Source: Candidatus Omnitrophota bacterium (GTDB lineage: Bacteria; Omnitrophota; Gorgyraeia; Zapsychrales; Zapsychraceae). Taken from it: a stretch of DNA of 64,000 nucleotides. The notes beneath the pieces were generated by a model. The model ran no database searches, was not told where the DNA came from, and saw only the letters and a list, made by a program, of their open reading frames with translations. The position numbers were made by a program, and so were the translations under genes. Positions 1 through 64,000 of this stretch are shown in pieces. Where the stretch lies: contig JAGQKV010000002.1 in the NCBI GenBank assembly GCA_020429915.1, positions 256,061-320,060 on the forward strand. The letters run 5' to 3'. Numbering within the stretch: position 1 is the stretch's first letter; the number at the start of each line of letters is the position of its first letter.

Positions 1-194
1 ACTTTTTCCGTCGGCCCAACCGAAACGGTTGCTGAAGTCCTTGGCGTCGCGTTTGACGCAATCCCAGAACATGCAGGCCGAGAAAAACAGCAACGCCCCG
101 ATGATGATTTGCCACATGCCGTAACCTAAGATGGTGAATTTCATCGACTCCCCCAGATCGTCCGGGACGGCTGTGGCCGGTCCCGGCATCGTTT

Positions 195-536
195 TTAATC
201 CGATATTTGCTCCATTAACCTGAAAAACAATTTCTCCGCGTCGTCATCGTCGTTGGTGATCAATTCGTAGGTCTTGAGCTGGTCGACGTGTTCCTCCTTA
301 CGCGGATCATACACGGGAAAGACCAGGCCGGTGACGATCTCTATCCGTTTATCCTTGCGGTCGATTGCCAGGATCGTGTCCTTGTGCAGCGCGAAGTTGC
401 GTTTGGGCGAGAAGCTTTTGTCGACCGAAATCACCAAGAACGGCCCGTAGGACGCGAAGTCATACTTCGGGGTATCGGCCAGCGCCGGCGTAGTCACAAG
501 CAACGCGCACAGAATGATCAAACCTGTTATCCTCAT
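195..536 (-). CDS. hypothetical secreted protein (113 aa)
   Basis: N-terminal Sec-type signal peptide (MRITGLIILCALLVTTPALA); GGAGGAG Shine-Dalgarno site upstream; Asp-rich C-terminus; no recognisable family. Confidence 0.45.
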   Translation of the reverse strand: MRITGLIILCALLVTTPALADTPKYDFASYGPFLVISVDKSFSPKRNFALHKDTILAIDRKDKRIEIVTGLVFPVYDPRKEEHVDQLKTYELITNDDDDAEKLFFRLMEQISD

Positions 537-560
537 GATTCTCCTCCTTCCCCCGATGAA

Positions 561-1187
561 TTATGGTTTATACACCCGCCGGTAGGCCTCGCGGCGGCTG
601 AGACGTTCCAGGTACTCCTTTAAGACAGGAAAATCGCCGAGAAGTTCCAGCATCTGGGCCATGCGCAGGCTGTGCCCGACGCAGATGTCCGCGCCGGTGA
701 AGGTGTCGCCCAGCAGAAACTCGCGTTTACCGAGATGGTCCGACAGGACTTTGGCGCGTACCTCAAATTGTTGCCGCGCCAGCTGTGCGACCGACGGGTC
801 CTGGCGCAGCTGCGGCGGACGGAGATTGTCGGCGGGACGCAGTTTGTGATTGAAGTAGTCAAGCAGCGGCGGATCCAGTTCCGCGGCCGCGAAGACGCAC
901 CACTGATAGTATTCGGCGCGCGTGTAGGAACCCGGTTCGGGCGCGAGATTCTTTTTGGGATTTTCATCGATTAGTTGCAGGACGATCGCCGTGGATTCAA
1001 ACATCTGGTAATAATCGGTGCGTAGCGCCGGGACCGCGCCCAGCGGGTGAATTTCGAGATGCGATGGTGCGCGCTGATCACCCTTGTAGAGATTGATTTC
1101 CTCGGACCGGTACTCAATTTCCAATTCTTCCAGGGCCCACTTGGCCCGGTCGGACCGCGTGGGCGGCCATTCGTAGAAAATATTCAC
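561..1187 (-). CDS. glutathione S-transferase family protein
   Basis: 208 aa; N-terminal thioredoxin-like GST motif (HPLGAVPAL) and helical C-terminal domain; GGAGGG Shine-Dalgarno site. Confidence 0.8.
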   Translation of the reverse strand: MNIFYEWPPTRSDRAKWALEELEIEYRSEEINLYKGDQRAPSHLEIHPLGAVPALRTDYYQMFESTAIVLQLIDENPKKNLAPEPGSYTRAEYYQWCVFAAAELDPPLLDYFNHKLRPADNLRPPQLRQDPSVAQLARQQFEVRAKVLSDHLGKREFLLGDTFTGADICVGHSLRMAQMLELLGDFPVLKEYLERLSRREAYRRVYKP

Positions 1188-1226
1188 AGATTGCCCTCCA
1201 TGGCGGTTAAATCAGGCTTCATTATA

Positions 1227-2042
1227 TCACACAGCTCTCGGACGCACTAAGGCAACAATCAATAACAGAGTTCCGAAGATGCAGACGACGGCGGCACCGG
1301 TCGGCAGGTCCGCAAAGTACGAAACAATCATGCCGAGAAGGCTGCCGAGGGTGCCCATTACCCACCCGATGAGCAGCCGTGACCGCAGCCGGTCCGCCAG
1401 TATCATCGCGCAGACCGCCGGAATGACCAGGAATGAAAACACCAGCAAAACACCGGCCATTTTGACCGAGCTGGTGACCACCACCCCGAATGACATGTAA
1501 AAAAGAAAGTCCCAGAGACGCACGTTGAGGCCCTTTTGAAACGCTCTCTGGGGGTCGTTGGTGATCAGGAAAAACTTGTGGCGGCAAAAGTAATGCAACA
1601 GCCCGACACCCGTGTACAGACTCAGGATCTTGATGACATCCCTCCAGCCGACCAGGAGGATATTACCGATCAGGAATTGACGGATGTGCTCCGTCCCTTC
1701 TCCCGAGAAACCCAGCAGGATTACCGTAAGGCTGGACGCGACCACGTAAATAATGCCGATGATCGCTTCCTGCGGGACCAGCTGCCTTCTGAACCGGCTC
1801 ATGGCGAACAGAGCGGCGCCGGCCACTGTGAAGCCCAGTGACAATGCGTAACTCAACGGGTGATCCAGGTCCAGGCCCAGCAGGAATCCGCAACTGGTCC
1901 CCAGCACGGCGATCTGAGCCAGCGCCAGATCAACGAAGATGACCTGGCGCTGGATCACGTGTAAACCCAGATAGGCGTGAATGCCGGTCAACACCAGACA
2001 GGCGGCTAACGGCAGGCCCATAATTTGCATGAAATCGATCAT
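1227..2042 (-). CDS. metal (Zn/Mn) ABC transporter permease, ZnuB/MntB/TroCD-like
   Basis: 271 aa polytopic membrane protein with typical ABC-3 permease sequence; ATGA start/stop overlap with the upstream binding-protein gene. Confidence 0.85.
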   Translation of the reverse strand: MIDFMQIMGLPLAACLVLTGIHAYLGLHVIQRQVIFVDLALAQIAVLGTSCGFLLGLDLDHPLSYALSLGFTVAGAALFAMSRFRRQLVPQEAIIGIIYVVASSLTVILLGFSGEGTEHIRQFLIGNILLVGWRDVIKILSLYTGVGLLHYFCRHKFFLITNDPQRAFQKGLNVRLWDFLFYMSFGVVVTSSVKMAGVLLVFSFLVIPAVCAMILADRLRSRLLIGWVMGTLGSLLGMIVSYFADLPTGAAVVCIFGTLLLIVALVRPRAV

Positions 2043-2959
2043 CGTGGACCTCCGAACTGCGCAAAACCGGCTTGCACGCTGTCAACGATCCTGTCCATCA
2101 ATGCGATATAATCGGTAACTCCGCGTGCGCCGCCGACCGATATCGGTGCTGACACGACAACGGCGGAGGTCCGTTCAGATACGTAGCGGGCGGCGTCCTC
2201 TTTGTATATGTTTTCATTGAGGATCACCTTGATCTGCTGTTTTTGCACGATGTCGATAATCGTACGCAGATGCGCCGGAGACGGCGGGACACCCGGTTTG
2301 GGTTCCAGCTCATCGACGACGTCAAAACCGAAGCGGTCCGCGAAATAGGACCACGAGCGGTGATAACTGATTAACTTTTCTTTGCGGTACGGCGACAGAC
2401 GCTCCTGCCACTCACGCATCTTCCGGTCTATTGTTCCGGATAATTCGGAATAATTTTCTTTGAACTCGGCTGCGTATTGCGGCGCCAGTTGCGAAAGTCG
2501 CACGGTGATATGTTCGGCGACGATCTTCATCCGTACCGGGTCCAGCCAGTAATGCGGATTGCCGTGGGCGTGGATGTCCCCCATTGACCGGTCAACGTGA
2601 TCGGGAATCTCCAGGGCGGCGATCCCTTCAGAGGCGTCAAGATGACCGGGACGGCCTACCTGAATGTCAGGATTACGCGAGCCTTCGAGGATCAGTGATT
2701 CGTAGCCGATTTCCAGATCAAGGCCGACGCGCACAAACAGGTCGGCACGCCGGGCCTTAATCATGTAGGACGGTTTGGCCTGAAGAAAGTGGTAGTTCTG
2801 ATTGCCCAAACCGAGGGTGTCGACTTTAACATGTTTCCCCCCGACCGCCTCCACCACCGCTTTCAGATCAGCGGTGGTGGTGAGGACGTTGATAGTGTCC
2901 GCGTTCGCCGGTGCGACGGTTGCGGATAACAGCAGTACTGTCAGTAGACTAATTTTCAT
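2039..2959 (-). CDS. periplasmic metal-binding protein, ZnuA/TroA family (cluster A-I solute-binding protein)
   Basis: 306 aa; signal peptide; His/Asp metal-site motifs (GNPHYWLDP, HAHG); AGGAGG Shine-Dalgarno site; stop 10 nt after porin gene. Confidence 0.85.
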   Translation of the reverse strand: MKISLLTVLLLSATVAPANADTINVLTTTADLKAVVEAVGGKHVKVDTLGLGNQNYHFLQAKPSYMIKARRADLFVRVGLDLEIGYESLILEGSRNPDIQVGRPGHLDASEGIAALEIPDHVDRSMGDIHAHGNPHYWLDPVRMKIVAEHITVRLSQLAPQYAAEFKENYSELSGTIDRKMREWQERLSPYRKEKLISYHRSWSYFADRFGFDVVDELEPKPGVPPSPAHLRTIIDIVQKQQIKVILNENIYKEDAARYVSERTSAVVVSAPISVGGARGVTDYIALMDRIVDSVQAGFAQFGGPR

Positions 2960-2968
2960 TACGTCCTC

Positions 2969-4195
2969 CTAGCGGTAGGCGTGCGGTTTGTGCGGCCCGA
3001 TCGAGAAATCCATCTGCAGCCACAAGGTATTGTCATCATCGGCATCCTCGTTGTCCGTGTGGGTGAACATCGCGCGCCAAAAGACATACTCGCTTTGCGC
3101 GTAGGTGATACCGGCGGAGTAAGCATTGGTTTCAACGCTGGAGTCGTCCGGAGCTTCACTGAAGTCATAGCGGCCGAATATCCACCATCGGTCGGTCAGC
3201 TGTTGTTCGAGTGAAGTGAACATTCCCCAGGCATCGATATCGTTGGACCCGGGCTGTTCGGCCTTGCTGAACAGGGCCTCGGTATGCGACGTGGTGCGTC
3301 GCCCGTTGATGATTTGGGTATTGAGCGTTAGATCGATCCCGGACACGTTTGTATCGGAGCCGCCGCCGGCGCCATTATCCGACGTCATATAACTGCCGCC
3401 GAGTTCGACGGATGTGGTGTCGGTGATGTCCAGGAAGTTTTTCCAATGGCCGAGATAGACGGCATCTCCTTCCTCTCCGGCCCCCAGCACAACCGCATCG
3501 TTGTTGTTAAAGATCTCAAACGTCGCTTCCGAGTACACATCTCCGGTAAACGGCAGCAGATAGTTGATGGAGACACCTGCTTCCGAGAATCCTTCCTCAC
3601 CGAGAAAATTCTGAACAACCAACGGGTAATCGACCCATGGCAATTGATGCAGATGCATGCGGTTGGCTTTACCGAAGTAAGGTCGGAATTTACCAAACCG
3701 GCCCTGCAGATCCGGAACCGGTGTCTGCAGCAACGTCAGGTAGCCTTCTTCAACGACCACTTCCGTCTCACCGTCCTCGTTTTCAATGGCCACGATAATG
3801 TCCCCGCGGGCATAGGTGTCCACGCTTGCACCGAAGGCCAGTTCGACTTCACGGAGATTGAAGTCGTTGTCACCTTCGCCGTCATTCTCGTCCGTGGCGT
3901 ACACCATATCTCCGATGATGCTGACCTCGGGATTGAGCGTTGACAATACGTTTGCGGATTGCCCGGCTGGCCGGTCTTGTAATTCCGTAACGCGTTGTTC
4001 CAGACGGCGGATCTCGTGTTCGTCACGTGCGCTTTGACTTTCCCTGTCGCGTTCCAATTGCTCGATACGTCCGGCCATTTCACTCATTTGAACCTGCATT
4101 TGGCGCATCATTTCCTTCAGGTCGGAGAGTTCGTCGCCGAATGCCGGCGAACACGCCATCGTCATTATGACGAGGCACAGTAGGTATTTCTTCAT
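2969..4195 (-). CDS. outer-membrane beta-barrel porin-like protein with N-terminal coiled-coil segment
   Basis: Start moved to the internal MKKYLL (GGAGG Shine-Dalgarno site; the track ORF extends to 4372). Has a signal peptide, a ~60 aa coiled coil (EMMRQMQVQMSEMAGRIEQLERD...), and then alternating amphipathic beta-strand sequence. Confidence 0.6.
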   Translation of the reverse strand: MKKYLLCLVIMTMACSPAFGDELSDLKEMMRQMQVQMSEMAGRIEQLERDRESQSARDEHEIRRLEQRVTELQDRPAGQSANVLSTLNPEVSIIGDMVYATDENDGEGDNDFNLREVELAFGASVDTYARGDIIVAIENEDGETEVVVEEGYLTLLQTPVPDLQGRFGKFRPYFGKANRMHLHQLPWVDYPLVVQNFLGEEGFSEAGVSINYLLPFTGDVYSEATFEIFNNNDAVVLGAGEEGDAVYLGHWKNFLDITDTTSVELGGSYMTSDNGAGGGSDTNVSGIDLTLNTQIINGRRTTSHTEALFSKAEQPGSNDIDAWGMFTSLEQQLTDRWWIFGRYDFSEAPDDSSVETNAYSAGITYAQSEYVFWRAMFTHTDNEDADDDNTLWLQMDFSIGPHKPHAYR

Positions 4196-4271
4196 AATAG
4201 ACCTCCGTCGGCACATATCGACAGACATGGCCGTATGGTGTATTGGGTAGATTAAAGTAGGGATGATATAA

Positions 4272-4571
4272 CTAGAGAATGACGGGTGGTGCTCGGGAAG
4301 GCGGTTCCCGGAAGCGGGAAACCGTACGGGGCACGGTGTACCGGACGTCAAAAAGCACCACAAAACCCGCAATACTGGCGGGCATGGTCACGAACACTGC
4401 TGTGAAGGCCGTCAGCAATAACCAGTGCCAGGCGCAGCTGTCATAGGCTTCCTGTCCGGTATGGGTATGGATGTGCGTATGAAGATACTCCCCACCGGTC
4501 AGCAAGCCTGTCGTCCACAGGAATGCCGTGATGGCGATGGGAGCCGCAAATTTTCGGAGTGCAGTCATCAT
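4272..4571 (-). CDS. small membrane protein with His-rich motif (HTHIHTHTG)
   Basis: 99 aa, two predicted TM helices, HxHxHxH motif between them; first gene of putative porin-znuAB operon; TATAAT-containing AT-rich region just upstream. Confidence 0.4.
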   Translation of the reverse strand: MMTALRKFAAPIAITAFLWTTGLLTGGEYLHTHIHTHTGQEAYDSCAWHWLLLTAFTAVFVTMPASIAGFVVLFDVRYTVPRTVSRFREPPSRAPPVIL

Positions 4572-4624
4572 AGGTAATATATCTAAATAGAAAACATTTC
4601 CATTATATGGTCTTCCTCAAGAAA

Positions 4625-4661
4625 TGCAACAAAAGAAACGGGCATCCCATTATGGGATGCC
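4625..4661 (-). terminator. rho-independent terminator (hairpin GGGCATCCCA/TGGGATGCC + U-tract on minus strand)
   Basis: ~10 bp GC-rich stem, 3-nt loop, followed on the minus strand by GTTTCTTTTGTT; downstream of DoxX gene. Confidence 0.45.
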
Positions 4662-4783
4662 TGTGGTTGTTCGAGAAATTTGCCGGCCGGATGGTGGGCT
4701 CTATTTTACTAGCCTGGAGATCCTCGGAACGATTATCCGGATTTCTTCTCAAGTCATTGTAAGGCAGGCAGTTGATGAATTCT

Positions 4784-5197
4784 TCATGCACTACGCGGCG
4801 GACCGAAGAGCGGACGGTAGAGGGTCCAGTATCCGCGCATGGCCAGGACCTGCAGGCAGACCATCGCCGCGGGCAGGATCAGTTCGCCGGCGCCGGGCGT
4901 AAGACAGGCGTGAAAGAGAAAGATGTGCAGTGTCACCGGGGCCAGGATGACCAGGGCGACAGGTGCCCCGCGGCCGACCAGCAGGAAAAATCCTCCGGCG
5001 GTCTCCGTGAATTTGAGCAGCGGAAAGAAATATCCGGTCGCCATCATTCCGGTCATGAACGCCGTGGCCGCCTCGGGCATAGGCGGGGTCTCGGGCATGC
5101 TCATCAGGCCGGCCGCCATGGCCAGGCCCATTCCACCGAAGACAAAATAGATTAAGCCCAGGAGGATCCTGGAGCCGAGGGGAATCCATTTTTTCAT
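4784..5197 (-). CDS. DoxX family membrane protein
   Basis: 137 aa, 4 TM helices, N-terminus (MKKWIPLGSRILLGLIYFVFG) typical of DoxX/SURF4-like proteins. Confidence 0.55.
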   Translation of the reverse strand: MKKWIPLGSRILLGLIYFVFGGMGLAMAAGLMSMPETPPMPEAATAFMTGMMATGYFFPLLKFTETAGGFFLLVGRGAPVALVILAPVTLHIFLFHACLTPGAGELILPAAMVCLQVLAMRGYWTLYRPLFGPPRSA

Positions 5198-5256
5198 TAT
5201 TGCGTCCTTTCTTTGGCGGCTTGACCGTTACGGCCGCTTGGTTGGTGATGTGCCCG

Positions 5257-6099
5257 CTACTGACAGGTCCGGAAGAGCACGTTGTCCTTCCCCTGCTGTT
5301 TGGCTTGGTACATCAAATCATCCGCCATTTTCAGGAGCCGACCGAAATCAAATTCCGGTCCGGTGACGGTGACCGCACCCATGCTCGTGCGGATGGGAGA
5401 AAACTCGGGAAGCGAGTGATGCAAACGGTGGCGGAGGCGTTCGAGGACCGTCTGTGCCTGCGCGCTGTCGGTCTCCGGCAGGCAGATGGCGAATTCATCC
5501 CCGCCGAGCCGGGCGATAATATCGTACGGTCGGAGGGTTTCTTTCATGCATCGGGCCACGCCCTGCAAAAACTCGTCCCCGCGTTTGTGGCCGAAGGCGT
5601 CGTTGATCTTCTTGAAGTCGTCCAGGTCGATGTAGACCAGTGTCAGGTCACGCTCGTGGCGCTCGGCCTTCTTCAGTTCATACTCGGCCAGCTCCCGGAA
5701 GGAACGGCTGTTATGCAGGCCCGTCAAAAAGTCCGTGTGGGCCAGCCGTGTCTGTTGTTCCAACAGCGTGTGGGTCTTGTCCGCGAAGAAGGCCATCACC
5801 AGAAACATCCCCAGCCGCGCGAAGGTGTTCCAGTAGGGTATGGCCGGGTGACTGTAATCGTGTCCGGAATGAAAGTCGGCGGTGTACCAGCTGCCCGCGC
5901 TGAGGATGGCGACGAAGATCGCCGGCACCATCCCCGCGTACCAGGCCACGCCCACGATCGGCACGACGTAGAAAATGGCAAAGGAGATTTCGTATCCGGT
6001 GAGGGCGTCCCCCCACCCGAGCAAAAGGACCGTGCCGCAGCCGGCGGCGACCGTCCCGGTGAGAATTTTAACAGAAGGATTAGCGTCGGTGACGTTCAC
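5257..6099 (-). CDS. membrane-anchored diguanylate cyclase (GGDEF domain)
   Basis: 280 aa; N-terminal ~3 TM helices then GGDEF domain with intact RLGGDEF active-site motif; track start is GTG. Confidence 0.8.
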   Translation of the reverse strand: MNVTDANPSVKILTGTVAAGCGTVLLLGWGDALTGYEISFAIFYVVPIVGVAWYAGMVPAIFVAILSAGSWYTADFHSGHDYSHPAIPYWNTFARLGMFLVMAFFADKTHTLLEQQTRLAHTDFLTGLHNSRSFRELAEYELKKAERHERDLTLVYIDLDDFKKINDAFGHKRGDEFLQGVARCMKETLRPYDIIARLGGDEFAICLPETDSAQAQTVLERLRHRLHHSLPEFSPIRTSMGAVTVTGPEFDFGRLLKMADDLMYQAKQQGKDNVLFRTCQ

Positions 6100-6110
6100 G
6101 GGATGGTTCT

Positions 6111-7775
6111 CTAGGCCGGTGAGGGGTGCTCTTGATCTTCGTAGTCCAGCATCACGGCGGTGCCGAGATTGGACAGGCGGTCCCCGATCTTCTCAAGATT
6201 ATAAATCAATTCCAGGAAGAGGAATCCGGAATCCATTTTACATTTCTTTCGTTTGAGCCGGGTAACGTGATTTTGCTTGAGTTCATGTTCCAGTTCATTG
6301 AGCAGGTTTTCATGCTGCAAAACCCGCCGCGCCGCGAGCGGATCTTTTACAGCAAAGGCGCGTTCGGCCTCATCGAACATCGTCAGGACTTCGGCCTCCA
6401 TGCGTTTGATGTCGCTGATCGACTCATCCGAAAAGACATGCTTTCCCTCGACGCGGCGTTTGGTCAGTTCCGAGATATTCTGCGAATGGTCCCCGATCCG
6501 CTCCAGGTCATTGACGATATGGATCAGCACCGGAATCGATTCGGACTCCAACGGCTCCAGTTTTTTGCGGGACAGGCGGACGATATAGTCCGTGATCTGG
6601 CTCTGCAGGCTGTCGGTCACAGACTCCAATTCACTCGCCTTTTCGGCCATCTTCAGATCTTGATCGATAAAACTTTCGGTGGCGTTGACCATGGCCTTAC
6701 GGCTGATCTTCAGCATATAGGAAACTTCCTTATGCACCTGTTCCATGGCCAAGCTGGGAGATTCCAGCAAGTGTTCTTCCAGATACTGCGTTCCGTAGTC
6801 GATGGCATCTTTGCCCTTGGGCACCAGCCTGGTGCTGAGTCGTTCCAGAAAATTAATGAATGGGAGAAACACCGCCGTATTGATCACGTTGAACACACTG
6901 TGGGCGACGGCAATGTGGATCATGATGTTCTCCGTCGACAAATCGCCGGGGACCAGCCACTTGATCAGTTCCGTGTACCAGCCGAGCGACACGAAGACGA
7001 GCATGTACGCGGTCCCCAGGACATTAAATATCGTGTGCGACATCGCCGCGCGCCGGGCATTCAAGTTGGTCCCGATCGCGGCCAATTGCGCGGTGATGGT
7101 GGTCCCGATATTGTCACCGAGGATAATCGGGATCGCCGCCTCCAGCGGAATCAATCCCTTAAAGGCCATGACCTGGACAATGGCGATTGTGGCGCTGGAG
7201 CTTTGCAGTAAGACGGTGAAGATGATCCCCGCAAAGACGGCCAGGACGGGATGATGACTGAGCGCGCTAAAGGTATCATAAATGAACGCACTGTCCTTCA
7301 ATGGCTCAAAGGCGTCCTTCATGTAGTCCAGTCCGGTAAAGAGAATCCCGAATCCCATCAAGACCAGCCCGACGTTTTTACGCCTTCCCTTCCCCAGGGC
7401 GTTGAGGGCAAAGCCGATCCCGACCGCGGGCAAGGCGTACTTGCTGACCTTAAAAACAGACATGAACGACACCAGCCAGGCTGTGAACGTCGTCCCGATA
7501 TTGGCCCCCAGTATTAGCGGAATGGCCTGTTGCAGACTCAGCATCGACGCGTTGACGAACCCGACGACAAACACGGTGGTAACGCTGGAAGACTGGACTA
7601 AGAGTGTGGTCAAAGCCCCAACAAAGACACCGTAGATGCGGTGCTTGGTGACGGTGTGCAGGAATTGTTTGAGTTTGTCGCTGGCTACCCGTTTGAGGCC
7701 GCCGGACATAGTTTGCATGCCGAGAAAAAAGAATCCCAGCCCGCCGATGAGAAGAAACGCCGATTCGAACGTCAT
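6111..7775 (-). CDS. Na+/phosphate cotransporter family protein with C-terminal PhoU-like domains (YjbB-like)
   Basis: 554 aa; N-terminal Na/Pi-cotransporter II-related membrane domain (two inverted repeats) and ~200 aa C-terminal PhoU-type helical repeats; GGAAAGGA Shine-Dalgarno site. Confidence 0.85.
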   Translation of the reverse strand: MTFESAFLLIGGLGFFFLGMQTMSGGLKRVASDKLKQFLHTVTKHRIYGVFVGALTTLLVQSSSVTTVFVVGFVNASMLSLQQAIPLILGANIGTTFTAWLVSFMSVFKVSKYALPAVGIGFALNALGKGRRKNVGLVLMGFGILFTGLDYMKDAFEPLKDSAFIYDTFSALSHHPVLAVFAGIIFTVLLQSSSATIAIVQVMAFKGLIPLEAAIPIILGDNIGTTITAQLAAIGTNLNARRAAMSHTIFNVLGTAYMLVFVSLGWYTELIKWLVPGDLSTENIMIHIAVAHSVFNVINTAVFLPFINFLERLSTRLVPKGKDAIDYGTQYLEEHLLESPSLAMEQVHKEVSYMLKISRKAMVNATESFIDQDLKMAEKASELESVTDSLQSQITDYIVRLSRKKLEPLESESIPVLIHIVNDLERIGDHSQNISELTKRRVEGKHVFSDESISDIKRMEAEVLTMFDEAERAFAVKDPLAARRVLQHENLLNELEHELKQNHVTRLKRKKCKMDSGFLFLELIYNLEKIGDRLSNLGTAVMLDYEDQEHPSPA

Positions 7776-7922
7776 GCGGGGTCCTTTCCGTGGATCAGAT
7801 AATAACGCCGGGAAAAATGCGGCGTGTATGTCGGTGTTGAGGTTTGTTTACATTCTAATGCAAACAGGCGGGTGCGTACACCGTATTTCCGGAAAATACG
7901 TGATTTTTCTTTAGGATGGGAA

Positions 7923-8444
7923 CTACTCCCCGTCCCAATAGCTGACGTTCAGCTCTTCGCGTCCGATGTACATGAAGCGGTTCGGTTTGCCGTCCGGTCC
8001 CGCGGGGCGTTCGTCAAGCACGCCGAATTTATTGGAATCCGGGTACTCCGCGATCTCCGGGGTCTGCTTGGTGCTGACGGCGAGGTATTTGAGCTCGGTA
8101 TCGCCGGTGTTGATGATCTGATGCGCGGTTTCGGGCCCTCCCGGCGGGCAGGCGATGAAGTCTCCCTTTTTCACGGGATATGTTTCCGTGCCGATGCGGA
8201 CCTCACCGGAGCCTTCGAGGATGAAGAACAGCTCTTCGTTGACGCGGTGATTGTGAAACGGAAACGCGCGCTTGCCCGGGGGCACCGCGGTGATGTTGTA
8301 GCCGAGCTTTTTCGCGCCGATCGCCGGGGCGATGTGCGCCAGCTTGGCGTCATACTTCAGCGCCGTCTCCTCTGTCTGAGGCGCAAACGCCGCCGGCCGC
8401 GGTTCAAATTTGAGGTCGTTGAGGTTGATGATGGGGGTGGGCAT
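7923..8444 (-). CDS. cupin domain protein
   Basis: 173 aa; cupin motifs G(X)5HXH...P(X)4H-like (FPFHNHRVNEELFFILEGSGE); AAGGAG Shine-Dalgarno site. Confidence 0.7.
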   Translation of the reverse strand: MPTPIINLNDLKFEPRPAAFAPQTEETALKYDAKLAHIAPAIGAKKLGYNITAVPPGKRAFPFHNHRVNEELFFILEGSGEVRIGTETYPVKKGDFIACPPGGPETAHQIINTGDTELKYLAVSTKQTPEIAEYPDSNKFGVLDERPAGPDGKPNRFMYIGREELNVSYWDGE

Positions 8445-8465
8445 TTGGCCGCTCCTTGCATTATT

Positions 8466-8693
8466 TTATTGTTGCGAATGTCCCATGTATTGAAATCGGG
8501 GCATCTCTACGCCGTCCACCGTCACCGTCTCGGCAAACATCGTCAGCGGGCGGACCCAGAGGGCGTCTTTGCCGAATTCGGATTCGTACAGGGCCCGGTA
8601 GACGACGAGCTCCTCCTCGGTCTCCGAATGCCGCGCGACACCGATGACGGCATAATCTTTTCCCTTGTAGTGGCGGTAAATACCGGGTTTCAT
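8466..8693 (-). CDS. DUF1653 family protein
   Basis: 75 aa; YRHYKGKDY signature of DUF1653; GGAGGAG Shine-Dalgarno site. Confidence 0.55.
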   Translation of the reverse strand: MKPGIYRHYKGKDYAVIGVARHSETEEELVVYRALYESEFGKDALWVRPLTMFAETVTVDGVEMPRFQYMGHSQQ

Positions 8694-8706
8694 CGTCTCC
8701 TCCCTA

Positions 8707-10023
8707 TTATTTTCCGGCCCACAGAAAATAGCGCAGATAAATGTACACCGATGAAATCACCAGCGCCAACACCGTAAACGGTACCCCGTAGGCGAGAAAC
8801 GTCCGGAAACGGATCGGGATGTTGTTCTTCTCTCCGATCCGCGACATGATGATGTTAGCCGAGGCCCCGATCAAAGTCCCGTTGCCGCCCAGACACGCCC
8901 CCAGGGCGAGCGACCAGAACAGTGGTTCGGCGATCGACGCGCGGGCCGCTTCAGCCGGGATGCCGGCGCTCTCGGCGAAGTGATGCGCGAACAACCGCAC
9001 CAGCGGGACCATCGTGATCACGAAGGGGATATTATCCAGAATTGCCGACAGGAACCCGCCTCCCCACAGGATCAGCAGGCACAGGACGAGCAGGTTGTCA
9101 CCGGACCAGCTGATGATCTGCCGCCCGATCGATTCGATGACTCCGTTGTGTTCCAGCGCGGAGATCATCATGAACATGCCGATAAAGAAAAAGATGACCC
9201 CCCACTCCACATGCATCAGCGTCTCTTCGGTATGCGCCCGGCAGACCAGCAGCATGATCATCCCGCCCAGCAGCGCTACCACTCCGGGTTCCACGTGCGT
9301 CACCTCCTGCAGGATAAAACCGAGAAAGATGAACGCCAGGATGATCAGTGATTTGCGCATGTTCACCGGGTCGACGATCGCCAACCGCGGGACGGCGCCC
9401 GTGACCCGGTGTTGAATATTGACGGGGATATGATAACGGTTGCGGATCAGCAGGTAAACCGCGGACAGGGTCGCCAGCATGATGACCACTACGACCGGCC
9501 CCAGGTGCATGAGAAAATCGTTGAACGAAAGGTGCACTTGCGAACCGATGACGATATTGGGCGGGTCCCCGATCAACGTGGCCGTCCCACCGATGTTCGA
9601 GACGATGGCCTCCATGATGATCAACGGGCCCGGCGCGCAATTCAAAAGTTGGAAGATCAGGACCGAAACCGGTACGATCAGGATGATGGTCGTGACGTTG
9701 TCCAGAAATGCCGATAACACCGCGGTCACGGTCAACAGCAGCAGCGTGATGCGGACCGGGTCGCCGTCCGCCATTTTTGCGACCGTGATCGCGATCCATT
9801 CAAAGAATCCGGTGCGTGCGATCACCTTCACGCACAGCATCATTCCCACCAGAAGAAAGATGACGTTGAAGTCCACAGCCTTCATCGCGTCCTCGAAGGA
9901 GACGAGCCGCAAGGCGACCACCAGAGTCCCGCCGACCATGGCCACAATGGTCTTGTTGACCTTTTCCGTGGCGATCAGGATATAACTGAAAATAAAAATG
10001 GCGATGGAGATGGCGGAATTCAT
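8707..10023 (-). CDS. ArsB/NhaD-family anion/cation permease (CitMHS superfamily)
   Basis: 438 aa, ~12 TM helices, internal duplication, LSAFLDNVTT/ILDNIP motifs typical of the family. Confidence 0.8.
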   Translation of the reverse strand: MNSAISIAIFIFSYILIATEKVNKTIVAMVGGTLVVALRLVSFEDAMKAVDFNVIFLLVGMMLCVKVIARTGFFEWIAITVAKMADGDPVRITLLLLTVTAVLSAFLDNVTTIILIVPVSVLIFQLLNCAPGPLIIMEAIVSNIGGTATLIGDPPNIVIGSQVHLSFNDFLMHLGPVVVVIMLATLSAVYLLIRNRYHIPVNIQHRVTGAVPRLAIVDPVNMRKSLIILAFIFLGFILQEVTHVEPGVVALLGGMIMLLVCRAHTEETLMHVEWGVIFFFIGMFMMISALEHNGVIESIGRQIISWSGDNLLVLCLLILWGGGFLSAILDNIPFVITMVPLVRLFAHHFAESAGIPAEAARASIAEPLFWSLALGACLGGNGTLIGASANIIMSRIGEKNNIPIRFRTFLAYGVPFTVLALVISSVYIYLRYFLWAGK

Positions 10024-10025
10024 TT

Positions 10026-10952
10026 TTACAAAAACAGAATTTTATCGATGATGGTAAAGCGGTCCACGATGCCCACCAGGCGCAGGGAATCGTCCGTAAT
10101 GTACAGCTTGGCCTGGTCCTTGATCGCCAGCAAAAATATCAGCTCGATAAGGGTGGCCTGACCGGAAACCGGTGTCACTTTTCGGAGTACGGCCTCCTCC
10201 AGGCGGAGATTTTTCTTGTCCGTAAAGTACTGCTCAAACGGATCGATGTGCCGGATAAAGGAGATCGTGGTCATGTCCTGAAAGAAATCAGGCAGTTCCA
10301 TGCGCAGGACGTCCCGGCAGGTCACCTCTCCCATCAGCCGGTCCTGGCTGTCCACCACCGGCAGGATGTCCATCTTGTGCAGGTGCATCAACCGCGTGGC
10401 CTCCTTGATATCCATGTCCAGTGTGGCCTTGACCAGGACCGGACGCATCACTTGTTCAGCCACCACCTGACCGGTCAGTTCGACTTGGGCCAGCAAAAGC
10501 TGTTGAATATCCGACCAGTCGTACTGTCCTCCCAGCCGGATCTTTTGCGGCAGTCCCGCGTCCAGAAAGAAATGGCTGAGCGCGGACATGGCCTGTAGAA
10601 CCGTGTAGGGTTCGTTCAGCGAGGAGACCATCAGACAGACGATATGGACCCGACCCTGGTCCGCGGCGCCGAAGTCGATCCCTTTCGCGCTGATGCCGAT
10701 CAAAAGGACGAATTCCTTCCACCCCTCAATGCGGGCGTGCGGAAAGGCGATGCCGTCACCCAGGGCGGTGCTTTGCAGATTCTCCCGTTCCATCAGCATC
10801 CGCAGGCAGTCTTCTCGGCTGACCGCGCCGCCGACCGCCGAGCGCCGGGAATACAAGGCATTGACAAGAAAGGCGACGGCCTCTTCTTTGGTGGCGGCCT
10901 GCATATCCGGAAACACCAGGTCCCGGGAGAGAAAATCCGCTATTCGGCTCAC
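10026..10952 (-). CDS. PTS EIIA type-2 (PtsN-like) domain protein fused to a CBS-domain pair
   Basis: 308 aa; N-terminal EIIA-2 domain with phosphorylatable His motif (GIAFPHAR); two C-terminal CBS repeats; GTG start with GGAG Shine-Dalgarno site; 2-nt gap to the permease gene. Confidence 0.7.
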   Translation of the reverse strand: MSRIADFLSRDLVFPDMQAATKEEAVAFLVNALYSRRSAVGGAVSREDCLRMLMERENLQSTALGDGIAFPHARIEGWKEFVLLIGISAKGIDFGAADQGRVHIVCLMVSSLNEPYTVLQAMSALSHFFLDAGLPQKIRLGGQYDWSDIQQLLLAQVELTGQVVAEQVMRPVLVKATLDMDIKEATRLMHLHKMDILPVVDSQDRLMGEVTCRDVLRMELPDFFQDMTTISFIRHIDPFEQYFTDKKNLRLEEAVLRKVTPVSGQATLIELIFLLAIKDQAKLYITDDSLRLVGIVDRFTIIDKILFL

Positions 10953-11069
10953 TGCAAACTCCGATGTATTTTGTTCACCTGTCCGGTTGTCCTAGAGGTC
11001 CACGGAACCCATGCCCGCGGAGTCTTGCTTTTCCCTGTCATACTTTATTCGATCATAGTATCGCACCGG

Positions 11070-13118
11070 TTAGATGCTGTCGATAAAATCTTTGCGCGGT
11101 TCTTCACGATAGGGGTGTTCAAACGTGCCCAAAATATTTTTAAAGTCCGCCGAGGCCGGACCGCGTTTAAACGAGGCCCGCGGGCTTTCCCCTTCTCCGG
11201 AGACGCGAACAGGTTTTCCCATAATGAGAAACGGCAGATCCGCCTTAAGCAGATTGTCCGATTCCGCGTTGAGCCAGCCGTCCGCCTGAAACCGGTTTTG
11301 CATGGATCCCAAGTCCTTTTGACAATTGCCCTCGCGGTTGGCGGCACCGCTGGAATTGAAGTTAAAGGCGATCTTCTCCTCATATGGGTACGCGGCGGCC
11401 TGCATCAGGCAATCGTGGGCCGGCACATAAGCGTAGCCTTCCAGCCACTCCGGCTTTCCGGGTTGCGGCCACAACGCCAACTCGAGTTGTTTCCCGTCGA
11501 TTTGGGCCGACCAGGCGCCGACCATCCCCGCCGTCGCTCCGGTCGGTTCGGCCGTTTTCCCGGCAACCGGCGCGGTCTGTTCAGCGTCCGGTTTTTTGGA
11601 CCCGGTCTGTGAAGATTCGCCGGCGTTTTCGGGAGTCATCTCAGATGGATTTCCCGAGTAAGCATCCTGCACCAGCCCGATCCCTTCGGAGACCATGTCC
11701 ACCATCGACCGAAATTCCTCTGTCATTTGCTTGGTGCGCGTATTCATCGGTTTGTCCTTCATGTAGGCATACTTCCGCATGTTCCGGTATGCAGCTTGGA
11801 CGGTCTCATCCGTACAGTTCCCGCGGATGACATTTTCCAGGGAATTGATATGGCGTGTGAAATGCCCCATCGCCCAGCGCACGCTTTCGGCCGGACCGCG
11901 GCCGCGTTTCTGGTTATTCATGACGATCGTCATGTAACGGTTGACCGCCCACGGTTTCCAGGACTGATAGAACCACTCCCAACTCTCGACATACTCCGGG
12001 TCCAAATAAAGAGTACGCGGCGGGCCGACCGGTTCGGCGTTGCTGAAGAACCCGTCGGTGGTCACCTCCACCGTCTGCAATTGCAAAATCTTGGGATTCC
12101 GGATGTACGAACGGCAGTGTGTGGAATATAGCTCAAGAAAGTTCTCGTAGAAGAAGGCGAACAAATTCTGGTAGTCCTTAAGCAAACCGTAATTTTCCTC
12201 CGCCAGCACGCGCGCCATGGCCGCCAGGTCCGGGATCGGATCTTCTTCAGGGGCTTTGTAGGCGAGCGCCGTTCGGTCCACTTCCCAATCCTGCTCCTTG
12301 GCTGTCTTCAGGAAACAGTTTTCCGTGTCCACACACTCGTATTCTTCAGGGACCGGATTGATAGAAAAACGCAACGCGGTGACCTCCGGGCATTCCTTGG
12401 CGTAGCGTTGCGATACGCCCTTGGCCATCATGACATAATCCGTTATGTCCGGCGGATCGGCAAACGTGGCCTCCTGCCGGTTGGCATACATCGGGCTTAG
12501 TTCGATGATGGTATCCTCCTCGCAGCCGCCCTTGAAGTTGACACCGAGGGTGCTCATCATATCGCGGAACTTGATTTCGAAGGTGTGCAGGCCGTCGTAG
12601 GCCGTCTTGACCAGCCCGTCCTCAAGACGCCAGTTATTGGCGCGCCGCATCGTTCCTTTATAGTCGAACTTCCCCTGATGCGGATATACGGGCGTCGCCT
12701 CCACCCGGACGACCTGCAACTGCGGACATTGTTCGGACAGCGCCTTCACGGACGCGTCGAGAAAATCGCCGATCGGAAGGTCCGCACCCTTGCCGCTCTC
12801 AATGTGCCGCTTGACATCGACGACGCGTTGATCGCCGATGGAGACCTTGAGCGTAGCCAATTCCGAACACACCCCGCGGAAGACCGTCGTCACAGGCGAC
12901 TGCATCTTGGCTGCGGAGACTTGAAACGCATTCGGCTCGGCGTCCCGCTCGAAATTCTTCTGCATCCTGACCTGAATCTGGCCGTAGGTCCGCATGGTTT
13001 CGCGCTCTGTTTCCCAGGCCTTGGGTTCTGCGGACACCGCCGAACATAGCCCGATTAATAATAGAAAAGCGGTGGCTATGATCCAGCGCCGTCCGGATAA
13101 GGATTGGACTTGGGACAT
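11070..13118 (-). CDS. large secreted protein of unknown function (682 aa) containing a conserved Cys-bearing domain shared with the adjacent FKBP protein
   Basis: Sec signal peptide (LLLIGLCSAVSA); AAAGGA Shine-Dalgarno site; internal ~180 aa region (AEENYGLLKDYQNLF...NCTDETVQAAYRNM) homologous to N-terminal domain of ORF 13149..14111. Confidence 0.7.
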   Translation of the reverse strand: MSQVQSLSGRRWIIATAFLLLIGLCSAVSAEPKAWETERETMRTYGQIQVRMQKNFERDAEPNAFQVSAAKMQSPVTTVFRGVCSELATLKVSIGDQRVVDVKRHIESGKGADLPIGDFLDASVKALSEQCPQLQVVRVEATPVYPHQGKFDYKGTMRRANNWRLEDGLVKTAYDGLHTFEIKFRDMMSTLGVNFKGGCEEDTIIELSPMYANRQEATFADPPDITDYVMMAKGVSQRYAKECPEVTALRFSINPVPEEYECVDTENCFLKTAKEQDWEVDRTALAYKAPEEDPIPDLAAMARVLAEENYGLLKDYQNLFAFFYENFLELYSTHCRSYIRNPKILQLQTVEVTTDGFFSNAEPVGPPRTLYLDPEYVESWEWFYQSWKPWAVNRYMTIVMNNQKRGRGPAESVRWAMGHFTRHINSLENVIRGNCTDETVQAAYRNMRKYAYMKDKPMNTRTKQMTEEFRSMVDMVSEGIGLVQDAYSGNPSEMTPENAGESSQTGSKKPDAEQTAPVAGKTAEPTGATAGMVGAWSAQIDGKQLELALWPQPGKPEWLEGYAYVPAHDCLMQAAAYPYEEKIAFNFNSSGAANREGNCQKDLGSMQNRFQADGWLNAESDNLLKADLPFLIMGKPVRVSGEGESPRASFKRGPASADFKNILGTFEHPYREEPRKDFIDSI

Positions 13119-13148
13119 GAATGAAATCCTTTCGAATTCTTAAAGAGA

Positions 13149-14111
13149 TTATCGGACCGCCAGCAATTCGATCTCAAAGACCAGCGTGGCGTTCGGACCG
13201 ATCGGTCCGAATCCCGCCGCACCGTAGGCCAGCTCCGGCGGAATGATCAGTTTGATTTTCCCCCCGGGCTGGATCAACTGCAACCCTTCGGTCCAGCCCT
13301 TGATGACGCCGTTCAGCGGGAAGCTGGTCGGCTCGCCACGGCTATACGAACTGTCGAATTCCTGGCCGTCAATCAGGGTTCCCCGGTAATGCACGGTGAC
13401 GGTGTTGGCCGCCGTCGGAAAGAGTCCTGCCCCTTGTTTGAGGATCGCATAGCGCAGACCGCTGGGTGTCCGCTGGGTCCCCTGGACCAGCTCGGGTGGC
13501 AGACCGCCGAAGTCTTCGGGCTCCGGGATCCGTGGCGCGTACGTCAGCAGATTACGATAGATCCGTTGTACGCGTTCATCGGTGCAGTGATCCCGAATCA
13601 GGAACGTGAGCTTATTGTAGTTCCTGATAAAGGACCCGGCCGCGAGTTTGGCCGCGCGGTTGGCATCCCGCCCGGCCGCGTGCTCCTTGCTGACCTTTTC
13701 GGCAATACGGTTGGAAATGTAAAGCCGGTTTTGGTCCTCGAATTGGTCGAAGTGCTTCGCGTACGGCTTGTCCAAGCTGATCGTGCGGGTGGGATCGATC
13801 TCGACGTCCCCGGTCTCAAATCCCCAGCGCGCCATTTCGCTTTCGATGGACGGCACCTGGCGGCTGACGGGCTCGAGGATCTGTTCCCCGCAATAGTCCG
13901 AGTAGATCTCCAGAAAGTCATTGTGAAACAGCCGCACCAACGGTGCGTGCGCGTCCAGTACGCCGTAATTCTCGGCCGCGAGATTATCGATCACCGCCTG
14001 GTAATCATTGGCCGCCGCCGGCGTCGTCCATAGGAGCAGGACGATAGCAAACAATGCCGTTACGGATGGGATTCCTGGATATGTCGATTTACTGCGCATG
14101 GTGTCTGTCAC
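13149..14111 (-). CDS. periplasmic FKBP-type peptidyl-prolyl cis-trans isomerase with N-terminal uncharacterised domain
   Basis: 320 aa; signal peptide; C-terminal FKBP domain (VTVHYRGTLIDGQEFDSS...LVFEIELLAV); N-terminal domain paralogous to region of 11070..13118; GTG start overlapping the MoaD-like stop (ATGA-type). Confidence 0.8.
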   Translation of the reverse strand: MTDTMRSKSTYPGIPSVTALFAIVLLLWTTPAAANDYQAVIDNLAAENYGVLDAHAPLVRLFHNDFLEIYSDYCGEQILEPVSRQVPSIESEMARWGFETGDVEIDPTRTISLDKPYAKHFDQFEDQNRLYISNRIAEKVSKEHAAGRDANRAAKLAAGSFIRNYNKLTFLIRDHCTDERVQRIYRNLLTYAPRIPEPEDFGGLPPELVQGTQRTPSGLRYAILKQGAGLFPTAANTVTVHYRGTLIDGQEFDSSYSRGEPTSFPLNGVIKGWTEGLQLIQPGGKIKLIIPPELAYGAAGFGPIGPNATLVFEIELLAVR

Positions 14112-14404
14112 CCCCCGGCAATGGCGCCGACGATGAATAACGGCTCCTGTCCTGATGCGACCGCAGCCGGTACGGAGGTCTGCGGGGCACGGTTGGAGTA
14201 ATCTTCTTCACAGGCGAAAAAACGGACCAAGGCCCGGCGTTGTCCGGTTTGCGGATCGCGGATGGTCCCGCGCAGGACCGGATATTTTTCTTCGAGTGCG
14301 TCGATGATATCGCCCAGACTGATTTCACCGGCCAGCTCCAGCGCCACTTCGTCCTGGATCCGGGCGAGTACCCTCAAGTGCGTCGGGAGTACAACACGGA
14401 TCAT
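14108..14404 (-). CDS. MoaD/ThiS/CysO-like ubiquitin-like sulfur-carrier protein (C-terminal Gly-Gly)
   Basis: 98 aa beta-grasp-like sequence ending ...VGAIAGG*; ATGA overlaps with both flanking genes. Confidence 0.7.
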
Positions 14405-15516
14405 GACAGCGTCTGCACCTCGACCGAAAGGACTTTGGGCAGGTCACGGGCCGCCGCCGTCCACGTGTCCCCGGCGTCCGCCGATACGTAAACCTGCCCG
14501 CCGGTCGTGCCGAAATAAATTCCGCAGGGATCGTGTCTGTCCACCGCCATGGCGTCGCGCAGGACATTGACATAACAGTGTTCCTGGGGAAGCCCCTGTG
14601 TAAGCGCCTCCCATTCCTCACCGCCTTTGCGGCTGCGGTAGACGCGCAGTTTGCCTTCGGGGGGATAATGTTCGCTGTCGCTTTTAATCGGAATGACGTA
14701 AATTGTATCCGGCTCATGCGCGTGCACGTCAATGGCGAAGCCGAAATCCGTGGGCAAATTGCCGCTGACCTCACGCCAGTTGTCGCCGCCGTCATCACTG
14801 CGCATCACGTCCCAGTGTTTTTGCATGAACAGGATGTTCGACCGTGAGGGGTGCATGGCGATGCGATGGACGCAGTGGCCGACCTCCGCGTCCGGATCGG
14901 GGATGTACTCGGACTTCAGCCCCTTATTGATGGGTTTCCACGACGCTCCGCCGTCATCGCTGCGAAAAGCGCCCGCCGCGGAGATGGCGATGTAGATTTT
15001 TTGGGGATCATCGGGTGAGACCAGGATCGTGTGCAGACACATGCCGCCGGCGCCGGGTTGCCATTTGGGGCCGGTGCCGTGCTGACGCAGACCGGGCAGT
15101 TCCTGCCAGCTGCGCCCCCCGTCTTTCGTTTTAAACAGGGCCGCATCCTCCACGCCGGCGTAAACGACGTCCGGATCATCCGCGGACGGCTCGAGATGCC
15201 AGACGCGCTTGAACTCCCACGGGTGCTGCGTTCCGTCATACCACAGATGCTGGCCCGTCTCGCCGTCATACCGGAACTCGTTGCCGACCGCTTCCCACGT
15301 CTTGCCGCCGTCATCCGAGCGCTGGATGACCTGACCGAACCAGGCGCTGGTTTGCGAGGCGTAAATCCGGTCAGGATCGGCCGGCGATCCTTTCATGTGA
15401 TAGATCTCCCATCCGCCGAAGAATGGTCCGTTGATGTTCCAGTTTCGGCGTGCGGCATCGGACTCGAGCACAAAGGCTCCCTTGGCGGTGCCGACGAGCA
15501 GGCGGGTTGCGGGCAT
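14401..15516 (-). CDS. cytoplasmic BNR/Asp-box repeat beta-propeller protein (sialidase/Ycf48-like fold)
   Basis: Start moved to [15 protein letters not shown] (the track ORF extends to 15705). No signal peptide. Five or more S-x-D-x-G-x-x-W Asp-box repeats ([44 protein letters not shown]). The stop overlaps the MoaD-like start. Confidence 0.7.
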
Positions 15517-15658
15517 ACGAACGATCCTTTCCCTAGAGGGTTTGTCTCCCGGCGAATACCGGTGTTCAAAACAGACTTCAATTGTATCGGGTTTGGACCG
15601 CTTTCGCAAGCGGTGAATCGACGGGTCGCGACACTTGCGGCGGGCGTGACCGGGTAGT

Positions 15659-16837
15659 ATGATAGTTCTCTTCGGAGGAAGAATCATGCACGACTGTCCC
15701 GACAATACGGAAAATACGGACGGCCTGGACCCGGCAGAACAAACGCGTTACGCGCGGCACCTGATCCTGCCGCTGTTCGGCGAGACCGGTCAACAACGGC
15801 TGAAGAACGCTCGGGTCCTGTTTGTGGGCGCCGGCGGGCTGGGATGCGCTCCAGCCCTGTACCTGGCGGCGGCCGGCGTGGGGACAATCGGCCTGGCCGA
15901 CGATGACGTGGTGGCTGAATCCAACCTGCAGCGACAGGTTTTGTACACGACGGCCGATATCGGCCGGCCCAAGGTCGAGGCCGCGCGTGAGCGGCTGTTG
16001 GCGCTGAATCCGCATATCAAGGTTCTCACCCACCCCCACCGTCTGACGGCCGCCAACGCGCTTGAGGTGATGCGCGCTTACGATGTCATCATTGACGGAA
16101 CCGACAATATTCCGGCGCGCTATCTGATTAACGATGCGGCCTTCATAATTAAGAAACCGTGGGTGTATGCCGGGGTGCATCAGTTTGAAGGCCAGTGCTG
16201 TGTGTTTGCGCCGGGCGGACCGTGTTACCGATGCTTCTTCCGTGATCCGCCGCGTCCAGAGGATATGCCGTCCTGTGCCGAGGCCGGCGTGATCGGCGTG
16301 GTCCCGGGACAGATGGGATTATTGCAGGCGAATGAAGTCATCAAACTCCTCAGCGGGATCGGCGAACCGTTGACGGGTCGTTTGTTATTATACGATGCGT
16401 TGGAAACGCGACTGCGTGAGGTACGGATCAAACCGGACCCGGCCTGTCCCCTGTGCGGTTCCGCGCCTTCTATCACGAAACTTACCGAAACCGCCTGGAC
16501 GTGTCCGGCCCACGATTCCGTTCCCGAGGTTTCGGTAAAGGAATTTAAGGTCATTTACGACAGCGGCCGACCGATTTTCCTGCTGGATGTGCGGGAAGAG
16601 TCGGAGCACCGGGTCGCGCGTATCGAACGGGCCTGCCTCATTCCGTTGGGACAGCTGCCGGATCAACTTGAACAGATTCCGCGGGACATGCCGGTGTATT
16701 GTTTCTGTAAACTCGGCGGACGCAGCGCCAAAGCGGTACGTCTCCTGCGGGAAAACGGATTTGAGGTGGTTATCAGCCTGGCCGGCGGGATCCAGGCCTG
16801 GTCCGAGCAGATCGATCCGGACGTTCCGACCTATTAA
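15659..16837 (+). CDS. MoeZ/MoeB-type E1-like adenylyltransferase with C-terminal rhodanese domain
   Basis: 392 aa; ThiF/MoeB fold with GAGGLG nucleotide loop and CxxC...CxxC zinc motif (CYRC, CPLC), C-terminal rhodanese domain with active-site Cys (CFCKLGGRS); the start may be the internal M at 15686. Confidence 0.85.
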
Positions 16838-18915
16838 ATCTGAGTGGCGGCCGGCAAAGATATGGTGATGGTGGTGCCGTGTCCGAGTTTGGACACGGCG
16901 GAGATCTCACCGTGGTGTTGTTCGATAATGGTATGGGAAATGCTCAACCCCAATCCCGTACCTTCTCCCTCCGGTTTGTCCGTATAGAACGGATTCCAAA
17001 TCTTGCCGAGCGCCTCCGGTTGGATACCCTTCCCCGTATCCGAAATGACAACAATCACATGTGTTCCCAGGCTGTACGTGCGGATGGATATTTCGCCCTT
17101 TTCCGGAATGGCGTGAACAGCGTTCATGAGAATATTGATGAAGACCTGTGCGATGAGGTGTTTATTGCACAGGACCGGTTTGTCGTCGTCGTACTCTTTG
17201 GTTAAGGTGATGCGGTCGGAAATTTCAGCGGCCACTATCCCCATAATGCTTTCCAGAACGTCCCGCAGCAATACAGGCTCCAATTTCCCTTCATCTCCGC
17301 GGGCAAACGTCAGCAACCCCTTGACGATTTTGCGGATCCGTTCAGTCCCTGTCCTGGTTTGGGACAACAGCGCCGGCAGGTCCTCTCTTACGTGCTCCAG
17401 CCGGAAATCCTGTTTTTGCGCCTGGACACTGTCGATTATTTGCTGAAGGCCGGCCATATCCTGACTTTGAACAGCCGCGCGCATCTCATCGTAACGTTCG
17501 ATGATGGCCAGCAGTCCTTCGGTGTATTCCTGCATGACGGTCAGATTGTCGCGTACCATCGTCAACGGATTGTTGATTTCATGGGCGATTCCTGCGGAGA
17601 GATAGCCGATTGAGGCAAGCTTCTCGGATTTCATCAATTGGCCGTTCATCCGTTCCAGATTGTCATATGCCTGTTGCAGCTTTTCTTTTTGTGTCACCAG
17701 TTCTTTGCTCATCCGGTCGAGTGCATTCCGGGAGGCGGTGATCTCATTCAGATTTTGCAACATGCGGTCAAAGGTTTCGGCCAAGTATCCGATTTCATTT
17801 TGCAATTTCAACAGTTTGGGTTCAACATGAATATGCAGGTTGCCGTGTCCGACCACACCCAGAATTTGTGTGAGTTGTTCCAGCGGGTGAGAAATTTGCT
17901 GCTTAACGTAACGTGTCAGCAAGGTGAATCCTAACAGAATAATCATCAATAAGAGTATCAAGCTGTACCGTAACCGGCGTATCGGCAGCAAGGCTTCGTC
18001 TTTGTCCATTTTGACGACGACTCCCCAGTTCATGCTGGGCGCCTGATCCCAAACGGCCAATGAAGTTTGGCCGCGATAGTCCGTGTAAGTGCCTTTACCG
18101 CGTTTACCGCGGACCGCCAGGTGCAGCGGGCTGAGATCCTCGACGTTGATATCGGACTTGCGTCGGAAGCCGGCGGCCGGGTCGTGCCGGGTGTCATTCA
18201 AGTAAACGATTTCATTTCCGATTGCCGCCAGCGCGAGGACTTCCCCAGTCGCGCCAAGGCCAGTCTTACCGGTAACGATTTTGAGCAGCGCGGACTTGTC
18301 GACTTGCAGGGCCACCACGCCGATGAATTCCCCTTTACGGAATACCGGAGCCCCGATAAACGCGGCCGATGCCCGGGATGGCTCATAGTATTTCAACTGG
18401 GAGACATGCGGCGCGGCATTGACTTTAGACATCCGGAAGATATCGGCCAATCCGCTATTGCTGTACGGTCCGGTTGTCAAATTAGTGGCGAAATCCGGTT
18501 CATGGATAATGGAAAAAATCAGGTCTCCTTCCGCGGAAATCAGGAATAGGTCGTAATACCCTGCGGAGTCCTTGAAGGCCGTTAGAAAAGGCCGGAGTTG
18601 TTGATCCGTTTTTTTGTAGTCTTCGGAATCAATGCCCTGCCCGTAGTAAATTGGTTCGAATTCGCTGATGGCATTGATGATGTCCGGCATTTGAGCGAGG
18701 GCCGCAACATCACGCTTACGTTCTACGACATAGGTTTCGATCTCGGATATCGTGAAATCGAGAATGCCGAACAGTCGATTATCCAGCTGCCTGTCCAGAT
18801 AGGTTTTGAAATAAACATGCAGCAAAACCGTAACCAGGATCAGCACCGCTGCCAGAATACCGAAAGCCTTGATCAGCTTGCGGGAGAGACGGTTTCTTTT
18901 GGGGGTTGGGGTCAT
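16834..18915 (-). CDS. sensor histidine kinase with periplasmic double-Cache-like domain
   Basis: Start trimmed to MTPTPK... (the track ORF extends to 18975). Has two TM helices flanking a ~270 aa periplasmic domain, a HAMP-like linker, a HisKA domain (SAGIAHEINNPL) and a HATPase_c domain (GTGLGLSISH). It is convergent with the moeZ-like gene, and their 3' ends overlap by 4 nt. Confidence 0.8.
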   Translation of the reverse strand: MTPTPKRNRLSRKLIKAFGILAAVLILVTVLLHVYFKTYLDRQLDNRLFGILDFTISEIETYVVERKRDVAALAQMPDIINAISEFEPIYYGQGIDSEDYKKTDQQLRPFLTAFKDSAGYYDLFLISAEGDLIFSIIHEPDFATNLTTGPYSNSGLADIFRMSKVNAAPHVSQLKYYEPSRASAAFIGAPVFRKGEFIGVVALQVDKSALLKIVTGKTGLGATGEVLALAAIGNEIVYLNDTRHDPAAGFRRKSDINVEDLSPLHLAVRGKRGKGTYTDYRGQTSLAVWDQAPSMNWGVVVKMDKDEALLPIRRLRYSLILLLMIILLGFTLLTRYVKQQISHPLEQLTQILGVVGHGNLHIHVEPKLLKLQNEIGYLAETFDRMLQNLNEITASRNALDRMSKELVTQKEKLQQAYDNLERMNGQLMKSEKLASIGYLSAGIAHEINNPLTMVRDNLTVMQEYTEGLLAIIERYDEMRAAVQSQDMAGLQQIIDSVQAQKQDFRLEHVREDLPALLSQTRTGTERIRKIVKGLLTFARGDEGKLEPVLLRDVLESIMGIVAAEISDRITLTKEYDDDKPVLCNKHLIAQVFINILMNAVHAIPEKGEISIRTYSLGTHVIVVISDTGKGIQPEALGKIWNPFYTDKPEGEGTGLGLSISHTIIEQHHGEISAVSKLGHGTTITISLPAATQI

Positions 18916-19053
18916 GTAGGTCCGGATGAATATGTTGCGGCCAGGCCGGATCAAACGCAGTCCGATATTCAACACGAATGAGATGACAAGGATGAGAAGT
19001 TCAATCGGCCGCCGTAGGCCGGCAAGATTGGCTGTACGGAATGCTCAGAAAGG

Positions 19054-19086
19054 ATTATACCTTTCGCTATGTGACATTGCAATGTC
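19054..19086 (-). promoter_or_regulatory. sigma70-like promoter (TTGCAA-17-TATAAT on minus strand) with 14-bp perfect palindrome GACATTGCAATGTC overlapping the -35
   Basis: read directly: -10 at ~19054-19059, -35 at ~19077-19082, palindrome ~19073-19086; 70-130 nt upstream of the histidine-kinase start. Confidence 0.35.
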
Positions 19087-19112
19087 GTAGCGAGAAAGTT
19101 GGCGGCGTTACA

Positions 19113-19156
19113 AAGAAAAGCCATGGCGACGTATCGTCATGGCTTTCTTTTAAGAA
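19113..19156 (-). terminator. rho-independent terminator-like hairpin with flanking A/T runs (bidirectional geometry)
   Basis: AAAGAAAAGCCATGGCGACGTATCGTCATGGCTTTCTTTT: GC stem (bulged) with U-tract on both strands; ~180 nt downstream of gene 19336..19809. Confidence 0.4.
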
Positions 19157-19335
19157 GACGTTCTTGGACAGAACGGTACGAATCAAGAGGTTATGTTTGG
19201 CTTTCTGCATTGTATAGAGTAGCAAAATCCGTGCCAGCCGGGTCGGGATGGGCCTGACAGGTGTAATCCGGGGCACTTCGCCGGCCGGAGATGTTCATTT
19301 CGGACATCATCTGTTGAGCGGATTCCACATTTTCC

Positions 19336-19809
19336 TCAATAGCTCCAGAAATACGCCTTATTCCGGCGGGCATCCAGGGCCAAAAAGCCGTTTTCCGCCC
19401 GGCATTCATAGAAACTGTGGCGGGGCGTCACGGGCAGCGAGCCGCCGGAAAGGTCCTTAGGCCACCATCCCGCCGTCAGAACCGGCCGCCGGATATCGCC
19501 CGCGGTCACCTGCCGGCAGTGTTGAATCAACTGCACATCGAAACTCCCCGGATAGGAAAAGGTAAGGATACGATGATTGGTGTCGAGGTCGTATTTGAGC
19601 CGGATGCCGGTCGCAGTCGGCGGCGTGAGAGGAGTCAGCCAACCGCGCTCGGCGGCCGAGGTCTTGGCGTAAGAAGGAAAACTCTTTTCCACCGTCTCTC
19701 CCCCGTGCATGACCAGCCCGGCGATCAGCAGTGCGGCCACCAGCAGCCCATTGAAGACCCACAACGGCCTGACCGGCCATGTTCGCTGCTGGGGATTATT
19801 CGCGCTCAT
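19336..19809 (-). CDS. hypothetical membrane-anchored protein
   Basis: Start trimmed to MSANNPQQ; one N-terminal TM helix (LWVFNGLLVAALLIAGLVM); no recognisable family. Confidence 0.45.
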   Translation of the reverse strand: MSANNPQQRTWPVRPLWVFNGLLVAALLIAGLVMHGGETVEKSFPSYAKTSAAERGWLTPLTPPTATGIRLKYDLDTNHRILTFSYPGSFDVQLIQHCRQVTAGDIRRPVLTAGWWPKDLSGGSLPVTPRHSFYECRAENGFLALDARRNKAYFWSY

Positions 19810-20010
19810 AGGGGTTCCGTGTTTCACTACGGCCGGGATCCGTCCGACTGACGACGGGAGCAAACCGGCCGTCAGTCAATTCGCGGGCCCGCTCCGGCGG
19901 GAGGCTGCCCGTCAGGATCAGGCCCCGGGCCTCCATGTCCCGGAAAGGATAGTCGGCGTAATTGTCGGGCGTTTTGCTTGTCATGAATGAAAATGCCGCG
20001 GCAAGATTTT

Positions 20011-20406
20011 CTACGGATTAAAATACAATAGTTCCCAGATATGGCCGTCCGGGTCCTGAAACCCGTGTCCATACATCAGCGGGTGGTCCTGCGGCTGCGT
20101 ATACGTCTTGCCTCCGTTGGCAACGGCACTTTCCACCATTCGCTGAACTTCCTCCTTGCTCTCAAGAGTCAGGCACACCAGCACCTCCGTGTTCCGCGAC
20201 GTGTCACAAATTTCGTTCGGAGTAAAGGCCCTGAACTTCGGGTGCGTGACCAGCATGACAAACATATTCTCACCGACGATCATGCAAGTTGAGTGATCAT
20301 CGGTAAACTTCGGTTCGAAACGGAATCCCAGGGCCGTAAAAAAGTCGACGGATTTGGCCAGGTCGACCACGGGCAGGTTGATATAAATTTGATTAGCCAT
20401 AATCAT
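20011..20406 (-). CDS. VOC-family (glyoxalase/bleomycin-resistance fold) protein
   Basis: 131 aa; paired beta-alpha-beta-beta-beta modules typical of glyoxalase I-like proteins. Confidence 0.7.
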   Translation of the reverse strand: MIMANQIYINLPVVDLAKSVDFFTALGFRFEPKFTDDHSTCMIVGENMFVMLVTHPKFRAFTPNEICDTSRNTEVLVCLTLESKEEVQRMVESAVANGGKTYTQPQDHPLMYGHGFQDPDGHIWELLYFNP

Positions 20407-20424
20407 CCTTTCACGGGCGCGCGG

Positions 20425-20901
20425 TCATTCGCGGGCTTGCCGGATATCGTTGAGCACATTAAAAACGGTAAACACGACCACGCCGGCACAGAACAGGATC
20501 ATGCCCCACAGGTATTGCTTTTGAATCTTGCGCCGGATCAAGACGCTTTCGGAGATGTTGTCAGGATTGTACCAGACCTCTATTGTCTTACCTTCCGGAA
20601 ATTTGTCTTTATCGACGAATAATTCCGGCGAGACCGCATTCGACTGTAGCCGTCGGTCACCGACCGTGTACTCATAATTGATCGTCTGCTCGTAGCCTTC
20701 ATGGACCCGGTCGGTATTTTTTTTGCCGTCGAGTTTGGCGTCGGGGTCCAGGACCGTTCCGGTGGTTTCCGGCCAGCCGTGTTCCACATATTCCTTGTCC
20801 AGACCTGCGGCGCAGATCACGATAAAGTAAGCACATACGGCAATCACCACAGCGCCGGATATCAGCGGGCGAATCGGGACGGCTGGTTCCTTGGGGCTCA
20901 T
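20425..20901 (-). CDS. DUF3592-like membrane protein
   Basis: 158 aa; N- and C-terminal TM helices flanking a beta-rich segment. Confidence 0.5.
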   Translation of the reverse strand: MSPKEPAVPIRPLISGAVVIAVCAYFIVICAAGLDKEYVEHGWPETTGTVLDPDAKLDGKKNTDRVHEGYEQTINYEYTVGDRRLQSNAVSPELFVDKDKFPEGKTIEVWYNPDNISESVLIRRKIQKQYLWGMILFCAGVVVFTVFNVLNDIRQARE

Positions 20902-21253
20902 GCGTTTTAGTCCTCCTTTATGCGGAATTGTGTCTCCATTTTCTGATGGACCCCTGATGACGGAGGGTTAACGACGGGCATGGGAGGATTATAACGTTGA
21001 GGCGGGGTCAATGCAAGGAAAGCCTCTTGTCAGGATTGTTGCCGGTCCTGCAGGTTCACTGCATTTGCTCTCTTCTGTTAAGGACTGAGGTCGGGAGTTC
21101 ATCGTCCGCAGTCCCGCTTAAATCAGACCCACAAATGTCTTTACACGGGCCGGATTTGGGAATAGAATATTGCTCTTCCCCATTGAGGAACTTCCCGGAT
21201 ACACTATCCCCTCCTCAATTTCAGCACTAATATCAATTACAAGGATACGGACC

Positions 21254-21937
21254 ATGAACCGACTCTATCTATTTTTTACCTTAGCTCTCACTTTACTCCA
21301 GGCCGGCCCGGTGGGCGCGGAAGATGACTTTCAATACTGGATCCAGACACAGCTCAAGATCATCGACACCAAACGCGTAGATGTCAGCCTGTATGGCGAA
21401 GGCTGGTTTGTGAACGATGTCAGTGAGAACGGTCTCCAGTTCTACGCGGTCAAAGTGGCCTACAACATAAGTCCCAATCTCGACCTCGGGACTAACTACA
21501 GCTATCTGAGTCCGAACTCTACTAACAGTCTCTCAGGGGATTCCGAGTACACATGGCAACACCGGGCCGAAATCGAGATCAATCCCAAGTGGAAACTCAG
21601 GGACGGGCTCCGGTTTGATACGCGCAACCGCCTGGAATTCCGCTGGATCGAAGGCCACGGTTCGTACAACACCCGCTCCCGGCACCGCGTGCGGATCACG
21701 CTGCCGGTCAGCTGGGAGCGGATGGCGTGGTTGAACGGAATATATATGGACTCGGAATTCTTTTACAACTGGGCGGAAAACGATTATGATGAAAACCGTT
21801 CCGTGCCCATCGGCCTGAGCCTGCGGATCAACGAGCAACTGACCGTCAAACCTTTCTACATGATTCGCAGCACCAGCAGTCATAATGAGTGGACATCCCG
21901 GCACATAGTCGGAACTTACGTATCGTATAACTTTTAA
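21254..21937 (+). CDS. putative outer-membrane beta-barrel protein (DUF2490-like)
   Basis: Start moved to MNRLYLFF (AAGGAT Shine-Dalgarno site; the track ORF begins at 21170). Has a signal peptide and alternating aromatic beta-strand pattern, and ends in ...YVSYNF. It is the first gene of the plus-strand operon. Confidence 0.5.
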   Translation: MNRLYLFFTLALTLLQAGPVGAEDDFQYWIQTQLKIIDTKRVDVSLYGEGWFVNDVSENGLQFYAVKVAYNISPNLDLGTNYSYLSPNSTNSLSGDSEYTWQHRAEIEINPKWKLRDGLRFDTRNRLEFRWIEGHGSYNTRSRHRVRITLPVSWERMAWLNGIYMDSEFFYNWAENDYDENRSVPIGLSLRINEQLTVKPFYMIRSTSSHNEWTSRHIVGTYVSYNF

Positions 21938-21954
21938 ACCGACAGGAATCCGCT

Positions 21955-23370
21955 ATGAAAAAATGGATCGGTCTGATCGCGGGAATAACGGTTCCCCTTC
22001 TTATCTTGAGTTTACCCCGGGAGTCCATTCCCATTATCGGGCTGACGCTGGTTGAACAACGCCTGCTCGCCATCTTCAGCTTCGCCGTGATCTTTTGGAT
22101 TATGGAACCCATTCCGGTGTTTTCCGCGTCCGTGCTGATTATCTTTCTGCAGTTGCTTTTGATTTCGGACAAGGGGTTGATCTGGTTCCGGCAAAACCCG
22201 GATGCCGAAGGTTTCGGGACGCTTGTCCCGCACAAGGCCCTCTTTCATACCTTTGCCGAGCCGATTATTCTCCTTTTTTTGGGTGGCTTCTTTTTGGCCA
22301 TGGCGGCTACAAAATACCGGCTCGACGTGAATCTCGCGCGTGTGATGCTCAAACCATTTGGCCGCAAACCGGCGATGGTGATGCTGGGGATCATGCTGAT
22401 CACCGCGATGTTCTCGATGTTTATGAGCAACACGGCCACCACCGCGATGATGCTGGCCATCCTGGCGCCGGTGCTGGCCTTGTTCGACCCGGATGATCCG
22501 GCGCGGGTGGGCATCGCGTTGTCTGTTCCCTTTGCCGCCAATGTCGGGGGATTGGGTACACCCATTGGTACCCCGCCCAACGCCGTGGCCATGAAGTATC
22601 TTACAGGAGATATGGCCGTATCCTTCGGCGGCTGGATGGGGTTTGCGCTGCCCTATGTCGTCGTCCTTTTGTTGCTGACCTGGCTGATGTTGAGTATGAT
22701 GTTTAAGGCCAAATCGCAGGAAGTCCATTTGGAAATCAAGGGTCGGTTCATGCGCTCCTGGGAGGCGATTGCCGTATATTTGACGTTCGCCGGCACCATT
22801 CTGTTGTGGCTGTTCGGCAGTAAGATCGGCTTGAATTCCTATGTCGTGGCGCTGGTTCCGGTCGCGGTCTTCACGGCCAGCGGGATCATTACGGCGGGCG
22901 ACATGAAGAAGATGTCATGGGATGTGCTGTGGCTGGTATCGGGCGGTCTCGCCCTCGGCGTCGGTCTGTCGCAAACAGGTTTAAGTGAGCACTTGGTCGC
23001 CAGTATTCCGTTCGATCGGTTCCCGCCGCATCTGATTGTCTGCATGGCGGTCATGCTGTGTATCGTGATGGGGACCTTCATGTCCCATACGGCCACGGCC
23101 AACCTCGTGTTGCCCATTATCGCGGCTCTCGGGATGGGGCTGGCGTCCCTGGAACCGCTCGGCGGGACCAAGATGCTGGTCATCGCGAGCACCTTCGGGT
23201 GTTCCCTGGCGATGGCCTTGCCGATCAGCACGCCGCCGAATGCCTTGGCCTATGCGACCAATTTCTTTGAAACGAAGAATATGATCAAGGCGGGCCTGGC
23301 CGTGAACGTGATCGGACTGACCCTTGTGTTTGTCATGTTATTTGTGCTGAATCAGATCGGTTATTTTTAG
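21955..23370 (+). CDS. DASS/SLC13-family divalent anion:Na+ symporter
   Basis: 471 aa; two SNT motifs (SNTATTAMM...HTATANL) and hairpin loops characteristic of DASS transporters. Confidence 0.85.
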   Translation: MKKWIGLIAGITVPLLILSLPRESIPIIGLTLVEQRLLAIFSFAVIFWIMEPIPVFSASVLIIFLQLLLISDKGLIWFRQNPDAEGFGTLVPHKALFHTFAEPIILLFLGGFFLAMAATKYRLDVNLARVMLKPFGRKPAMVMLGIMLITAMFSMFMSNTATTAMMLAILAPVLALFDPDDPARVGIALSVPFAANVGGLGTPIGTPPNAVAMKYLTGDMAVSFGGWMGFALPYVVVLLLLTWLMLSMMFKAKSQEVHLEIKGRFMRSWEAIAVYLTFAGTILLWLFGSKIGLNSYVVALVPVAVFTASGIITAGDMKKMSWDVLWLVSGGLALGVGLSQTGLSEHLVASIPFDRFPPHLIVCMAVMLCIVMGTFMSHTATANLVLPIIAALGMGLASLEPLGGTKMLVIASTFGCSLAMALPISTPPNALAYATNFFETKNMIKAGLAVNVIGLTLVFVMLFVLNQIGYF

Positions 23371-23382
23371 GAGGAGCCGCGG

Positions 23383-24687
23383 ATGAACGGACTGGCTAAG
23401 AAGTATTTTTCCAAGGCCGACAAAATCGTCTTTCTGCAGAAAGGCGACTACCTGTTTCGCAAAGGCGAGCAGAACAACAATCTGTATCTGCTGCAATCCG
23501 GCCGCATGAAGGGCTTCGACCCCCAGGATCAGGGAGAGTTCTTTGAGGCCGAAAGCGGCGATTTTATCGGCCTGCACAGTTTCTTCTCGCTGGTGTCGAC
23601 GACGCGCATGAGCCTGATCGCCCTGGAAGACAGCGTGATTCCATACATCAGCAAGGGCGACTTCTCGCATGAAGATGCCGACGAGCTCAACGCGGATTTT
23701 ATGCCGGCCGTCATCTTCATGATGCTCAAGCGCCAGGAACAGGCGCATCAAGCCAGCCTGCGTCACCAAAAGATCCTCAGAGATATGCAGGAAGTCGAAC
23801 GCCTGGCCTCACTGGGGCAGCTTTCGGCGGGTGTGGCGCATGAATTGAACAATGCCATTACCGTTATCAGCCGCGGGAGTGACTATATCATTCAACAGGT
23901 CCTGGACCAGCTCAAGTGCAACTCTTTTGAAACCGAGATGATCAATGCCGGTCTCAGCCAGGGCCGGTATGTGTCCAGCGCCGAGGCCCGGAAAGTGGCC
24001 CGGGACCTTAAGAAATTACATCCCTCTTTTTCTGACGCGAAATTGCGTGATTACGCCCGCACCGGAATGGGCGAACGTCTGGCCAGCCAGCCGCTGGAAA
24101 CCGCCCAACGCGCCTTTAACCTGTGGAACCTTGGCGCTTCTTTGTATGACCTACAGTTGGCTGTGCAGCAGTCCGAGCACGTGATCAACTCGATGCGCAG
24201 CCTGGCCTCCACCAATGTCATCCGGCAGGCCGGTTGCGATATCAACAGCAGTATCCGCCACGCCGTATCATTGCTGAGCAATCCGTTGAAGAAAGTGACA
24301 CTTGACCTTCGCCTCGGCGAGATTCCCACGGTGTTCGGGAATTCCGCGGAGTTGTGTCAGATTTGGACCAATATCATGAAGAATGCCGCAGACGCCATGG
24401 CGGGTCAGTTGCAGAAGGATTCTCTGCTCACGGTGGCCACCGATGCTCCTGACGGCTACGTTCGGGTACGGATCAGTGACACCGGTCCGGGCATCCCGGA
24501 CGAGATTATCGATGAGATATTTAAACCGCACGTGACCACCAAAAAAACCGGCCAGACCTTCGGCCTCGGCCTGGGTCTGACCATTGTTCATAAAATCGTA
24601 AAACGTTATGACGGTGACATGAGCGTTGAAAGTTCCCCGGAGGGAACGACATTCACCGTGACAATACCATTCGGAGCAACCCTATGA
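23383..24687 (+). CDS. soluble sensor histidine kinase with N-terminal cyclic-nucleotide-binding (CAP-effector) domain
   Basis: 434 aa; cNMP-binding-like N-terminal ~130 aa, HisKA (LSAGVAHELNNAITVI) and HATPase_c (GLGLGLTIVHKIV); no TM helices. Confidence 0.8.
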   Translation: MNGLAKKYFSKADKIVFLQKGDYLFRKGEQNNNLYLLQSGRMKGFDPQDQGEFFEAESGDFIGLHSFFSLVSTTRMSLIALEDSVIPYISKGDFSHEDADELNADFMPAVIFMMLKRQEQAHQASLRHQKILRDMQEVERLASLGQLSAGVAHELNNAITVISRGSDYIIQQVLDQLKCNSFETEMINAGLSQGRYVSSAEARKVARDLKKLHPSFSDAKLRDYARTGMGERLASQPLETAQRAFNLWNLGASLYDLQLAVQQSEHVINSMRSLASTNVIRQAGCDINSSIRHAVSLLSNPLKKVTLDLRLGEIPTVFGNSAELCQIWTNIMKNAADAMAGQLQKDSLLTVATDAPDGYVRVRISDTGPGIPDEIIDEIFKPHVTTKKTGQTFGLGLGLTIVHKIVKRYDGDMSVESSPEGTTFTVTIPFGATL

Positions 24688-25172
24688 AAAAAGCCCATAT
24701 CATCCTTATCGACGATCAAATCGACGTCCTCTCCGCCCTCCTGCAGGATCTCAAACCGTTCCGGGAGCGTTTCATCCTTGATGACTGTCAATCGGCTGAC
24801 GAGGCCTATGAATTAATGGAAGAACTCGAGGTGTCGGGTGAACAAATTGCCCTGATCATTTCCGACCACATCATGGCCAACAAAAACGGTATCGAGCTGT
24901 ATGCCGATCTGGCCCATGACCAGCGTTTTGAAGACGTTCGCAAGATCCTGATTACCGGTCAGGCCAGTCATGAAGACACCATCGACGCCATCAACAATGC
25001 CTCCATTGACTATTATATTAGCAAGCCATGGAGCATTGAAGAACTTCACAAAGTCGTCCGGAAGATGATCACCCACTGGATTTTTGATCACGGACTGAAC
25101 CACAAAGACTATGAAGGGATGATCGACACGGACGTTTTGCTGAAACGCAGCAAGGCGGCCGGTGACCGCTAA
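24684..25172 (+). CDS. response-regulator receiver-domain protein
   Basis: 162 aa; CheY-like receiver domain (DDQIDVL...ISDHIMANKNG...ISKPW), short C-terminal extension without a DNA-binding domain; overlaps the histidine-kinase stop by 4 nt. Confidence 0.75.
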   Translation: MKKAHIILIDDQIDVLSALLQDLKPFRERFILDDCQSADEAYELMEELEVSGEQIALIISDHIMANKNGIELYADLAHDQRFEDVRKILITGQASHEDTIDAINNASIDYYISKPWSIEELHKVVRKMITHWIFDHGLNHKDYEGMIDTDVLLKRSKAAGDR

Positions 25173-25182
25173 ATCCGGACAT

Positions 25183-25222
25183 AAAAAAACGCGGACGCCC
25201 TACGGGGACGTCCGCGTTTGTT
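25183..25222. terminator. bidirectional rho-independent terminator
   Basis: AAAAAAACGCGGACGCCCTACGGGGACGTCCGCGTTTGTT: ~11 bp GC stem with A-run on one side and T-run on the other; sits between convergent genes 24684..25172(+) and 25234..25605(-). Confidence 0.65.
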
Positions 25223-25233
25223 AGTGATTCGAA

Positions 25234-25605
25234 TTACTTGCTGCCCTTCATCGAGCCGTGGGACATGTCATCCCCCTTCATGCTTCCGTGATGATCTCCC
25301 ATCATTTTTATATATTTTGACATCTGCTCTTCGTTAAGGATGGACTTCAACGTGTCCATATACTCCTTATCCGCGGCGGCAATCTTGTCCATTTTAGTCT
25401 GCTTGGCGGCATCCATTTTGGCGGCCTGGTCTTCGCTCAGACCCAGCTTGTGATGCCATTTGTCCATGTGCGCGGTCATTTTCTTGTCTTTTTTCATGAC
25501 CTTGGTATCGTCATCCCCGACCCCGCAAACCCCGCAATGCGCGTGGGCCGTTCCGCCGGCCATGATCAGACTGCCGACGATCATGACTATTATTTTCCGT
25601 TTCAT
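25234..25605 (-). CDS. periplasmic Spy/CpxP/ZraP-family-like protein with HCGVCG and His/Met-rich C-terminus
   Basis: 123 aa; signal peptide; two LTXXQ-like motifs (LSEDQ, LNEEQ); HxxxHH and GDHHGSMKGDDMSHGSMKG metal-binding-like tail. Confidence 0.55.
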   Translation of the reverse strand: MKRKIIVMIVGSLIMAGGTAHAHCGVCGVGDDDTKVMKKDKKMTAHMDKWHHKLGLSEDQAAKMDAAKQTKMDKIAAADKEYMDTLKSILNEEQMSKYIKMMGDHHGSMKGDDMSHGSMKGSK

Positions 25606-25771
25606 AAAATATCCTTTCCTGTTGGCTAAATTGGTTGGTAATAGACAGTCCCGCTGCCGGTCCGGCCGCGACCGTTCCCTGCGACGCCTCCGTCCTCAGT
25701 TGAAATGCGGATCCCCCATTATTCATGAAGGTTTGACCATTTCGCGCAGGTCACCTGAGTGACTATGCGGG

Positions 25772-25800
25772 ATTATAGCGTGCCCTTTAGTCTTTGGCAA
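25772..25800 (-). promoter_or_regulatory. candidate sigma70 promoter (TTGCCA-17-TATAAT, minus strand) upstream of the ZraP-like gene
   Basis: read directly from sequence; ~160 nt 5' of start codon at 25605. Confidence 0.3.
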
Positions 25801-25940
25801 GATGGATGCGGGATAAGCGATATACGGGAGGCTGCCATGCGGAGGTGCGTGAAAGCAGCACGGCCGAATCCCGTCCCCTGACGGGGGGCTGGGAACGGGA
25901 TGGCCGTGCTCCAGGCGGGAGTGCGTGCTTGTCAGGCTAG

Positions 25941-26114
25941 CTACAGATAACGGTAGTCCGCACTGACCAGCTGGCGGAAGTGGAGAAAACAGAATTCATG
26001 CGGGTTGTACATACTCAGACGCTTTCCGCAACCGGGATGGCGGCAGGTACGTTGCTGTGTTTTCGTCTTCCTGGGGGTGGTATGTTTCTTCGGTTTCAAG
26101 GTTGTACTGCTCAT
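25941..26114 (-). CDS. possible small basic zinc-ribbon-like protein (58 aa)
   Basis: sub-ORF MSSTTLKPKKHTTPRKTKTQQRTCRHPGCGKRLSMYNPHEFCFLHF... (C-x4-C-x12-C-x2-H); lies in the 30-nt gap-free slot downstream of 26144..26836; weak. Confidence 0.3.
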   Translation of the reverse strand: MSSTTLKPKKHTTPRKTKTQQRTCRHPGCGKRLSMYNPHEFCFLHFRQLVSADYRYL

Positions 26115-26143
26115 GACGCTCGATCCTTTCTGCTGACCGATCT

Positions 26144-26836
26144 TCAGGATAGTCCTTGCAGTTGTTCGAAAGCTTTGATGATCAGAAGCACATGCCGGAC
26201 TTCGGTGGTGTTCCGGAAGCGTTCGATCAGATGCGGTATATGAAGCAATTTTGCGATTTGGGCCACCATACGCATATGCATATACGGTGACGGCGCGCAT
26301 GGCACGAACATCAAATGGACTTTGTGCCCGTCTGTAGCTCCGAAGTCGATTCCGCAGGCCGAACGGGCGATAATCAACTTCGGAGTGCGAAAAAGCCGAG
26401 CGTTCGGGAATCGTGAGTGCGGAATGGCCACTCCGCGGCTGATCACTGTAGGTTGCAGGGTTTCACGACGCTCCAACTCCAGGTAAAATTCCTCGTAAGA
26501 AGTGGCTGCCCCGGCCGCGACGGCCAGCTTGGCCAGACGGGAAAGCGCCTTGTTCCGTGAGCCGGCCTCGCAATGCAGATCGATCAGCGTTTCGTCGGTA
26601 AGGTGTGATAGGGGAATCGGGTGGTCCGCTGAATGGATAAGCATGTCCAGATCCTGGTCCGGGGACTCTACAATCGTTTGTTGCAGCCGCAGGTCCGCGA
26701 CCGCCAGGGGTAAGAACTCCTGCTCGTCCCTGATTCCGCGACCGCCGGAGGTGGCTTCCGTTACCGGCGCGCGATGCTCGTGGAGACGAATATAGTCCGC
26801 CAATTCGCGGATGGTCATAATGGCATTGATCTTCAT
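26144..26836 (-). CDS. PTS EIIA type-2 (PtsN-like) domain protein with N-terminal putative HTH
   Basis: 230 aa; C-terminal EIIA-2 domain with His motif (GVAIPHSR); N-terminal ~50 aa resembles excisionase/MerR-type HTH (MTIRELADYIRL). Confidence 0.65.
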   Translation of the reverse strand: MKINAIMTIRELADYIRLHEHRAPVTEATSGGRGIRDEQEFLPLAVADLRLQQTIVESPDQDLDMLIHSADHPIPLSHLTDETLIDLHCEAGSRNKALSRLAKLAVAAGAATSYEEFYLELERRETLQPTVISRGVAIPHSRFPNARLFRTPKLIIARSACGIDFGATDGHKVHLMFVPCAPSPYMHMRMVAQIAKLLHIPHLIERFRNTTEVRHVLLIIKAFEQLQGLS

Positions 26837-26900
26837 GGGTATACCTGCCTTTTATCGGTTGATCAAGGTTGAATCGGCCAGTTCGGAAATCCGCGGCGGA

Positions 26901-27521
26901 TTACTTCAGTTGGCTGATGCGGCCCGGTGGCCAGTAAATCCATTCGGCGCGCCCGATGATGTTTTTCTCGGGTACGAATCCCCAGTAACGGCTGTCGGCA
27001 CTTGAGGCGCTGTTATCTCCCAGGACATACACCTGCCCCTCCGGTACCGTGACGGACTTTTTTTCATCACTGAGTGAGCCCATATTAAAATAGTGCTGAC
27101 CGGCAATACGCGGTTCGTCCAGTTGCCGGTCATTGACGTAAATATGTCCGTCCTTTATACGGACGGTTTCACCGCCGAAAGCGATTAGGCGCTTGATAAA
27201 GTCGCGTGAGGGATCCACGGGGTAGTCAAATACGATGATGTCCCCCCGTTCGGGTTTTCCGAAGCCCGGCAAACGGTACTCGGTTAAAGGTACCCGCCCT
27301 CCGTACCGTAGTTTATTGACGATCAACCGGTCTCCGATTTTGAGCGTCGGGTGCATCGAACCGCTCGGGATTTTGAAGGGCTGGACCAGGAATGAGCGGA
27401 TGAGTAAGGCCAAACCAACCGCGACCACCAGGGTTTCCGCCCATTCCCGAATCCACTTCCTTACTTTCGGAGGCACGCGCGCTATTGTCGCGCAGTAAAT
27501 TTGTCCCTTCTTATTTAGCAT
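26901..27521 (-). CDS. lepB: signal peptidase I
   Basis: 206 aa; N-terminal TM helix, catalytic Ser box SGSMHPTL, Lys box and GDNSASSADSRYWG box. Confidence 0.9.
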   Translation of the reverse strand: MLNKKGQIYCATIARVPPKVRKWIREWAETLVVAVGLALLIRSFLVQPFKIPSGSMHPTLKIGDRLIVNKLRYGGRVPLTEYRLPGFGKPERGDIIVFDYPVDPSRDFIKRLIAFGGETVRIKDGHIYVNDRQLDEPRIAGQHYFNMGSLSDEKKSVTVPEGQVYVLGDNSASSADSRYWGFVPEKNIIGRAEWIYWPPGRISQLK

Positions 27522-27552
27522 GCACTGTCCTGCTTTGTAGTTAGCCCGGCTG

Positions 27553-28167
27553 TTACGCCTTTTTGGGGATGCTGATCACCAGCCGGTCCCCGTTACGAGA
27601 GGTTTGCATTTTTTCCGTGTCGGCATCCGACGGCAACTGGACCGTGCGCATGAAACTGCCGAAGCTTTGCGATTTCATGAAGGCCTCCGGACCGGTCTCC
27701 TCTTTATCCTGCGACTGTTGACCGCTGATCGTCAGCGTTTGATCATGTATGGAGATATCGATCTTGTCCCGGTCGTATCCCTGGATGTCGAAGGTTATTT
27801 TGTAACCGGTGTCTGTTTCGTCCAGGTTGAATGAATTGTCGAAGACCATGCTGTTTCGGAACATGCCGGATCCCGCCGCGCTAAAGCCGGGGTTTGTAAA
27901 CGCATGACGAAACAAGCGGTTCATTTCGGCCTGCATGCGATCCATTTCGGCCAGAGGATCCCAACTGTTCTGATTTGGCGTGGCCAGCGGCGTCTGACCG
28001 ATCTGCGCGGGCGTGGAGGCCTCCAACTGCTCTACCTTTTCCTGCAACGCGGCTATTTGGGCTTGCAGGTCTTCAATGGTTGCGTCGGCGGCGAGGGCGG
28101 GTGAACCGGTCACGGATATCGCGGCCACGGCCGCCAAAAGGGAAATCAACAGGTTTGTCGCTTTCAT
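27553..28167 (-). CDS. Hsp20/alpha-crystallin-family small heat-shock protein with Sec signal peptide (predicted periplasmic)
   Basis: 204 aa; clear signal peptide (AISVTGSPALA/AD), coiled-coil segment, then the alpha-crystallin domain (DETDTGYKITFDIQGYDRDKIDISIHDQTLTISG...SFGSFMRTVQLP...GDRLVISIPK). Confidence 0.75.
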   Translation of the reverse strand: MKATNLLISLLAAVAAISVTGSPALAADATIEDLQAQIAALQEKVEQLEASTPAQIGQTPLATPNQNSWDPLAEMDRMQAEMNRLFRHAFTNPGFSAAGSGMFRNSMVFDNSFNLDETDTGYKITFDIQGYDRDKIDISIHDQTLTISGQQSQDKEETGPEAFMKSQSFGSFMRTVQLPSDADTEKMQTSRNGDRLVISIPKKA

Positions 28168-28553
28168 GATTTCACCTCCTGCTTATGGGGTTTATATTGG
28201 GTTTGATACAAGGCCCGATCAATCTTATGCAACAAGACATCGATGCCTTCGGATTTGTCAAAATAGTCCGTTGCCGCTTCCAAAAGCCGGCGTTGGTCGT
28301 CCACGGGATAAACACTCGCCACGATGACCGGAATCATGCTGTGAAAGCAGCTCAACACTTCATACAGCGTGTCGCCGTTGGGTTCGCCGATGTTGATGTC
28401 CAGCAGGACCAAGTCGATGCGGTCCAGTTTCATCTGTTCGCGGGCATCCACGACATTTCCCGCCTCAAGAACCCTGAACCCGCGAGGCTCAAGAAACCGG
28501 CGGTATATCCTGCGGATCCGGGCTTCATCTTCCACAATCAGAATGGTGCGCAT
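28164..28553 (-). CDS. single-domain response regulator (CheY-like receiver)
   Basis: 129 aa; ILIVEDE...LVLLDINIGEPNG...KS(E/P) receiver motifs; ATGA overlap with the Hsp20 gene. Confidence 0.8.
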   Translation of the reverse strand: MRTILIVEDEARIRRIYRRFLEPRGFRVLEAGNVVDAREQMKLDRIDLVLLDINIGEPNGDTLYEVLSCFHSMIPVIVASVYPVDDQRRLLEAATDYFDKSEGIDVLLHKIDRALYQTQYKPHKQEVKS

Positions 28554-28746
28554 CGCTATTCTCCTTTTTGGCAGCCTTGGGCCGGGGTTGTTGACTGAAC
28601 GACCAGCTTTTCCTGGTCACCGGACGGTTATCCGGTCGGGGGCAGGCCCCGTTTTCACTTCTAGGTATACCCGAATCAGGATCAAAGGACGGTTAAAATA
28701 AGATTAGAATTTTCTTATCTTGGGTGGGGGGCGCTGATCGTGCGGC

Positions 28747-30216
28747 TCAGGTAAGGACGGGAAGTTCGACAGTGAACGTCGTACCTTTCCCTAAGGTGCT
28801 GGTAACATTGATATTGCCGTTATGAGCCTTGGCGATGGACTGGGCGATGTTCAGTCCCAGCCCGGTGCCGGATTCCTGCGTATCGTCAGCTCTGGGAACG
28901 CGAAAGAATTTTCGGAAAATATTGCGCAGATCCTCTTCCGAGATCCCCGGGCCCGTATCGGCAATAACCACACGGCAGGTTTGGCCCTGGCGGTGCAGTG
29001 AGACGCGCACCGATTCGCCGGCCGCGATATACTTGATCGCGTTACCGATGATATTGTGAAACAGACGGCGCAAGTGGACCTTATCCGCTTCCACACGGAT
29101 ATCCTCCGTTGGGATATCAAAAGTGATCACGATTTTCTTGGGTTCCGCGAGGATACGGGATTGCTCCGCGATTTCATCCATAAGCGCCGTCAGGCTGATG
29201 TCTTCGAACTGGAAGATATCGGGACGGTAATCCAGTTTGGCCAGCAGCAACAGGTCCTTGACCACTTTGATCATATGGTCGATGACCTCCAGACAGTCGG
29301 ACAACACCTTTTGATATTCGGCAGGAGTCTTCTCACTGTCGAGGGCAAGTTCGATCTCGCCCCGCAGCACGGCCAGCGGGGTTTTCAGTTCATGTGCGAC
29401 ATGGGAATTGAATTCACTGACGTGACCGAAGGAAGTCTCCAGTCGCTTAATCATGACGTTAAAAGACTGGATTAGCTCATGCATCTCCGCATCGACGGTT
29501 TTTTCCGGGATGCGCGCTCCGAGGTCTTTGTGTGTGATACGGTTGGCCATGTCCACGACTTCCCGGACCGGTTTCAATGACTCACGCGTGAAATAGCTTC
29601 CCACAAAACTGGTTCCCGCCAGGAACACCAGGATGGCCAGCGTCAGGAACAGTCCTAGCCGGCCGAGGACCGAATGAATATTGTCCTCCGAGGTGCCGAT
29701 CTGGACCGTCAGCCGGATCTGTCCCAGCGATACCGGTAAATTGATCATCCGTAGTCTCAGCGCCGCGTCACTAAATGAACGATAGTGCAGGGCGGTCAAG
29801 TCCGAAGGGGTCGCCGGCCCGAACAGGCGGGCGATATCGGCTGTATAGTTGTGCGAACTGAAGAGCGTTTGCCCGCGGGCATTCATGATGTTGATATAGT
29901 CATTCTTCAGATTCAGAACTTCCAGCTGGGATTTCCAAATATCATCGACGATCATACGGCGGTCGGCCGCTGCGTACTCGCTGTGCAAAAGATCCAGCAT
30001 CGTGGCGATGGGATGGCTGCGGCCGCGTTCCACGCGTTCGTAGGCCGCCAGGATACTGGCGACTTCCTCCGCCTTGATTTTCAACTCCTCGTCCAGGTCA
30101 TGGTAGAGAATGTTGTAGACGCTTCCGTAAATGACGGATCCAAAAAGGACAAGGATGGCCGCCAGAATAACCGAGTAAAGAATGCTGGCCTTGAAACGGA
30201 TCGAATTGAAGCGCAT
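28747..30216 (-). CDS. sensor histidine kinase (CusS/BaeS/CpxA-like architecture)
   Basis: 489 aa; TM-periplasmic(~150 aa)-TM-HAMP-HisKA(HVAHELKTPL)-HATPase_c(GTGLGLNIAQSIAKAHNG); 1-nt gap after the OmpR-type regulator gene. Confidence 0.85.
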   Translation of the reverse strand: MRFNSIRFKASILYSVILAAILVLFGSVIYGSVYNILYHDLDEELKIKAEEVASILAAYERVERGRSHPIATMLDLLHSEYAAADRRMIVDDIWKSQLEVLNLKNDYINIMNARGQTLFSSHNYTADIARLFGPATPSDLTALHYRSFSDAALRLRMINLPVSLGQIRLTVQIGTSEDNIHSVLGRLGLFLTLAILVFLAGTSFVGSYFTRESLKPVREVVDMANRITHKDLGARIPEKTVDAEMHELIQSFNVMIKRLETSFGHVSEFNSHVAHELKTPLAVLRGEIELALDSEKTPAEYQKVLSDCLEVIDHMIKVVKDLLLLAKLDYRPDIFQFEDISLTALMDEIAEQSRILAEPKKIVITFDIPTEDIRVEADKVHLRRLFHNIIGNAIKYIAAGESVRVSLHRQGQTCRVVIADTGPGISEEDLRNIFRKFFRVPRADDTQESGTGLGLNIAQSIAKAHNGNINVTSTLGKGTTFTVELPVLT

Positions 30217-30217
30217 A

Positions 30218-30892
30218 TCAGGATTCCTTTAAGACGTAGCCGGCCCCGCGAACGGAATGAATAAGTTTGTGATCAAAGTCCGCATCGATCTTTTTGCGCA
30301 GATAATTAACATAAACGTTTATCACATTGGAAAAGCTGTCGAAATCGTCATTCCACACATGTTCGGATATCATGGTGCGGGTCACCACCTGTCCGGCGTT
30401 CAGCATCAGATATTCCAGCAGTGCGAATTCCGTGCTTGTGAGCTCAATTTCCCGGTCCCCCCGAGTCACTTTCCGGGTAATCTGATTCAATTGCAGGTCG
30501 GCTACCTTAAGTACCGGGCTGGCTGCGTCCGTATTGCGCCGGATGAGAGCGCGGATGCGGGCGAGAAATTCGGCGAAGACAAACGGTTTCGTCAGATAAT
30601 CGTCGGCCCCGGCGTCTAGTCCCGAGATCTTGTCTTCCACGTCGTCGCGGGCCGTCAGCATCAGGATGGGGGTGCCGAGTTTCAATTTGCGCAACTGCCG
30701 GCATATGTACAAACCGTCTTTCCCCGGCAGCATGATGTCGAGAACGATTAAATCATAAGGGACTTCGCGGGCCTGAAACAAGCCGCTGTCGCCGTCTGCG
30801 GCCACGTCCACGGCATACCCCTTTTCTTTAAGGCCCCGCTTGATAAAGCTGGCAAGCTTCTTTTCGTCTTCAACGACTAAGATGCGCATCAA
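30218..30892 (-). CDS. OmpR/PhoB-family DNA-binding response regulator
   Basis: 224 aa; receiver domain (ILVVEDE...LIVLDIMLPGKDG) and winged-helix output domain (VTRTMISEHVW...YVNYLRKKID). Confidence 0.9.
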   Translation of the reverse strand: MMRILVVEDEKKLASFIKRGLKEKGYAVDVAADGDSGLFQAREVPYDLIVLDIMLPGKDGLYICRQLRKLKLGTPILMLTARDDVEDKISGLDAGADDYLTKPFVFAEFLARIRALIRRNTDAASPVLKVADLQLNQITRKVTRGDREIELTSTEFALLEYLMLNAGQVVTRTMISEHVWNDDFDSFSNVINVYVNYLRKKIDADFDHKLIHSVRGAGYVLKES

Positions 30893-30948
30893 ATTCTCCT
30901 TGATTGGTCTTGAAACGGGCGATCGGTCCGGCAGGGTCGTCTGAGAGA

Positions 30949-31689
30949 TTAGGGATGATTGCGTATATCTTCGAGTTTTTTTCGGAGCTGTTCAGCCGCC
31001 AGTTGTTGCGCTTCGCGGAATTCCTGTTGAATGGCGAGGCGCTCCTCCGGAGAGTTCGCCGTTTGCATACGGCTTTGGAATTCTTCCATGGCAGCTTGCT
31101 GAGAGCGGACATGCTCCTGGGAAAGGATTTGCATGTCTTGGGCGCGCTGCAGCTGGACTTCCGCCCGGTCATACTGTTGTTGCACCCGTTCGCGCTCTTG
31201 CTGCAGGCGCTGCCGTTGATAGGCTGTGTCGGCATTCTGGACCGAACCGTTCAGATGCTGTTCCCTGACGGCGAAGATTTCCTCTTGCATCTGCCGCGCG
31301 GCCTCCTGCTGGTTCTTCTGGTACCGGTTGCGTATGGCCTGCTGTTCCTCCGGCGAGGCGGTATTACGGATTTCCTCCTGGAAAGATATGGCAGCCTGCT
31401 GCTGTTTTAGGTAATGAGTCTGGGCGACTGCCTGCAGTTTTTCCGCCAACTCCCGCTGACGTTCATAGAGCTCTCTTTGGGCATTCTCAACCGGGTTGGT
31501 GTCATCAATCAGCGGCGCGGTCTCGTCAGGGGTCAACACCCGTGTTTCCGCGGCCCGCGTTTGCAACTGGCGGATCATCCCTTCCCGCTGGCGCTGGGCG
31601 TCCCGGTAACGTTCCATGGCGGGGTCCTGCGCCAGCGCGTTGCCGATCGGAAATAAGCAGGCGCCAAGGCAATATGCGGCGATCTTCAT
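30949..31689 (-). CDS. periplasmic Gln/Arg/Glu-rich coiled-coil protein with repeated SPEEQ/SPEER (LTXXQ-like) motifs; CpxP/Spy-like
   Basis: Start trimmed to MKIAAYCLGACLF (signal peptide; the track ORF extends to 31731); internally repetitive, e.g. NTASPEEQQAIRNRYQKNQQEAARQMQEE and TANSPEERLAIQQEFREAQQLAAEQ; first gene of the regulator-kinase operon. Confidence 0.55.
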   Translation of the reverse strand: MKIAAYCLGACLFPIGNALAQDPAMERYRDAQRQREGMIRQLQTRAAETRVLTPDETAPLIDDTNPVENAQRELYERQRELAEKLQAVAQTHYLKQQQAAISFQEEIRNTASPEEQQAIRNRYQKNQQEAARQMQEEIFAVREQHLNGSVQNADTAYQRQRLQQERERVQQQYDRAEVQLQRAQDMQILSQEHVRSQQAAMEEFQSRMQTANSPEERLAIQQEFREAQQLAAEQLRKKLEDIRNHP

Positions 31690-31798
31690 ATACAACTTGT
31701 TGCGGGATATAGCGTATTTACGCATGATCATTTGAAAGGCTCTTGTGTTAGTGACTTTAGCAGAATTATACTCCGGGATGGGGCCGATGGCAAGCCGG

Positions 31799-33385
31799 CT
31801 AATCGGAACTCTGAGTATGTGCGTTCAACCAGGCGAGGTCTTCAAGCGCCGCGGCTTGATCGGGATTTTCACTGAGGATCCGGGACAGGTCCGACCGGGC
31901 CTCGGTATAGTTTCCGATGGCGGCGTAACAATTCGCCCGGCTCAGCAGCGCGTCGACATGGTCCGGCCGGAGCGACAACGCGCGTGTGTAGTCACTAATC
32001 GCCTCGGTGCAACGGTCCGCCAAGTGATAGGCGTGGCCCCGGTTGATCCAGGCCAGCGGATGCGCCCGACGGCGGAGCTGATCATCAGTCCCTCCCAGAT
32101 TCTCCATCAGTGAGACAGTCTCGCCTGTGCGCAGATACGTTAGGGCCCATCGCTTCCACGGGACGGAATTCAACGGATTGACCGCGACCCAATAGCGGGT
32201 ATAGGTCCGTTCGTCATGCCACTTGGCATTGTGACCGAGCGTCAGAAAGGTCAGCGCCAGAGTCAATCCCACCACCAGACCGCTGAACGACCGGGCCGGG
32301 ATCCGTCCTTTGAGGCTCAGCAGGCCGCCCGCTGCCAGGGCATAGAATCCGATGGATGACAGAACGAACCACAGCGGCTCGATGATCGCTGTTCCGGTAC
32401 GCGGACTGTAAATAAAGGCGGCCACCGTCAGAGGCAACAGTCCGCTGCAGTGGATGGCCAACCACAGTCCCTTCTCCGTGTTTCTCCAGCGTACGTTCAA
32501 TAGATAGACCAGACCGATCATAGTTACTACCAGATTGAAGCTCTTCAGCCACACGTGCGGCGTATCGAGCGGCTGGTCCCACAGGAATATCGTACGGGCC
32601 GGCAGCAGGAGTTGGGTGTGATACCAGCACAATAAATCCCACAGCACGGCCATGTATTGCGGCAGCGACAGGTTCGCCTGCAGCAGAGACATAAGGCTGC
32701 GTGTGCCCGGAGCGGTCAGGCGTACCGCGGCAACAGCCACCACCACCAGCACATACGGCCACAGATGCCGGATTAGCGTCGGGATGGTCATCTTGATACG
32801 GTAGCGGGCGATGACTATCATCACTAACGGCAACGCGATGGCGCTCAGATGCGACAGCAGAGCGGCCGCGAACAGGGCCGTGCTTAGGACGGCATCTTTC
32901 CTTCCGGCTTTGTCGAGATGGCGGATGAAAAACCACACCGACCCCAGACCTGATAATAGGTAGACATTGAGGCACAGCGTGAAACAGTTGCTGACCAGCG
33001 GATGGTGGAGCGGATGGACCGCGTACAGCACGGCGGTTATCAGGGCCGCTTGTTCCGAGGCAGCCAGTGTACGGACGATACGGTACACCAAATAGCAGGC
33101 GACGTTGTACAGAGTAAAGTTGACCAGGTGATACAAAACCGGGGCCGCGCCGAAAATGGCGACGCACGTACGTAAAATCAGAAAGGCGAACGGCCGGTAA
33201 AAGCCGTGATAGCTCTTTGAAAGGATATCCCAGACAGGAAGGTCGGCGAGATTGCCCGGATCATGAATAAACGCCCAGTCATCAAGGACAAATCCGTTGG
33301 CAAACGCGTTAAAGTAGGCCAACAGGGTCAGACCGAATAAAATCCTTGCCGGCGGCCATTTGATCCGGTCGAGAATGGTGGGCAA
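31799..33385 (-). CDS. polytopic membrane protein with C-terminal TPR repeats (PMT/ArnT/TMTC-like glycosyltransferase-fold candidate)
   Basis: 528 aa; ~11 TM helices in N-terminal 400 aa; C-terminal ~120 aa of TPR repeats (AYHLADRCTEAISDYTRALSLRPDHVDALLSRANCYAAIGNYTEA). Confidence 0.65.
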   Translation of the reverse strand: MPTILDRIKWPPARILFGLTLLAYFNAFANGFVLDDWAFIHDPGNLADLPVWDILSKSYHGFYRPFAFLILRTCVAIFGAAPVLYHLVNFTLYNVACYLVYRIVRTLAASEQAALITAVLYAVHPLHHPLVSNCFTLCLNVYLLSGLGSVWFFIRHLDKAGRKDAVLSTALFAAALLSHLSAIALPLVMIVIARYRIKMTIPTLIRHLWPYVLVVVAVAAVRLTAPGTRSLMSLLQANLSLPQYMAVLWDLLCWYHTQLLLPARTIFLWDQPLDTPHVWLKSFNLVVTMIGLVYLLNVRWRNTEKGLWLAIHCSGLLPLTVAAFIYSPRTGTAIIEPLWFVLSSIGFYALAAGGLLSLKGRIPARSFSGLVVGLTLALTFLTLGHNAKWHDERTYTRYWVAVNPLNSVPWKRWALTYLRTGETVSLMENLGGTDDQLRRRAHPLAWINRGHAYHLADRCTEAISDYTRALSLRPDHVDALLSRANCYAAIGNYTEARSDLSRILSENPDQAAALEDLAWLNAHTQSSD

Positions 33386-33398
33386 CGAACGGCTGATA

Positions 33399-33851
33399 TC
33401 ACTCCCCCAACGTGTAAAACAATCGATCGTCCGCGGCCAGCTCCGCGGAAATGCGTTCCTTCAGGCGTACTGCGATGTCCCTGTCCAGGCCCGGCGGCGG
33501 CAATTCATTCAGTTTTAACCCGCCCATTTGCAGAAAGGCCATATTCATTTGAATACGGCCGTAAAGTTGTCGCCGACCGAGAGCCGTATTAATCTGAAAT
33601 TCACCGACCAGATCCCGGTAGGTGCCCGCCATGATTTCCTGAAGGCGCAGATGGCCTTCAACGGGATTCATGATGATCAATTCGGATTGGGCCTCTTCGT
33701 TACTTTTATCGTCCAGCGGTTGCAGGATATGCCGCACACGTTTGAAGCGTTTGAGTTGGCGGGGAGAAAGCGATTGGGCATACGCCTCCGAGACCGTAAG
33801 AATGAGGAACACGGCAACGGCGACAGATCGAATTGGGCGAATCGGTTTCAT
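33399..33851 (-). CDS. hypothetical secreted protein
   Basis: Start trimmed to MKPIRPIRSVAVAVFLILTVSEAYA (signal peptide); no family recognised. Confidence 0.45.
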   Translation of the reverse strand: MKPIRPIRSVAVAVFLILTVSEAYAQSLSPRQLKRFKRVRHILQPLDDKSNEEAQSELIIMNPVEGHLRLQEIMAGTYRDLVGEFQINTALGRRQLYGRIQMNMAFLQMGGLKLNELPPPGLDRDIAVRLKERISAELAADDRLFYTLGE

Positions 33852-33936
33852 TGTGCGGATTGCTGCGAGTGATCGCTGGAATAAACTTCTCGGAAAATCT
33901 TGGCTAACGATAAAAATCGGGACACATAAACATGAC

Positions 33937-34161
33937 TCAGTTTTTATGTCGGAATGTGATGCGGCCTTTGCCCAGGTCATACGGAGATAGGGCGACGGTG
34001 ACCTTGTCGCCGGGCAGGATCTTGATAAAAAACTTCCGCAGTTTACCGGCCGGGTAAGCGGTGACCGTGTGCCCGGTGGTATCGATTTCCACCGAGAATT
34101 TTGCGTTCGAGAGGGCCTTGGTCACTGTCCCTTCGACTTCAATGGCATCATCTTTAGACAT
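33937..34161 (-). CDS. infA: translation initiation factor IF-1
   Basis: 74 aa from [13 protein letters not shown]...; S1-like oligonucleotide-binding-fold sequence nearly collinear with bacterial IF-1 ([33 protein letters not shown]). Confidence 0.9.
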
Positions 34162-34205
34162 TGCTTGAGTATTCCCCCCTGGCCTGTTCAAGGCCGTTGT
34201 CCCGG

Positions 34206-34427
34206 TCATAGCATCCGGGTTTCCACCTTTTCGCGGCGGATGTGAAATGCACGAAACCCTTTGTGCGAAGGTTCCATTTCAAATTCGACGTGATCCCCCT
34301 CGTGCAGGTCGTTAAAGGGCGTGTTCCATAGGCATGCCTTGTGGAAGTGCGCTTCCTCTCCTGCCGAAGTGAGGATTTTCCCGTGTTCGCTTTCGGGATA
34401 AAGCTTGTAGATGGTCCCTACGTGCAT
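34206..34427 (-). CDS. small hypothetical protein (73 aa), possibly a cold-shock/S1-like domain
   Basis: His/aromatic pattern reminiscent of a cold-shock domain fold; 4-nt overlap with infA; weak. Confidence 0.4.
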
Positions 34428-34675
34428 CGTTCCCCCTTAGTGAATGAACTCATGATTAATAAAACGTTTACTCCGAGTACACTCAACCTACGTGCGGCGA
34501 CAAAATCTGGAGCCTGATACCGGCTCTGCTGTCAGGAAACAAATATGGTAGGCGCTCTCGATACTGAAACTCTGGTATCCAAGTGATTACGGGCATTATA
34601 GCGCACTACTCCTTAAAACACAATATATATATGTTGCCCACGAGAAAAACAGCATATATTGTGCCGCGGGGATGG

Positions 34676-34957
34676 TCAACGCTTAGGATGGGGGCCGGTG
34701 GCAGCGGACCGAAACCGGTATCCGTTGAATACAATCGCCGGATAGCAGAGCAAGACTGTGAGGAAAATGAGGTAAATATTGCTGGTGAAATAACCGATGA
34801 CGCCGCACAGCAGGGAGATCAGCAAGATCGTGGCCGCCAATCCCGTCCAGTTCGGTGTCAACTCCAAAATCATCCGGCAGTGATTGCAGGTCCGCATCCT
34901 TCCCCGTTGCGCGAGCGCGCGCAGGGACAAGTGCTTTTGGCAGGAAGGACATTTCAA
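34676..34957 (-). CDS. small membrane protein with N-terminal zinc-ribbon (CxxC...CxxC) and two TM helices
   Basis: 93 aa; MKCPSCQKH...CNHCRM then hydrophobic helices; 17 nt downstream of ccsA stop. Confidence 0.45.
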   Translation of the reverse strand: MKCPSCQKHLSLRALAQRGRMRTCNHCRMILELTPNWTGLAATILLISLLCGVIGYFTSNIYLIFLTVLLCYPAIVFNGYRFRSAATGPHPKR

Positions 34958-34973
34958 AATGCCGTCTCCCGTT

Positions 34974-36905
34974 TTAGATCTTCATGCCTTTTTTGCCGAG
35001 CACGAACACCGTCACCGCCAGGAAAACCAACTCGAACAAAACATAGGTGATCAGTCCCATGGCAATGCCGGAGGTGAATCCGTAGGAATGCAGTCCGACG
35101 CTGAGCAGGTTGACACCGAACCACGCCCACATCACAACAATGAGCGTAAGGATAGAGCCGACGGCGACACCCAACGGGTGTATAAGTTTGGCCAATCGCA
35201 TATGAAACAGTAATGCCACCCACAGCACGATCATCAGCGCGCCGTTCTCTTTGGGGTCCCATCCCCAAAAACGTCCCCATGACTGATCGGCCCATATCCC
35301 TCCCAGCGCGGTGCCGAGAAAGGTCGTGGTGAGTCCGAAACCGAGAATGCCCAAGGTATTGTTCAGCGTGGCATTCAGGCGCTTGGTGTTCTTGGAATCA
35401 AACAGGGCCTGCAGGACATAAATATGCCCCATGATCCCACCCACGCAGCATCCGGCATAACCGATGGTAATGGTAATCACGTGAGTACTCAGCCAGAAAT
35501 TCGAATCAAGTACGGCCACCAGGACTTTCAGGGTGTCACCGTCCCCACCGAATTTCGAGGCAATTGTCAAAAAGATCAGACCACTGACGCTGGCAATGGT
35601 CAGGCCCAGCGAGTTGCGGTTGACCCACTCCAGAATAAATCCGAGAATAACGGCTATCAGCCCGACGAAAATGAATGTCTCAAACAGATTGCTGACTGGC
35701 GGGCGGGCCATGATCAAAATGCGCAGGATTTGTGCGATCAGATGAGGAACGAAACCGGCCACAGCAAGGACCGCCGCCGTACGTGACAGCCAGGGTCGGG
35801 AAGAAAGCAGGCTGAACAACAGAAACATAAAGGCCAAACCGTAACCCAGCTTGGCCCACAAAAATCCGTTGAAGTCATTGTAAAACAATTCCAGTCCGAA
35901 CCGGTCGTATTGCTCCTTCTCTTTCGGTGACAGCCGCTTGCCGACAGAATCCAGATAGGCCTTGGCTGCAATATTAAACTGCAACTGCTCGCCGTTCCAG
36001 TAGTACACGGTCATGTTGCGAATGTGTGTAATCTCGTCGAAGTAAGCCTCCTGGTCCACGTTCAGCCGCATGATGTCCATCGGGCTCAACCAGCTTTCCT
36101 CTTCATATCTGACGGTGGGAATGACACCGAACGGCGCGTTGCCGTAATGTTCGGTCCAGAAATACATCGCGTTGATCAATCGCGCCACGGTCTTACCTTC
36201 TTCACTCCACTGCTGCACATCCCCGCCGCGCAGGACCATGGCCGCGGCTTCCAGTTTGTCGGTGACCACATACAGGTCATAAAAACTAAATTTGTCCCGG
36301 TCCGTGGCCAGCCCAAGTTTCTCTTTAATTTCCGGAGACGTCAAATCAAAGTCCGGATGCGGAAAGGCGTAGGCAAAGGCACCCGAAATACGGATGTAAT
36401 AGCCGAGGTTCGAGTAAACGCGCAGGATCTCCCGTTCGACGGCGGAAAGTTCTTTTTCATCGATGTCCATGAGGACCTCGGCCAACTCTTTTATCTTGTC
36501 GTAACCCGGTTCCAGCTGACGCCATGAGTAACGCCGGCGTTTTTCCGGATCCACTTTTATCGCCTCGAGGATTTCCGGATTATTAATCAGAAAGATCTGG
36601 TCGCGATAGGTCGTCCGGGGTGCGAAAATAAACCGGGCGAACCACTCCAGCGCGCTCTCCTTACCGTATGAACGACGCCCAGACAAACGCAGCAGGAAGC
36701 TCTTGGCAAAGGTTTCCATCGGTTTGATGCGACCTTCGTTCAGGACGGGAATCCGGGCAAAGGCTTCAAGGTCATTGACCTTGGTGGGCTTCAGCGTGTC
36801 CAGCGGACAAATGTTCTGGGCCGTGGCGTTCCCGGAATACAGCAGTCCGGTCAGGACGGTCAGAAGCAAAAATCCGTTGCCGAGATTTCGGAGTTTATTT
36901 CGCAT
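34974..36905 (-). CDS. ccsA: cytochrome c biogenesis protein CcsA/ResC (System II), long form with N-terminal periplasmic domain
   Basis: Trp-rich WWD motif (WGRFWGWDPKENGALMIVLW) and conserved His residues in the C-terminal TM bundle; start trimmed to MRNKLRNLG (signal peptide), overlapping the 3' end of ccsB. Confidence 0.8.
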   Translation of the reverse strand: MRNKLRNLGNGFLLLTVLTGLLYSGNATAQNICPLDTLKPTKVNDLEAFARIPVLNEGRIKPMETFAKSFLLRLSGRRSYGKESALEWFARFIFAPRTTYRDQIFLINNPEILEAIKVDPEKRRRYSWRQLEPGYDKIKELAEVLMDIDEKELSAVEREILRVYSNLGYYIRISGAFAYAFPHPDFDLTSPEIKEKLGLATDRDKFSFYDLYVVTDKLEAAAMVLRGGDVQQWSEEGKTVARLINAMYFWTEHYGNAPFGVIPTVRYEEESWLSPMDIMRLNVDQEAYFDEITHIRNMTVYYWNGEQLQFNIAAKAYLDSVGKRLSPKEKEQYDRFGLELFYNDFNGFLWAKLGYGLAFMFLLFSLLSSRPWLSRTAAVLAVAGFVPHLIAQILRILIMARPPVSNLFETFIFVGLIAVILGFILEWVNRNSLGLTIASVSGLIFLTIASKFGGDGDTLKVLVAVLDSNFWLSTHVITITIGYAGCCVGGIMGHIYVLQALFDSKNTKRLNATLNNTLGILGFGLTTTFLGTALGGIWADQSWGRFWGWDPKENGALMIVLWVALLFHMRLAKLIHPLGVAVGSILTLIVVMWAWFGVNLLSVGLHSYGFTSGIAMGLITYVLFELVFLAVTVFVLGKKGMKI

Positions 36906-38064
36906 GCGGCGCTCCCTGCCGTTGACGTTTGCGTGTGTTGACAGCGGCCATGGCAAAGTGAATGACCAAACCGGCGAACGTCACAAAGGTTGAAATGTAG
37001 GGAAGGACACGTCCGTGATTCCGGACCACGGCCAGCGTCGAACTTTCATTGCGGAACTGGTCGACGGAAAATGATGACTGATAAAAGGTGTACTCCCGGT
37101 GCCGCAACGGATTATTCATGGTGATCGGCTTCTCCCGCCACTGCCCCCCGGTGTCGACGGCAACCTTGCTTTTGAAGCTGCGTGCCGTTTGCGTCCCCGG
37201 ATGCTCTTCCTTGATGAATTCCACCAGCTTGAGCGTAAACGGCATCGGGTAGCGTTTCAAGCGCAGGCTCAAATGATACGTCTTCCCACCGGCCTCGATC
37301 GGCGTCGGAATTCTTTCGGCACCGTAGAGTATGACGTGTGAACTGCCTTCGGGTGTTGTGACCTCCAGAATAATTCCCGGGGTATTGCGTTCCGGTTCCT
37401 TTTCCAATTTGGCGGCCTCAATTTTTTGCACGCCCGAGGCATTCAGATAGCGGCTGTCTCCGTCATTGACCGCATAGGCGTTGGCATTGCGATGATACTC
37501 GAGTAACTTGATAATGATCCCGCTGTCCTCCATCGGCAGCGGCTGGTTGATCTTCAAACGGGCGACATCGACTCCGGTCACCGTGCGGATTACTTTACCG
37601 TCGGTCCGTTCGGGCGGGGCCTCCCAGATTGCCAGCTCCCAATCATGAAAAGCCGATGAAACATTCGTGGCCTGGCCTTCCTTGAGGGTGACATGACTTT
37701 CTTCCGCCGTATTCAGAATCACGTAGCCCGAAACAAAAAACATCAGCAGACCGATATGGATGACAAGGATACCAAAATTTTTCCAACTGTAGACAAAGCG
37801 AATCAGCATAACCGCCAGGACGTTGATAAACAGGATCCACATAACCAGTTGCCCGCCGGGAAAGGGGATGAAGCCCAGAACCAGGAAATAAAAGGAATGA
37901 AAGAATCTTTCCTGGGCGAGATACAGTCCGCTCTGGACCTGCGCGATTGTCCCCCACAGAGTAAGCAGGAACAGCAAGAAAATACCCAGACAGGTGATTC
38001 TCAGCGAAGCCAGGGCTTGAAGAAGTTTGATTTTGCGTAATTTTTGTCGGAACTTTGAAGTCAT
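36895..38064 (-). CDS. ccsB: cytochrome c biogenesis protein CcsB/ResB (Ccs1)
   Basis: 389 aa; N-terminal TM helices, large periplasmic domain, C-terminal TM helix; classic ResB layout immediately upstream of ccsA. Confidence 0.8.
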   Translation of the reverse strand: MTSKFRQKLRKIKLLQALASLRITCLGIFLLFLLTLWGTIAQVQSGLYLAQERFFHSFYFLVLGFIPFPGGQLVMWILFINVLAVMLIRFVYSWKNFGILVIHIGLLMFFVSGYVILNTAEESHVTLKEGQATNVSSAFHDWELAIWEAPPERTDGKVIRTVTGVDVARLKINQPLPMEDSGIIIKLLEYHRNANAYAVNDGDSRYLNASGVQKIEAAKLEKEPERNTPGIILEVTTPEGSSHVILYGAERIPTPIEAGGKTYHLSLRLKRYPMPFTLKLVEFIKEEHPGTQTARSFKSKVAVDTGGQWREKPITMNNPLRHREYTFYQSSFSVDQFRNESSTLAVVRNHGRVLPYISTFVTFAGLVIHFAMAAVNTRKRQRQGAPHAK

Positions 38065-38897
38065 TATTTTTCCGCTATGGAAAGGATCAGATCGCGAAAG
38101 TCAGGCAATCGGGCGCTGATGGCCGCCTTGCCTCCTGTCATCTTGACGAATATCTGTGACCGGCCGCGGTCGATGATCGCGGCGATCATGCTGGGTGCGT
38201 CGGCCGGCGCGTCCGATTGCAGGGTGGTCAGGTCGACCAGCGTCAAGCTCAGCCCGGACGCGGTCGTGAGTTGTTCCTGTTCGGCCAGAAAACGCTGTAG
38301 ATCTGCATCGTTGACTGAAATATTGACTTGCCTTAACCAACGACCGACATTGGCCTGAAGACCGCCCGCGCTCCCACCAAGACTGATGATCGAAGTCTCG
38401 GTCGGTCCGACGCCTCCCGTCGTGGTGAACGTCGCGAGCCGCAAACCGCTTCCCTTCTGTTCCGACCAGCCGGCCGGTGTTTGCCAGACTAACGGGGAAC
38501 GGTCGACCGACTGTTCCAGTTCGGGGGTGACCGGCATCGTGCTCATGCTCATACCGCTCCCTGAATTCGCCGAAGATTGAGCCTGCAGTCCGGCGTGAAT
38601 GGCGTCATCCGGCATGGTGCGGCCGGCCAGGCCCGCGTGGATCTCGTCCTGGGGCATGTCGCCGGATCCCATGAGCCCGGAATGAATGGCATCTTGCGGC
38701 ATTTTATTTGGATCCAGCCCGGCATGGATGGCGTCCTGGGGCATGGATTTGTCCCCGGAGCGCATGGCATGCGGAGGAATCTGCGAACGGTCGGATTCGA
38801 TAAAGATCTCTTCGTAGTGCCGTGTGAGGGTGGGCTGGCCGCATCCGGATACAAGAAAGACAGCGACCAATGCAATATTTCGTCGAAAATTAGTCAT
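38064..38897 (-). CDS. lipoprotein with four tandem MPQDAIHAGL-type repeats
   Basis: 277 aa; lipobox VFLVSGC; repeats MPQDAIHAGLDPNK/MPQDAIHSGLMGSGD/MPQDEIHAGLAGRT/MPDDAIHAGLQAQ; C-terminal ~150 aa Gly/Thr-rich domain; stop abuts ccsB start. Confidence 0.65.
   Translation of the reverse strand: MTNFRRNIALVAVFLVSGCGQPTLTRHYEEIFIESDRSQIPPHAMRSGDKSMPQDAIHAGLDPNKMPQDAIHSGLMGSGDMPQDEIHAGLAGRTMPDDAIHAGLQAQSSANSGSGMSMSTMPVTPELEQSVDRSPLVWQTPAGWSEQKGSGLRLATFTTTGGVGPTETSIISLGGSAGGLQANVGRWLRQVNISVNDADLQRFLAEQEQLTTASGLSLTLVDLTTLQSDAPADAPSMIAAIIDRGRSQIFVKMTGGKAAISARLPDFRDLILSIAEK
38560..38770 (-). repeat. tandem ~42-45 nt coding repeats (4x) encoding the MPQDAIHAGL motif
   Basis: plus-strand copies ...GCCCGCGTGGATCTCGTCCTGGGGCAT / GCCCGGAATGAATGGCATCTTGCGGCAT / GCCCGGCATGGATGGCGTCCTGGGGCAT...; diverged at synonymous sites. 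Confidence 0.6.
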
Positions 38898-38907
38898 GGA
38901 ATTAAAA

Positions 38908-40425
38908 TCAGTTGCCGGTGTGACAGTCCGTACAGCTCATGTCTTCCCACAATCCGTCGTCCTCAAACGGATGAGTAAAGCCGAGCCCCCGGGTATCCCG
39001 TTCAAGATTGTCGGGCGGTCCCTGCTCTATAATGGAGTGACAGACAGTACAGTCTTTGGTGATGACCGCTCCGTCACTGCTGGTGTGCTCTCCGTCGTGG
39101 CAGCGGAAACATCCGGGAGCCACGAGATGGCCGATATTGTCCGGGTAGGCATCCCACCGGGCTTTCATTTCAGGGAACATGCTATTCTGGAACATTTTTT
39201 GCACGGATGCAACTGCTTTCTTGACCTGAGGCTCCCGGGTGGCAAAATTATCTCCCAATTCCTCACGGTAATGGGTTGTCAACTCCGTGTCAATCGTCTC
39301 CAAGGCTTCCGTTTCGCTTGTGTATTCCTTGGATAGCAATTCCATGGCTTTGCTTTTGATGCCCGGCAATTCAGGGTCGATCTCATTTGAGGCCATGGCC
39401 TGATTGAGGAGGCGGCTGGGATAGGGATAACGGTGTGTGGGGCGGTTGTGGCAATCCATACAATCCATTTTATGAATAACTTCCGCGGGCGGAGGCGTAT
39501 CCTTCCATTTGGAATCTTCAGAGGTGTAAACGGTCTCTTTTCCGTCTTTGTCCACGCTCTTCACCCACGTGACTTCCTGCAGACGCTCATCCTCGGCGGC
39601 AAAATAAATATCGTTGTCAATGTACATGTGCTTGTGAATTCCGCTGCCTTTTTCCGGCGTGCCGCCGACGTGAACCAGCATCCGTAGCAACCAGCTCGGA
39701 TGTTCGCTGTCGTATGCCGTGAAATATGTCTTGTTCATCTCGACGGAGGTGTACGATTTGCCCGGCCAATGGCAACGTTCACAAGTCTCCTCAGCGGGGC
39801 GCAGATTATGGACAGGGGTAGCGATCGGTCGGGAATAGTCGCCTTTGATCGTATGGTACACCTGCCGAATCCCCGAGATCTTGGCGCGGACATACCACTC
39901 CGCCCCTTCTCCGATGTGGCACTCCACGCACTTGACCCGGGCATGCGGGGAATTGATGTAGGTGGTGTGTTCGGGTTTCATCACATCGTGGCACATCAGA
40001 CCGCAAAAGGCCACCGACTCGGTGTACTGATAAGCCTTGTACGTGCCGATGGCCGTCATGATCAGCAGGATACCTGTGCCGAGGATAAAGACAAATATCG
40101 CATTGCGGTGGGACGGAACACTCGGGTCGATCCTGATCGGCCCCGGTTTGGACGCGGATTTCCCTTTCAGAACAGCCCGGCGTTTCAACAAGGCGCCCAC
40201 CGGAATCAGAAGCAGGCCGATGATCAGGAAAACGGGCAGAATCGCGTAGGTCAGTATCCCCAGATAGAGATTCTGACCGTGCGAGAAGAATTCAAAGGCG
40301 AACATCAACAACTCGACGATAAAAAAGAAAATCGCAATCAGAACGCCGATATACGTCGTCCAGTTGTAGAAATAGACCGAGAACTTTTGTTTGGGTGTCG
40401 GCACGTCCGCCGGTTGCTTACTCAA
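38908..40425 (-). CDS. inner-membrane multiheme c-type cytochrome, ImcH-like (7 heme motifs)
   Basis: 505 aa; two N-terminal TM helices; heme sites CGLMCH(CX3CH), CVECH, CERCH, CMDCH, CFRCH, CTVCH, CTDCH. Confidence 0.75.
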   Translation of the reverse strand: MSKQPADVPTPKQKFSVYFYNWTTYIGVLIAIFFFIVELLMFAFEFFSHGQNLYLGILTYAILPVFLIIGLLLIPVGALLKRRAVLKGKSASKPGPIRIDPSVPSHRNAIFVFILGTGILLIMTAIGTYKAYQYTESVAFCGLMCHDVMKPEHTTYINSPHARVKCVECHIGEGAEWYVRAKISGIRQVYHTIKGDYSRPIATPVHNLRPAEETCERCHWPGKSYTSVEMNKTYFTAYDSEHPSWLLRMLVHVGGTPEKGSGIHKHMYIDNDIYFAAEDERLQEVTWVKSVDKDGKETVYTSEDSKWKDTPPPAEVIHKMDCMDCHNRPTHRYPYPSRLLNQAMASNEIDPELPGIKSKAMELLSKEYTSETEALETIDTELTTHYREELGDNFATREPQVKKAVASVQKMFQNSMFPEMKARWDAYPDNIGHLVAPGCFRCHDGEHTSSDGAVITKDCTVCHSIIEQGPPDNLERDTRGLGFTHPFEDDGLWEDMSCTDCHTGN

Positions 40426-40446
40426 ATACTGATCTCCCGCGGCTTA

Positions 40447-42489
40447 CTACCAGTGATAATTAAAATCAACCCAGGCCACATGCGCAATATAATTACCGAA
40501 CTCCGATACAGAGGTCGTATCGTAATGATAGTACGCATAGTGCGGCTCGACCGACCAGTTTTTGTCCCGGGGAGCGTAGCTCATCGTGACTTCCGCCGTG
40601 TAGTAATCGTTGGATGCGGCCAGCGGCAGAGAGGAACTGGTAAAGTCGTTAAAATTGTCGGTAAACGTCTTGGCCACCGCCGCGGTGATCGACCACTCGT
40701 CCGTCGGCACATAGCTGGTGCTTACCAGCAGGCTTTGTAAGTCCGCGCTGAAACCGGGCAACACCGCCGGACTGGAACTAGATGCTGCCGGCGTGGTCGT
40801 GTTGGCGTCCTGGTAGGTATAAGAACCGTTAACGAATAATTCCTTCATCACCTGAACGAAAATATCATAGGTGAAGGTGTGCGAGCGGAAACGGGTCTCA
40901 ACCGTGTCCGACAGGCCCTGTACGCGGGTCTTGTACTTTTTTCCATTGAACTGGTAGCGCACCGAACTTTGCAACCATTTTAATGGTTTCCAGGTTAATT
41001 TTGTAGTGAATTCATCACCGATAACTTGGAGGGAGTCCACGAATGCGGAATTAATGGCTCCTGACGTATCAACTTCATCATCATAGTCATTATTCTCGTA
41101 CTTTCTCCGAGCCTGGAAGGTGATGTTGTAGAAACGGGACGGAATAATTCGTGTTCCCAGGGTATATTGGGCCTTCTTGGTCTTGGTTTCCGTGACCCGC
41201 TGCCAGTTGAACAGGTAATCGGAATCGCGCTGGATTTCATTGAGGTCGTTGTTCATTTCCGTTAATTCGATATCTCCGTAGATCGAGGCCTTCTCGATAC
41301 CCGTGTACTGAACGGCGAAGTTCTGGCCGAACTGCCAGAGTTTTTCGCGGGACTGGCTGTAATCGGTATCGTCAATAATACCGTCGGGTGTAGCAGGAGA
41401 GTCATCTGAGGGGTAGACTGATTCACCCTTACGCTTCATTAGCTGATTTCTGGACTTGACGGTAAAGCGCAGCGTTTTACTCAATTCGTACATATAGTGT
41501 CCAACAACGGTGTGACTGTCTACTTCATTGTATGCTTGGGCATTTACGATTTGATGTGCAAAACTGAAGTTTGTTGGAACGCCAAATTCATCGGACTCTA
41601 CAATATTCTCCACTTCCTCATTTTCGAGACTTGCATAACGGTATGCCAAATTCAGGTAGGACGTGTCCTCTTCCCCGAACCAGCGGTTGCCTTGGAATGT
41701 GGTGGTAAAGATGTCACTCTCAGGCTTCTGGTTTTGAGCCCTTTTCTTGCGTTGCGATGCGGTTGCTGCGGTGGAGAGCCAACGTTCGTAACGGGTGTTA
41801 TCTGAATCGGTCCGTTCGTAGGTCTGCTCTGCACTGACATTAAACCCGGCGATTTCGGTTCCCCCGCGGACGCCGAAGATATCGACCTTTTCATCAATAC
41901 TTTGATAGGTCGGAGTTATTTCCTTTGCCACGGCGCCCTCCCGGGCCTCCGCCCAATTGAGCCGTGATTTTTCTCCGTCTTTCATATGGTGCTCATACCA
42001 AACGAGCAAAGTAAACTGATCTCCGATCTCCGGAGCGAAAGAGAAAAACAGTGACTGGATATCTAATTCCAAATCGCGGTTTAAATCATTGCTTTGGAGT
42101 GTGGAAAATGGATAAAAGAATCCACCCGAATCATCGTAATACTTGCGGAAGCTTTCGTATACAAATTGAAAAGCCCCGATACCGGGATTGGAATATTTAA
42201 CATTTGCTTCATGATCGTTGTCATCCGGAAGACTATGACCTTCAAAAGTAAGCATGCTGTCGTCTTCGTACTCCTTGCTGAAGAAGAGGTCTTTGATCCC
42301 TCCCGAGTAACCTTCGTCCATCCAGTGGTGGGCACGGAATTTCTTCTCGTCGCCTTTTACTTCCACATTCTTAGCTGGAGTAACGGTGATGGAAAACTCT
42401 TCGCCTTCCGCCGCCTCCGCCGGGGAATTCGGCAATACCGCGGCCCAGCCGATCAGTCCGAACAATAAGAGGAATGAAAATTTTCTCAT
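40447..42489 (-). CDS. large outer-membrane beta-barrel (porin-like) protein
   Basis: 680 aa; signal peptide (LLFGLIGWAAVLPNSPAEA); Tyr/Trp/Phe-rich alternating pattern throughout; C-terminus ...VAWVDFNYHW (aromatic terminal residue). Confidence 0.65.
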   Translation of the reverse strand: MRKFSFLLLFGLIGWAAVLPNSPAEAAEGEEFSITVTPAKNVEVKGDEKKFRAHHWMDEGYSGGIKDLFFSKEYEDDSMLTFEGHSLPDDNDHEANVKYSNPGIGAFQFVYESFRKYYDDSGGFFYPFSTLQSNDLNRDLELDIQSLFFSFAPEIGDQFTLLVWYEHHMKDGEKSRLNWAEAREGAVAKEITPTYQSIDEKVDIFGVRGGTEIAGFNVSAEQTYERTDSDNTRYERWLSTAATASQRKKRAQNQKPESDIFTTTFQGNRWFGEEDTSYLNLAYRYASLENEEVENIVESDEFGVPTNFSFAHQIVNAQAYNEVDSHTVVGHYMYELSKTLRFTVKSRNQLMKRKGESVYPSDDSPATPDGIIDDTDYSQSREKLWQFGQNFAVQYTGIEKASIYGDIELTEMNNDLNEIQRDSDYLFNWQRVTETKTKKAQYTLGTRIIPSRFYNITFQARRKYENNDYDDEVDTSGAINSAFVDSLQVIGDEFTTKLTWKPLKWLQSSVRYQFNGKKYKTRVQGLSDTVETRFRSHTFTYDIFVQVMKELFVNGSYTYQDANTTTPAASSSSPAVLPGFSADLQSLLVSTSYVPTDEWSITAAVAKTFTDNFNDFTSSSLPLAASNDYYTAEVTMSYAPRDKNWSVEPHYAYYHYDTTSVSEFGNYIAHVAWVDFNYHW

Positions 42490-42504
42490 GATGAGCTCCT
42501 TCTA

Positions 42505-43272
42505 CTAGTATCGTAAGTGGTCATCAAAATTTGAACCGTGGATAGCCGTATGGCAGCCTCCACTGAAGCACGTTCCCCGCGTCAGGCGGCCGCTGTGATT
42601 GGAATCCCCGATACTCGGAAAATTCATTTGGGTGTGGCAGCGCAAACAAAGGTTGTTATCACGGACTTTCAACATCTTGTCGTGAATCGAACCGTGCACC
42701 TTGTGACATGTGGTGCAGCCTTCACCGACGGCTTCGTGCTCAAAGACGAACGGACCGCGCTGTTCCTTGTGACATTGAAAACACTTGCCGTTGACCCCGT
42801 CGAGTGAGGTGCTGGTCCAGGGTTGGGCATCGGTGCCGTGGGAATTATGGCAGTCGGCACAGGCCATCTTTCCTTCCATGACCGGATGGCGGAACGGCAG
42901 GCGAAACTCGGCTTGCTTATCGAGGTGACAAGAAAAACAGAGTTCCGGATTGCGGCGCGGGTTGAAGATATTGTCTTTCCCGCCCCCTTCTTCAACGTGG
43001 ACGCTACCGGGCCCGTGGCACATTTCACAGCCTTGCGGCTCCCCACTGTCGTCTGCAAAGCTGATCCGTGAATGCGTCGATAGTTTGAATTCCCGTTCCT
43101 GGTCCTCATGGCAGGCAACACACATGTCGCTGCCGACGTACTCTGCTCCTTCCACTTCGCTGAAGAGTTTTTGCAACGAGGCCGCCTCAACGGCCGTCGA
43201 GGTCAGTGTGAGCGTTCCCAGTAAGCCGGCAACAGCGCACAACTGTATGAGGATGGGTTTAAAGTGGCTCAT
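42505..43272 (-). CDS. periplasmic multiheme c-type cytochrome (~8 hemes)
   Basis: Start trimmed to MSHFKPILIQLCAVAGLLG (signal peptide; the track ORF extends to 43305). Heme motifs: CVACH, CEMCH, CFSCH, CADCH, CFQCH, CTTCH, CLRCH plus CFSGGCH (CX4CH). Confidence 0.8.
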   Translation of the reverse strand: MSHFKPILIQLCAVAGLLGTLTLTSTAVEAASLQKLFSEVEGAEYVGSDMCVACHEDQEREFKLSTHSRISFADDSGEPQGCEMCHGPGSVHVEEGGGKDNIFNPRRNPELCFSCHLDKQAEFRLPFRHPVMEGKMACADCHNSHGTDAQPWTSTSLDGVNGKCFQCHKEQRGPFVFEHEAVGEGCTTCHKVHGSIHDKMLKVRDNNLCLRCHTQMNFPSIGDSNHSGRLTRGTCFSGGCHTAIHGSNFDDHLRY

Positions 43273-43308
43273 AAGGCGGCTCCTTTCTACGTTTCTCCTG
43301 GACAATAT

Positions 43309-43851
43309 TTATTCTCCTGATGCCTCTTGGGTGGCATTCAGGGCGTATTCCGGTGTCTTGTCGGCAAGCATCGTCTTGACTTCCTCCGTTGCAGCCGCGG
43401 TTTCGGTGACCATCGTCTGTGTTTGTTTGACCATTTCCTGTGTTTGAGAAACCATATCCTTGGTTTCTTCCACTAAATCGCGCGTTTCTTCGACCAGACG
43501 TGCCGTCTCCGCAGTTGTTTTTCCGGCGTTTTCAGCAGGAGTGAGAGCCGACATATCGTCTCCGGCCTCGGCGGCGGCTTCAAAATCTTCATGGCTGCCA
43601 ACTCCGCGGATCATTTCTTCGGTCAATGCCTCTCCATTCATCAATTCCTGCAACTTTTGTCCATAGGCATTGAGGTCATGTTTGCCGTCGTCTTTTTTCG
43701 GTTTTTCATCCACATGGCAGTAGCTACATTTCGGTTTGTAATCAGGATAGACTTCCCGGTACGCCTTGAGTTGTTTCACATTAGCCTGCGCCACGGGTAC
43801 GACGGCGGCGAATATGAACAGGACGGCGAAGGCTATTGATAATTTCTTCAT
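43309..43851 (-). CDS. monoheme cytochrome c with C-terminal Thr/Glu-rich repeat tail
   Basis: 180 aa; signal peptide; single CSYCH; C-terminal repeats (ETRDLVEETKDMVSQTQEMVKQTQTMVTE). Confidence 0.7.
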   Translation of the reverse strand: MKKLSIAFAVLFIFAAVVPVAQANVKQLKAYREVYPDYKPKCSYCHVDEKPKKDDGKHDLNAYGQKLQELMNGEALTEEMIRGVGSHEDFEAAAEAGDDMSALTPAENAGKTTAETARLVEETRDLVEETKDMVSQTQEMVKQTQTMVTETAAATEEVKTMLADKTPEYALNATQEASGE

Positions 43852-43861
43852 GGTATCTCCT

Positions 43862-44935
43862 TTATAGGGAAAGCACGGCTTTCCGTTGTTGACTGTCTTT
43901 TTCTTTGTTGTTCAAATATTGAGAACGCGTCGAGAGTTTGCGGTAAAACTCCCGAATCTTAGCGGTAATAATCTTCTCCACTTCATAAGCGGCGGCCAGC
44001 CGTTTGCGGACGTTATAGGCCACGACCCGGTCCAATTCATCGACACCGACCAATGTCACGCCCGGAATGTCTGCGGTCGCCGGATCGATGTTGCGTGGAA
44101 CGGATAAATCAATCAAGAGCAACCCCTTGTCGCGTTGGCGGCATGCCGTCTTAACAGTTTCCCTGTCAATGAGATAATATGGCGCGCTTGAAGAGCAAAT
44201 ACAGATATCCACGCGGGGCAGGACTTGAGCCAGGTCTTCCAACGGCAGGGTCGCGGCGCCGAAAGTTTCCGCCAGCTGCTCCCCTTTGCTGCGGGTACGA
44301 TTCATGACGTAAACCTTTTCGGCGCCCTTGCGCTTGAGGTCGCCGATCGCCAGGCGGCTCATTTTGCCGGCGCCGATAATCAGTACGGAACTATGTCTGA
44401 GCTCGGGAACGGTTTTCCGGATCAATTCGACGGCTGCCCAGCTGACGGAAACACCACCGCGACCGATCTCCGTTTGATTTCGGGCGAGTTTTCCGGTCCG
44501 GATTGTGAGATTAAATAATATGTTCAAAAAGGGCCCCGTCATCCGGTGTGTGCGTGCAAGTTCGATCGCGGCCTTGACTTGTCCTAGAATTTCCTTTTCC
44601 CCGATAATCAGTGAGTCGAGACCGGCGGCAACCCGTAGCAGGTGGCGGATCGCTTTTTCACCGGAATAGGCATAAAAACAATTCAAATCGGTTTCGGGAT
44701 CGTGGACGCCCTTAACGTGGCACAGCAGTTCTAAAAGGAGGTGCGGTTGGTTTACGGTGAGTACGGCGTAGATTTCCGTGCGGTTACAGGTGGAAATGAT
44801 GATGGCTTCGTTGACGCTCGGGCAAGCCTGGAACTCGTCTAAGAGCATGTCTTTGTCAGCTGGATGAAGATAGTATTTTTCACGGATGTCCACCGGGCAT
44901 GTCCGATGACTGATCCCCATGCATATGACGTACAT
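43862..44935 (-). CDS. hemA: glutamyl-tRNA reductase
   Basis: Start trimmed to MYVICMGISHRTCPVDIREKYY (GGGGAG Shine-Dalgarno site); catalytic Cys region, NADPH-binding GAGKMS Rossmann motif, C-terminal dimerisation helix. Confidence 0.85.
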   Translation of the reverse strand: MYVICMGISHRTCPVDIREKYYLHPADKDMLLDEFQACPSVNEAIIISTCNRTEIYAVLTVNQPHLLLELLCHVKGVHDPETDLNCFYAYSGEKAIRHLLRVAAGLDSLIIGEKEILGQVKAAIELARTHRMTGPFLNILFNLTIRTGKLARNQTEIGRGGVSVSWAAVELIRKTVPELRHSSVLIIGAGKMSRLAIGDLKRKGAEKVYVMNRTRSKGEQLAETFGAATLPLEDLAQVLPRVDICICSSSAPYYLIDRETVKTACRQRDKGLLLIDLSVPRNIDPATADIPGVTLVGVDELDRVVAYNVRKRLAAAYEVEKIITAKIREFYRKLSTRSQYLNNKEKDSQQRKAVLSL

Positions 44936-45047
44936 GGTATACTCCCCCGAGTTTGTTAACTTTGGCTTCATTATAAGCATGAAAATGCTATAATTAAAAT
45001 TATATTTTCTTAAATTAACGATTAAATTTTCTAATACCTAAGGAACG

Positions 45048-45938
45048 GTGATGGTTAATATTCATTTTCTCAAGACGTTCATCAGCCTGGCCCGCACCCG
45101 TTCTTTTCAGGCGGCCGCGCGGGAGAATTCCGTCACCCAGTCCGCGGTTTCCCAGCAGATCCGTACCCTGGAGTCCCGCGTTATGAAACCACTGATCCTC
45201 CGCGCCGGAAAAAAGCTGGAATTAACGCCGGAGGGAACCATTTTTTTGGAGTATGCCGAGAATATCGTCAACCAATATGAAGAGGCCGTCCACAAACTCG
45301 CATGCAGCACCGAAGAACGCAGCGGTACGGTCCGGCTGTCAACGATCTACAGCGTGGGCTTGTATCGCCTGCAACCGGTCATCAAGAAATTTCTGCGAAA
45401 GTACCGGAAAATCAATGTGCATCTCGAATATCATCACAATGATATTATTTACCAGCGCGTGCGTGAAAATGTGGATGACTTCGGATTAGTCGCCTTTCCA
45501 CATGCCACGGGGAGAATCGAGTGTCACAATTGGGCGATGGATGAGCTGGTTTTAATTCAAAACGTCCAGCGGCCGCAATTCACTGAAAAATCCGTGTCCG
45601 CGGACAAGTTGGGACAAGTTCCGTACGTGGCCCTCTCCTCAACTACGCCGACCGGCAAGGAAATCCACAAACGCTTGCGTGACCTGAATGTCAGCGTGAA
45701 TCCGGTGGCGGACTTTGAGAATGTGGAGACGCTTAAGAGCGCCGTCCATGTAGGGATGGGATGCGCCATTGTTCCGAAGAATATTCTGAAGAGTGAGACC
45801 AAGTCGGGGGCTTTTGAAATAATCAAGCTGCGTCAGTTTGAAGGCTCGCGCCCCATCGGGATCATTACCGCCAAGGATCGCCCCGAATTACCGGCGCGGC
45901 GCTTATTCCTTAAGTCCGTCTTGCGACATGTTTCGTGA
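45048..45938 (+). CDS. LysR-family transcriptional regulator
   Basis: 296 aa; N-terminal wHTH (FLKTFISLARTRSFQAAARENSVTQSAVSQQIRTLE) and C-terminal substrate-binding domain; divergent from hemA. Confidence 0.85.
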   Translation: MMVNIHFLKTFISLARTRSFQAAARENSVTQSAVSQQIRTLESRVMKPLILRAGKKLELTPEGTIFLEYAENIVNQYEEAVHKLACSTEERSGTVRLSTIYSVGLYRLQPVIKKFLRKYRKINVHLEYHHNDIIYQRVRENVDDFGLVAFPHATGRIECHNWAMDELVLIQNVQRPQFTEKSVSADKLGQVPYVALSSTTPTGKEIHKRLRDLNVSVNPVADFENVETLKSAVHVGMGCAIVPKNILKSETKSGAFEIIKLRQFEGSRPIGIITAKDRPELPARRLFLKSVLRHVS

Positions 45939-45963
45939 GACTCCCCTTGTATCCCCGACCGTT

Positions 45964-46695
45964 CTACGCGCCAGGCGGGTCCGGAATGCGCTTCATGAAA
46001 TTTACGAAACGTGCTTCCACAGTGTGAATGTCCTGACCGAAGTAATTTTCAATGGCCGGCCGCCATTCCCGCTTCCGCAGGGAACCGTAAAAATTCCAAA
46101 AGGGACCTTCCCCGTGTTCTTGCATGGCGAACGCCACAAAGGCGGCGGCCAAATTTCCTTCCTCATCGCTGCTGTAATGATCGAGAAAAATCTGATCAAG
46201 CCGCCACATCGACGGGGCTGCGCGTTTGCCTAATTGTACCAGCGGCACCTGAACCGCCCCACTGCCCGCGCGCACCGTTCTGACCTCATGCACCCGGCAG
46301 ACGCCTTCCTCAAAACGCAACGGGACCTGCGGATTCAGCCGATGAAGAAAAATATGCAGGAATTCATGCATTGAAGTCAACCGGAATTCCCGGTCATACC
46401 GAAAATGCACCTCACGCGCGGCGGCACGGGCGTAGCCCAACTTTTCGAGATGCTCGTGCAGGTACACCTTCACTTTTCCCTCAAGGCGGACCTGCGGCAA
46501 TAATCGTTCCGCCGCCCGAATGGAATCTTCGTAGTCCGCCACCACTTCTGCTAGATTCTTTTCGGCGAATGAATCTTTCTTGTAATGAATGATCAGCCGG
46601 TCGGTCTCGACGCTTTGCCATCCGCCGTTCCCGCAACCGCATAACAGAAAAATTCCGAGCGGAAGCAACACCAGGCGCACGCGAAGGCGGATCAT
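45964..46695 (-). CDS. lipoprotein with HExxH motif (paralog of 57546..58277)
   Basis: Start trimmed to MIRLRVRLVLLPLGIFLLCGCGNG (lipobox); HEFLH motif; ~35% identity to ORF 57546..58277 (TSMHEFLHIFLHRLNPQVP vs TSVHEFLFVMYSPLNPQVP). Confidence 0.55.
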   Translation of the reverse strand: MIRLRVRLVLLPLGIFLLCGCGNGGWQSVETDRLIIHYKKDSFAEKNLAEVVADYEDSIRAAERLLPQVRLEGKVKVYLHEHLEKLGYARAAAREVHFRYDREFRLTSMHEFLHIFLHRLNPQVPLRFEEGVCRVHEVRTVRAGSGAVQVPLVQLGKRAAPSMWRLDQIFLDHYSSDEEGNLAAAFVAFAMQEHGEGPFWNFYGSLRKREWRPAIENYFGQDIHTVEARFVNFMKRIPDPPGA

Positions 46696-47207
46696 GGTTG
46701 AGGAGTTTTTGGGGGTACGGCAAACCAGAACCGCTGATAATTCGGGAAGGTCAAAGTCCCGCGCAGGTCCGGCGCATCCCTGAAGATACACAGGTCGTAA
46801 TTGTAGTCTTTTTTATCCGTGACGCGGATCAATTGGCAGGGTTTTAAGGCCATCGGTTTCATCTTTTCATACTCGACAATGACCGCTTCTGCGAAGATGC
46901 GCTCGATATCAGCGTCCATCAGCAAGCGGGCCTCGAAAGGAATGAAGACTTCGGCCACGGACCCGGGTTTAATATAATCGGCGAACGGACGCCCCCATTC
47001 TTCCTGCTGTTCGGGATAGCTGTCATCTTTTCCCTGACGTTTGACCTTTTTGCCGCTTAAGATCTGCAGAAAGGCGTTCTCCATTTCCGCCTCGGTTTGG
47101 CGCATGATCGGCAACTCGGCCGCGTGAAGGTTTTCAACAGTCACGGTGAAATCAGCCAATACAAAAAGGATGATTAAAAACGAACGTGCGAAACAGATTG
47201 TCGGCAT
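46692..47207 (-). CDS. hypothetical secreted protein
   Basis: 171 aa; signal peptide; 4-nt overlap with the downstream lipoprotein gene. Confidence 0.45.
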   Translation of the reverse strand: MPTICFARSFLIILFVLADFTVTVENLHAAELPIMRQTEAEMENAFLQILSGKKVKRQGKDDSYPEQQEEWGRPFADYIKPGSVAEVFIPFEARLLMDADIERIFAEAVIVEYEKMKPMALKPCQLIRVTDKKDYNYDLCIFRDAPDLRGTLTFPNYQRFWFAVPPKTPQP

Positions 47208-47210
47208 AGT

Positions 47211-47780
47211 TTACTCCCTCATGAGTTGCTGTATCAAGCGTTCAATGGCGAACCAGTCGAAACTGCCGAACCGCTGAAAACGGATACGGCCTTCTTTGTC
47301 GATGATGACAATTTCCGGGGTCCCCCGGATTCCGTAGGCTTGCATGGTTAATGGGGTCGGATTCCCCGGTGCGTGACGGTCGACCGCTACCGGATGCCGG
47401 ATCTTCTTCTCCGAAACGAACTGCAGCAGCCGCTGCGGAGTTTGGACATCATGCCCTTCAAACACCGAGTGGATACTGATCAACGCGATTTCCGGGTTGC
47501 CGCGAAACATTTTTTCCCACTTGATCATTAGCGGAATGGAAAAACGGTTGCATCCCGGGCACCACAGTTGGAAAAATTCGACAACGACAACTCTCCCCCG
47601 CAATTGCTGCAACGTGATCGGCTCGGTATTGATCCAGCCGCTGACTTGCCATTCCGGGGCCGTCTCCGGAGCCGAACTGTCCTCGGCAACTGCGGATTGC
47701 ACAGTCAGCGCGAGAGTCAGGACCGAAAACAGGCAAAAATATCGAAATGCGGACATAAGGCTATTATGCCATGCCGACAT
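47211..47780 (-). CDS. TlpA/ResA-like periplasmic thiol:disulfide oxidoreductase (thioredoxin fold)
   Basis: 189 aa; signal peptide; WCPGC active site. Confidence 0.75.
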   Translation of the reverse strand: MSAWHNSLMSAFRYFCLFSVLTLALTVQSAVAEDSSAPETAPEWQVSGWINTEPITLQQLRGRVVVVEFFQLWCPGCNRFSIPLMIKWEKMFRGNPEIALISIHSVFEGHDVQTPQRLLQFVSEKKIRHPVAVDRHAPGNPTPLTMQAYGIRGTPEIVIIDKEGRIRFQRFGSFDWFAIERLIQQLMRE

Positions 47781-47788
47781 CCCTTCGG

Positions 47789-48505
47789 CTACCGGCTGCT
47801 CATGGTTTGCAGAATAACCGCGTTGACCGAATTCAGATAAGTGTTGAGCTGCGCCGGCAGTCCGCTCCCCCCGTCCTGGTTAATAGTGATGGATTTTACC
47901 GGGCGGCTGTTGATGATGAAAGTCCACTTGATCGCCGTGACGGGATCCCGCGCCGGGTCGACGAATTGCGCCGGAAATCCCTTGAGCATATCCATTTCCA
48001 ACAGGGAACGGAAATATTCCTGGTTGACCAGACTGAACTCGAATTTGCGCAGCGGTTCAAGTACTTGCGCGGCGCACTCGGGCATGGCCGGATTCGCGAC
48101 GATCTCCACCGTCATAGGGCCTTTGTCGGAAATCGTGACGACTTGCCGGTTATGGCAGGGGCCCGGTCCTGGTTTCGAGCGGATAACGCTGTACGTCCCG
48201 ACATTGCTTCCCAAAGTATTGGCCCACTGCTTGTAACAGTTTTGAACTTCCGGCATATCGTCATGGATTGCGCCCTTCTTCGATCTGACGGCCTCCAGGC
48301 AACCTTCCAGAGTCAACCGGGCGGCTGGGACCGGATTGGCCGGCGGAGGCGTGTTCAGCGCTTCGGGAGTCGTTGCAAGACCGGTATCCTGAACCGGCCA
48401 GGAAATCTCCTCTCCCGCGTCGGCCGTCGACCGCATAAAACCGGTCACGCCGCACAGAAGAGCCATGATTATCAAGATATTGCGGAAAAGGGCATATTGG
48501 GGCAT
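47789..48505 (-). CDS. hypothetical secreted protein
   Basis: 238 aa; signal peptide (ILIIMALLCGVTGFMRSTADA); Pro-rich linker; no family recognised; the overlapping plus-strand ORF 47771..48562 is Arg-rich shadow. Confidence 0.5.
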   Translation of the reverse strand: MPQYALFRNILIIMALLCGVTGFMRSTADAGEEISWPVQDTGLATTPEALNTPPPANPVPAARLTLEGCLEAVRSKKGAIHDDMPEVQNCYKQWANTLGSNVGTYSVIRSKPGPGPCHNRQVVTISDKGPMTVEIVANPAMPECAAQVLEPLRKFEFSLVNQEYFRSLLEMDMLKGFPAQFVDPARDPVTAIKWTFIINSRPVKSITINQDGGSGLPAQLNTYLNSVNAVILQTMSSR

Positions 48506-48673
48506 ATCAGCTTCCTTGGAATAGGGATTAAAGAGACGTTAGGCCCGCGGGCCATGTTCTGAATGATTGTAACGCAAGGCGATAGACTTGGCAACGGTGG
48601 GATTGAAGGATTCTCGTCAGGGCCCGGGCTTCAGCCGACATGCGCCACGGCAGACGGCTCAGTGTGCCTCACA

Positions 48674-48751
48674 TCAGAAGGAGGTCAAAAAGAGAAAGAT
48701 CATGCAAGCCACGATATGAGGTGTCGGATCAAATAAATGCAATTTCGACAT
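48674..48751 (-). CDS. possible 26-aa small ORF (MSKLHLFDPTPHIVACMIFLFLTSF) with AAGGAG Shine-Dalgarno site, directly downstream of a perfect 11-bp hairpin
   Basis: read directly; hydrophobic C-terminus; speculative. Confidence 0.2.
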   Translation of the reverse strand: MSKLHLFDPTPHIVACMIFLFLTSF

Positions 48752-48966
48752 GGTCTCTCCTTAGCAGGTCACCGACGCAGGGCTGCGTCGGTGTTGCATA
48801 TTTTACGGTTAACTTTTAGATCAAACCTGAGAAATGGGGGAAAAATCCCCTTGGATCGGAACGGCTCGTGCTATCCAACAAGTATAGCCTGTGGATTCAC
48901 GATTTGCCAATTTTTGGGAGAAATATGGTCGGATCCCGTTATTCCGGGTGTCAAATCACCGGTTTC

Positions 48967-49953
48967 TTACTGCTGTCGATCAGATTCGCTGAGTTCCTCG
49001 CCGCGGATTTTGGCCGTCATAAAGGACACCAGGGTCCCGTTTGACTTGCCCAAGGCGTCTTCGGCCGCGTTCCGGTAAGAATCCGGATCGGCCTCTACTT
49101 CCACGCTGGTGGTGGACGTCCGGTTACCGATATTTCCGCCCAGGACGGAGCCGACCAGGGCAACGCCGTCGCTGACCTTGTCCATGGCTGTCGTGGCATC
49201 GGCCACGGATCCGAGCGGGATATCCGAACCGATCGGCTGCTGGATTTGAAAGATGACCGGCCCTTTTTCAGTGATGGCGGCGATCTCTCCGAACACATTG
49301 ATCCCCTGCCCCACAGTGACGTCGGATTTGTCCTTAAGGATGTTGAACTTCTTCTCGTTGCGCGCCATGGTCACAAAATTAACCGTATAATCAGCCTTCA
49401 GCATCACGGCATCGACGTCACGCGCCAGCATCAGCGCCTTGACCGCTATAGCCCCCGGAAAAAAACGGCCGCCCGGTGTGAATTGGGCGTGGTTCTTTTT
49501 GATGATCGGGTATTTCGACTTCTCCTGCAGTGATTGATAGTCGGGATTGTCATCGAGGATACCGACATCGACGACTTCGTACCCTTGTTCCCGCAGGCGG
49601 TCAAGCAGATCGGCGTACATGGCGTCGGTAATCTGCTGCATGGTGGCTTCGTCCACACCGGTCAACCGGGATTTGACCTTGGTTTTGGAGGTGGTGACGC
49701 CGCCGACCGCATTCAGGTATTTGCCGCCCGTGGCAAACGTGACCCGAAAATACGGGACGATCACTTTGTTGTTTTCCGGAATATGTTTGACCTTACCCAC
49801 AATATTCAGGTCATCCAGCGTCGTGGTCCAGAAATACCTCTTGGTCTTGATCTTTTGGGCTTTTTGAACTTCATCCTCCAGGATGTCGGTGCGCGCCGAA
49901 GCGATGCTCGCCGTCATCGCGGTTATCAGGAACACTGCCAGCAATCTTTTCAC
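48967..49953 (-). CDS. hypothetical secreted protein
   Basis: 328 aa; signal peptide (MKRLLAVFLITAMTASIASA); Lys/Gly/Val-rich, no family recognised. Confidence 0.5.
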   Translation of the reverse strand: MKRLLAVFLITAMTASIASARTDILEDEVQKAQKIKTKRYFWTTTLDDLNIVGKVKHIPENNKVIVPYFRVTFATGGKYLNAVGGVTTSKTKVKSRLTGVDEATMQQITDAMYADLLDRLREQGYEVVDVGILDDNPDYQSLQEKSKYPIIKKNHAQFTPGGRFFPGAIAVKALMLARDVDAVMLKADYTVNFVTMARNEKKFNILKDKSDVTVGQGINVFGEIAAITEKGPVIFQIQQPIGSDIPLGSVADATTAMDKVSDGVALVGSVLGGNIGNRTSTTSVEVEADPDSYRNAAEDALGKSNGTLVSFMTAKIRGEELSESDRQQ

Positions 49954-49977
49954 TACGGATCTCCTTTCCCGGGATTA

Positions 49978-50565
49978 TTATTTCCCCTTACGTAACGTCT
50001 TGGCCGCTTCCATTTGGGTGTGCAGAGGCATGCGGTAGGCCCCTTCGTGGACCTGCCGGACATCCTCCACCGTGTAGAAGGCCTGCGGATTGTATTCATC
50101 GATCAAGCGGACCACTTGGTTAATAAGACGCCGCTTGATAATCAGAAAAATGACATGCACGTCGCCCGTCGATCCTCTGGCCGGCACGCAGGTGTAACGG
50201 TACTCTTCCTTTTTCAGCCGTTCGATCAGATCGTGGGCCTCCACGCGGGTGACGATCCGGATCATGACCGAACCGAGCGCCAGCTTCTCCTCGATCGTCA
50301 TACCGACAAAGTTGCCTGCGGCAAATCCGCCGGCATAGGCAAAATAACAAGCGAAACTGTTGAGATTTTGAAAGACCTGCCCGATAGCGAGAAGCCAGAC
50401 CATCAGCTCACAAAAACCGAGAACCACGGTGAGTAGTTTGTATCCGCGCGACAGCGTCAGCAAACGGATCGTCCCGATACTCACGTCGCAGACACGGGCC
50501 AGGAAGATGAGGACCGGAAGCAATCCGTAGGTGTACAATTCCGAGTTGAAAAAGGCGGTATCCAT
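49978..50565 (-). CDS. UPF0316/DUF2179 family membrane protein (YebE-like)
   Basis: 195 aa; three TM helices then the DUF2179 domain; conserved GxxIEEKLALG segment. Confidence 0.6.
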   Translation of the reverse strand: MDTAFFNSELYTYGLLPVLIFLARVCDVSIGTIRLLTLSRGYKLLTVVLGFCELMVWLLAIGQVFQNLNSFACYFAYAGGFAAGNFVGMTIEEKLALGSVMIRIVTRVEAHDLIERLKKEEYRYTCVPARGSTGDVHVIFLIIKRRLINQVVRLIDEYNPQAFYTVEDVRQVHEGAYRMPLHTQMEAAKTLRKGK

Positions 50566-50593
50566 GCGGTTTTACATCTGTCCGGGAAGGCGG

Positions 50594-51127
50594 TTAAGGA
50601 GTCTCGGGTGCGGCGGGCGGCGGGGATGCCGGTGGCGATTCCCCTTTATTCTCCTGACACCAATCGACCACGGCCTGGTGCAGTGCCTTGAAATGGCTGC
50701 CGGAAAAGTATAATCCCCACGTTGAGTGCTCGAAATATTCAAAGGTCTTGGTATTGACGAAGATCGTCCCCATCATGGCATTGAGCGAGAATTGCGCCTC
50801 GGCCACGGCTTTGCCCTCACTCTGCTTGAGTTCTTCGTACACCTCGTTGTCACACCGGACGACCCAACAGATCTCCAATTCCTTCCACAAAACCGCGTTG
50901 CCGTACTTGTTGAGCAATCCCTTTCGGACCTTGGAAAAAAAGGCCTTGGCTGCCGCGTTGGAACGGACCACGCCCGGAGGTGTCAGGACGGCGCACAAAT
51001 TACGTACTTTCAGCGGCGGTGGATTCTCCACGAAAGCGATATAATCGACACCGTCGTGAATAATATCTTCCGATACGATGTAACCGAATTTCTGCAGGCC
51101 TTCGGTGATGTGGTCAAAAAGGGTCAT
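50594..51127 (-). CDS. hypothetical cytoplasmic protein
   Basis: 177 aa; no signal peptide; Pro-rich C-terminal tail (SPPASPPPAAPETP). Confidence 0.4.
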   Translation of the reverse strand: MTLFDHITEGLQKFGYIVSEDIIHDGVDYIAFVENPPPLKVRNLCAVLTPPGVVRSNAAAKAFFSKVRKGLLNKYGNAVLWKELEICWVVRCDNEVYEELKQSEGKAVAEAQFSLNAMMGTIFVNTKTFEYFEHSTWGLYFSGSHFKALHQAVVDWCQENKGESPPASPPPAAPETP

Positions 51128-51236
51128 TTACGTGTTGTCCTCGGTGAATCGATCCGTGATCCTTTAGAGCCTAACAGATTCCCTCGGCGAAATAAACACA
51201 TTTCCCAAATAATCGCGCGGAAGTCCGCCGGAGCGG

Positions 51237-51626
51237 TCACAGGATCCCGACGATGTGCCTGACCAAGATGGCAATGAAGATCAGCGAACCCAGCAGTGAG
51301 CAGACGAACACGGCTGCGGCCAGCGTGTCCTTGGAATACTTGACCAGGGGATGGAATTTGTGTTCGCAGGTGTAATCCAAGACCTTCTCCACCGATGTAT
51401 TGAATAATTCAAAGATGACCACCTGCGTCCACATGATGATGACCACCAGCGACTCGATAAATCCCGCCCCCATCGCCAGGGTGATGCCGATCAGAATGAG
51501 CGCCGAGATCACGGCCCGGCGGACACTCGCCTCTTGGGCAAAGGCGAAGCTGAACCCCTTCATGGCCACCGAGAAGCTTTCCTTCCAGTTGAGGTTCTTG
51601 ATCGGATCGCTGGAAGTCTTCATCAT
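51237..51626 (-). CDS. dgkA: diacylglycerol kinase family protein (DgkA/undecaprenol kinase-like)
   Basis: Start trimmed to MMKTSSDPIKNLNW (the track ORF extends to 51878). The 129 aa carry 3 TM helices and the conserved VVIFELFNTSVEKVLD / SKDTLAAAV motifs. Confidence 0.65.
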   Translation of the reverse strand: MMKTSSDPIKNLNWKESFSVAMKGFSFAFAQEASVRRAVISALILIGITLAMGAGFIESLVVIIMWTQVVIFELFNTSVEKVLDYTCEHKFHPLVKYSKDTLAAAVFVCSLLGSLIFIAILVRHIVGIL

Positions 51627-51631
51627 CTCCC

Positions 51632-52147
51632 TTACCCTTTTTTCTCCAGGCTTTGCGCCTGGATGGCCATGCCGAGCACGGTCAGTGCGACAAAGGCGAT
51701 GGCCTGGGTTTCGATGCCCCAGTACAGGTACGGACGAACCACGATCGCGGCCCCGAGTAGCGAGGACAAAAAGATCAACGCCCAATCGAGAAACATCAGC
51801 CCGATGACGCCGCCGAGCATCCCGCCGATCAGAGTCGGGATCTCCCAGCCCGACGCCAGGACCAGTATCCGCATGCACACGTCCATGGCGATCAGCGCGC
51901 CGGTGAGGAATCCTGCGACCACCACCGCCGCTTTTTGCAGCACCACCGCCAGGATCATTCCGAGCACCCCGGCCACGGCCGCGACGATCATCAGGGTAAT
52001 AAAATCCGCGCTGATCATGGTCTGCGACGCGATCTCGTAGCCCGCCAGAAATCCGGCGACCCCGACGAAAAACCAGAACAGGTTACGGCCGAAGAACACT
52101 AGCGTTCCCCCGAAGATCAGCGAGGCAATGGCATGATCAGTAAACAT
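51632..52147 (-). CDS. membrane protein (4-5 TM, Gly-rich)
   Basis: 171 aa; highly hydrophobic; no family confidently recognised. Confidence 0.45.
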   Translation of the reverse strand: MFTDHAIASLIFGGTLVFFGRNLFWFFVGVAGFLAGYEIASQTMISADFITLMIVAAVAGVLGMILAVVLQKAAVVVAGFLTGALIAMDVCMRILVLASGWEIPTLIGGMLGGVIGLMFLDWALIFLSSLLGAAIVVRPYLYWGIETQAIAFVALTVLGMAIQAQSLEKKG

Positions 52148-52177
52148 GGTCCCCTCCTGTTGGATTACGGGCGGCGT

Positions 52178-52549
52178 CTACTTGTCTTTTAAGGGCTGAA
52201 TAGAGATCACCGCATATGTCTCATTATCCGTGTCATGTACGGTGATGTCAAAATCGAAGGCCTGGATCAGGTCCAGCCCTTCCATGATCTGATTGTGAAA
52301 TGAGTGCTTGAAACTGATGCCGACCCCTGACCAGATGCACTGGGCGTTTTCCGGGCAGGGATCATTGTGAAATTTCTGGAGGGTCAGGCGGTAGCCGCTG
52401 TCCTGCAGTTCCACGCAGTCGGTCTCGCCCATCCGGATCTGTTGCCCGGCCTCCACCTGCACGCAGGCGGCATCCGCGCTGCGCGGGGTGAACCCGTGGG
52501 TCATCAGGGCCAGCTGGCAAAACACGGCCAGCAGGATCGGTACGGTCAT
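52178..52549 (-). CDS. small secreted Cys-containing protein
   Basis: Start trimmed to MTVPILLAVFCQLALMTHG (signal peptide); four Cys residues. Confidence 0.4.
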   Translation of the reverse strand: MTVPILLAVFCQLALMTHGFTPRSADAACVQVEAGQQIRMGETDCVELQDSGYRLTLQKFHNDPCPENAQCIWSGVGISFKHSFHNQIMEGLDLIQAFDFDITVHDTDNETYAVISIQPLKDK

Positions 52550-52590
52550 CGTTAATTGATGAAAGGCATATTCACAACGGTTAAAGCGCA

Positions 52591-53016
52591 TTAGAATCCC
52601 CAGTTTTTGATGTCATCCCGGCCGGTCTTTCTGTCCGCGCCGAGCGAAGCCAAATCATAGCCTTCGGTATTTTTGATCCCCGGGTAAACGTATACGTAAG
52701 GGGATCCCCACGGATCCAGTACCGCCTCCGGCCGGTTGACATACGGTCCGTTCCAGGTCTTGCCGGAACCCGGCCCGCCGGCCGGCGGTTTGACCAGCGC
52801 GTCCAAACCTTGCCAGGTCGAGGGAAAGTCTCCGTTGTCCCGGCGGAAGGCCTCCAGGGCCGCGGGCAGCCCGGTGCGGATATCGCCCTCGGCCCATTTT
52901 ACCTTGACCGGGTCCGCGGGGGACAGCATTTTCGGGAGAATCACGGAGGCCACCGATCCGATCACAATCACCAGTAACATCAAATCGATGTCGATTAAAT
53001 GGCGCGGGACCTTCAT
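52591..53016 (-). CDS. GspG/PulG-like type II secretion pseudopilin homolog with non-canonical prepilin leader
   Basis: Start at MKVPRH (ATGA overlap with upstream gene); strongly GspG-like globular domain (LPAALEAFRRDNGDFPSTWQGLDALV...DPWGSPYVYVYPG...DLASLGADRKTGRDDIKNW) but leader is PRH/LIDID instead of G/FTLIE. Confidence 0.7.
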   Translation of the reverse strand: MKVPRHLIDIDLMLLVIVIGSVASVILPKMLSPADPVKVKWAEGDIRTGLPAALEAFRRDNGDFPSTWQGLDALVKPPAGGPGSGKTWNGPYVNRPEAVLDPWGSPYVYVYPGIKNTEGYDLASLGADRKTGRDDIKNWGF

Positions 53017-53753
53017 ATCGCCGGGTTCTTGACGGCCTTTTGCGCCGTCTCCAGCCATGTCCTGTGCTCACGGCGGTAAAACGGCGGGGAAATTTTGCAC
53101 TTCTGGATGATATCCCTGAAGATCTTATCCGCCTCTTCGTCACGTCCGATTTCCTTGAGCAGCAGGGCGTAACGGCAGCGCGCCTCCTCGCCCAGGGCGT
53201 ACTCCATCAATTTCTCATACTCACGCAGCGCGCCGTCGGTATCGCCCAACTGCTGCAGGCTGAGGGTGTACAACAAGTGCACGCGCTGGTTTTCATATTT
53301 GCCGAGCGAGTTCTTGGCGTCTTTCAACAACTCGCGGGTCTGCTCGTAGTCTTTCTTTGAGAAGTGTGCCAGCGCAAGTTTCTCCACGAGTTCCGGATCG
53401 TCTCCCTGCGGCTTTTTTCGGTATGGCTCCATGACCGCGATGGCCTCGTCGAACTGCTTGCGGCCGATGTAGGCGTCGCCCAGGGAAATGCGGTTTTCCA
53501 GGGTGTCGGAGATTTCCAATTGTTCCTTGAGTTTGTTGATTTTGTGCTGCGGCGCGATCGCGTCGGTCGCTCCCGAGGCCGCGCGGTTGGCGGCCGGCTG
53601 CAATTCCGGCAAAACCTCGACAAAGAAATACACCGCGCAGCCGATCAGCGAAAAAAACAGGATGATCCAGATCCAAAAATACCGCCCCGTCTTGTACGCG
53701 TGCACGGCGCAGATGACTTGGAGGATGACGGAGAGGGATAGGGGAATATACAT
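53013..53753 (-). CDS. membrane protein with cytoplasmic TPR-like repeats
   Basis: 246 aa; two N-terminal TM helices then ~190 aa helical repeats (TPR-like); co-transcribed with the GspG-like gene. Confidence 0.5.
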   Translation of the reverse strand: MYIPLSLSVILQVICAVHAYKTGRYFWIWIILFFSLIGCAVYFFVEVLPELQPAANRAASGATDAIAPQHKINKLKEQLEISDTLENRISLGDAYIGRKQFDEAIAVMEPYRKKPQGDDPELVEKLALAHFSKKDYEQTRELLKDAKNSLGKYENQRVHLLYTLSLQQLGDTDGALREYEKLMEYALGEEARCRYALLLKEIGRDEEADKIFRDIIQKCKISPPFYRREHRTWLETAQKAVKNPAI

Positions 53754-53961
53754 AGATTCTGAATTTGAACTTTAGACTAGTTGCTGGAATTGATAGTCTC
53801 TTCGGATATTTTTGATTTATTTTCTTCCCACCATTTATTTTGTTTGTCTAATACAAAACGCTGTGAATACCCTACACCCGATTCCTTACTAAAATATGTT
53901 TGTCCGAGAAATATGGCCAGTAAACTGTTTCTATAATTAGGTGAAGAAATTTTGGTGTGCT

Positions 53962-54816
53962 CTATCGCCTAGTGGTTTGATTCCCGACCGGGTTGCCGGT
54001 GAACTGCCACTTTTGGATTTGGCCGACATACTCAACGCCGTCCTGGCTCTTCAGCCGGACCTCGCCGACGGGTTCGCCGTTGATGAAATTCCCTCTGATT
54101 TCCTGGCCGTTCGAATACAATGTCCCGGGACCGTACATCACGCCTTTGACAAAGGTCCCGGCATAAACGATGCCGTTGGCATAGGTGATGCGCCCGTTGC
54201 CTTCAGGCCGGGAATCGACAAAATCGCCTTCATAAACCGACCCGTCGAATTTTGTCATCTTGCCTTTCCCGTTGAGCAAACCGTTTTCAAAGACGCCGTG
54301 CAGTTTGGAACCGTCCCGAAAGACCACCGAACCGGGACCGCTCAAGTGACCGTTTTTGAAGCGCCCTTTATGCAGATCGCCGTAAGATGTGGCCAGGACA
54401 CCGGTGCCGTGATAATATCCGTTGATAAAATCGCCTTTGTAAGTCTCGCCGTCGCGGCCGATAAACTCGGCCTGCCCGTGGACATTGCCGCGGACGAACT
54501 CACCCACATACCGGTCGCCGTTGGCCAGGATCAGTTCCCCCTGCCCGTGGAAAAAACCGTCCTCGAAATCTCCGGTGTAGGTATAGCCGTACGCCTGGAC
54601 GAGTTTTCCCTTGCCGTGAAATTTACCGTTGAGATATTCACCGGAATACGTGGAGTTGTCCGGAAGGGTCCGACTGCCGCTGCCGATCCGGGGCTGATTG
54701 GGGGCACCTCCGATTTCGGGCGTGGCGCTGAGATTGACACGTGGTTGTTGTGCCGCCGCCGGGACGGCCCAGACAAGAAACAGGAATAAAACGGAATATC
54801 GATTGCGGAGTAACAT
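53962..54816 (-). CDS. secreted MORN-repeat protein
   Basis: 284 aa; signal peptide; ~10 consecutive YxGxxxxGxxHGxG MORN repeats. Confidence 0.75.
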   Translation of the reverse strand: MLLRNRYSVLFLFLVWAVPAAAQQPRVNLSATPEIGGAPNQPRIGSGSRTLPDNSTYSGEYLNGKFHGKGKLVQAYGYTYTGDFEDGFFHGQGELILANGDRYVGEFVRGNVHGQAEFIGRDGETYKGDFINGYYHGTGVLATSYGDLHKGRFKNGHLSGPGSVVFRDGSKLHGVFENGLLNGKGKMTKFDGSVYEGDFVDSRPEGNGRITYANGIVYAGTFVKGVMYGPGTLYSNGQEIRGNFINGEPVGEVRLKSQDGVEYVGQIQKWQFTGNPVGNQTTRR

Positions 54817-54998
54817 CTTCGGGGTGCGCCTTGTTTGGGGTTAAGCCGGCGGCCCGGCCTCACTGCTCTCACGTGAAGTAATTATATGTCATTTCATTAT
54901 TTGTGGCAAGTATCTGCGGTGGATTGCGGCTGCGGGCGGGAAAACTCTTGCCGAAGCAAATTAAACTTATGATGTCCGTGTTCGGCTTCAGCATACCG

Positions 54999-55023
54999 GT
55001 TCATTCGACTGCGTCGAATGAAC
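54999..55023 (-). terminator. perfect 11-bp hairpin (GTTCATTCGAC-TGC-GTCGAATGAAC) immediately 3' of the tRNA
   Basis: read directly; no clear U-tract, so possibly tRNA 3' processing/termination structure. Confidence 0.35.
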
Positions 55024-55024
55024 A

Positions 55025-55098
55025 TGGGCGCAGAAGGACTCGAACCTTCGACCTCTGCCATGTGAAGGCAGCGCTCTAACCAGCTGAGCTATGCGCCC
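55025..55098 (-). tRNA. tRNA-Val (anticodon CAC)
   Basis: The minus-strand sequence GGGCGCATAGCTCAGCTGGTTAGAGCGCTGCCTTCACATGGCAGAGGTCGAAGGTTCGAGTCCTTCTGCGCCCA folds into a canonical cloverleaf. It has a 7-bp acceptor stem, a GCTC/GAGC D-stem, an anticodon loop TTCACAT and a TTCGAGT T-loop. CCA is not encoded. Confidence 0.85.
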
Positions 55099-55256
55099 AA
55101 AATGAGGAAACCGCGATACCAGAAAATCGCGGGATTCAGGTGATCGAAACGGACCGCTGCATGAGCGGTCACGTATCAGTAAGGGATAATGATAAATAAA
55201 AACAGAGCGGGAGTCAATAGGTAAGCGCGCGGATCACCGGACAGGTGCGGACGCTG

Positions 55257-55610
55257 TTAAAAATTGAACATCGTCTCTTCAAACTTGGCGTTCTCAAAGA
55301 TCCGGTCGTAGTCCGTAACCAAAGGTGATATTTCGCGAATGTCTTCGGTGCGGTAATAAGATGTCCCGTTCAGGCCGATCAAATCGGCGTTGTGGCCGTA
55401 TATATAATACTTCAGGTAGGATCTATTGGTCACATCATCGTCCTCTTCACTGACCCAATGGACCTTATCCAGGCGGAAATAGAATCCTTTGTAGCGGTTC
55501 TCCAGAATCTCGGTTAATACCGATTCTTTGATCATTCCGCGGACGGATGTGTAATCGTCGTCGCTTTTTTCAAGGGTGATTTCCACCCATACCTTTGCTG
55601 TCGTCGCCAT
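55257..55610 (-). CDS. hypothetical protein (117 aa)
   Basis: acidic, Tyr-rich; no signal peptide; no family recognised. Confidence 0.4.
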   Translation of the reverse strand: MATTAKVWVEITLEKSDDDYTSVRGMIKESVLTEILENRYKGFYFRLDKVHWVSEEDDDVTNRSYLKYYIYGHNADLIGLNGTSYYRTEDIREISPLVTDYDRIFENAKFEETMFNF

Positions 55611-55810
55611 GTTGTGCCTCCTGTTCGATGGTGATGGCCGCGGTGCGGCCGGTGTCTTGCCGGAGGACTATTATAGGAGAACGCCGGTCTGCTGGCAAGC
55701 CGCTTAAAGTCTTATTAGTTATTATGTTTCAAACACTTATGACTATTTTTATGGTAAGGTCGGGAAAGCGGAATTGTTCGGGCCGCGGACGGCCCCTCAA
55801 AATGGGCCTC

Positions 55811-56605
55811 CTAGGGGGTGGGATCTTTGCGGGGACGGGGAATATGCCAGCGATTTCTCTCCTTATGGATCATTTCTCCGGCCAAATCCTGCAAAAATCG
55901 CGCCTGCTCCGGCTTTAATCCGGCCGTATAACTGCTTCCAAAGGGGCTGCGTTGATATAATGCGGCGTAAATCACGCAGGCCGCCAAATATGTCCCCGCG
56001 AGGGTGGGCGTTTGGCCGTCGCTGAAGAAAAGGACGATGCCTTTGTCATTATTAAGGGCACGGCGCATCGCCTCTCCGACCGGTGCGATCATGATTTCGC
56101 CATGTTCGGCCGCTTCTCGATAGCTGTCGGTGAGCGCCTTCTGCATGGAGTTAAAATCGCCGTACGGTGTCTTACGGGCCCCCTGCCTCGAGGCCCATGT
56201 GACAAACAGGACGGGTGTGGCCCCGCGGTCGGTGACAATTTTACGAAAGCGCTGCACCGCCGGGATCATGCTGCGTTCCCGCATGCGCTCATCCAGCGGC
56301 AAAATGCCGTGCTCCTGCAGGATCACATAGTCCCATTGCTGCCGTTTCAGCAAGAGTTTGGTCTTATCCAGCTGAAAATGTTGCATTAACCGAAAACCGG
56401 GCATGGTGGACTTGCCGGTCATCAGTGCGTCGCCCGTCCCTGCGGCCAATTTCTCGAGCATTTGGGGCAGGTCATTGGCATCCGTATACTCATTGCCGAT
56501 AAATAAGACCCTGGCCACCGGCTGCGCAGCCGCCGGCGCCGTCCACATGGCGGCCAATCCCGCCAGTAATATTAAGGTAATGAATTTTACCTGCTGCATA
56601 ATCAT
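55811..56605 (-). CDS. secreted SGNH/GDSL-like hydrolase-fold protein (DUF4886-like)
   Basis: 264 aa; signal peptide; block-I-like VLFIGNEYT and a distal DxxH-like region. Confidence 0.5.
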   Translation of the reverse strand: MIMQQVKFITLILLAGLAAMWTAPAAAQPVARVLFIGNEYTDANDLPQMLEKLAAGTGDALMTGKSTMPGFRLMQHFQLDKTKLLLKRQQWDYVILQEHGILPLDERMRERSMIPAVQRFRKIVTDRGATPVLFVTWASRQGARKTPYGDFNSMQKALTDSYREAAEHGEIMIAPVGEAMRRALNNDKGIVLFFSDGQTPTLAGTYLAACVIYAALYQRSPFGSSYTAGLKPEQARFLQDLAGEMIHKERNRWHIPRPRKDPTP

Positions 56606-56613
56606 TCAACCCT

Positions 56614-57549
56614 TCAGGGCCGCGTGACGCGATACAAATGGAATTTTTTACCGGTTTTCCTGTGATAATAAAGCCGTCTGCCGTCCGGGGAAAGAGCCGG
56701 CCCTTCAACGAAATCCCGGGTGCCTATGGAGCCGATCGTCTGCGGCGGACCGAACGGCTCCTTGTCTGAAGCGCGCGTGGCGCGCATAATCCGGGATCGC
56801 AGGCGCAGATGGGCCAAGTCATCGGCAGCGAGCCGGGTGAAAAACAATTCGAGTCCGTTAGCAGACAGCGCGGCCGCGTATTCCAGATCATCCGTATTGA
56901 TATTCTGCATCAGACGTTCGGACTCCTCAAGGTTAAATACAAACTTTTTCCCCTGCCGCCGGGAAACAAGAAGGTTCGCGGTCTGGATATAGCGGACCGA
57001 ACCGCCCTCCCAGCCCCACGTGGCCCGCGAGATCACGGCCGTATTCCCGTCGGCCGAGATTTCGATATCCATGTTGCCGTGAATACGCCCGCGGAACAGC
57101 TCGGGCCGCCGCGCCGGGACGGCGGTAAAGTCCTCGATGGCGGTCACCGTTCCCGAACTCTCCTGCCAGTGGCCCACCCGCAGCATGCGCGGAGCCCGGG
57201 TATCCACATAATAAAGATTCCCGCCGCGGTCCAGGCTGGCTGCGCCTTGGGTTTCGGAGCGGCTGTTGACTCCTCCAATCTCCCCTTGGTACACCCATCT
57301 TCCGTGTACCAATCGCGCGAAGTGCAGGTCCTTTTTGTTCTCCTTGTCGCCGCTGTTAAAAAACAGCACACGTCCTTCCCGGGAAATAAAAGGTTCCTCG
57401 GTGCTTAACGGCTGACCGAAGGCTCCGGGCGGTAGATCATCGATGTACACACGTTCCGGAATTCCAAACTCCTCTCCGGCCAGTACCGGAGCGCCAACTG
57501 CCAGCAGGATCAGAATCAGCCCGCCTGTGATCCGTCTGCCTTCGGTCAC
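56614..57549 (-). CDS. secreted TolB-like/PD40 beta-propeller repeat protein
   Basis: 311 aa; signal peptide; repeated ~40 aa units with (S/A)xDG...LYF motifs (ISADGNTAVISR, LSANGLELFF, LSPDGRRLYY). Confidence 0.55.
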   Translation of the reverse strand: MTEGRRITGGLILILLAVGAPVLAGEEFGIPERVYIDDLPPGAFGQPLSTEEPFISREGRVLFFNSGDKENKKDLHFARLVHGRWVYQGEIGGVNSRSETQGAASLDRGGNLYYVDTRAPRMLRVGHWQESSGTVTAIEDFTAVPARRPELFRGRIHGNMDIEISADGNTAVISRATWGWEGGSVRYIQTANLLVSRRQGKKFVFNLEESERLMQNINTDDLEYAAALSANGLELFFTRLAADDLAHLRLRSRIMRATRASDKEPFGPPQTIGSIGTRDFVEGPALSPDGRRLYYHRKTGKKFHLYRVTRP

Positions 57550-58277
57550 GGCGCTCCCGGAACCTGTTCGACCCGCGATATGATGTACTCCCGCAGATCC
57601 GCGGCCAGCGTATCGGGGTCACGTTTCAAGTAACTTTGAAACACTTCGCGCCAGTTATCCGCGCGGATGACCATGTACATCCGCCAAAAAGTCTCCTCCC
57701 CCAATTCCGACAGCAGGAAACGGATCAACGCGCCGGCCAGCATCCCGGTATCGGCGTCCGCGCCCGGATCATCCATCAGTCGCGACAGATCGAGCGCCGG
57801 CGGCCAGCGTCGGGACGGTTCGAGGGAGCGGTCCTCCAGACGGCGTTGCATCGCGTAGCGCAGCTTGGACTGGCTCTTGAACAACCCCTGCCGGATCCCG
57901 GGCGGCACCTGGGGATTCAGTGGTGAATACATCACAAACAGAAATTCGTGGACCGACGTCAAGCGGTAGCGCGGACCGTACATAATATGGATTGCTTCTT
58001 TTTCCGGTTCGGCGTACGCTCTTTCCTTGAGTTCATCATACAGATAAACGTCGACGGTGCGGGACGGAGTCCCTTCCGGTAGAAGCGTGCGGGCCGCGGC
58101 ATAGGTCCGCTCGTAGATTTGTACGACCTTCATCAGTTCTTTCGCAGCCACGGAACCCGGCCGATAGTGGAGACGAAGGTGCGGCGTGTCGAGCGTCTGC
58201 CAACGGTTGATTTGACATCCGCCGGCCAGCCATACGGCGCACAGCATGAAACCGACGGTCATATGCATATTTTTCAT
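57546..58277 (-). CDS. lipoprotein, paralog of 45964..46695 (HEFLF variant lacking second His)
   Basis: 243 aa; lipobox LAGGCQ; collinear similarity to 45964..46695; 4-nt overlap with the TolB-like gene. Confidence 0.55.
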   Translation of the reverse strand: MKNMHMTVGFMLCAVWLAGGCQINRWQTLDTPHLRLHYRPGSVAAKELMKVVQIYERTYAAARTLLPEGTPSRTVDVYLYDELKERAYAEPEKEAIHIMYGPRYRLTSVHEFLFVMYSPLNPQVPPGIRQGLFKSQSKLRYAMQRRLEDRSLEPSRRWPPALDLSRLMDDPGADADTGMLAGALIRFLLSELGEETFWRMYMVIRADNWREVFQSYLKRDPDTLAADLREYIISRVEQVPGAP

Positions 58278-58449
58278 AAGATTGTTCCCGCGGTACTCGT
58301 CATTTTACGGATTATTTGCCCCGGTGGCAATCCCCAAGCCACAATATTGACGGTGGACCGGGTGAGTTCGGTGTAACGGCAGGTGACGAATTTTGAGGGC
58401 TGTCGGACGGTCCGGGAGGGTTTGTCAACAATACATCCGGCGGGAGAAT

Positions 58450-60552
58450 TTACTCAAAGCCGAGCAGGCGTCCGCCCTGGTAGACCAGCAGGGCGGCCAG
58501 ATAGGCGAGGCCGGTCATGTAGAGGATTTGAAAGGCGGTCCATTGCCAGGATCCGGTCTCGCGATACACCACCGCGACCGTACTGGCACATTGCATCGCG
58601 TAGACATAGAAGACCATCAAACCCAGACAGACCAGCGGCGTAAATAACGGCCGCCCGTCCGGCCATTGCGCCCGGCGGAAGTTTTCCCGCAGGACATCCG
58701 TCTCGGCCTCCTCCTCAAGGTTGAACACAATGTTCATGGTCGAGACAAACACCTCGCGCGCGGCAAAGGATCCGATCAGACCGATGCCGATACGCCAGTC
58801 ATATCCCAGCGGCTTGATCACCGGTTCGATGGCGGTGCCGATCTGTCCGGCGACACTGTGCCGCAGCTGTTCGGACGCCGGGAGCTGGTCGTTTTTGGGA
58901 AAGGACATGAGCACCCATAGCGCTACCGACATCATCAAAATGATGGTCCCGGCGCGTTTTAAAAATTGCCGACTGCGCTCCCACATTTGTAACAACACCG
59001 CCCGCAGGGACGGCATACGGTACGGCGGCAGTTCCATAATAAACAGCGGCTTCTGACTTTTGAGCAGGGTTTTTTTGAAGATCCAGGCCACCACCCCGAC
59101 ACCGGCGGTACCCAAGGCATACATTAGTAACATGATCCCTGATTTTTCCCAGGCATCGGCGTTGGGAATCAGCACGGCGATCATAATCGTATACACGGGC
59201 AATCTCGCCGAACAGCTCATCAGCGGCGCAACCATGACGGTCACCAACCGGTCCCGCCGGCTTTCGATCGTGCGGGCGGCCATAACCCCGGGGATGGCGC
59301 AGGCGTAAGAACTCAACAACGGAATAAAGGATTTTCCGTGCAAGCCGACTTTGCTCATTAGCCGGTCCATGATGAAGGCCGCACGCGCCATGTATCCGGT
59401 GTCCTGCAACAATCCGATGAAGAAAAAGAGAATCAGAATCTGGGGCAGAAAGATGACGACTCCTCCCACACCGGCAATAATGCCGTTGCTGATCAGGTCC
59501 GCCAGTGCATTGTCGGGCAACGCGGTTTGTATCCATCCCGCCAGAGCCGCGAAGGCGCTGTCGATCCATTCCATCGGATAAGAGGCGATCGTAAAAATCG
59601 TATAAAACATCAGCGCCATGACCGCAATGAAAAACAGCCAGCCGAAAATCCGGTGGGTTAAGATAGCGTCGAGTCGTTCGGTGAGATCGGCCTTACGGGT
59701 CTTGGGTTCGCGGACCGTCTTGGCGATTATCGTTTTGATCCACGCGTAACGGGCCTCCACCGCGGCTGACCGCGCCCGCAGGCCCTGGCGCTTGAGACGG
59801 TCCTGGACCGTGTTGATTTGTTCGATAAGTTCGGCCTTGTAAAACTTTCCCTGGGTGTCGGTGGCATTCTCGCTCATCCGCCCGACCGAGAATATCGACA
59901 TCGCCTCAGAGAAGGCCTGGGCATTATCCATGCCTTCGTGCCGTTGCAGCAGACGGACGATATGCTCGACCTCTTCTTCCAAATCCGGGGCCATCCGCCA
60001 TTGCCGGGTATAGTCGGCGCGGACGCCGGCCCGGATGTGTTCCTTCAATTCCTCCAGGCCTCGCCCCTGATTCGCAACCAGGGGGATAACCGGCACGCCG
60101 AGTTCTCGGCTGAGCGCGCCGGTATCGATCTGCCGGCCCTGCTTCTCGACTTCGTCCATCATGTTCAGGGCGACCACGATCGGCAGTCCCAAGTCCATAA
60201 TTTGACAGACGAGATATAAGTTCCGTTCGATATTGCTGGCGTCGACCACGCAGACAACCAGGTCCGGACGGGGCGTATCCGGAGCGCGGTCCAACAGGAC
60301 GTCGCGGGCGATTTGTTCATCCGGAGATCGTACCGCCAGGCTATAAGTGCCGGGCAGGTCCAGGACATTGACCGTCCGGCCGCCTTCCAGGGTCAGGGTG
60401 CCGGTCTTCTTCTCAACGGTCACCCCGGCATAGTTTCCGACCTTTTGCCGGAGCTTCGTCAAGGCGTTAAAGACGGTGGTTTTTCCGGAATTCGGATTCC
60501 CGGCCAGGGCGATGGTCTTAGGTACGATTTGATTGGATACTTCGGCAGGCAT
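58450..60552 (-). CDS. feoB: ferrous iron transporter FeoB
   Basis: 700 aa; N-terminal G-protein domain (GNPNSGKTT, DLPG), then the gate/nucleoside-recognition membrane domains. Confidence 0.9.
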   Translation of the reverse strand: MPAEVSNQIVPKTIALAGNPNSGKTTVFNALTKLRQKVGNYAGVTVEKKTGTLTLEGGRTVNVLDLPGTYSLAVRSPDEQIARDVLLDRAPDTPRPDLVVCVVDASNIERNLYLVCQIMDLGLPIVVALNMMDEVEKQGRQIDTGALSRELGVPVIPLVANQGRGLEELKEHIRAGVRADYTRQWRMAPDLEEEVEHIVRLLQRHEGMDNAQAFSEAMSIFSVGRMSENATDTQGKFYKAELIEQINTVQDRLKRQGLRARSAAVEARYAWIKTIIAKTVREPKTRKADLTERLDAILTHRIFGWLFFIAVMALMFYTIFTIASYPMEWIDSAFAALAGWIQTALPDNALADLISNGIIAGVGGVVIFLPQILILFFFIGLLQDTGYMARAAFIMDRLMSKVGLHGKSFIPLLSSYACAIPGVMAARTIESRRDRLVTVMVAPLMSCSARLPVYTIMIAVLIPNADAWEKSGIMLLMYALGTAGVGVVAWIFKKTLLKSQKPLFIMELPPYRMPSLRAVLLQMWERSRQFLKRAGTIILMMSVALWVLMSFPKNDQLPASEQLRHSVAGQIGTAIEPVIKPLGYDWRIGIGLIGSFAAREVFVSTMNIVFNLEEEAETDVLRENFRRAQWPDGRPLFTPLVCLGLMVFYVYAMQCASTVAVVYRETGSWQWTAFQILYMTGLAYLAALLVYQGGRLLGFE

Positions 60553-60555
60553 GAT

Positions 60556-61095
60556 TTAGGCGGCGATATTCACCAGGATCAGTTCCGCCTCCTCGCGCCG
60601 GAGAGAAAGCATATAACCGCGGACTTTGATTTCGACCGGGTCCCCGAGAGGAGCAAAACGGATGATTTCAATCTGTTCACCCGGGGTTAGGCCCATTTCT
60701 TCCAGCCGCGCGCAGGTGTCATTCTCCTCGAGAAAATCATGAACGCGGCCGGTCTGCCCCACGGTCAGTTCGCTGAGACGTTTGATGTCCTCTTGTTCAG
60801 CCATGTCTCCCTCCGCTGGTTGCGGGCATTGACCGACAATGACGTTGCGGGCCAATCCTTCACTGATAATGATTTTGGAATCACAGACTTTGCAGATAAA
60901 CGCCGAGTTATGCGCGATCATCTGTATTTGGGCATTCTCGCAAAAGCCCATCTCCCGCAGGCGCTGGCATTCGCCATGATCTCCGCGGAGACATTCGATC
61001 AGCACCTGCTCTCCCGCACAGACATCGCACAGGCTCTTGCTGTCCGTGACGGGCGCGGGCTGCGTCCCTTTTTGTTTCTTGATCAAGTTCAACAT
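60556..61095 (-). CDS. feoA: tandem FeoA-domain protein (two FeoA/SH3-like domains), first with Cys cluster
   Basis: 179 aa; two FeoA-like halves (...GEQVLIECLRGD...CENAQIQMIAHN...; ...GQTGRVHDFLEEN...GLTPGEQIEIIRFAPLGDPVEIKVRGYMLSLRREEA); first half contains CDVC...C...C; 3-nt gap to feoB. Confidence 0.75.
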   Translation of the reverse strand: MLNLIKKQKGTQPAPVTDSKSLCDVCAGEQVLIECLRGDHGECQRLREMGFCENAQIQMIAHNSAFICKVCDSKIIISEGLARNVIVGQCPQPAEGDMAEQEDIKRLSELTVGQTGRVHDFLEENDTCARLEEMGLTPGEQIEIIRFAPLGDPVEIKVRGYMLSLRREEAELILVNIAA

Positions 61096-61110
61096 AACAA
61101 GGTCCCTGGG

Positions 61111-61143
61111 TAAAAGAAAAGCCCATCTCTTGGAGAAATGGGC
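61111..61143 (-). terminator. hairpin (GCCCAT...ATGGGC) + U-tract located in the feoA leader ~15 nt upstream of the start codon: terminator of upstream gene and/or attenuator
   Basis: read directly; minus strand reads GCCCATTTCTCCAAGAGATGGGCTTTTCTTTTA. Confidence 0.4.
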
Positions 61144-61200
61144 ATGGGATTCAAGCTCTCGAGCCTATTCCGTATATCGGTATCTTTTCGACTTATTAGT

Positions 61201-61229
61201 AACATACCCCGGCGGCCGGATTTTGTCAA
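61201..61229 (-). promoter_or_regulatory. candidate sigma70 promoter for feoAB (TTGACA-17-TATGTT on minus strand)
   Basis: perfect -35 hexamer; ~100 nt upstream of feoA ATG, upstream of the leader hairpin. Confidence 0.4.
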
Positions 61230-61276
61230 TTCCAAAAAATGGGAATTAAGTCTCCGACCCCGGGGGCTGCCGAGCG

Positions 61277-62143
61277 TTACTGGTTGGCGGTGCGCAGCAC
61301 CTTGGCCAATTCCTGGGTAAATGCCGTGATCATTGATTCCATCTCGGTCTTGGTCGAGGCCATAACGATTTGCATAAACTTCCGGGTTGTCGGCTTGTCC
61401 AAAAACGCCACATAAGCATCAAGTCCTTGCTTGGGCAAATCGCTGTAGGTAAACACGAGGTTTTGAATAGAGGCCTCCTGAATCTGCATCTTGATCATCG
61501 GCCGGGCCTGCTCCATTTGGGCCTTGATCTGATCGATATCGATACCGCTGTCCGGACCGACGACATTGGCGATAGCCGATATCATCGCCAGCTGCGTGTA
61601 CATTTGAATATCCAGCGCAAATTCGGAGGAACCGGTCAATTCATCAATCTTCCGCGCCTTGGCCACGATCTCGGGATCCTTCATCAAAGCCGCCAGATCG
61701 CGGTCGGCATTTTGCAGGGACTCAGCGGAACTGGCTTCGATTTCCTTATTGGTAATTTCCTGGGCCTGTTCCGATTCGTACCATTCCAGCACGTCGTCGA
61801 TTTCCGGTTCGGTAAGTTTCTTGTCAAGCTCCGCGACAACGGCATCCACCAGGTCGGCCGCAATTATGGTGTCATCGACAGCCTGCTTAATACCGTCACG
61901 CAAGAGTTGCGGAATTTCCTGTCCCGGCTCGGCAGGAGCATCGGCAGCGGATTTGATGACCTTCGGGATTTCGGAGTACTGGATGCGAATACCGGAAATA
62001 TCCATCAACCGGTTCAGTTTGCCGGTCCGAGTTTCTGCCATTTCGGCAATGGCCGACTTGACTTCCTTCCCCTGCGCCATGACAGGCGCAGCGGCCGTCA
62101 TCGTCAACAACAGGACGGGTATGATCAGTACAAATTTTTTCAC
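61277..62143 (-). CDS. secreted DUF2059-like protein (paralog of 62637..63488)
   Basis: 288 aa; signal peptide (LLLTMTAAAPVMA); acidic helical; shares WYxS...EIT and (V)FTY(S/R) blocks with 62637..63488. Confidence 0.5.
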   Translation of the reverse strand: MKKFVLIIPVLLLTMTAAAPVMAQGKEVKSAIAEMAETRTGKLNRLMDISGIRIQYSEIPKVIKSAADAPAEPGQEIPQLLRDGIKQAVDDTIIAADLVDAVVAELDKKLTEPEIDDVLEWYESEQAQEITNKEIEASSAESLQNADRDLAALMKDPEIVAKARKIDELTGSSEFALDIQMYTQLAMISAIANVVGPDSGIDIDQIKAQMEQARPMIKMQIQEASIQNLVFTYSDLPKQGLDAYVAFLDKPTTRKFMQIVMASTKTEMESMITAFTQELAKVLRTANQ

Positions 62144-62229
62144 CGGGACCTCCTTGGGTAGGTGTTTACGTTCAACGTTGGTGACACGGTTTTAAGACGT
62201 GGCGCTCGGCTGGTCAGCGATCCGGGACC

Positions 62230-62523
62230 TTACTCAGGTTTTTGCACAAGGTACAGCGGGATGGAGCTGACGTGTTTTTCATCGATGGCCAAATCAACCG
62301 AATACTCTCCGAAACTTTGAAAATTGATTTTCTGAAGATTTAAAACGATATTTTCCGTCAGTGTTTTTTGATGGTTCCGGGGACGGATATTGACAGTCCC
62401 CTTCAGTGCCGGTATGACGTGTTTGCCGTCGAAGTCGACAAAGTTAATGGCCAGACTGTGTACCCCTTCTTCAATGGCCTCGAAACGAATACGCAGGGCG
62501 ATGGCGCACTGCTGAAATACCAC
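62230..62523 (-). CDS. hypothetical protein (97 aa)
   Basis: No signal peptide; beta-rich prediction; it sits between the two paralogs. Confidence 0.35.
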   Translation of the reverse strand: MVFQQCAIALRIRFEAIEEGVHSLAINFVDFDGKHVIPALKGTVNIRPRNHQKTLTENIVLNLQKINFQSFGEYSVDLAIDEKHVSSIPLYLVQKPE

Positions 62524-62636
62524 CGGAACCTCCTTCGCCCAAATGGCATCGAAAGTCCCGAGGATATTCAGTTTGCCTTGTTGATTCGTGGCGGCGTCGC
62601 AAAGACTGAATATTTCGACGTGGATAATAACCTCCT

Positions 62637-63488
62637 TTACTGTCGGGTCGCAGCGCCGGCTTGTGCCATCTGTTCGAGCATCCGCCGCATGGCGGACACC
62701 GCGCCGCGAAATACCGCCTGGCTGAGTTTCAGCGCGTAATCCTGCTGGTTGAACTGCATATACTCCTCTAACTCGCCGTCACTGAGCCAGCGGTAAGTGA
62801 ACACGATCGAAACGGTGATCATTTCCTCAGTCTGTTCGCGAATCTCATCCTCATACAACTCCACCTGACGATGGTACTCTTCCGTGTCGATCAACTCGTC
62901 AGAGGTGAGCAGACCGTTCAGAGCGATCACCATCGCCTCCTGCTGGATTTTATAGTATTCCATTGCAAAATGGCTAAGCTTTAATAGTTCATCGAATCGG
63001 CGGGCAAACGCGACGCGCTGCGTTTTGGACAACTGTAATTCTTTCATCGCCATCATTTTGCGGTGGGATTCCTGGGTCGAGGCCTGAACTTCTAGATCTG
63101 TAATTTTCCGGCCGATATCACTTTGATACCAGGCAATCAGACGGGCGACGTCTTCATCCGAGAGGGAACGTGCGATCTCGTTGCGGATACCCCGCAGGAT
63201 CTCATCCGGCTGGAAGATGGCCACCACCTGTTCCGCCATGGAGGAAAAGTCTTCGTCCGAGAGCATGCTGAAATAATCCCTTTGCAGCTCCAGACCGGCG
63301 GCGACGTCGTCGAGCATGTCGCCATACTGTTCGGTAATTCCCGACAGCTTCATCAGATTATCAACGGATGCCGGAAGTGGGTTCGCGGCCTCGGCCCGAA
63401 ACGGACCAGTCAGCTGTACCCCGGTCCCTATCGCCAACAGTAAGGCGATGACACTGAATCGGCACAGAATGGCAGTCAATTTATTCAT
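62637..63488 (-). CDS. secreted DUF2059-like protein (paralog of 61277..62143)
   Basis: Start trimmed to MNKLTAILCRFSVIALLLAIG (signal peptide). Confidence 0.5.
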   Translation of the reverse strand: MNKLTAILCRFSVIALLLAIGTGVQLTGPFRAEAANPLPASVDNLMKLSGITEQYGDMLDDVAAGLELQRDYFSMLSDEDFSSMAEQVVAIFQPDEILRGIRNEIARSLSDEDVARLIAWYQSDIGRKITDLEVQASTQESHRKMMAMKELQLSKTQRVAFARRFDELLKLSHFAMEYYKIQQEAMVIALNGLLTSDELIDTEEYHRQVELYEDEIREQTEEMITVSIVFTYRWLSDGELEEYMQFNQQDYALKLSQAVFRGAVSAMRRMLEQMAQAGAATRQ

Positions 63489-63933
63489 CGGGGGAAACCG
63501 CTCCGGATTGTTCGTAGCCTTGCTTGAATTTATCGTAATCGTGCCATAGAGCACCGGTTACACGATCGGTTTTTGTGAAAACCCTGTGCAGGCACTCAAC
63601 AGCGTGCGGGGATATATTCTTCAATCGATGCCCCATCAGAGAACCGACAAATCCGCAGTGATTCTCGATCCAGCAAATCCACAACGATTCCTCCGGATCG
63701 GGTGCCGGCCGGCAGGTCACGATAACGCAAAAGCGCCCGACCGGGATTCGGAAGCAATAATACCAGCCGTTATCATCCTGCTGCGGCTCGTCATCGGCAT
63801 CCACACCGGCTTCCTTCATCGCTCCGATGAACCAGCGGCATACGTCATCCCCGTAATTGGTGGGTTTGGTAAACTCCGCCTTGGGTTGCCCGGAATTGAA
63901 TTCTTTGCCAAAAAAGGTCACCAGGGTTCGCAT
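63481..63933 (-). CDS. hypothetical Cys/Trp-rich protein (150 aa)
   Basis: no signal peptide; CxxxxxxxC...C...C pattern (CRWF...CFRIP...CVIVTC...CWIENHC); 8-nt overlap with the downstream gene. Confidence 0.4.
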   Translation of the reverse strand: MRTLVTFFGKEFNSGQPKAEFTKPTNYGDDVCRWFIGAMKEAGVDADDEPQQDDNGWYYCFRIPVGRFCVIVTCRPAPDPEESLWICWIENHCGFVGSLMGHRLKNISPHAVECLHRVFTKTDRVTGALWHDYDKFKQGYEQSGAVSPDE

Positions 63934-64000
63934 GGTTTTTCTATCTCATTACGTACAAAGTAATAAGAGCATTATTGTAGCGATAATTCGGTCCCAGTTC

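Follow-up and report, generated by a model that had tools for sequence, protein, structure and literature searches.

The stretch of DNA analysed here, a window of 64,000 nucleotides, carries an operon of three genes on the minus strand, to which all coordinates below refer. The most upstream gene (14108..14404) encodes a MoaD/ThiS-like protein of 98 aa with a Gly-Gly C-terminus, listed at NCBI as 'MoaD/ThiS family protein' (MCA9392911.1); its stop codon overlaps the GTG that opens the FKBP reading frame. Next comes a gene for an FKBP fusion protein (13149..14099), followed by a gene for a secreted neighbour of 682 aa (11070..13118), which is identical (100%) to MCA9392909.1, annotated in a Candidatus Omnitrophota MAG as a 'hypothetical protein'. 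The ATG of the neighbour is preceded at a distance of 8 nt by AAGGA. Only 30 nt lie between the FKBP stop codon and the start of the neighbour, which together with the shared strand suggests that the two genes are co-transcribed.

The longest FKBP open reading frame runs from a GTG (13149-14111, 320 aa); translation probably begins at the ATG at position 14099, which has a Shine-Dalgarno-like GGGGGG run 12 nt upstream and gives a product of 316 aa, a form on record on 43 contigs. The NCBI annotation uses an internal start and thereby yields truncated forms of 213/228 aa that lose most of the N-terminal module (N-module), and the domain encoded there has therefore been hidden from public view. 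Translation of the long form is supported by comparison with L002, a related lineage with the same operon, since dN/dS is ~0.06-0.09 over the N-terminal part and 0.06 for the codons that precede the start used by NCBI. Sec-type signal peptides are predicted by inspection at the N-termini of both the fusion and its neighbour. That of the fusion (14010..14099; MRSKSTYPGIPSVTALFAIVLLLWTTPAAA, with ND following the cleavage site) combines a positively charged n-region, a hydrophobic core and an AAA/N site; that of the neighbour (13029..13118) ends in LIGLCSAVSA/EPKAW. Signal peptides diverge fast, and the one on the FKBP fusion shows a dN of 0.79 relative to L002.

The C-terminal half of the fusion is an FkpA-type catalytic domain (13152..13484). 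Pfam FKBP_C (PF00254) matches residues 232-317 (E=5e-29), positions 139-249 of the NCBIfam FkpA model match the same half, and residues 114-223 of the E. coli FkpA structure 1q6h align with it at E=5e-38. The core motifs Y(K/R)GTLIDG.EFD.SY.RGEP.SF.L.GVI.GWTEGL, PPELAYG and LVF.ELL are identical or conservatively substituted relative to FkpA, and presumably, going by FKBP12, they contain the residues of the substrate and FK506 pocket. By these alignments the protein is predicted to be a periplasmic FkpA-type prolyl isomerase with PPIase activity. The FKBP_N dimerisation domain (PF01346) has no Pfam match in the fusion at E<=0.1, nothing in it aligns with FkpA residues 1-113, the FkpA alignment beginning only at fusion residue 206, and a Foldseek search with the model of the N-domain matches neither FkpA nor Mip. 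Judged from these comparisons, the usual FKBP_N dimerisation and chaperone domain is replaced by a different one, a helical two-cysteine domain (the N-module, 13524..14009; Cys codons 13890-13892 and 13584-13586) that is joined to the catalytic domain by a Pro/Glu-rich linker (13485..13523), lying between the HMM envelope of the domain and the FkpA-homologous region.

The same helical domain occurs a second time in the secreted neighbour (11709..12248; Cys codons 12114-12116 and 11814-11816), as the initial annotation had proposed on seeing two adjacent genes with a common domain, fused in one of them to an FKBP foldase. BLASTP aligns FKBP residues 36-192 with neighbour residues 297-451 over 157 continuous positions (34% identity, E=5e-25), and a family HMM finds exactly two copies in the window (E=2e-53 in the FKBP fusion, E=4e-61 in the neighbour), so that the significance of the similarity holds up in both pairwise and profile searches. 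Several details of the earlier description change: the domain measures ~165 rather than ~180 aa, the similarity is continuous and does not fall into three separate conserved blocks, and the invariant cysteines, thought to number one or two per block, are two in total, with none in the middle block. Both copies match the profile over its full length and have the YSxxC motif with a second Cys ~100 residues later (C74/C176 in the 320-aa numbering of the FKBP fusion, C335/C435 in the neighbour). The two Cys columns are kept in 70/71 and 69/71 family members; exactly two cysteines are present in 64/71, and one member has lost both together. The AlphaFold2 (AF2) model of the N-module (pLDDT 91, pTM 0.88) is mostly helical, with six helices and a beta-hairpin, and in its secondary-structure map the two cysteines occupy matching ends of adjacent helices; a single disulfide probably stabilises the domain. 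The conserved positions are, besides the two Cys, mostly hydrophobic or structural, and the FKBP copy departs from the family consensus at 7/23 of them.

An exhaustive HMMER profile search returned only 87 clusters for the entire family; most of these show a conserved secreted core in which the domain comes third, after two alpha/beta repeats. Word-index protein searches with the domain alone or with a 70-sequence profile retrieved almost nothing and missed even the window protein. The claim that no known family could be assigned stands: Pfam reports only FKBP_C in the window pair and nothing in the neighbour, scans of 70 sequences of the domain and of 63 relatives at full length gave no consistent Pfam match, NCBIfam has no match for the domain, a sequence profile search of the PDB was empty (best E=0.21), and the Foldseek comparison with PDB folds was likewise negative. 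A genome scan located the domain at just two loci, in Omnitrophota HKST-UBA08 and Gammaproteobacteria SZUA-142. In some members (P0062, P0072 and P0064, the last with an FKBP domain) it opens short secreted proteins whose C-terminal parts vary, consistent with an unchanging recognition module linked to different effectors; the C-terminal modules of the family comprise coiled coils, the barrel described below, FKBP and unknown modules. The FKBP fusion P0064 adjoins a gene for a TAT-signal metallo-beta-lactamase that is not a family member, on a contig of only 2.2 kb. For about 85 of the 87 clusters there is no FKBP partner in the vicinity, the seven loci of big proteins at which the flanking sequence was usable lack a foldase neighbour, and the other family members have no conserved neighbours, the big protein usually standing alone.

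Downstream of its signal peptide, the neighbour begins with a core of two alpha/beta repeats (12249..13028), which are weakly homologous to each other (repeat-to-repeat BLASTP E=2e-4). Each repeat has one cysteine pair (C84/C131 and C199/C243), to which C262/C268 is added, and these cysteines are nearly invariant across 63 relatives. In the full-length AF2 model (pTM 0.62) pLDDT is above 93 across residues 30-470, and in this prediction the helical domain and the N-terminal repeats appear to form one rigid unit. A predicted disordered linker follows (11532..11708), with pLDDT below 50 at residues 480-521 and sequence conservation of only 34-41% among the three lineages that share the operon. 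The protein ends in a two-cysteine, possibly calycin-like beta-barrel (11073..11531) with a conserved pair of its own, HDC…NC. Foldseek relates the barrel (residues ~530-655) to avidins, FABPs and Tp0751 with a probability of 0.9-1.0, a target TM of only 0.45-0.5 and E values of 1e-3 or weaker; it has no sequence similarity to calycins and no Pfam match. Two further candidates were discarded, a GH-E nuclease match in the neighbour (E=0.086), which was confined to a single member and is noise, and Foldseek matches of the N-terminal core to the central domain of acetyl-CoA carboxylase, which at a TM of ~0.1 are not meaningful.

Three lineages (the window, L002 and L013) share the gene order MoaD-like, FKBP, big protein; they are the only known carriers of the operon, all metagenomic and closely related. 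The big proteins of L002 and L013 are 65-66% identical to that of the window. Metagenome scans with big-protein and barrel patterns returned nothing. The orthologous FKBP of L013 has a catalytic domain 82% identical to that of the window and a different N-module; the two proteins are homologous only from residue 211 (316-aa numbering) onwards, a point slightly within the catalytic domain. The L013 N-module is 36% identical (E=6e-30) to the C-terminal barrel of its own neighbour and 34% identical over 154 aa (E=1e-27) to that of the window neighbour; it is, on this similarity, a paralogue of the barrel of the big protein. Identity to the barrel next door is only 36%, too low for a misassembled repeat, and two samples contain the contig. 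Thus the N-module is helical in the window and in L002 and a barrel in L013; the two folds are unrelated, and each mirrors another domain of the same neighbour.

The helical N-module has a long history. It is about 31% identical to the domain of the neighbour and falls into a different clade in a neighbour-joining tree; against the profile of a subfamily other than the neighbour's it scores 144 bits, compared with 110-115 (~30 bits apart). Low identity and the better fit to another subfamily indicate that the module is not a fresh tandem copy and has long been kept, and a recent local tandem duplication is rejected on the subfamily scores, which favour the non-neighbour clade. A bootstrap quartet test of the duplication origin ran into saturated distances. 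The comparison with L002 shows strong purifying selection on the N-module (dN/dS ~0.09); its conservation (83%) also exceeds that of the copy inside the neighbour (73%). Charge complementarity between the modules gave no signal, as all are mildly acidic.

Two non-homologous N-modules that mirror the same neighbour argue for a partner-specific docking module, and we give an even chance to the reading in which the N-module serves this purpose and the FKBP is a dedicated foldase or assembly factor for the neighbour. The N-module would bind the 682-aa protein, either at the like domain or at the surface that the helical domain normally contacts inside the neighbour, and would thereby hold the catalytic domain on that one protein. 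Physical binding and the role of the neighbour as substrate are proposed from comparison, and on such comparative grounds a 'client', a 'stable partner' and a 'shared target' look the same. A more specific form of the proposal, which we put forward tentatively and consider somewhat doubtful, is client-domain mimicry, in which the isomerase finds its single client through an N-module paralogous to either of two client domains. In a unifying version, the helical domain and the barrel would be two sides of one client interface, so that a copy of either could dock the enzyme there, perhaps holding the partner surface until a slow prolyl step is done. The earlier suggestion of a chaperone-client pair, or of a targeting domain, gains strong comparative support from the three-lineage operon and the barrel swap in L013; the FKBP-free clusters, the P0064 fusion beside an unrelated gene and the small number of operon lineages, all of them close relatives, count against it. 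The place of the cytoplasmic MoaD-like gene upstream in the same operon also goes unexplained by docking.

A self-associating domain would also account for the loss of the FkpA dimerisation domain. Mip-like proteins are V-shaped homodimers held together by their N-domains, and their chaperone activity needs both domains (PMC5889476, PMC8113782). Given that isomerases of the FkpA/Mip type depend on an N-terminal domain to dimerise, and that the catalytic domain here is of a very ordinary FkpA type, the N-module could be a generic substitute copied from the next gene, the FKBP being a general chaperone without a special tie to its neighbour; the trait common to the unrelated helical and barrel modules would then be self-association. 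We consider this unlikely: the window N-module is no recent local copy, it has stayed with that neighbour while the lineages diverged to 65% identity, and two chance draws on one neighbour, both retained under strong purifying selection, are less economical than a functional tie. Alternatively, the helical domain and the barrel may bind a third party, an envelope component or a small ligand, which would bring the FKBP and the big protein independently to one place or substrate, with the isomerase acting on other proteins there. A family that joins one constant part to changing C-terminal modules, the resemblance of the barrel to ligand-binding calycins and the fact that most members function without any FKBP are all in keeping with such a target, which we nevertheless rate as improbable, because the helical domain has no evident ligand-binding or catalytic motif, the consensus departures of the FKBP copy would be surprising for a retained ligand site, and the rigid unit that it appears to form with the N-terminal repeats in the model makes the domain look like an integral structural part and not an autonomous binding module. 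Finally, the internal NCBI start, which removes most of the domain, and the empty word-index search might invite the view that the similarity arose by chance, from low-complexity sequence or through errors in ORF calling or assembly. This is refuted, and its probability negligible, in light of the pairwise E value, the size of the family, the quality of the model and the low dN/dS upstream of the NCBI start, to which the divergence of the L013 module from its neighbour's barrel and the recovery of that contig in two samples can be added.

The prevailing view of periplasmic FkpA and Mip is that of broad-range chaperones whose N-domain serves only for dimerisation. The locus points to another design, in which the same catalytic domain is combined with interchangeable N-modules copied from the domains of one neighbour. 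If these modules dock on the neighbour, they would represent a simple, transplantable rule that gives a general foldase a private client, and chaperone-client pairs could be predicted from helpers that share a domain with an adjacent gene. The analysis also defines two previously unannotated extracytoplasmic domains, the helical and the barrel two-cysteine domain, as well as a conserved secreted core of ~440 aa with four likely disulfides, as predicted.

Like FkpA, Mip and FKBP22, the fusion has a signal peptide, two domains with a linker and a C-terminal FKBP catalytic domain; unlike in these proteins, the N-domain is an unrelated one (~165 aa) that contains a beta-hairpin and a conserved pair of cysteines and is homologous to a domain encoded by the adjacent gene. 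The barrel bears a tentative resemblance to avidins, FABPs, lipocalins and Tp0751 in Foldseek comparison and shares no sequence similarity with these calycins. In the chaperone-usher systems, PapD and FimC supply a structural element that imitates the natural partner of the client. Donor-strand complementation of this kind is similar in principle only, since a single strand and not a whole paralogous domain is supplied, and neither an isomerase nor a sequence relationship is involved. Dedicated prolyl isomerases include NifM for NifH and NinaA for rhodopsin. The dependence of colicin M on FkpA is reviewed in PMC8469651. All three cases resemble the arrangement proposed here in that a PPIase has one principal client. 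To our knowledge, none of these isomerases carries a copy of a client domain or owes its specificity to a shared one. The genetic layout has a counterpart in the Lif/LipH foldase, a periplasmic helper encoded beside its lipase A (PMC9638971). Here, too, helper and putative client are adjacent in an operon conserved in three lineages; Lif, however, is no prolyl isomerase and has no domain in common with the lipase, whereas the helper described here carries a paralogue of a domain of its putative client.

The exported prolyl isomerase (FKBP) and the secreted protein encoded downstream of it have in common a helical domain of approximately 165 residues. FKBP residues 36-192 align with residues 297-451 of the neighbour over 157 residues (BLASTP; 34% identity, two gaps, E=5e-25), which bears out the common domain proposed in the initial annotation; chance or artefact is excluded as the source of the similarity. 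Its statement that the domain belongs to no known family holds as well: Pfam detects only FKBP_C (232-317) in FKBP and nothing in the neighbour, and an NCBIfam search gave no match to the domain. Each copy contains exactly two cysteines, and a family HMM recovers only these two copies across the window. When a profile was searched exhaustively against 1.84 billion cluster representatives, 87 proteins passed E<=1e-3, and 49 of them also passed E<=1e-10; source labels are Candidatus Omnitrophota MAGs, Gammaproteobacteria, Pseudomonadota and one Desulfobacula fragment, and the source records are all titled 'hypothetical protein'. One Tyr, two Cys and one Gly are near-invariant in the alignment (70-71 sequences); exactly two cysteines occur in 64 of 71 members, and both are absent in one. 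The AlphaFold2 (AF2) model derived from this alignment comprises six helices and a beta-hairpin (pLDDT 91, pTM 0.88).

In most profile matches the helical domain lies at about 285-450 of proteins of 450-680 aa. In the AF2 model of the 682-aa neighbour (11070-13118, minus strand; pLDDT 87), residues 30-470 form a core predicted with very high confidence, in which two alpha/beta repeats precede the helical domain; Pfam has no family for this whole ~440-aa core. The repeats (12249-13028, minus strand) are weakly homologous (E=2e-4) and constitute an internal duplication, each carrying a conserved Cys pair, with an additional CxxxxxC pair. Eight cysteines (C84, C131, C199, C243, C262, C268, C335, C435) are near-invariant in the full-length alignment, as are W163, P257, Y331 and G356, and the N-terminal core and helical domain together are likely to form four disulfides. 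In the model, a disordered stretch (480-521) leads to a predicted C-terminal beta-barrel (11073-11531, minus strand), which contains a separate conserved pair of cysteines (HDC…NC) and resembles calycins of the avidin, FABP and Tp0751 types. The barrel is present in some family members only and is replaced in others by a Gln/Glu-rich coiled coil: 75 of the collected proteins consist of the core, alone or followed by a coiled coil, 12 have core plus barrel, and 22 are domain-only, a group that takes in fragments, the FKBP fusions and short secreted proteins whose C-terminal modules are of unknown type.

The longest FKBP ORF (13149-14111, minus strand) encodes 320 aa from a GTG; the start is most likely the ATG at 14099, 12 nt downstream of a GGGGGG run, giving a 316-aa form that is present on 43 contigs. 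The NCBI annotation ('FKBP-type peptidyl-prolyl cis-trans isomerase') uses internal starts (MCA9392910.1, 228 aa; MCA9403222.1, 213 aa) that remove the signal peptide and about 90-100 N-domain residues, most of the helical domain. Codons 5′ of the NCBI start have a dN/dS of ~0.06 between the window and the related locus L002, and are therefore translated; together with the homologues, this shows that the long form is real. By inspection, each of the two proteins starts with a signal peptide of the Sec type. The two ORFs are 30 nt apart, and AAGGA lies 8 nt 5′ of the downstream ATG.

The order BNR protein, 98-aa MoaD/ThiS-like protein, FKBP, big protein recurs in L002 and in a further locus, L013, whose big proteins are 66% and 65% identical to that of the window, respectively. 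In L002, FKBP carries the helical domain as its N-terminal module (N-module), which shares 83% identity with that of the window and is more conserved than the big protein's copy (73%). The L013 FKBP has a catalytic domain 82% identical to the window's, but in place of the helical domain its N-module is a paralogue of the C-terminal barrel. This module matches the barrel of its own neighbour with E=6e-30 (36% identity, 154 aa aligned) and residues 530-682 of the window's big protein with E=1e-27; at only 36% identity it cannot be a misassembled repeat. Orthologous FKBPs therefore bear two non-homologous N-modules, each mirroring a different domain of the downstream protein.

The window N-module is under strong purifying selection (dN/dS ~0.09). 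It is ~31% identical to its neighbour's copy and scores 144 bits against the 'FHNDF' clade profile versus 110-115 bits against the neighbour's clade; an NJ tree likewise placed it in a clade other than the neighbour's, and quartet bootstrap gave no decision. The FKBP/big-protein pairing is lineage-specific, since at the loci examined outside the operon lineages neither a conserved neighbour nor a nearby foldase accompanies the big protein, and P0064, a second FKBP fusion with a helical domain and of very divergent sequence, adjoins unrelated genes on a 2.2-kb contig. In L014 (3765-5990) and L015 (147-1193), the gene for the 792-aa clade-B relative P0101 follows, after a gap of 10 nt, a tightly linked neighbour other than FKBP, whose 741-aa product contains a class I methyltransferase domain.

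Directly upstream of FKBP lie genes for the MoaD/ThiS-like protein (14108-14404, minus strand), which ends in Gly-Gly and whose stop overlaps the FKBP ORF, a BNR/Ycf48-like beta-propeller protein (14401-15705, minus strand) and a divergent ThiF-rhodanese (E1-like) protein (15659-16837, plus strand). Two exported proteins here share an operon with a cytoplasmic set of sulfur-carrier or ubiquitin-like type. The MoaD-like-FKBP order and BNR are kept in L002 and L013, and ThiF in L002. P0120 (Logan), an FKBP-cluster member, has 417 aa, about the sum of the 98-aa and 316-aa proteins, probably because of a frameshift in that assembly, or of read-through, where the stop and start overlap. A dCache-HAMP histidine kinase gene (16834-18975, minus strand) adjoins the ThiF-rhodanese gene, also in L002. 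Downstream of the pair, abutting genes for a PTS-EIIA-plus-CBS regulatory protein and a CitMHS/ArsB-type permease (8707-10952, minus strand) are probably a separate transport unit, not conserved in L002.

Because two different N-modules mirror one neighbour, the simplest reading is one in which the N-module serves to dock the enzyme to the big protein; the isomerase would then be a dedicated foldase, an assembly factor or a stable partner. The chaperone-client pair or targeting domain suggested earlier is thereby partly supported, and considerably strengthened by the L013 comparison. Docking could proceed by like-with-like pairing of the N-module and its counterpart; alternatively, the target of each N-module could be the surface touched by its counterpart inside the big protein, and if helical domain and barrel are in contact, both fusions would use one interface. 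FKBP and the big protein may instead both bind a common third target.

The N-module may also serve only to dimerise FKBP, as FKBP_N does: members of the FkpA/Mip family form dimers through their N-domain, which also plays a part in chaperone activity (PMC5889476, PMC8113782, PMC10031210). Residues 206-315 of the 316-aa form match E. coli FkpA 114-223 (E=5e-38) with core motifs intact, whereas nothing in FKBP aligns to the FkpA N-domain; FKBP is thus FkpA-like in its catalytic half but lacks FKBP_N. Judged from sequence, FKBP is a putative isomerase of the Mip/FkpA type whose N-modules are swappable and come from its neighbour, with two unannotated extracytoplasmic domains underlying this arrangement.

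Follow-up and report, generated by a model that had tools for sequence, protein, structure and literature searches.

Why should a gene for a MoeZ-like E1 enzyme with a rhodanese domain face an operon encoding a beta-propeller, a small beta-grasp protein ending in Gly-Gly and two exported proteins? Only a few partners of ubiquitin-like (Ubl) sulfur carriers are known, namely MoaE, ThiG, CysM, TtuA/Ncs6 and BexX, and the arrangement considered here raises the questions of which of its genes belong together and what chemistry they might serve. The locus lies in a stretch of 64,000 nucleotides from a Candidatus Omnitrophota bacterium (the window), and has the following features.

15686-16837, plus strand: E1-like adenylyltransferase with a C-terminal rhodanese domain (MoeZ/Uba4 architecture), 383 aa
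15517-15685, no strand: divergent intergenic region between the E1 gene and the propeller-Ubl cassette, 169 bp, sequence read
14401-15516, minus strand: seven-bladed Asp-box (BNR) beta-propeller, cytoplasmic, 371 aa; 3B7F / YP_299179.1 family, hyperconserved subfamily
14108-14404, minus strand: beta-grasp ubiquitin-like protein (Ubl), CysO/SAMP/MoaD-like, C-terminus AIAGG, 98 aa
13149-14111, minus strand: FKBP-type prolyl isomerase, exported, with a novel N-terminal domain (FKBP_C, 5.3e-29); a neighbour, outside the conserved system
11070-13118, minus strand: 682-aa exported protein without a family; a neighbour, outside the conserved system

Gene content and organization of the locus

Judged by open reading frames and Pfam, all five genes named in a preliminary description of this locus are real, the gene for the 682-aa protein lying outside the interval 13149-16837. 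The E1 reading frame opens at 15659 (15659-16837, plus strand), and its likely start is the ATG at 15686, which has GGAGGA 7 nt upstream and gives the 383-aa length also called in relatives. The propeller frame spans 14401-15705 on the minus strand, with its real start at ATG 15516, giving 371 aa, the length of essentially all propeller homologues. One sigma-70-like sequence, a consensus match only, lies upstream of the propeller gene (minus strand, 15609-15581).

The genes had been described as overlapping by ATGA at two junctions, with a 30-nt gap before the last. The Ubl start does overlap the propeller stop in a true ATGA, and the 30-nt gap between the FKBP and 682-aa genes was correct, but the Ubl/FKBP junction is either GTGA, with a GTG start, or an 8-nt spacer ahead of ATG 14099, the equivalent of which is the FKBP start in the related locus L082. 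By reading, the N-termini of the FKBP and the 682-aa protein resemble signal peptides and those of the propeller, Ubl and E1 do not, in agreement with the proposed cytoplasmic propeller and two exported proteins. MoaA/C/E, MoeA, ThiG/H, CysM and JAMM were all absent from the scanned ORFs of at least 150 aa in the 64-kb window (a few overlapped ORFs were left unscanned), consistent with the earlier remark that no sulfur-insertion or JAMM partner gene is present.

The propeller and the Ubl form a conserved cassette

The propeller is carried by at least 598 species genomes, and its homologues form more than 8000 clusters at approximately 78% identity. Among the best 80 propeller loci, representing more than 12 phyla, the Ubl gene followed immediately downstream, in the same orientation, in 79, the 80th ending at a contig edge, and the two genes overlapped by 4 nt at 51 of 78 junctions. 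This adjacency is far beyond chance. A propeller branch of approximately 30% identity, found in P. aeruginosa and R. solanacearum, has the reversed order, with a homologous 89-aa "MoaD/ThiS family protein" ending in SGG directly upstream. The approximately 40%-identical subfamily that includes PDB entry 3B7F had no adjoining Ubl at the three loci checked. These results show that the conserved core is a translationally coupled two-gene cassette, propeller then Ubl, found in many bacterial phyla and also occurring in the reverse order, and they bear out the co-conservation that the preliminary description had proposed as a check. No third neighbour was conserved across the 80 loci. Stress-type genes (VOC, YciI, ECF sigma and thioredoxin-like) recur loosely near the pair. 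Our search of the literature and of family models found neither a paper nor a model for the pair, or for a propeller as a Ubl partner, as had been anticipated.

The tight packing on one strand in the window, and the same gene order in loci L081 and L082, could be taken to mean that all five products (E1, propeller, Ubl, FKBP and the 682-aa protein) act as one complex or pathway, for example in modifying exported proteins. We consider this very improbable. L081 and L082 are near relatives of the window (propellers 96% and 91% identical), and the other E1-linked Omnitrophota loci differ after the Ubl gene. The FKBP occurred only in L081 and L082, being absent from all 80 loci elsewhere and from the remaining E1-linked loci, and the 682-aa protein likewise was found only in L081 and L082 and at none of the 80 loci. 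A promoter-like site ahead of the 682-aa gene, although weak evidence, points the same way. The idea of the operon as a single complex is thus not upheld, and the suggested modification of the co-encoded secreted proteins before export lacks comparative support, because, apart from the window, L081 and L082 are the only loci where these two proteins are found with the pair. The 682-aa protein has no Pfam or NCBIfam match, and shares with the N-terminus of the FKBP (residues 36-192) a domain of approximately 155 aa (34% identity, E 5e-25). The two are a separate, lineage-specific pair of passengers, related through the shared domain.

The Ubl belongs to its own family

The 98-aa product, proposed earlier to be a beta-grasp protein ending in GG, does have a beta-grasp (ubiquitin-like) fold in its AF2 model (pLDDT 91.9) and in Foldseek comparisons, and it ends in AIAGG, leaving a C-terminal Gly-Gly available for adenylation. 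Its top Foldseek matches were SAMP1 (3po0), CysO (3dwg_C), BexX/CysO, a MoaD-related protein, MoaD and Urm1, with a probability of 1.00 to SAMP1, CysO, the MoaD-related protein and MoaD, and TM scores of 0.6-0.73. Full-length alignment to CysO by hhalign gave a probability of 81% and E 1.2e-5, and a PDB profile search returned marginal SAMP1 matches only (E~0.8). There was no match to Pfam ThiS/MoaD (PF02597) or to NCBIfam at E<0.01, and the orthologues form their own uniform 98-aa family. Every one of the 78 orthologues read has the GG: AGG is the exact end of 71, 6 add 2-4 residues, and one runs on past the GG into a sigma factor.

In the source annotations the Ubl is labelled "MoaD/ThiS family" or "molybdopterin synthase sulfur carrier subunit", and "MoeB" is the label given to the E1, which also scores above the MoeB subfamily cutoff. 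These labels would fit a housekeeping molybdopterin (or thiamine or cysteine) pathway, in which the Ubl would be MoaD, ThiS or CysO, the E1 would be MoeB or ThiF, and the propeller would be unrelated. We give this explanation very little credence: the Ubl is coupled to the propeller instead of MoaE, ThiG or CysM at 79 of the 80 loci and again in the second gene order; Moco and thiamine genes are absent from the window ORFs scanned, and neither these nor MoaE/ThiG/CysM/TtuA/JAMM-type families recur as neighbours at the 80 loci; and the Ubl has no Pfam ThiS match and makes up a uniform family of its own. Where a known partner enzyme (MoaE, ThiG, CysM, TtuA or JAMM) might be expected, the propeller is found instead. 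The Ubl is not a housekeeping MoaD sitting among moa genes, in agreement with the preliminary description.

Constraint, fold and candidate site of the propeller

Between phyla, the propeller is 71-92% identical (median 80%), and identity at four-fold degenerate sites of its gene is 0.42, where composition alone would give 0.35. Because the protein retains 71-92% identity while synonymous sites are saturated, its divergence must be old and the purifying selection acting on it extreme. The hyperconserved subfamily is essentially one full-length cluster at 50%. Pfam detected BNR and Sortilin-Vps10, and the sole PDB match by phmmer was 3B7F (E 3.5e-74, residues 5-366), to which the AF2 model (pLDDT 81) also aligned in Foldseek (TM 0.86, 36% identity over the alignment). 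The strands of the model are arranged as expected for seven blades, with the C-terminal strand closing the propeller.

We also considered the source annotation, "exo-alpha-sialidase" (GH33 sialidase). Only BNR and Sortilin-Vps10 passed their cutoffs, BNR_3 reached E 0.004 and 17 bits against a cutoff of 27, and there were no six-bladed sialidase structures among the 50 Foldseek matches listed. The label is very probably wrong, since the propeller is cytoplasmic and has no match to a sialidase catalytic domain.

Six residues, H162, H217, Q232, H234, R239 and R320, are invariant in three propeller subfamilies, down to 30% identity. In the AF2 model H162 and H217 are on the innermost strands; in blade 4, Q232 and R239 are on the second and third strands, which are joined by a turn carrying H234, and R320 falls within a stretch mostly unassigned by DSSP. 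The conserved histidines do not occupy strictly equivalent strand positions, and any metal site at the hub is therefore hypothetical. Three cysteines, C160, C215 and C331, are also invariant in the propeller, and the distant Ubl-linked branch does not retain them.

Linkage to an E1 enzyme in the Omnitrophota

The E1 matched ThiF (PF00899, 3.9e-82) and Rhodanese (PF00581, 6.9e-14), and reading of its motifs revealed GAGGLG, two CxxC motifs (CYRC and CPLC), the CAEAGV cysteine, and an intact rhodanese loop, CKLGGR (residue 341 in the 383-aa protein). It passed only the subfamily model PRK05690 (MoeB; 284 against a cutoff of 266), missing the NCBIfam equivalog cutoffs for MoeZ (392.9 against 647) and PRK08762 MoeB (421 against 449). 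An anti-phage Ubl/E1 system of the CBASS Cap2 or Bil/6A-MBL type was rejected: only the adenylation domain of the E1 resembled the E1-E2 models of PADLOC, at no more than 66 bits, none of the other four proteins (propeller, Ubl, FKBP and the 682-aa protein) gave a PADLOC match, and no E2 or JAB gene was found nearby.

In all 10 Omnitrophota relatives with an E1 55-91% identical to that of the window (L081, L082, L092-L097, a JGI contig and L100), the E1 gene is head-to-head with the propeller-Ubl pair. Both propeller length variants are found beside it, and this block is the sole one conserved at the 10 loci, other neighbours being different. Outside this clade the pair lacks an E1 of its own; across the 80 loci of other phyla there was no E1-rhodanese, and just one distant ThiF match. 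The link between the E1 and the Ubl drawn in the preliminary description thus holds within the clade but does not extend beyond it, and the E1 cannot be counted as a universal component. The Omnitrophota linkage supplies a missing clue: an E1 facing the pair points to an undescribed sulfur-carrier-type system.

It is conceivable that sulfur plays no part. The Ubl would then be a stoichiometric regulatory or structural subunit whose carboxylate tail plugs or gates the propeller pocket, the E1 would be a housekeeping MoeB, and its adjacency in the Omnitrophota would reflect co-regulation or history. Cysteine desulfurase, rhodanese and JAMM genes were absent within 10 kb of the pair at the 80 loci of other phyla, so that, with no E1 there either, the genomic context does not demand sulfur chemistry; indeed no sulfur-mobilising gene was near the pair at any of the 80, apart from the distant ThiF match. 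Structural neighbours of the propeller, including sortilin and Ycf48, bind peptides. The window E1, moreover, looks like the general MoeB-type enzyme of the phylum. In L098 and L099 an E1 53% identical to it occurs without the pair, so its position could reflect co-regulation, not dedication. Against this, the E1 block alone is conserved at 10 of 10 loci, down to 55% E1 identity and with both propeller variants, and GG is kept in 78 of 78 Ubl orthologues, six with short extensions that look cleavable. A GG with such extensions is a hallmark of C-terminal chemistry in the beta-grasp family, and speaks against a purely structural role, which we regard as unlikely.

A proposed mechanism

Our preferred interpretation, to which we assign about an even chance of being correct, is that E1, Ubl and propeller together make up a three-part Ubl system as the functional unit, in which the E1 activates or thiocarboxylates the Ubl and the propeller uses its tail. 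The E1 would adenylate the terminal glycine of the Ubl, and the rhodanese persulfide would turn the C-terminus into a thiocarboxylate. In the remaining phyla, this task may fall to a MoeZ-like E1 from another locus, as in actinobacteria, where MoeZ serves both CysO and MoaD. The flexible AGG tail would then dock on the propeller, probably at the His/Arg-lined hub or the top face, with H162, H217, H234, Q232, R239 and R320 as candidate docking residues, in a manner resembling the insertion of the MoaD tail into MoaE, or of the CysO tail into CysM. The approximately 40% subfamily containing 3B7F keeps the same His/Arg residues without an adjacent Ubl at three of three loci, which counts against this interpretation. 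The propeller, as an enzyme using or processing the activated C-terminus, would hand sulfur to some acceptor. More tentatively, the propeller may be a thiocarboxylate-dependent enzyme of a new class, perhaps a metalloenzyme, whose His/Cys/Met-rich hub takes the Gly-Gly-COSH tail and produces a sulfur metabolite, a cofactor or a metal-sulfide centre. If so, the product would be important enough to hold the propeller at approximately 80% identity across more than 12 bacterial phyla.

The Ubl could instead be a protein modifier, conjugated to target lysines, possibly those of the propeller, independently of E2 and E3 as are archaeal SAMPs and Urm1, and perhaps coupled to cysteine persulfidation under oxidative stress. 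Its best structural match is SAMP1, with Urm1 among the matches, and the E1 has a Uba4-like rhodanese architecture. Urm1 conjugation is reported to require just the thiocarboxylate derived from the E1 (PMC9574740). The invariant propeller cysteines and the loosely recurring stress-type neighbours would fit such a role. However, no JAMM/MPN deconjugating peptidase was near any locus, either among the window ORFs scanned or within 10 kb at the 80 loci; the cysteines are missing from the distant Ubl-linked branch; and strict one-to-one coupling suits an enzyme-carrier pair better than a broad modifier. We therefore doubt that the Ubl acts as a modifier.

Comparison with known systems

Among the closest parallels are the CysO-CysM-MoeZ pathway of cysteine synthesis in M. 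tuberculosis and the BexX/CysO system of 2-thiosugar synthesis. The Ubl model superposes on CysO (3dwg_C, 3dwm and 4n6e_B), and the likeness to CysO-CysM-MoeZ extends to the GG tail, the full-length profile alignment, and an E1 combining ThiF and rhodanese domains (MoeZ). A trans-acting E1 is normal in the CysO-CysM-MoeZ system. The partner here, in contrast, is an Asp-box propeller, not the PLP enzyme CysM or the thiazole-synthase-like BexX, and there is no Mec+/JAMM peptidase. MoaD-MoaE with MoeB is similar in having a small GG-ended beta-grasp carrier, whose gene is coupled to that of its partner, and a MoeB-type E1. It differs in that MoaE and moa genes are missing from the window ORFs scanned and do not recur at the 80 loci, that the Ubl misses Pfam ThiS/MoaD, and that SAMP1 and CysO come ahead of the MoaD structures. 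The archaeal SAMP1/UbaA and the eukaryotic Urm1/Uba4 systems act as both sulfur carriers and protein modifiers; of all fold matches SAMP1 came first (3po0, E 1e-4, TM 0.73), and the rhodanese fusion of the E1 is Uba4-like. Unlike these, the present system is bacterial, has a dedicated, hyperconserved propeller partner, and yielded no evidence of conjugation in our analysis.

Among propellers, 3B7F (Reut_B4987 / YP_299179.1) is a homologue built on the same seven-bladed plan; it closes in an unusual way and has an open tunnel of 9 x 11 A, and its family has been described as uncharacterised (PMC2716378). It keeps H40, H162, H214, H217, H222, H234, H265, R239 and R320, but belongs to the approximately 40% subfamily without an adjacent Ubl (three of three loci), and its "glycosyl hydrolase" label is annotation only. 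The Foldseek neighbours sortilin/SorLA Vps10, Ycf48 and DAIP are Asp-box propellers of related fold that were solved with bound peptides: a D1 peptide in Ycf48, peptides in sortilin and SorLA, and a C-terminal thermolysin fragment in DAIP. With them there is precedent for a C-terminal tail being received by a propeller, but they are receptors or assembly factors rather than Ubl partners, are only 12-20% identical, and have no E1 link.

At least approximately 600 species genomes carry the pair, which abounds in soil phyla and is as strongly conserved as core translation factors, yet we found no name for it beyond "sialidase" and "MoaD/ThiS family". Related pairs are present in culturable hosts (P. 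aeruginosa, Ralstonia, Thiobacillus denitrificans, Acidipila and Tundrisphaera), and the system is therefore directly testable. Beside the known carrier partners, a propeller would bring a new enzyme class into Ubl sulfur chemistry and, probably, a new thio-product or a new modification of the C-terminus.

Gene organization of the locus

All five genes of the preliminary description, which had read them as a single system, were recovered when open reading frames and family-model matches were examined:

15659-16837, plus strand: E1 (ThiF + rhodanese), with a likely ATG start at 15686 preceded by GGAGGA; 383 aa as called in relatives
14401-15516, minus strand: BNR/Asp-box propeller; the ORF opens with TTG at 15705, and the true start is the ATG at 15516, giving 371 aa, the length of essentially all homologues
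14108-14404, minus strand: Ubl, 98 aa, C-terminus AIAGG
13149-14111, minus strand: FKBP
11070-13118, minus strand: 682-aa protein without a family match

Two ATGA junctions had been proposed. The one between propeller and Ubl is an ATGA overlap. Between Ubl and FKBP the sequence reads GTGA or, if the FKBP starts at an ATG, the two genes are 8 nt apart. The 30-nt gap ahead of the 682-aa gene was correctly described. Other features were observed elsewhere in the window:

8707-10952, minus strand: CitMHS/ArsB-type transporter that resembles magnetosome MamN at a score below the cutoff; a PTS-EIIA + CBS fusion gene precedes it
34974-43305 and 58450-61095, minus strand: multihaem c-type cytochromes (NapC/NirT-like, doubled CXXCH), accompanied by genes for ResB/CcsA-type cytochrome c biogenesis and for a 680-aa protein without a family, with FeoA/FeoB further along
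61277-63554: two DUF2059 paralogues

Conservation of the propeller-Ubl pair

The propeller and the Ubl form an obligate, translationally coupled pair. With each species represented by one genome, propeller homologues were detected in at least 598 genomes, and neighborhoods were counted in the best 80 of these loci, which span Acidobacteriota, Gemmatimonadota, Planctomycetota, Verrucomicrobiota, Chloroflexota, Actinomycetota, Proteobacteria, Eremiobacterota, Armatimonadota, Methylomirabilota, Rokubacteria and other phyla. The co-conservation in question was borne out, with the Ubl directly downstream on the same strand in 79 of the 80; the lone exception is cut by a contig end. The genes overlap by 4 nt in 51 of 78 loci, and the Ubl ends exactly in AGG in 71 of 78, while six have 2-4 further residues past GG. 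These extended ends read GGRTLV, GGCY, GGQI, GGAI, GGER and GGRK (propeller loci L012, L033, L035, L046, L064 and L066).

All-against-all clustering of ORFs from the 80 loci (with a crude ORF caller, noisy at high GC) revealed no third conserved gene beside the pair, and the gene contexts of individual loci are unrelated to one another. An ECF-like sigma factor (about 415 aa) and YciI genes lie upstream in about 8 of the 80 loci, including L023 and L062, and in locus L078 (1950-3185) no stop separates the Ubl from an ECF-type sigma factor, through either a genuine fusion, perhaps, or a misassembly. The Pseudomonas aeruginosa pair (L090:1-4450) is ringed by two YciI genes, a sigma factor, two VOC genes and a thioredoxin-family gene, and a VOC/glyoxalase gene lies beside or near the E1 at L081:4452-4844, at L096:6167-6589 and at 20011-20406 of the window. 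This loose recurrence of stress-type small genes could be coincidental where genomes carry many members of these families. An anti-phage defence system was considered as a reading of the locus and rejected.

The five-gene reading does not survive this comparison. FKBP and 682-aa genes were found near the pair in 0 of the best 80 of at least 598 loci, and come after the Ubl solely in L081 and L082, the two nearest relatives (propellers 96% and 91% identical to that of the window). They are passengers, and a system of all five genes, which has their arrangement in these three genomes in its favor, is very improbable. Both proteins look exported, judging from their sequences. The N-terminal part of the FKBP (residues 36-192) is homologous to positions 297-451 of the 682-aa protein, with 34% identity (E 5e-25). 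This common domain of ~155 residues retains conserved cysteines; no family model matches it, and its known occurrence is confined to the two closest relatives. In L081 the region of the 682-aa gene is followed by the same EIIA-CBS gene that precedes the window's CitMHS/ArsB-type transporter.

Evolutionary constraint and distant branches

Within subfamily A, the hyperconserved branch that includes the window copy, propellers from different phyla are uniformly 71-92% identical (median 80%), compared with a median of 66% for the Ubl; when a library was clustered at 50% identity, the subfamily amounted to about one full-length sequence. Four-fold degenerate codon positions showed an identity of 0.42, where base composition by itself predicts 0.35, and because this is near expectation, synonymous sites are saturated, which rules out recent horizontal spread as the cause of the high identity. 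The similarity of the propellers is the product of strong purifying selection over long divergence. Subfamily A includes propellers of 371 aa and longer ones of about 392 aa, in which a Pro/Gly-rich insert of ~21 residues follows the first Asp-box; each variant is found in several phyla, and each beside an Omnitrophota E1.

Loci noted for the length variation of the propeller (the first three E1-linked)
L093: 4666-5844
L096: 3672-4856
L097: 3806-4984
Also L049, L062, L066 and L076

A tblastn search of annotated plasmids and chromids detected propellers of ~30% identity in P. aeruginosa and Ralstonia solanacearum, where an 89-aa "MoaD/ThiS family protein" lies directly upstream, in reversed gene order. 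These proteins end in SGG and have the motif P-x-LRG-x-I-x-D...RR in common with the window Ubl. The propeller-Ubl association predates subfamily A. The P. aeruginosa pair may be PA1355/PA1356, a guess from gene order near pmpM. The one paper matched with these tags repeats a sialidase-type annotation and nothing further (PMC11538994). For the ~40% branch, which includes PDB 3B7F, an adjacent Ubl was absent from the 3 loci checked; one of its members, a Rhodobacter paralogue (L088:3601-7128), adjoins the ergothioneine synthesis genes egtB-egtD.

Identity of the Ubl

The Ubl has a sulfur-carrier type fold with a strictly kept GG end. Searches of Pfam and NCBIfam gave no match to it, and sequence and profile comparison with the PDB returned just ribosomal L23 and marginal SAMP1 matches. 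In a fold search its AF2 model (pLDDT 91.9) came closest to SAMP1, CysO, the BexX/CysO complex, MoaD-related proteins, MoaD and Urm1, and its profile aligns with CysO over the full length with a probability of 81%. MoaD is among these neighbors, and the Ubl could be imagined as the housekeeping MoaD; this is very improbable, and MoaA/C/E, MoeA, ThiG/H, CysM and JAMM were all absent among the scanned ORFs of at least 150 aa across the 64-kb window. SAMP1 and Urm1 recall a different possibility, conjugation of the Ubl in the manner of SAMP/Urm1, which we regard as distinctly unlikely: clustering of neighboring ORFs in the 80 loci revealed no recurring peptidase family near the pair, despite the six Ubls extended past GG.

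Linkage to the E1

The E1 carries GAGGLG, two CxxC pairs, the cysteine of CAEAGV and an intact rhodanese loop, CKLGGR. Among NCBIfam models it scores above cutoff for the MoeB subfamily only, and its nearest relatives are Omnitrophica/Omnitrophota proteins labelled "MoeB". Some relatives (P0334, P0351; 53-56% identical) have an N-terminal ThiS/MoaD domain (PF02597) fused to the E1.

The proposed linkage of E1 and pair held within this clade, and elsewhere it did not. The pair is head-to-head with the E1 in 10 of 10 inspected relatives of at least 55% identity (L081, L082, L092-L097, a JGI contig and L100, the last being the one further informative locus from a metagenome scan; L092, where a contig end cuts the propeller, and L095 are truncated), and the outer flanks of the block differ in each. 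It is absent beside two E1 relatives at 53% identity, and the best 80 of at least 598 propeller loci contain one E1-type gene, a ThiF of 29% identity at a distance of some 4.5 kb. The link is real, yet clade-specific. The 371-aa and ~392-aa E1-linked propellers are each nearer to copies from other phyla than to one another, which suggests that the linkage was kept or re-made, the tree signal being weak in so saturated a family. The rarity of the E1 beside the pair would suit a sulfur-independent subunit whose tail sits in the propeller pocket, and its constant presence in the clade would not; we consider such a subunit unlikely.

Propeller structure and possible function

Neither the propeller nor the Ubl is covered by a Pfam, NCBIfam or PADLOC model, and, in agreement with the preliminary description, we found no mention of the propeller as a Ubl context in the openly searchable literature, including the Aravind-group beta-grasp surveys. 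Because a sialidase-domain model did not match the propeller, the source label "exo-alpha-sialidase" is unsupported. Its sole PDB match by sequence is 3B7F (E 3.5e-74), on which the AF2 model superposes with a TM of 0.86; a published survey describes this family as seven-bladed Asp-box propellers of uncharacterised function that close in an unusual way and have an open tunnel of 9 x 11 A (PMC2716378). The next fold neighbors are GH74 halves, followed by peptide-bound DAIP, Ycf48 and sortilin/SorLA. Invariant non-structural residues across the three propeller subfamilies are H162, H217, Q232, H234, R239 and R320, and subfamily A has many further invariant His, Cys and Met. In the AF2 model, blades 3 and 4 carry H162 and H217 on their innermost strands; within blade 4, Q232 lies on the second strand and R239 on the third, with H234 in the intervening turn; R320 lies in a stretch with little DSSP strand, and its inner-strand placement is our own blade assignment.

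We postulate that the E1 would adenylate and thiocarboxylate the Ubl, that outside the clade an E1 might be supplied in trans, as with actinobacterial MoeZ, and that the propeller would receive the docking Ubl tail at its His/Arg site and use the activated C-terminus. We give this mechanism as a whole roughly an even chance. A hub ring with one His per blade, as in the CuZ site of N2O reductase, was set aside as no more than a lead, the histidines lying on or just after innermost strands at positions that are not equivalent. Another lead towards a possible metal site comes from the Fuscovulum paralogue of the ~40% branch (L089:4983-6131): this propeller has a His-rich insert, DAHGHDHGACGH, right before the conserved GHCVH motif, and its gene adjoins those for an SCO protein and for a multicopper oxidase, with no adjacent Ubl. 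Peptidylglycine-processing PAL and N2O reductase are likewise propellers, with His-metal sites at the hub.

Follow-up and report, generated by a model that had tools for sequence, protein, structure and literature searches.

The conserved core of this locus is a response regulator gene, a histidine kinase gene, an operator, a stand-alone receiver gene and the gene of an Hsp20 protein with a signal peptide, in that order. We propose, with a probability of about 0.6, that it represents an Omnitrophota signalling module in which a two-component system (TCS) acts through the operator on the receiver gene and a secreted quality-control factor, set in a row of three adjacent units. The features of the row within the window, the 64,000-nucleotide stretch analysed, are as follows.

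31765..31793, minus strand: sigma70-like promoter upstream of g1, TTGCCA-17-TATAAT (11/12 match)
30949..31731, minus strand: g1, secreted Gln/Glu/Arg-rich protein (predicted)
30218..30889, minus strand: g2, OmpR/PhoB-family response regulator (Pfam)
28747..30216, minus strand: g3, membrane histidine kinase (Pfam)
28681..28718, minus strand: operator (candidate), tandem 11-bp direct repeats
28664..28669, minus strand: −10-like hexamer TATACC
28164..28553, minus strand: g4, single-domain receiver (Pfam)
27553..28167, minus strand: g5, small heat-shock protein with signal peptide (Pfam HSP20)
26901..27521, minus strand: g6, signal peptidase I, LepB (Pfam and TIGR02227)
26144..26836, minus strand: g7, EIIA(Ntr/Fru)-type domain protein (Pfam)
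25941..26114, minus strand: g8, 57-aa basic peptide, putative zinc ribbon (called gene in L001)
25859..25908, minus strand: strong hairpin, then CUGCUUUC (folding)
25772..25800, minus strand: sigma70-like promoter of g9, TTGCCA-17-TATAAT (11/12 match)
25234..25605, minus strand: g9, secreted divergent LTXXQ-superfamily protein (predicted)
25187..25219, minus strand: intrinsic terminator downstream of g9 (14-bp stem, 9 GC pairs, then TTTTTAT)

The first-pass annotation counted ten co-oriented minus-strand genes at 25234–31731; the shared orientation is correct, and the number is nine. The row consists of at least three adjacent transcription units rather than one, since the flanking genes carry sigma70-like promoters of their own and the units are set apart by a strong hairpin and a terminator. 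L008 keeps both hexamers of the g1 promoter, −35 and −10, and this promoter probably also serves the regulator and kinase genes by read-through: neither a promoter nor a terminator is evident in the 59-nt gap between g1 and the regulator gene, and the shortness of this gap suggests co-transcription of g1, g2 and g3. The final gene of the middle unit is g8, and the hairpin with its downstream CUGCUUUC is the probable end of that unit (MFE −45.9 kcal/mol, z −3.84, for a folded stretch of 101 nt; arms kept in L006). The g9 promoter is also kept in L006, where it lies upstream of an additional 163-aa gene.

A pair of the CusRS/CpxRA architecture had been proposed for the regulator and kinase. Pfam bears out the domains, and in sequence the pair is nearer to CopRS/CusRS than to CpxRA. 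The regulator (223 aa counted from the ATG; Response_reg 6.7e-29, Trans_reg_C 2.3e-27) belongs to the CopR/CusR/HprR sequence group, with E-values of 5.2e-83 for TIGR01387 versus 8.4e-45 for CpxR. The kinase has HAMP, HisKA and HATPase_c domains, two transmembrane segments and a periplasmic sensor of ~155 aa. Identity to the L016 and L017 proteins is 75% for the regulator and 51–53% for the kinase, and the regulator of L020 is 65% identical. This kinship invites an improbable reading as a heavy-metal (copper/silver) resistance regulon like those of CusRS/CopRS, in which the kinase would sense periplasmic Cu(I)/Ag(I), and g9 and the other secreted proteins would bind or buffer metal. The best NCBIfam models are those of the heavy-metal regulator and kinase subfamilies, but both scores lie below the cut-offs (278.0 versus 279.2 bits for TIGR01387 and 266 versus 292.6 bits for TIGR01386). 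In alignments with CusS and HprS, the Met/His loop of CusS is absent from g3, and the equivalents of His42/His176 are not conserved in the module kinases of L016, L017 and L020; we take these residues to be the metal ligands given in the CusS structure papers. The metal-stress reading of the first-pass annotation is weak because these ligands are not conserved. The CxxC motif and His/Met-rich tail of g9 would suit metal binding, as would the Metal_resist matches in 15 of 71 relatives; however, g9 lacks an operator, has a promoter to itself and stands without a TCS in L015. An efflux pump, a P-type ATPase and a multicopper oxidase are all missing from the operator-driven operons, which carry Hsp20, HtrA or small secreted proteins as cargo.

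The operator lies between the kinase and receiver genes and comprises three tandem 11-bp repeats, TAAGAAAATTC TAATCTTATTT TAACCGTCCTT. The 38-nt box reads ATAAGAAAATTC TAATCTTATTT TAACCGTCCTT TGAT on the minus strand; its final repeat overlaps the −35 position, and TATACC lies 11 nt past the box. Most aligned sites have a TAtanT hexamer 10–11 nt past the box, and a few are degenerate. L006 and L008 have exactly the same 19-nt core, and the box is kept in L016, L017, L019, L020 and ~25 metagenome contigs, across divergent Omnitrophota MAGs. The window has a single copy of it (0 expected by chance); it is present at every module-bearing locus and absent at Hsp20 loci without the module. The window holds no second operator upstream of the regulator–kinase pair, so autoregulation is not evident. 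The operator resembles the CopR site of Corynebacterium glutamicum, TGAAGATTTnnTGAAGATTT (PMC3140484), in its direct repeat, 11-bp period and AAGATT half-site, as seen in the reverse complement of the L017 site, aGAAGATTAatTGAAGATTA; this likeness also favours the metal regulon. Because of its co-location with the regulator gene and this resemblance to one characterised CopR site, we infer that the operator is a candidate binding site of g2.

The g4 protein is a receiver domain (4.9e-16, Pfam) with the Asp in LLLDINIG, the Ser in VASV and the Lys in FDKS. A receiver gene follows the operator in L016, L017, L019, L020, L132, L215 and L136; it precedes the Hsp20 gene in L010, and the receiver–Hsp20 pair is found in L019 too. 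The reported ATGA coupling of a receiver-only protein to a signal-peptide-bearing small heat-shock protein (sHSP) is confirmed by the overlap at 28164–28167, and the same holds in L006 and L008. The g5 protein begins with a canonical signal peptide, MKATNLLISLLAAVAAISVTGSPALA/AD, followed by a coiled coil, DLQAQIAALQEKVEQLE, a linker and an alpha-crystallin domain (HSP20, PF00011, 2.4e-14, Pfam), and a C-terminal IXI tail is absent. The signal peptide and coiled coil are kept in 7/7 Hsp20 relatives, and such sequence features suggest that g5 is Sec-exported. Identity to L016 and L017 is 53–57% for the receiver and 43–45% for Hsp20. Full-length g5 relatives come nearly all from Omnitrophota MAGs, and elsewhere their contexts include DsbD/YceI/HtrA genes (L009) and an RND pump (L003). 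The alpha-crystallin domain is shared with the cytoplasmic sHSPs IbpA/IbpB (PF00011), but in g5 the Sec-type signal peptide and coiled coil replace the usual N-terminal region, the IXI tail is lacking, and control would be by a TCS and not by sigma32 or ROSE. Our literature search found no paper on periplasmic sHSPs.

The order of regulator, kinase, receiver and secreted Hsp20 was found again in distant Omnitrophota MAGs in different genomic contexts. The cargo can differ: kinase, operator, receiver and HtrA genes follow one another in L132 and L215, and the operator precedes HtrA in L140. The presence of the operator before receiver and HtrA/DegP genes elsewhere supports an envelope protein-quality response. 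It is quite unlikely that housekeeping and signalling genes merely lie together by chance here and that the AT-rich box is an UP-like element or belongs to some unrelated regulator. Points in favour are that LepB usually has a housekeeping role, that the window contains EIIA domains at another place (10026–10952), and that ~13 related contigs have a perfect copy of the operator but neither TCS nor receiver nearby and no obvious target. Nevertheless, the order of regulator, kinase, box and receiver recurs in at least 10 independent contexts with varying cargo, the box is missing at Hsp20 loci that lack the TCS, and its 11-bp periodic repeats fit the site architecture of the OmpR family, as its half-site fits the CopR site.

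The remaining genes of the middle unit, lepB, g7 and g8, adjoin the core in close relatives only and are absent beside the module in L016, L017, L019 and L020. The assignment of g6 as signal peptidase I is secure (Peptidase_S26 3.3e-56, Pfam; TIGR02227 1.2e-51); no hairpin was found in the 31-nt gap between hsp20 and lepB, and lepB is probably co-transcribed with g5 in this clade alone. In g7, PTS_EIIA_2 (2e-22, Pfam) covers residues 80–221, with the phosphorylatable His in GVAIPH, and the closest solved structure is PtsN (2a0j, 3.5e-6). Of the suggested PtsN-like EIIA fused to a putative HTH, the EIIA part stands; three orthologues showed no HTH in residues 1–82, even at E ≤ 10, the N-terminal region being a conserved stretch of 75 residues. 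The metagenome scan returned no g7 relatives. The proposed zinc-ribbon peptide is a called gene of 57 aa kept in L006 and L008, with the pattern C24-x4-C29...C42-x2-H45; its Pfam matches are all sub-threshold.

The flanking genes g1 and g9 are neighbours outside the conserved module. Both had been described as LTXXQ-type proteins, and in a direct search neither reaches E < 0.1 with PF07813 or PF13801. The g1 protein, with a likely true start at M15 (31689), has four long helices and two internal repeats (..ASPEEQQAI.., ..NSPEERLAI..) and no Pfam or NCBIfam match. The only PDB structures matched by its AF2 model (pLDDT 81.7) are generic helical bundles, and as a CpxP/LTXXQ protein g1 was rejected, all tests having failed (hhalign probability ≤0.3% against CpxP and ZraP). 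For g9, the assignment survives through transitive evidence only. Its mature N-terminus is HCGVCG, and two L[SN]xEQ motifs and a His/Met-rich tail follow; a profile search found 309 relatives, and among 71 of these PF07813 (LTXXQ) matches 45 (best 5.7e-9) and DUF4890 13, exactly two L[STGN]xxQ motifs occur in 60 and CxxC in 58. These profiles and motifs indicate that g9 is a divergent LTXXQ relative. Like ZraP/CpxP/Spy (LTXXQ PF07813, Metal_resist PF13801), it is small, helical and apparently secreted, with two L[ST]xEQ motifs and His-rich ends, and most of its profile-found relatives match PF07813. In contrast, g9 itself falls under every Pfam threshold, its hhalign probability against E. coli ZraP and CpxP is <10%, and its subfamily has the mature N-terminus HCGxCGxG; unlike ZraP, it does not lie beside a sigma54 ZraSR-type system, and it has no operator.

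These flanks bear on the idea that the whole nine-gene row is one envelope-stress supercluster, with two LTXXQ-type proteins as CpxP/ZraP-like kinase modulators, which we consider very doubtful. The nine genes are co-oriented and L001, L006 and L008 retain the full row, but L006 and L008 also share genes that flank it, and the synteny of these two therefore carries no information. In L016 and L017 the regulator gene is preceded by secreted helical proteins with LTEDQ/LTSEE motifs, and weaker operator-like sites lie upstream of them in L017; however, these proteins are not g1 homologues (tblastn, no match). In L015, a g1 homologue (40% identical) directly adjoins a g9 homologue, and TCS, Hsp20, LepB and EIIA (g2–g8) are all missing between them. 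Together with the absence of lepB, EIIA and the peptide from distant loci, the separate promoters, hairpin and terminator, and the single operator in the window, this argues against the composite regulon of the first-pass annotation. That annotation did not recognise the arrangement as a described one, and our literature search found no description of it.

Under the proposed signalling module, the membrane kinase g3 would detect an extracytoplasmic cue and phosphorylate the OmpR/CopR-type g2, which would bind the three repeats over the −35 of the downstream promoter and turn on the operon in a manner resembling class II, PhoB-like activation. The constant first gene would be the receiver g4, and the cargo a periplasmic quality-control factor, here the sHSP g5 as a putative ATP-independent holdase and in other lineages HtrA/DegP. 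Induced g4 would most likely compete for kinase phosphoryl groups, a phosphate sink that would exert negative feedback. The genes of LepB, the EIIA-domain protein and the zinc-ribbon peptide may have been gained by the operon in this clade, and g1 and the CxxC/His/Met-rich g9 may be older neighbours, each with a sigma70-type promoter of its own.

As in CpxAR of E. coli (CpxP, Spy, DegP), a membrane kinase and OmpR-family regulator appear to control periplasmic quality factors, which would be an ATP-independent chaperone in this locus and HtrA/DegP in relatives, and a small induced protein likely feeds back on signalling. Unlike CpxAR, the module pair is nearer to CopRS/CusRS/HprSR in sequence, feedback would come from a cytoplasmic receiver rather than periplasmic CpxP, an alpha-crystallin sHSP takes the place of Spy as the chaperone, and the operator sequence differs. 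The closest sequence family of both regulator and kinase is CopRS (C. glutamicum) and CusRS and HprSR (E. coli; TIGR01386/TIGR01387). HprSR controls the periplasmic protein-repair system msrPQ, which adjoins hprRS in E. coli K-12, much as the module would control a periplasmic quality factor. The module differs from this family in its scores slightly under the TIGRFAM cut-offs, its lack of the CusS ligands, targets without metal efflux or oxidase genes, and an extra receiver gene that is always the first target. The evidence supports a functional tie between a TCS of the CopRS/CusRS sequence family and periplasmic protein quality control, and the main interest of the locus lies in its family of apparently Sec-exported sHSPs.

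What recurs among relatives of this region is not the whole gene row but a two-component module, which comprises an OmpR-type response regulator (RR, g2), a histidine kinase (HK, g3), an operator, a stand-alone receiver (g4) and a secreted Hsp20 protein (g5). The first-pass annotation had read the entire row as one envelope- or metal-stress supercluster of ten co-oriented genes. The gene calls give nine, all on the minus strand and numbered here in the direction of transcription:

g1, 30949-31731, minus strand, 260-aa protein rich in Gln, Glu and Arg
g2, 30218-30889, minus strand, OmpR-type response regulator
g3, 28747-30216, minus strand, histidine kinase
g4, 28164-28553, minus strand, stand-alone receiver
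g5, 27553-28167, minus strand, Hsp20
g6, 26901-27521, minus strand, signal peptidase I
g7, 26144-26836, minus strand, EIIA-domain protein
g8, 25941-26114, minus strand, 57-aa Cys/His peptide
g9, 25234-25605, minus strand, 123-aa protein with HCGVCG and a His/Met-rich tail

The domain assignments of g2-g7 (RR, HK, receiver, Hsp20, LepB and EIIA) are upheld by Pfam and NCBIfam, and the receiver gene and hsp20 do overlap by ATGA, as had been proposed. In g2, a receiver domain and a winged-helix Trans_reg_C domain are both present (Pfam), which is the architecture of the OmpR/PhoB family. The g2/g3 pair also adjoins tandem direct repeats of 11-bp period, as membership of this family requires, and g2 would bind to these. 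The g6 product is an intact LepB (Peptidase_S26, 190 bits in Pfam; TIGR02227, 174.8 against a cut-off of 47 in NCBIfam) with readable catalytic Ser/Lys boxes (SGSM, KRLIA and GDNSxxSxDSRYWG), and there is no second lepB copy within the 64-kb window. The g7 product scores 80 bits for PTS_EIIA_2 against a cut-off of 27 (Pfam), but just 34.7 for PtsN (TIGR01419) against a cut-off of 138.7 (NCBIfam). Its phosphorylatable His is present, in GVAIPH, and PtsN is its closest relative of solved structure. Judged from its sequence, g7 is best described as a generic EIIA_2 domain and not as a PtsN equivalog. The HTH proposed to be fused to it has to be dropped, since residues 1-82 match no HTH family even at E≤10 (three orthologues). 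A second EIIA_2 protein, fused to CBS, is encoded at 10026-10952 (minus strand), directly upstream of a CitMHS-family transporter gene at 8707-10023 (minus strand); this genome uses EIIA-type regulatory domains in more than one context. Elsewhere, the window encodes ResB/CcsA and multihaem cytochromes, which fit the periplasmic cytochromes reported for the class Omnitrophia (PMC10066038), and genes of the window also turn up on metagenome scaffolds. In the g8 peptide, the N-terminal half is very basic and the Cys and His residues form a C-x4-C...C-x2-H cluster; all its database matches are sub-threshold, to eukaryotic or viral Cys-rich motifs (EsV_1_7_cys), and it is kept at the equivalent position in the related loci L006 and L008. 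In another sample of the same species (L002), the g2 gene is broken into tblastn pieces at 7067-7618 and 7774-7947 and the gene calls are fragmentary. The break reflects either an insertion of ~155 nt or an assembly variant; it would abolish regulator function in this population.

The transcription signals divide the row. A sigma70-like promoter (TTGCCA-17-TATAAT, 11/12 match) precedes g1, and one of the same consensus precedes g9. The g1-g2 gap of 59 nt contains no visible signal, g2 and g3 are 1 nt apart, and a spacer of 193 nt separates g3 from g4. Genes g4-g8 are tightly packed (one overlap, then gaps of 31, 64 and 29 nt) with no hairpins. A strong hairpin lies 3' of g8, where a 101-nt stretch folds with -45.9 kcal/mol (z -3.84), and a textbook terminator lies 3' of g9. 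These signals are most simply read as three units, g1-g2-g3, g4-g8 and g9. Promoters of the sigma54, sigma32 and sigmaE types were judged by eye for the receiver operon, with none fitting, and an Rfam scan of the region returned no match. In L006, an additional gene at 5657-6148, between the peptide gene and the g9 homologue, encodes a 163-aa membrane-anchored protein with a weak DUF2314 match and is driven by a TTGCCA-17-TATAAT promoter, as precedes g9 in the window. The window does not have this gene, and its g9 leader is ~165 nt long; the idea that this long leader is a relic of the 163-aa gene was rejected, since the window holds no remnant of it.

Comparison with related loci divides the row as well. 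L006 and L008 (Hsp20 63-65% identical) keep all of it; this retention is ordinary genome synteny, because genes beyond the row are kept too. In the related locus L015, the upstream genes (CSD, IF-1 and a PMT/TPR protein) and the downstream genes (receiver and cNMP-kinase) are as in the window, and the homologues of g1 (40% identity, E 7e-33) and g9 (57%) adjoin each other without any of g2-g8 in between. Therefore, g2-g8 form an indel block within an older g1/g9 pair. Two distant Omnitrophota MAGs, L016 and L017, have the same gene order (RR 75%, HK 51-53%, receiver 53-57% and secreted Hsp20 43-45%) in surroundings unrelated to those in the window, and lepB, EIIA, peptide, g1 and g9 genes are all absent from alongside the module there. 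Receiver-Hsp20 pairs are also found in loci L010 and L019, and in locus L020 RR-HK-receiver lies ~6 kb away from the Hsp20 genes. From this recurrence, the conserved entity is RR-HK-receiver-secreted Hsp20. The lepB, EIIA and peptide genes, linked to the module in the close clade only, are a clade-specific tail, and g1 and g9 are neighbours. The metagenome scan returned no relatives of g7, so the lepB-EIIA-peptide extension is untraceable beyond that clade. A functional coupling of lepB to the module, for example as extra signal-peptidase capacity for a strongly induced exported chaperone, is speculation. What is conserved is a core with an operator, and the row as a whole is not a unit.

The HK-receiver spacer contains a 19-nt block, ATAAGAAAATTCTAATCTT, that is identical among the window, L006 and L008 in a spacer alignment and is part of a 38-nt element conserved in L016, L017, L019 and L020. 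This operator is built of tandem 11-bp direct repeats, TAAGAAAATTC, TAATCTTATTT and TAACCGTCCTT, and in most sites a TAtanT hexamer follows 10-11 nt past it. Therefore, the third repeat covers the -35 position, the layout of PhoB-type class II activation. The operator occurs once in the 64-kb window, with 0 chance matches expected; it is found in every module-bearing locus and is absent from secreted-Hsp20 loci without the two-component system. A search of the window for a second copy found none ahead of g1, RR-HK or g9. The sole other match there, at 44998-45035 (minus strand), has a PWM score of 16.7 compared with 56.5 for the true site; it lies in an AT-rich spacer between the divergent hemA (GlutR) and LysR-type regulator genes and is probably due to chance.

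A pattern scan of metagenome contigs added ~25 full-length copies of the operator. Where visible, the HK gene lies immediately upstream of the box (contigs L132, L215, L136, L116 and L171). The genes that follow differ: in L132 and L215 the box leads to a receiver and then an HtrA/DegP protease (Trypsin_2 and two PDZ domains), in L140 HtrA comes directly after the box, in L136 and L116 small secreted proteins follow, and in L019 the order is box, HPF-like gene, receiver and Hsp20. Weaker copies in L017 lie upstream of a secreted LTSEE-motif protein and of the next gene. The receiver appears to be the constant first target, with cargo that varies among putative periplasmic quality-control factors; no other observation supports an envelope protein-folding response more strongly than this pattern. 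Further observations concern contigs and loci other than the window. In ~13 contigs (L216 at 4196-4233, plus strand; L146, L212, L135, L203, L154, L213, L120, L214, L201, L196, L218 and L204) the 38-nt operator, near-perfect and accompanied by a TATAGT -10 hexamer, has no two-component system or receiver nearby. In L216 it is flanked by an internally duplicated minus-strand gene of 188 aa and by the 3' end of a gene for an FAD oxidoreductase. The predicted transcript contains no obvious ORF and may be a small RNA; alternatively, the divergent gene may be the target. A related 11-bp TTAAT-repeat element, TTAATTyAAAkTTAAyCTTCyyTTAATsATCGGTTsAC, followed by TACAAT, lies in L010 (1417-1454) and L016 (14657-14694) upstream of the gene for a secreted ~110-aa protein that is conserved (78% identical between these loci), and in L020 a DUF5666-like secreted protein of 129 aa comes after the receiver. 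These secreted proteins, which are not in the window, are likely further regulon members.

The metal-stress side of the earlier reading was weighed against this envelope-folding role. The families closest to g3 and g2 are TIGR01386 and TIGR01387, the heavy-metal subfamily of CusSR and CopSR, and both scores fall below threshold (NCBIfam; 266.3 against a cut-off of 292.55 for g3 and 278.0 against 279.2 for g2). The g2 protein belongs to the same sequence group of response regulators as CopR of Corynebacterium glutamicum, and the L017 operator, which reads aGAAGATTAatTGAAGATTA on the opposite strand, closely resembles the CopR site determined by experiment, TGAAGATTTnnTGAAGATTT, and shares its 11-bp period (PMC3140484). 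In an alignment with CusS and HprS, the Met/His loop of CusS is absent from g3. The periplasmic Cu(I)/Ag(I) ligands of CusS are His42/Phe43/His176 and Met133/Met135/His145. Only the window clade has a His corresponding to His42, and the equivalent of His176 is unconserved in L016, L017 and L020. Finally, the genes behind the operator include no efflux or oxidase genes. With a kinase below the cut-off, no Met/His loop, unconserved interface histidines and no efflux or oxidase targets, a metal-specific role ranks well below envelope folding.

At the N-terminus of the g5 protein, the presumed cargo in the window, is a canonical signal peptide of the Sec type (MKATNLLISLLAAVAAISVTGSPALA/AD); behind it lie a coiled coil and an alpha-crystallin domain (HSP20, PF00011, 53.7 bits against a cut-off of 20.8; Pfam). 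All seven relatives from a word-indexed search have these three parts, the coiled coil being LQAQIEALQKRVEQLEA. The C-terminal IXI/V anchoring motif, which serves oligomer assembly in small heat-shock proteins (sHSPs), is missing in the same 7/7, which end in ..LVISIPKKA directly after the last domain strand. Full-length relatives come almost solely from Omnitrophota MAGs. One family member lies among DsbD, YceI and HtrA genes (locus L009) and another after an RND pump (locus L003), contexts that are consistent with a periplasmic role. In several Omnitrophota MAGs (L020 at 8607-10597; L018, L022, L024, L025 and L026), the secreted Hsp20 gene lies just downstream of one or two ordinary Hsp20 genes without a signal peptide, which suggests that a cytoplasmic sHSP gene was duplicated locally and gave rise to the exported form. 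The literature searched (full text) describes no periplasmic or signal-peptide-bearing bacterial sHSP.

The two flanking proteins had both been assigned to the LTXXQ type. This assignment fails as a direct match, since neither g1 nor g9 matches LTXXQ (PF07813) or Metal_resist (PF13801) at E<0.1, and the close orthologues of g9 stay sub-threshold as well (Metal_resist 0.0036, DUF4890 0.018 and LTXXQ 0.39). An exhaustive profile search found 309 relatives of g9. Among the 71 aligned relatives found with the g9 profile at E≤2e-6, PF07813 matches 45 (best 5.7e-9), Metal_resist 15 and DUF4890 13. The two motifs of g9 are LSEDQ and LNEEQ; L54, L56, Q60, L90 and Q94 are invariant or nearly so in this set, and exactly two L[STGN]xxQ-type motifs are present in 60/71. 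Therefore, g9 probably belongs to the LTXXQ superfamily as a divergent protein, small, secreted and all-helical (helices at residues 32-53, 58-89 and 92-107). Its AF2 model (pLDDT 61.5) gave no Foldseek match in the PDB with E<2.9, and hhalign against E. coli ZraP and CpxP gave non-significant probabilities of 3-10%, with LSEDQ set on LTEHQ in the CpxP alignment. The label 'ZraP-like' is thus reasonable as a resemblance, through the relatives, and does not extend to a direct Pfam match or a significant ZraP comparison. A CxxC directly after the signal peptide in 58/71 relatives (consensus AHCGxCGxG) points to an N-terminus that is probably metal- or redox-active, and His/Met/KGS-rich tails are visible among the relatives listed. 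The label 'CpxP-like' for g1 found no support: there is no Pfam or NCBIfam match, hhalign against CpxP and ZraP gives probabilities of 0.1-0.3%, and its SPEEQ motif and LTXXQ do not fall in register. The secreted g1 protein is modelled (AF2) as four long helices with two internal repeats whose SPEE motifs lie at the hairpin turns, and Foldseek against the PDB returned generic helical bundles only. A word-indexed search returned no g1 homologues, probably owing to its composition.

In summary, the region contains a two-component module that is conserved in Omnitrophota and comprises a definable operator, a stand-alone receiver and a secreted sHSP, whose induction and export are predicted from sequence. 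The module sits between two unrelated secreted helical proteins and is extended locally by lepB, EIIA and the putative Zn-ribbon gene (g8). It appears to work like Cpx-type envelope-stress systems and is nearest by sequence to CopRS/CusRS/HprSR, without strict membership of either group. In Omnitrophota, the two-component system would act through the operator to induce the receiver, which would serve as phosphate-sink feedback. A more far-reaching reading, to which we give a probability of roughly 40%, is that Omnitrophota and a few other lineages have Sec-exported sHSPs acting as periplasmic holdases, and that in Omnitrophota these or, in some lineages, HtrA are the output of a dedicated, previously undescribed envelope-stress system with this operator and feedback receiver. 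Alpha-crystallin sHSPs are cytoplasmic or organellar holdases, ATP-free chaperones known in the periplasm include Spy, Skp, SurA and HdeA/B, and to our knowledge the periplasm is a compartment without described sHSPs. If true, a family of signal-peptide-bearing sHSPs controlled by its own two-component system would be a new class of periplasmic chaperone. The defined operator enables regulon prediction across MAGs, and the swap of sHSP and HtrA cargo offers a clean test, set up by nature, of what is protected by the system. The module would then be the first concrete envelope-stress circuit, with sensor, regulator, operator, feedback receiver and cargo, for the uncultured phylum Omnitrophota.
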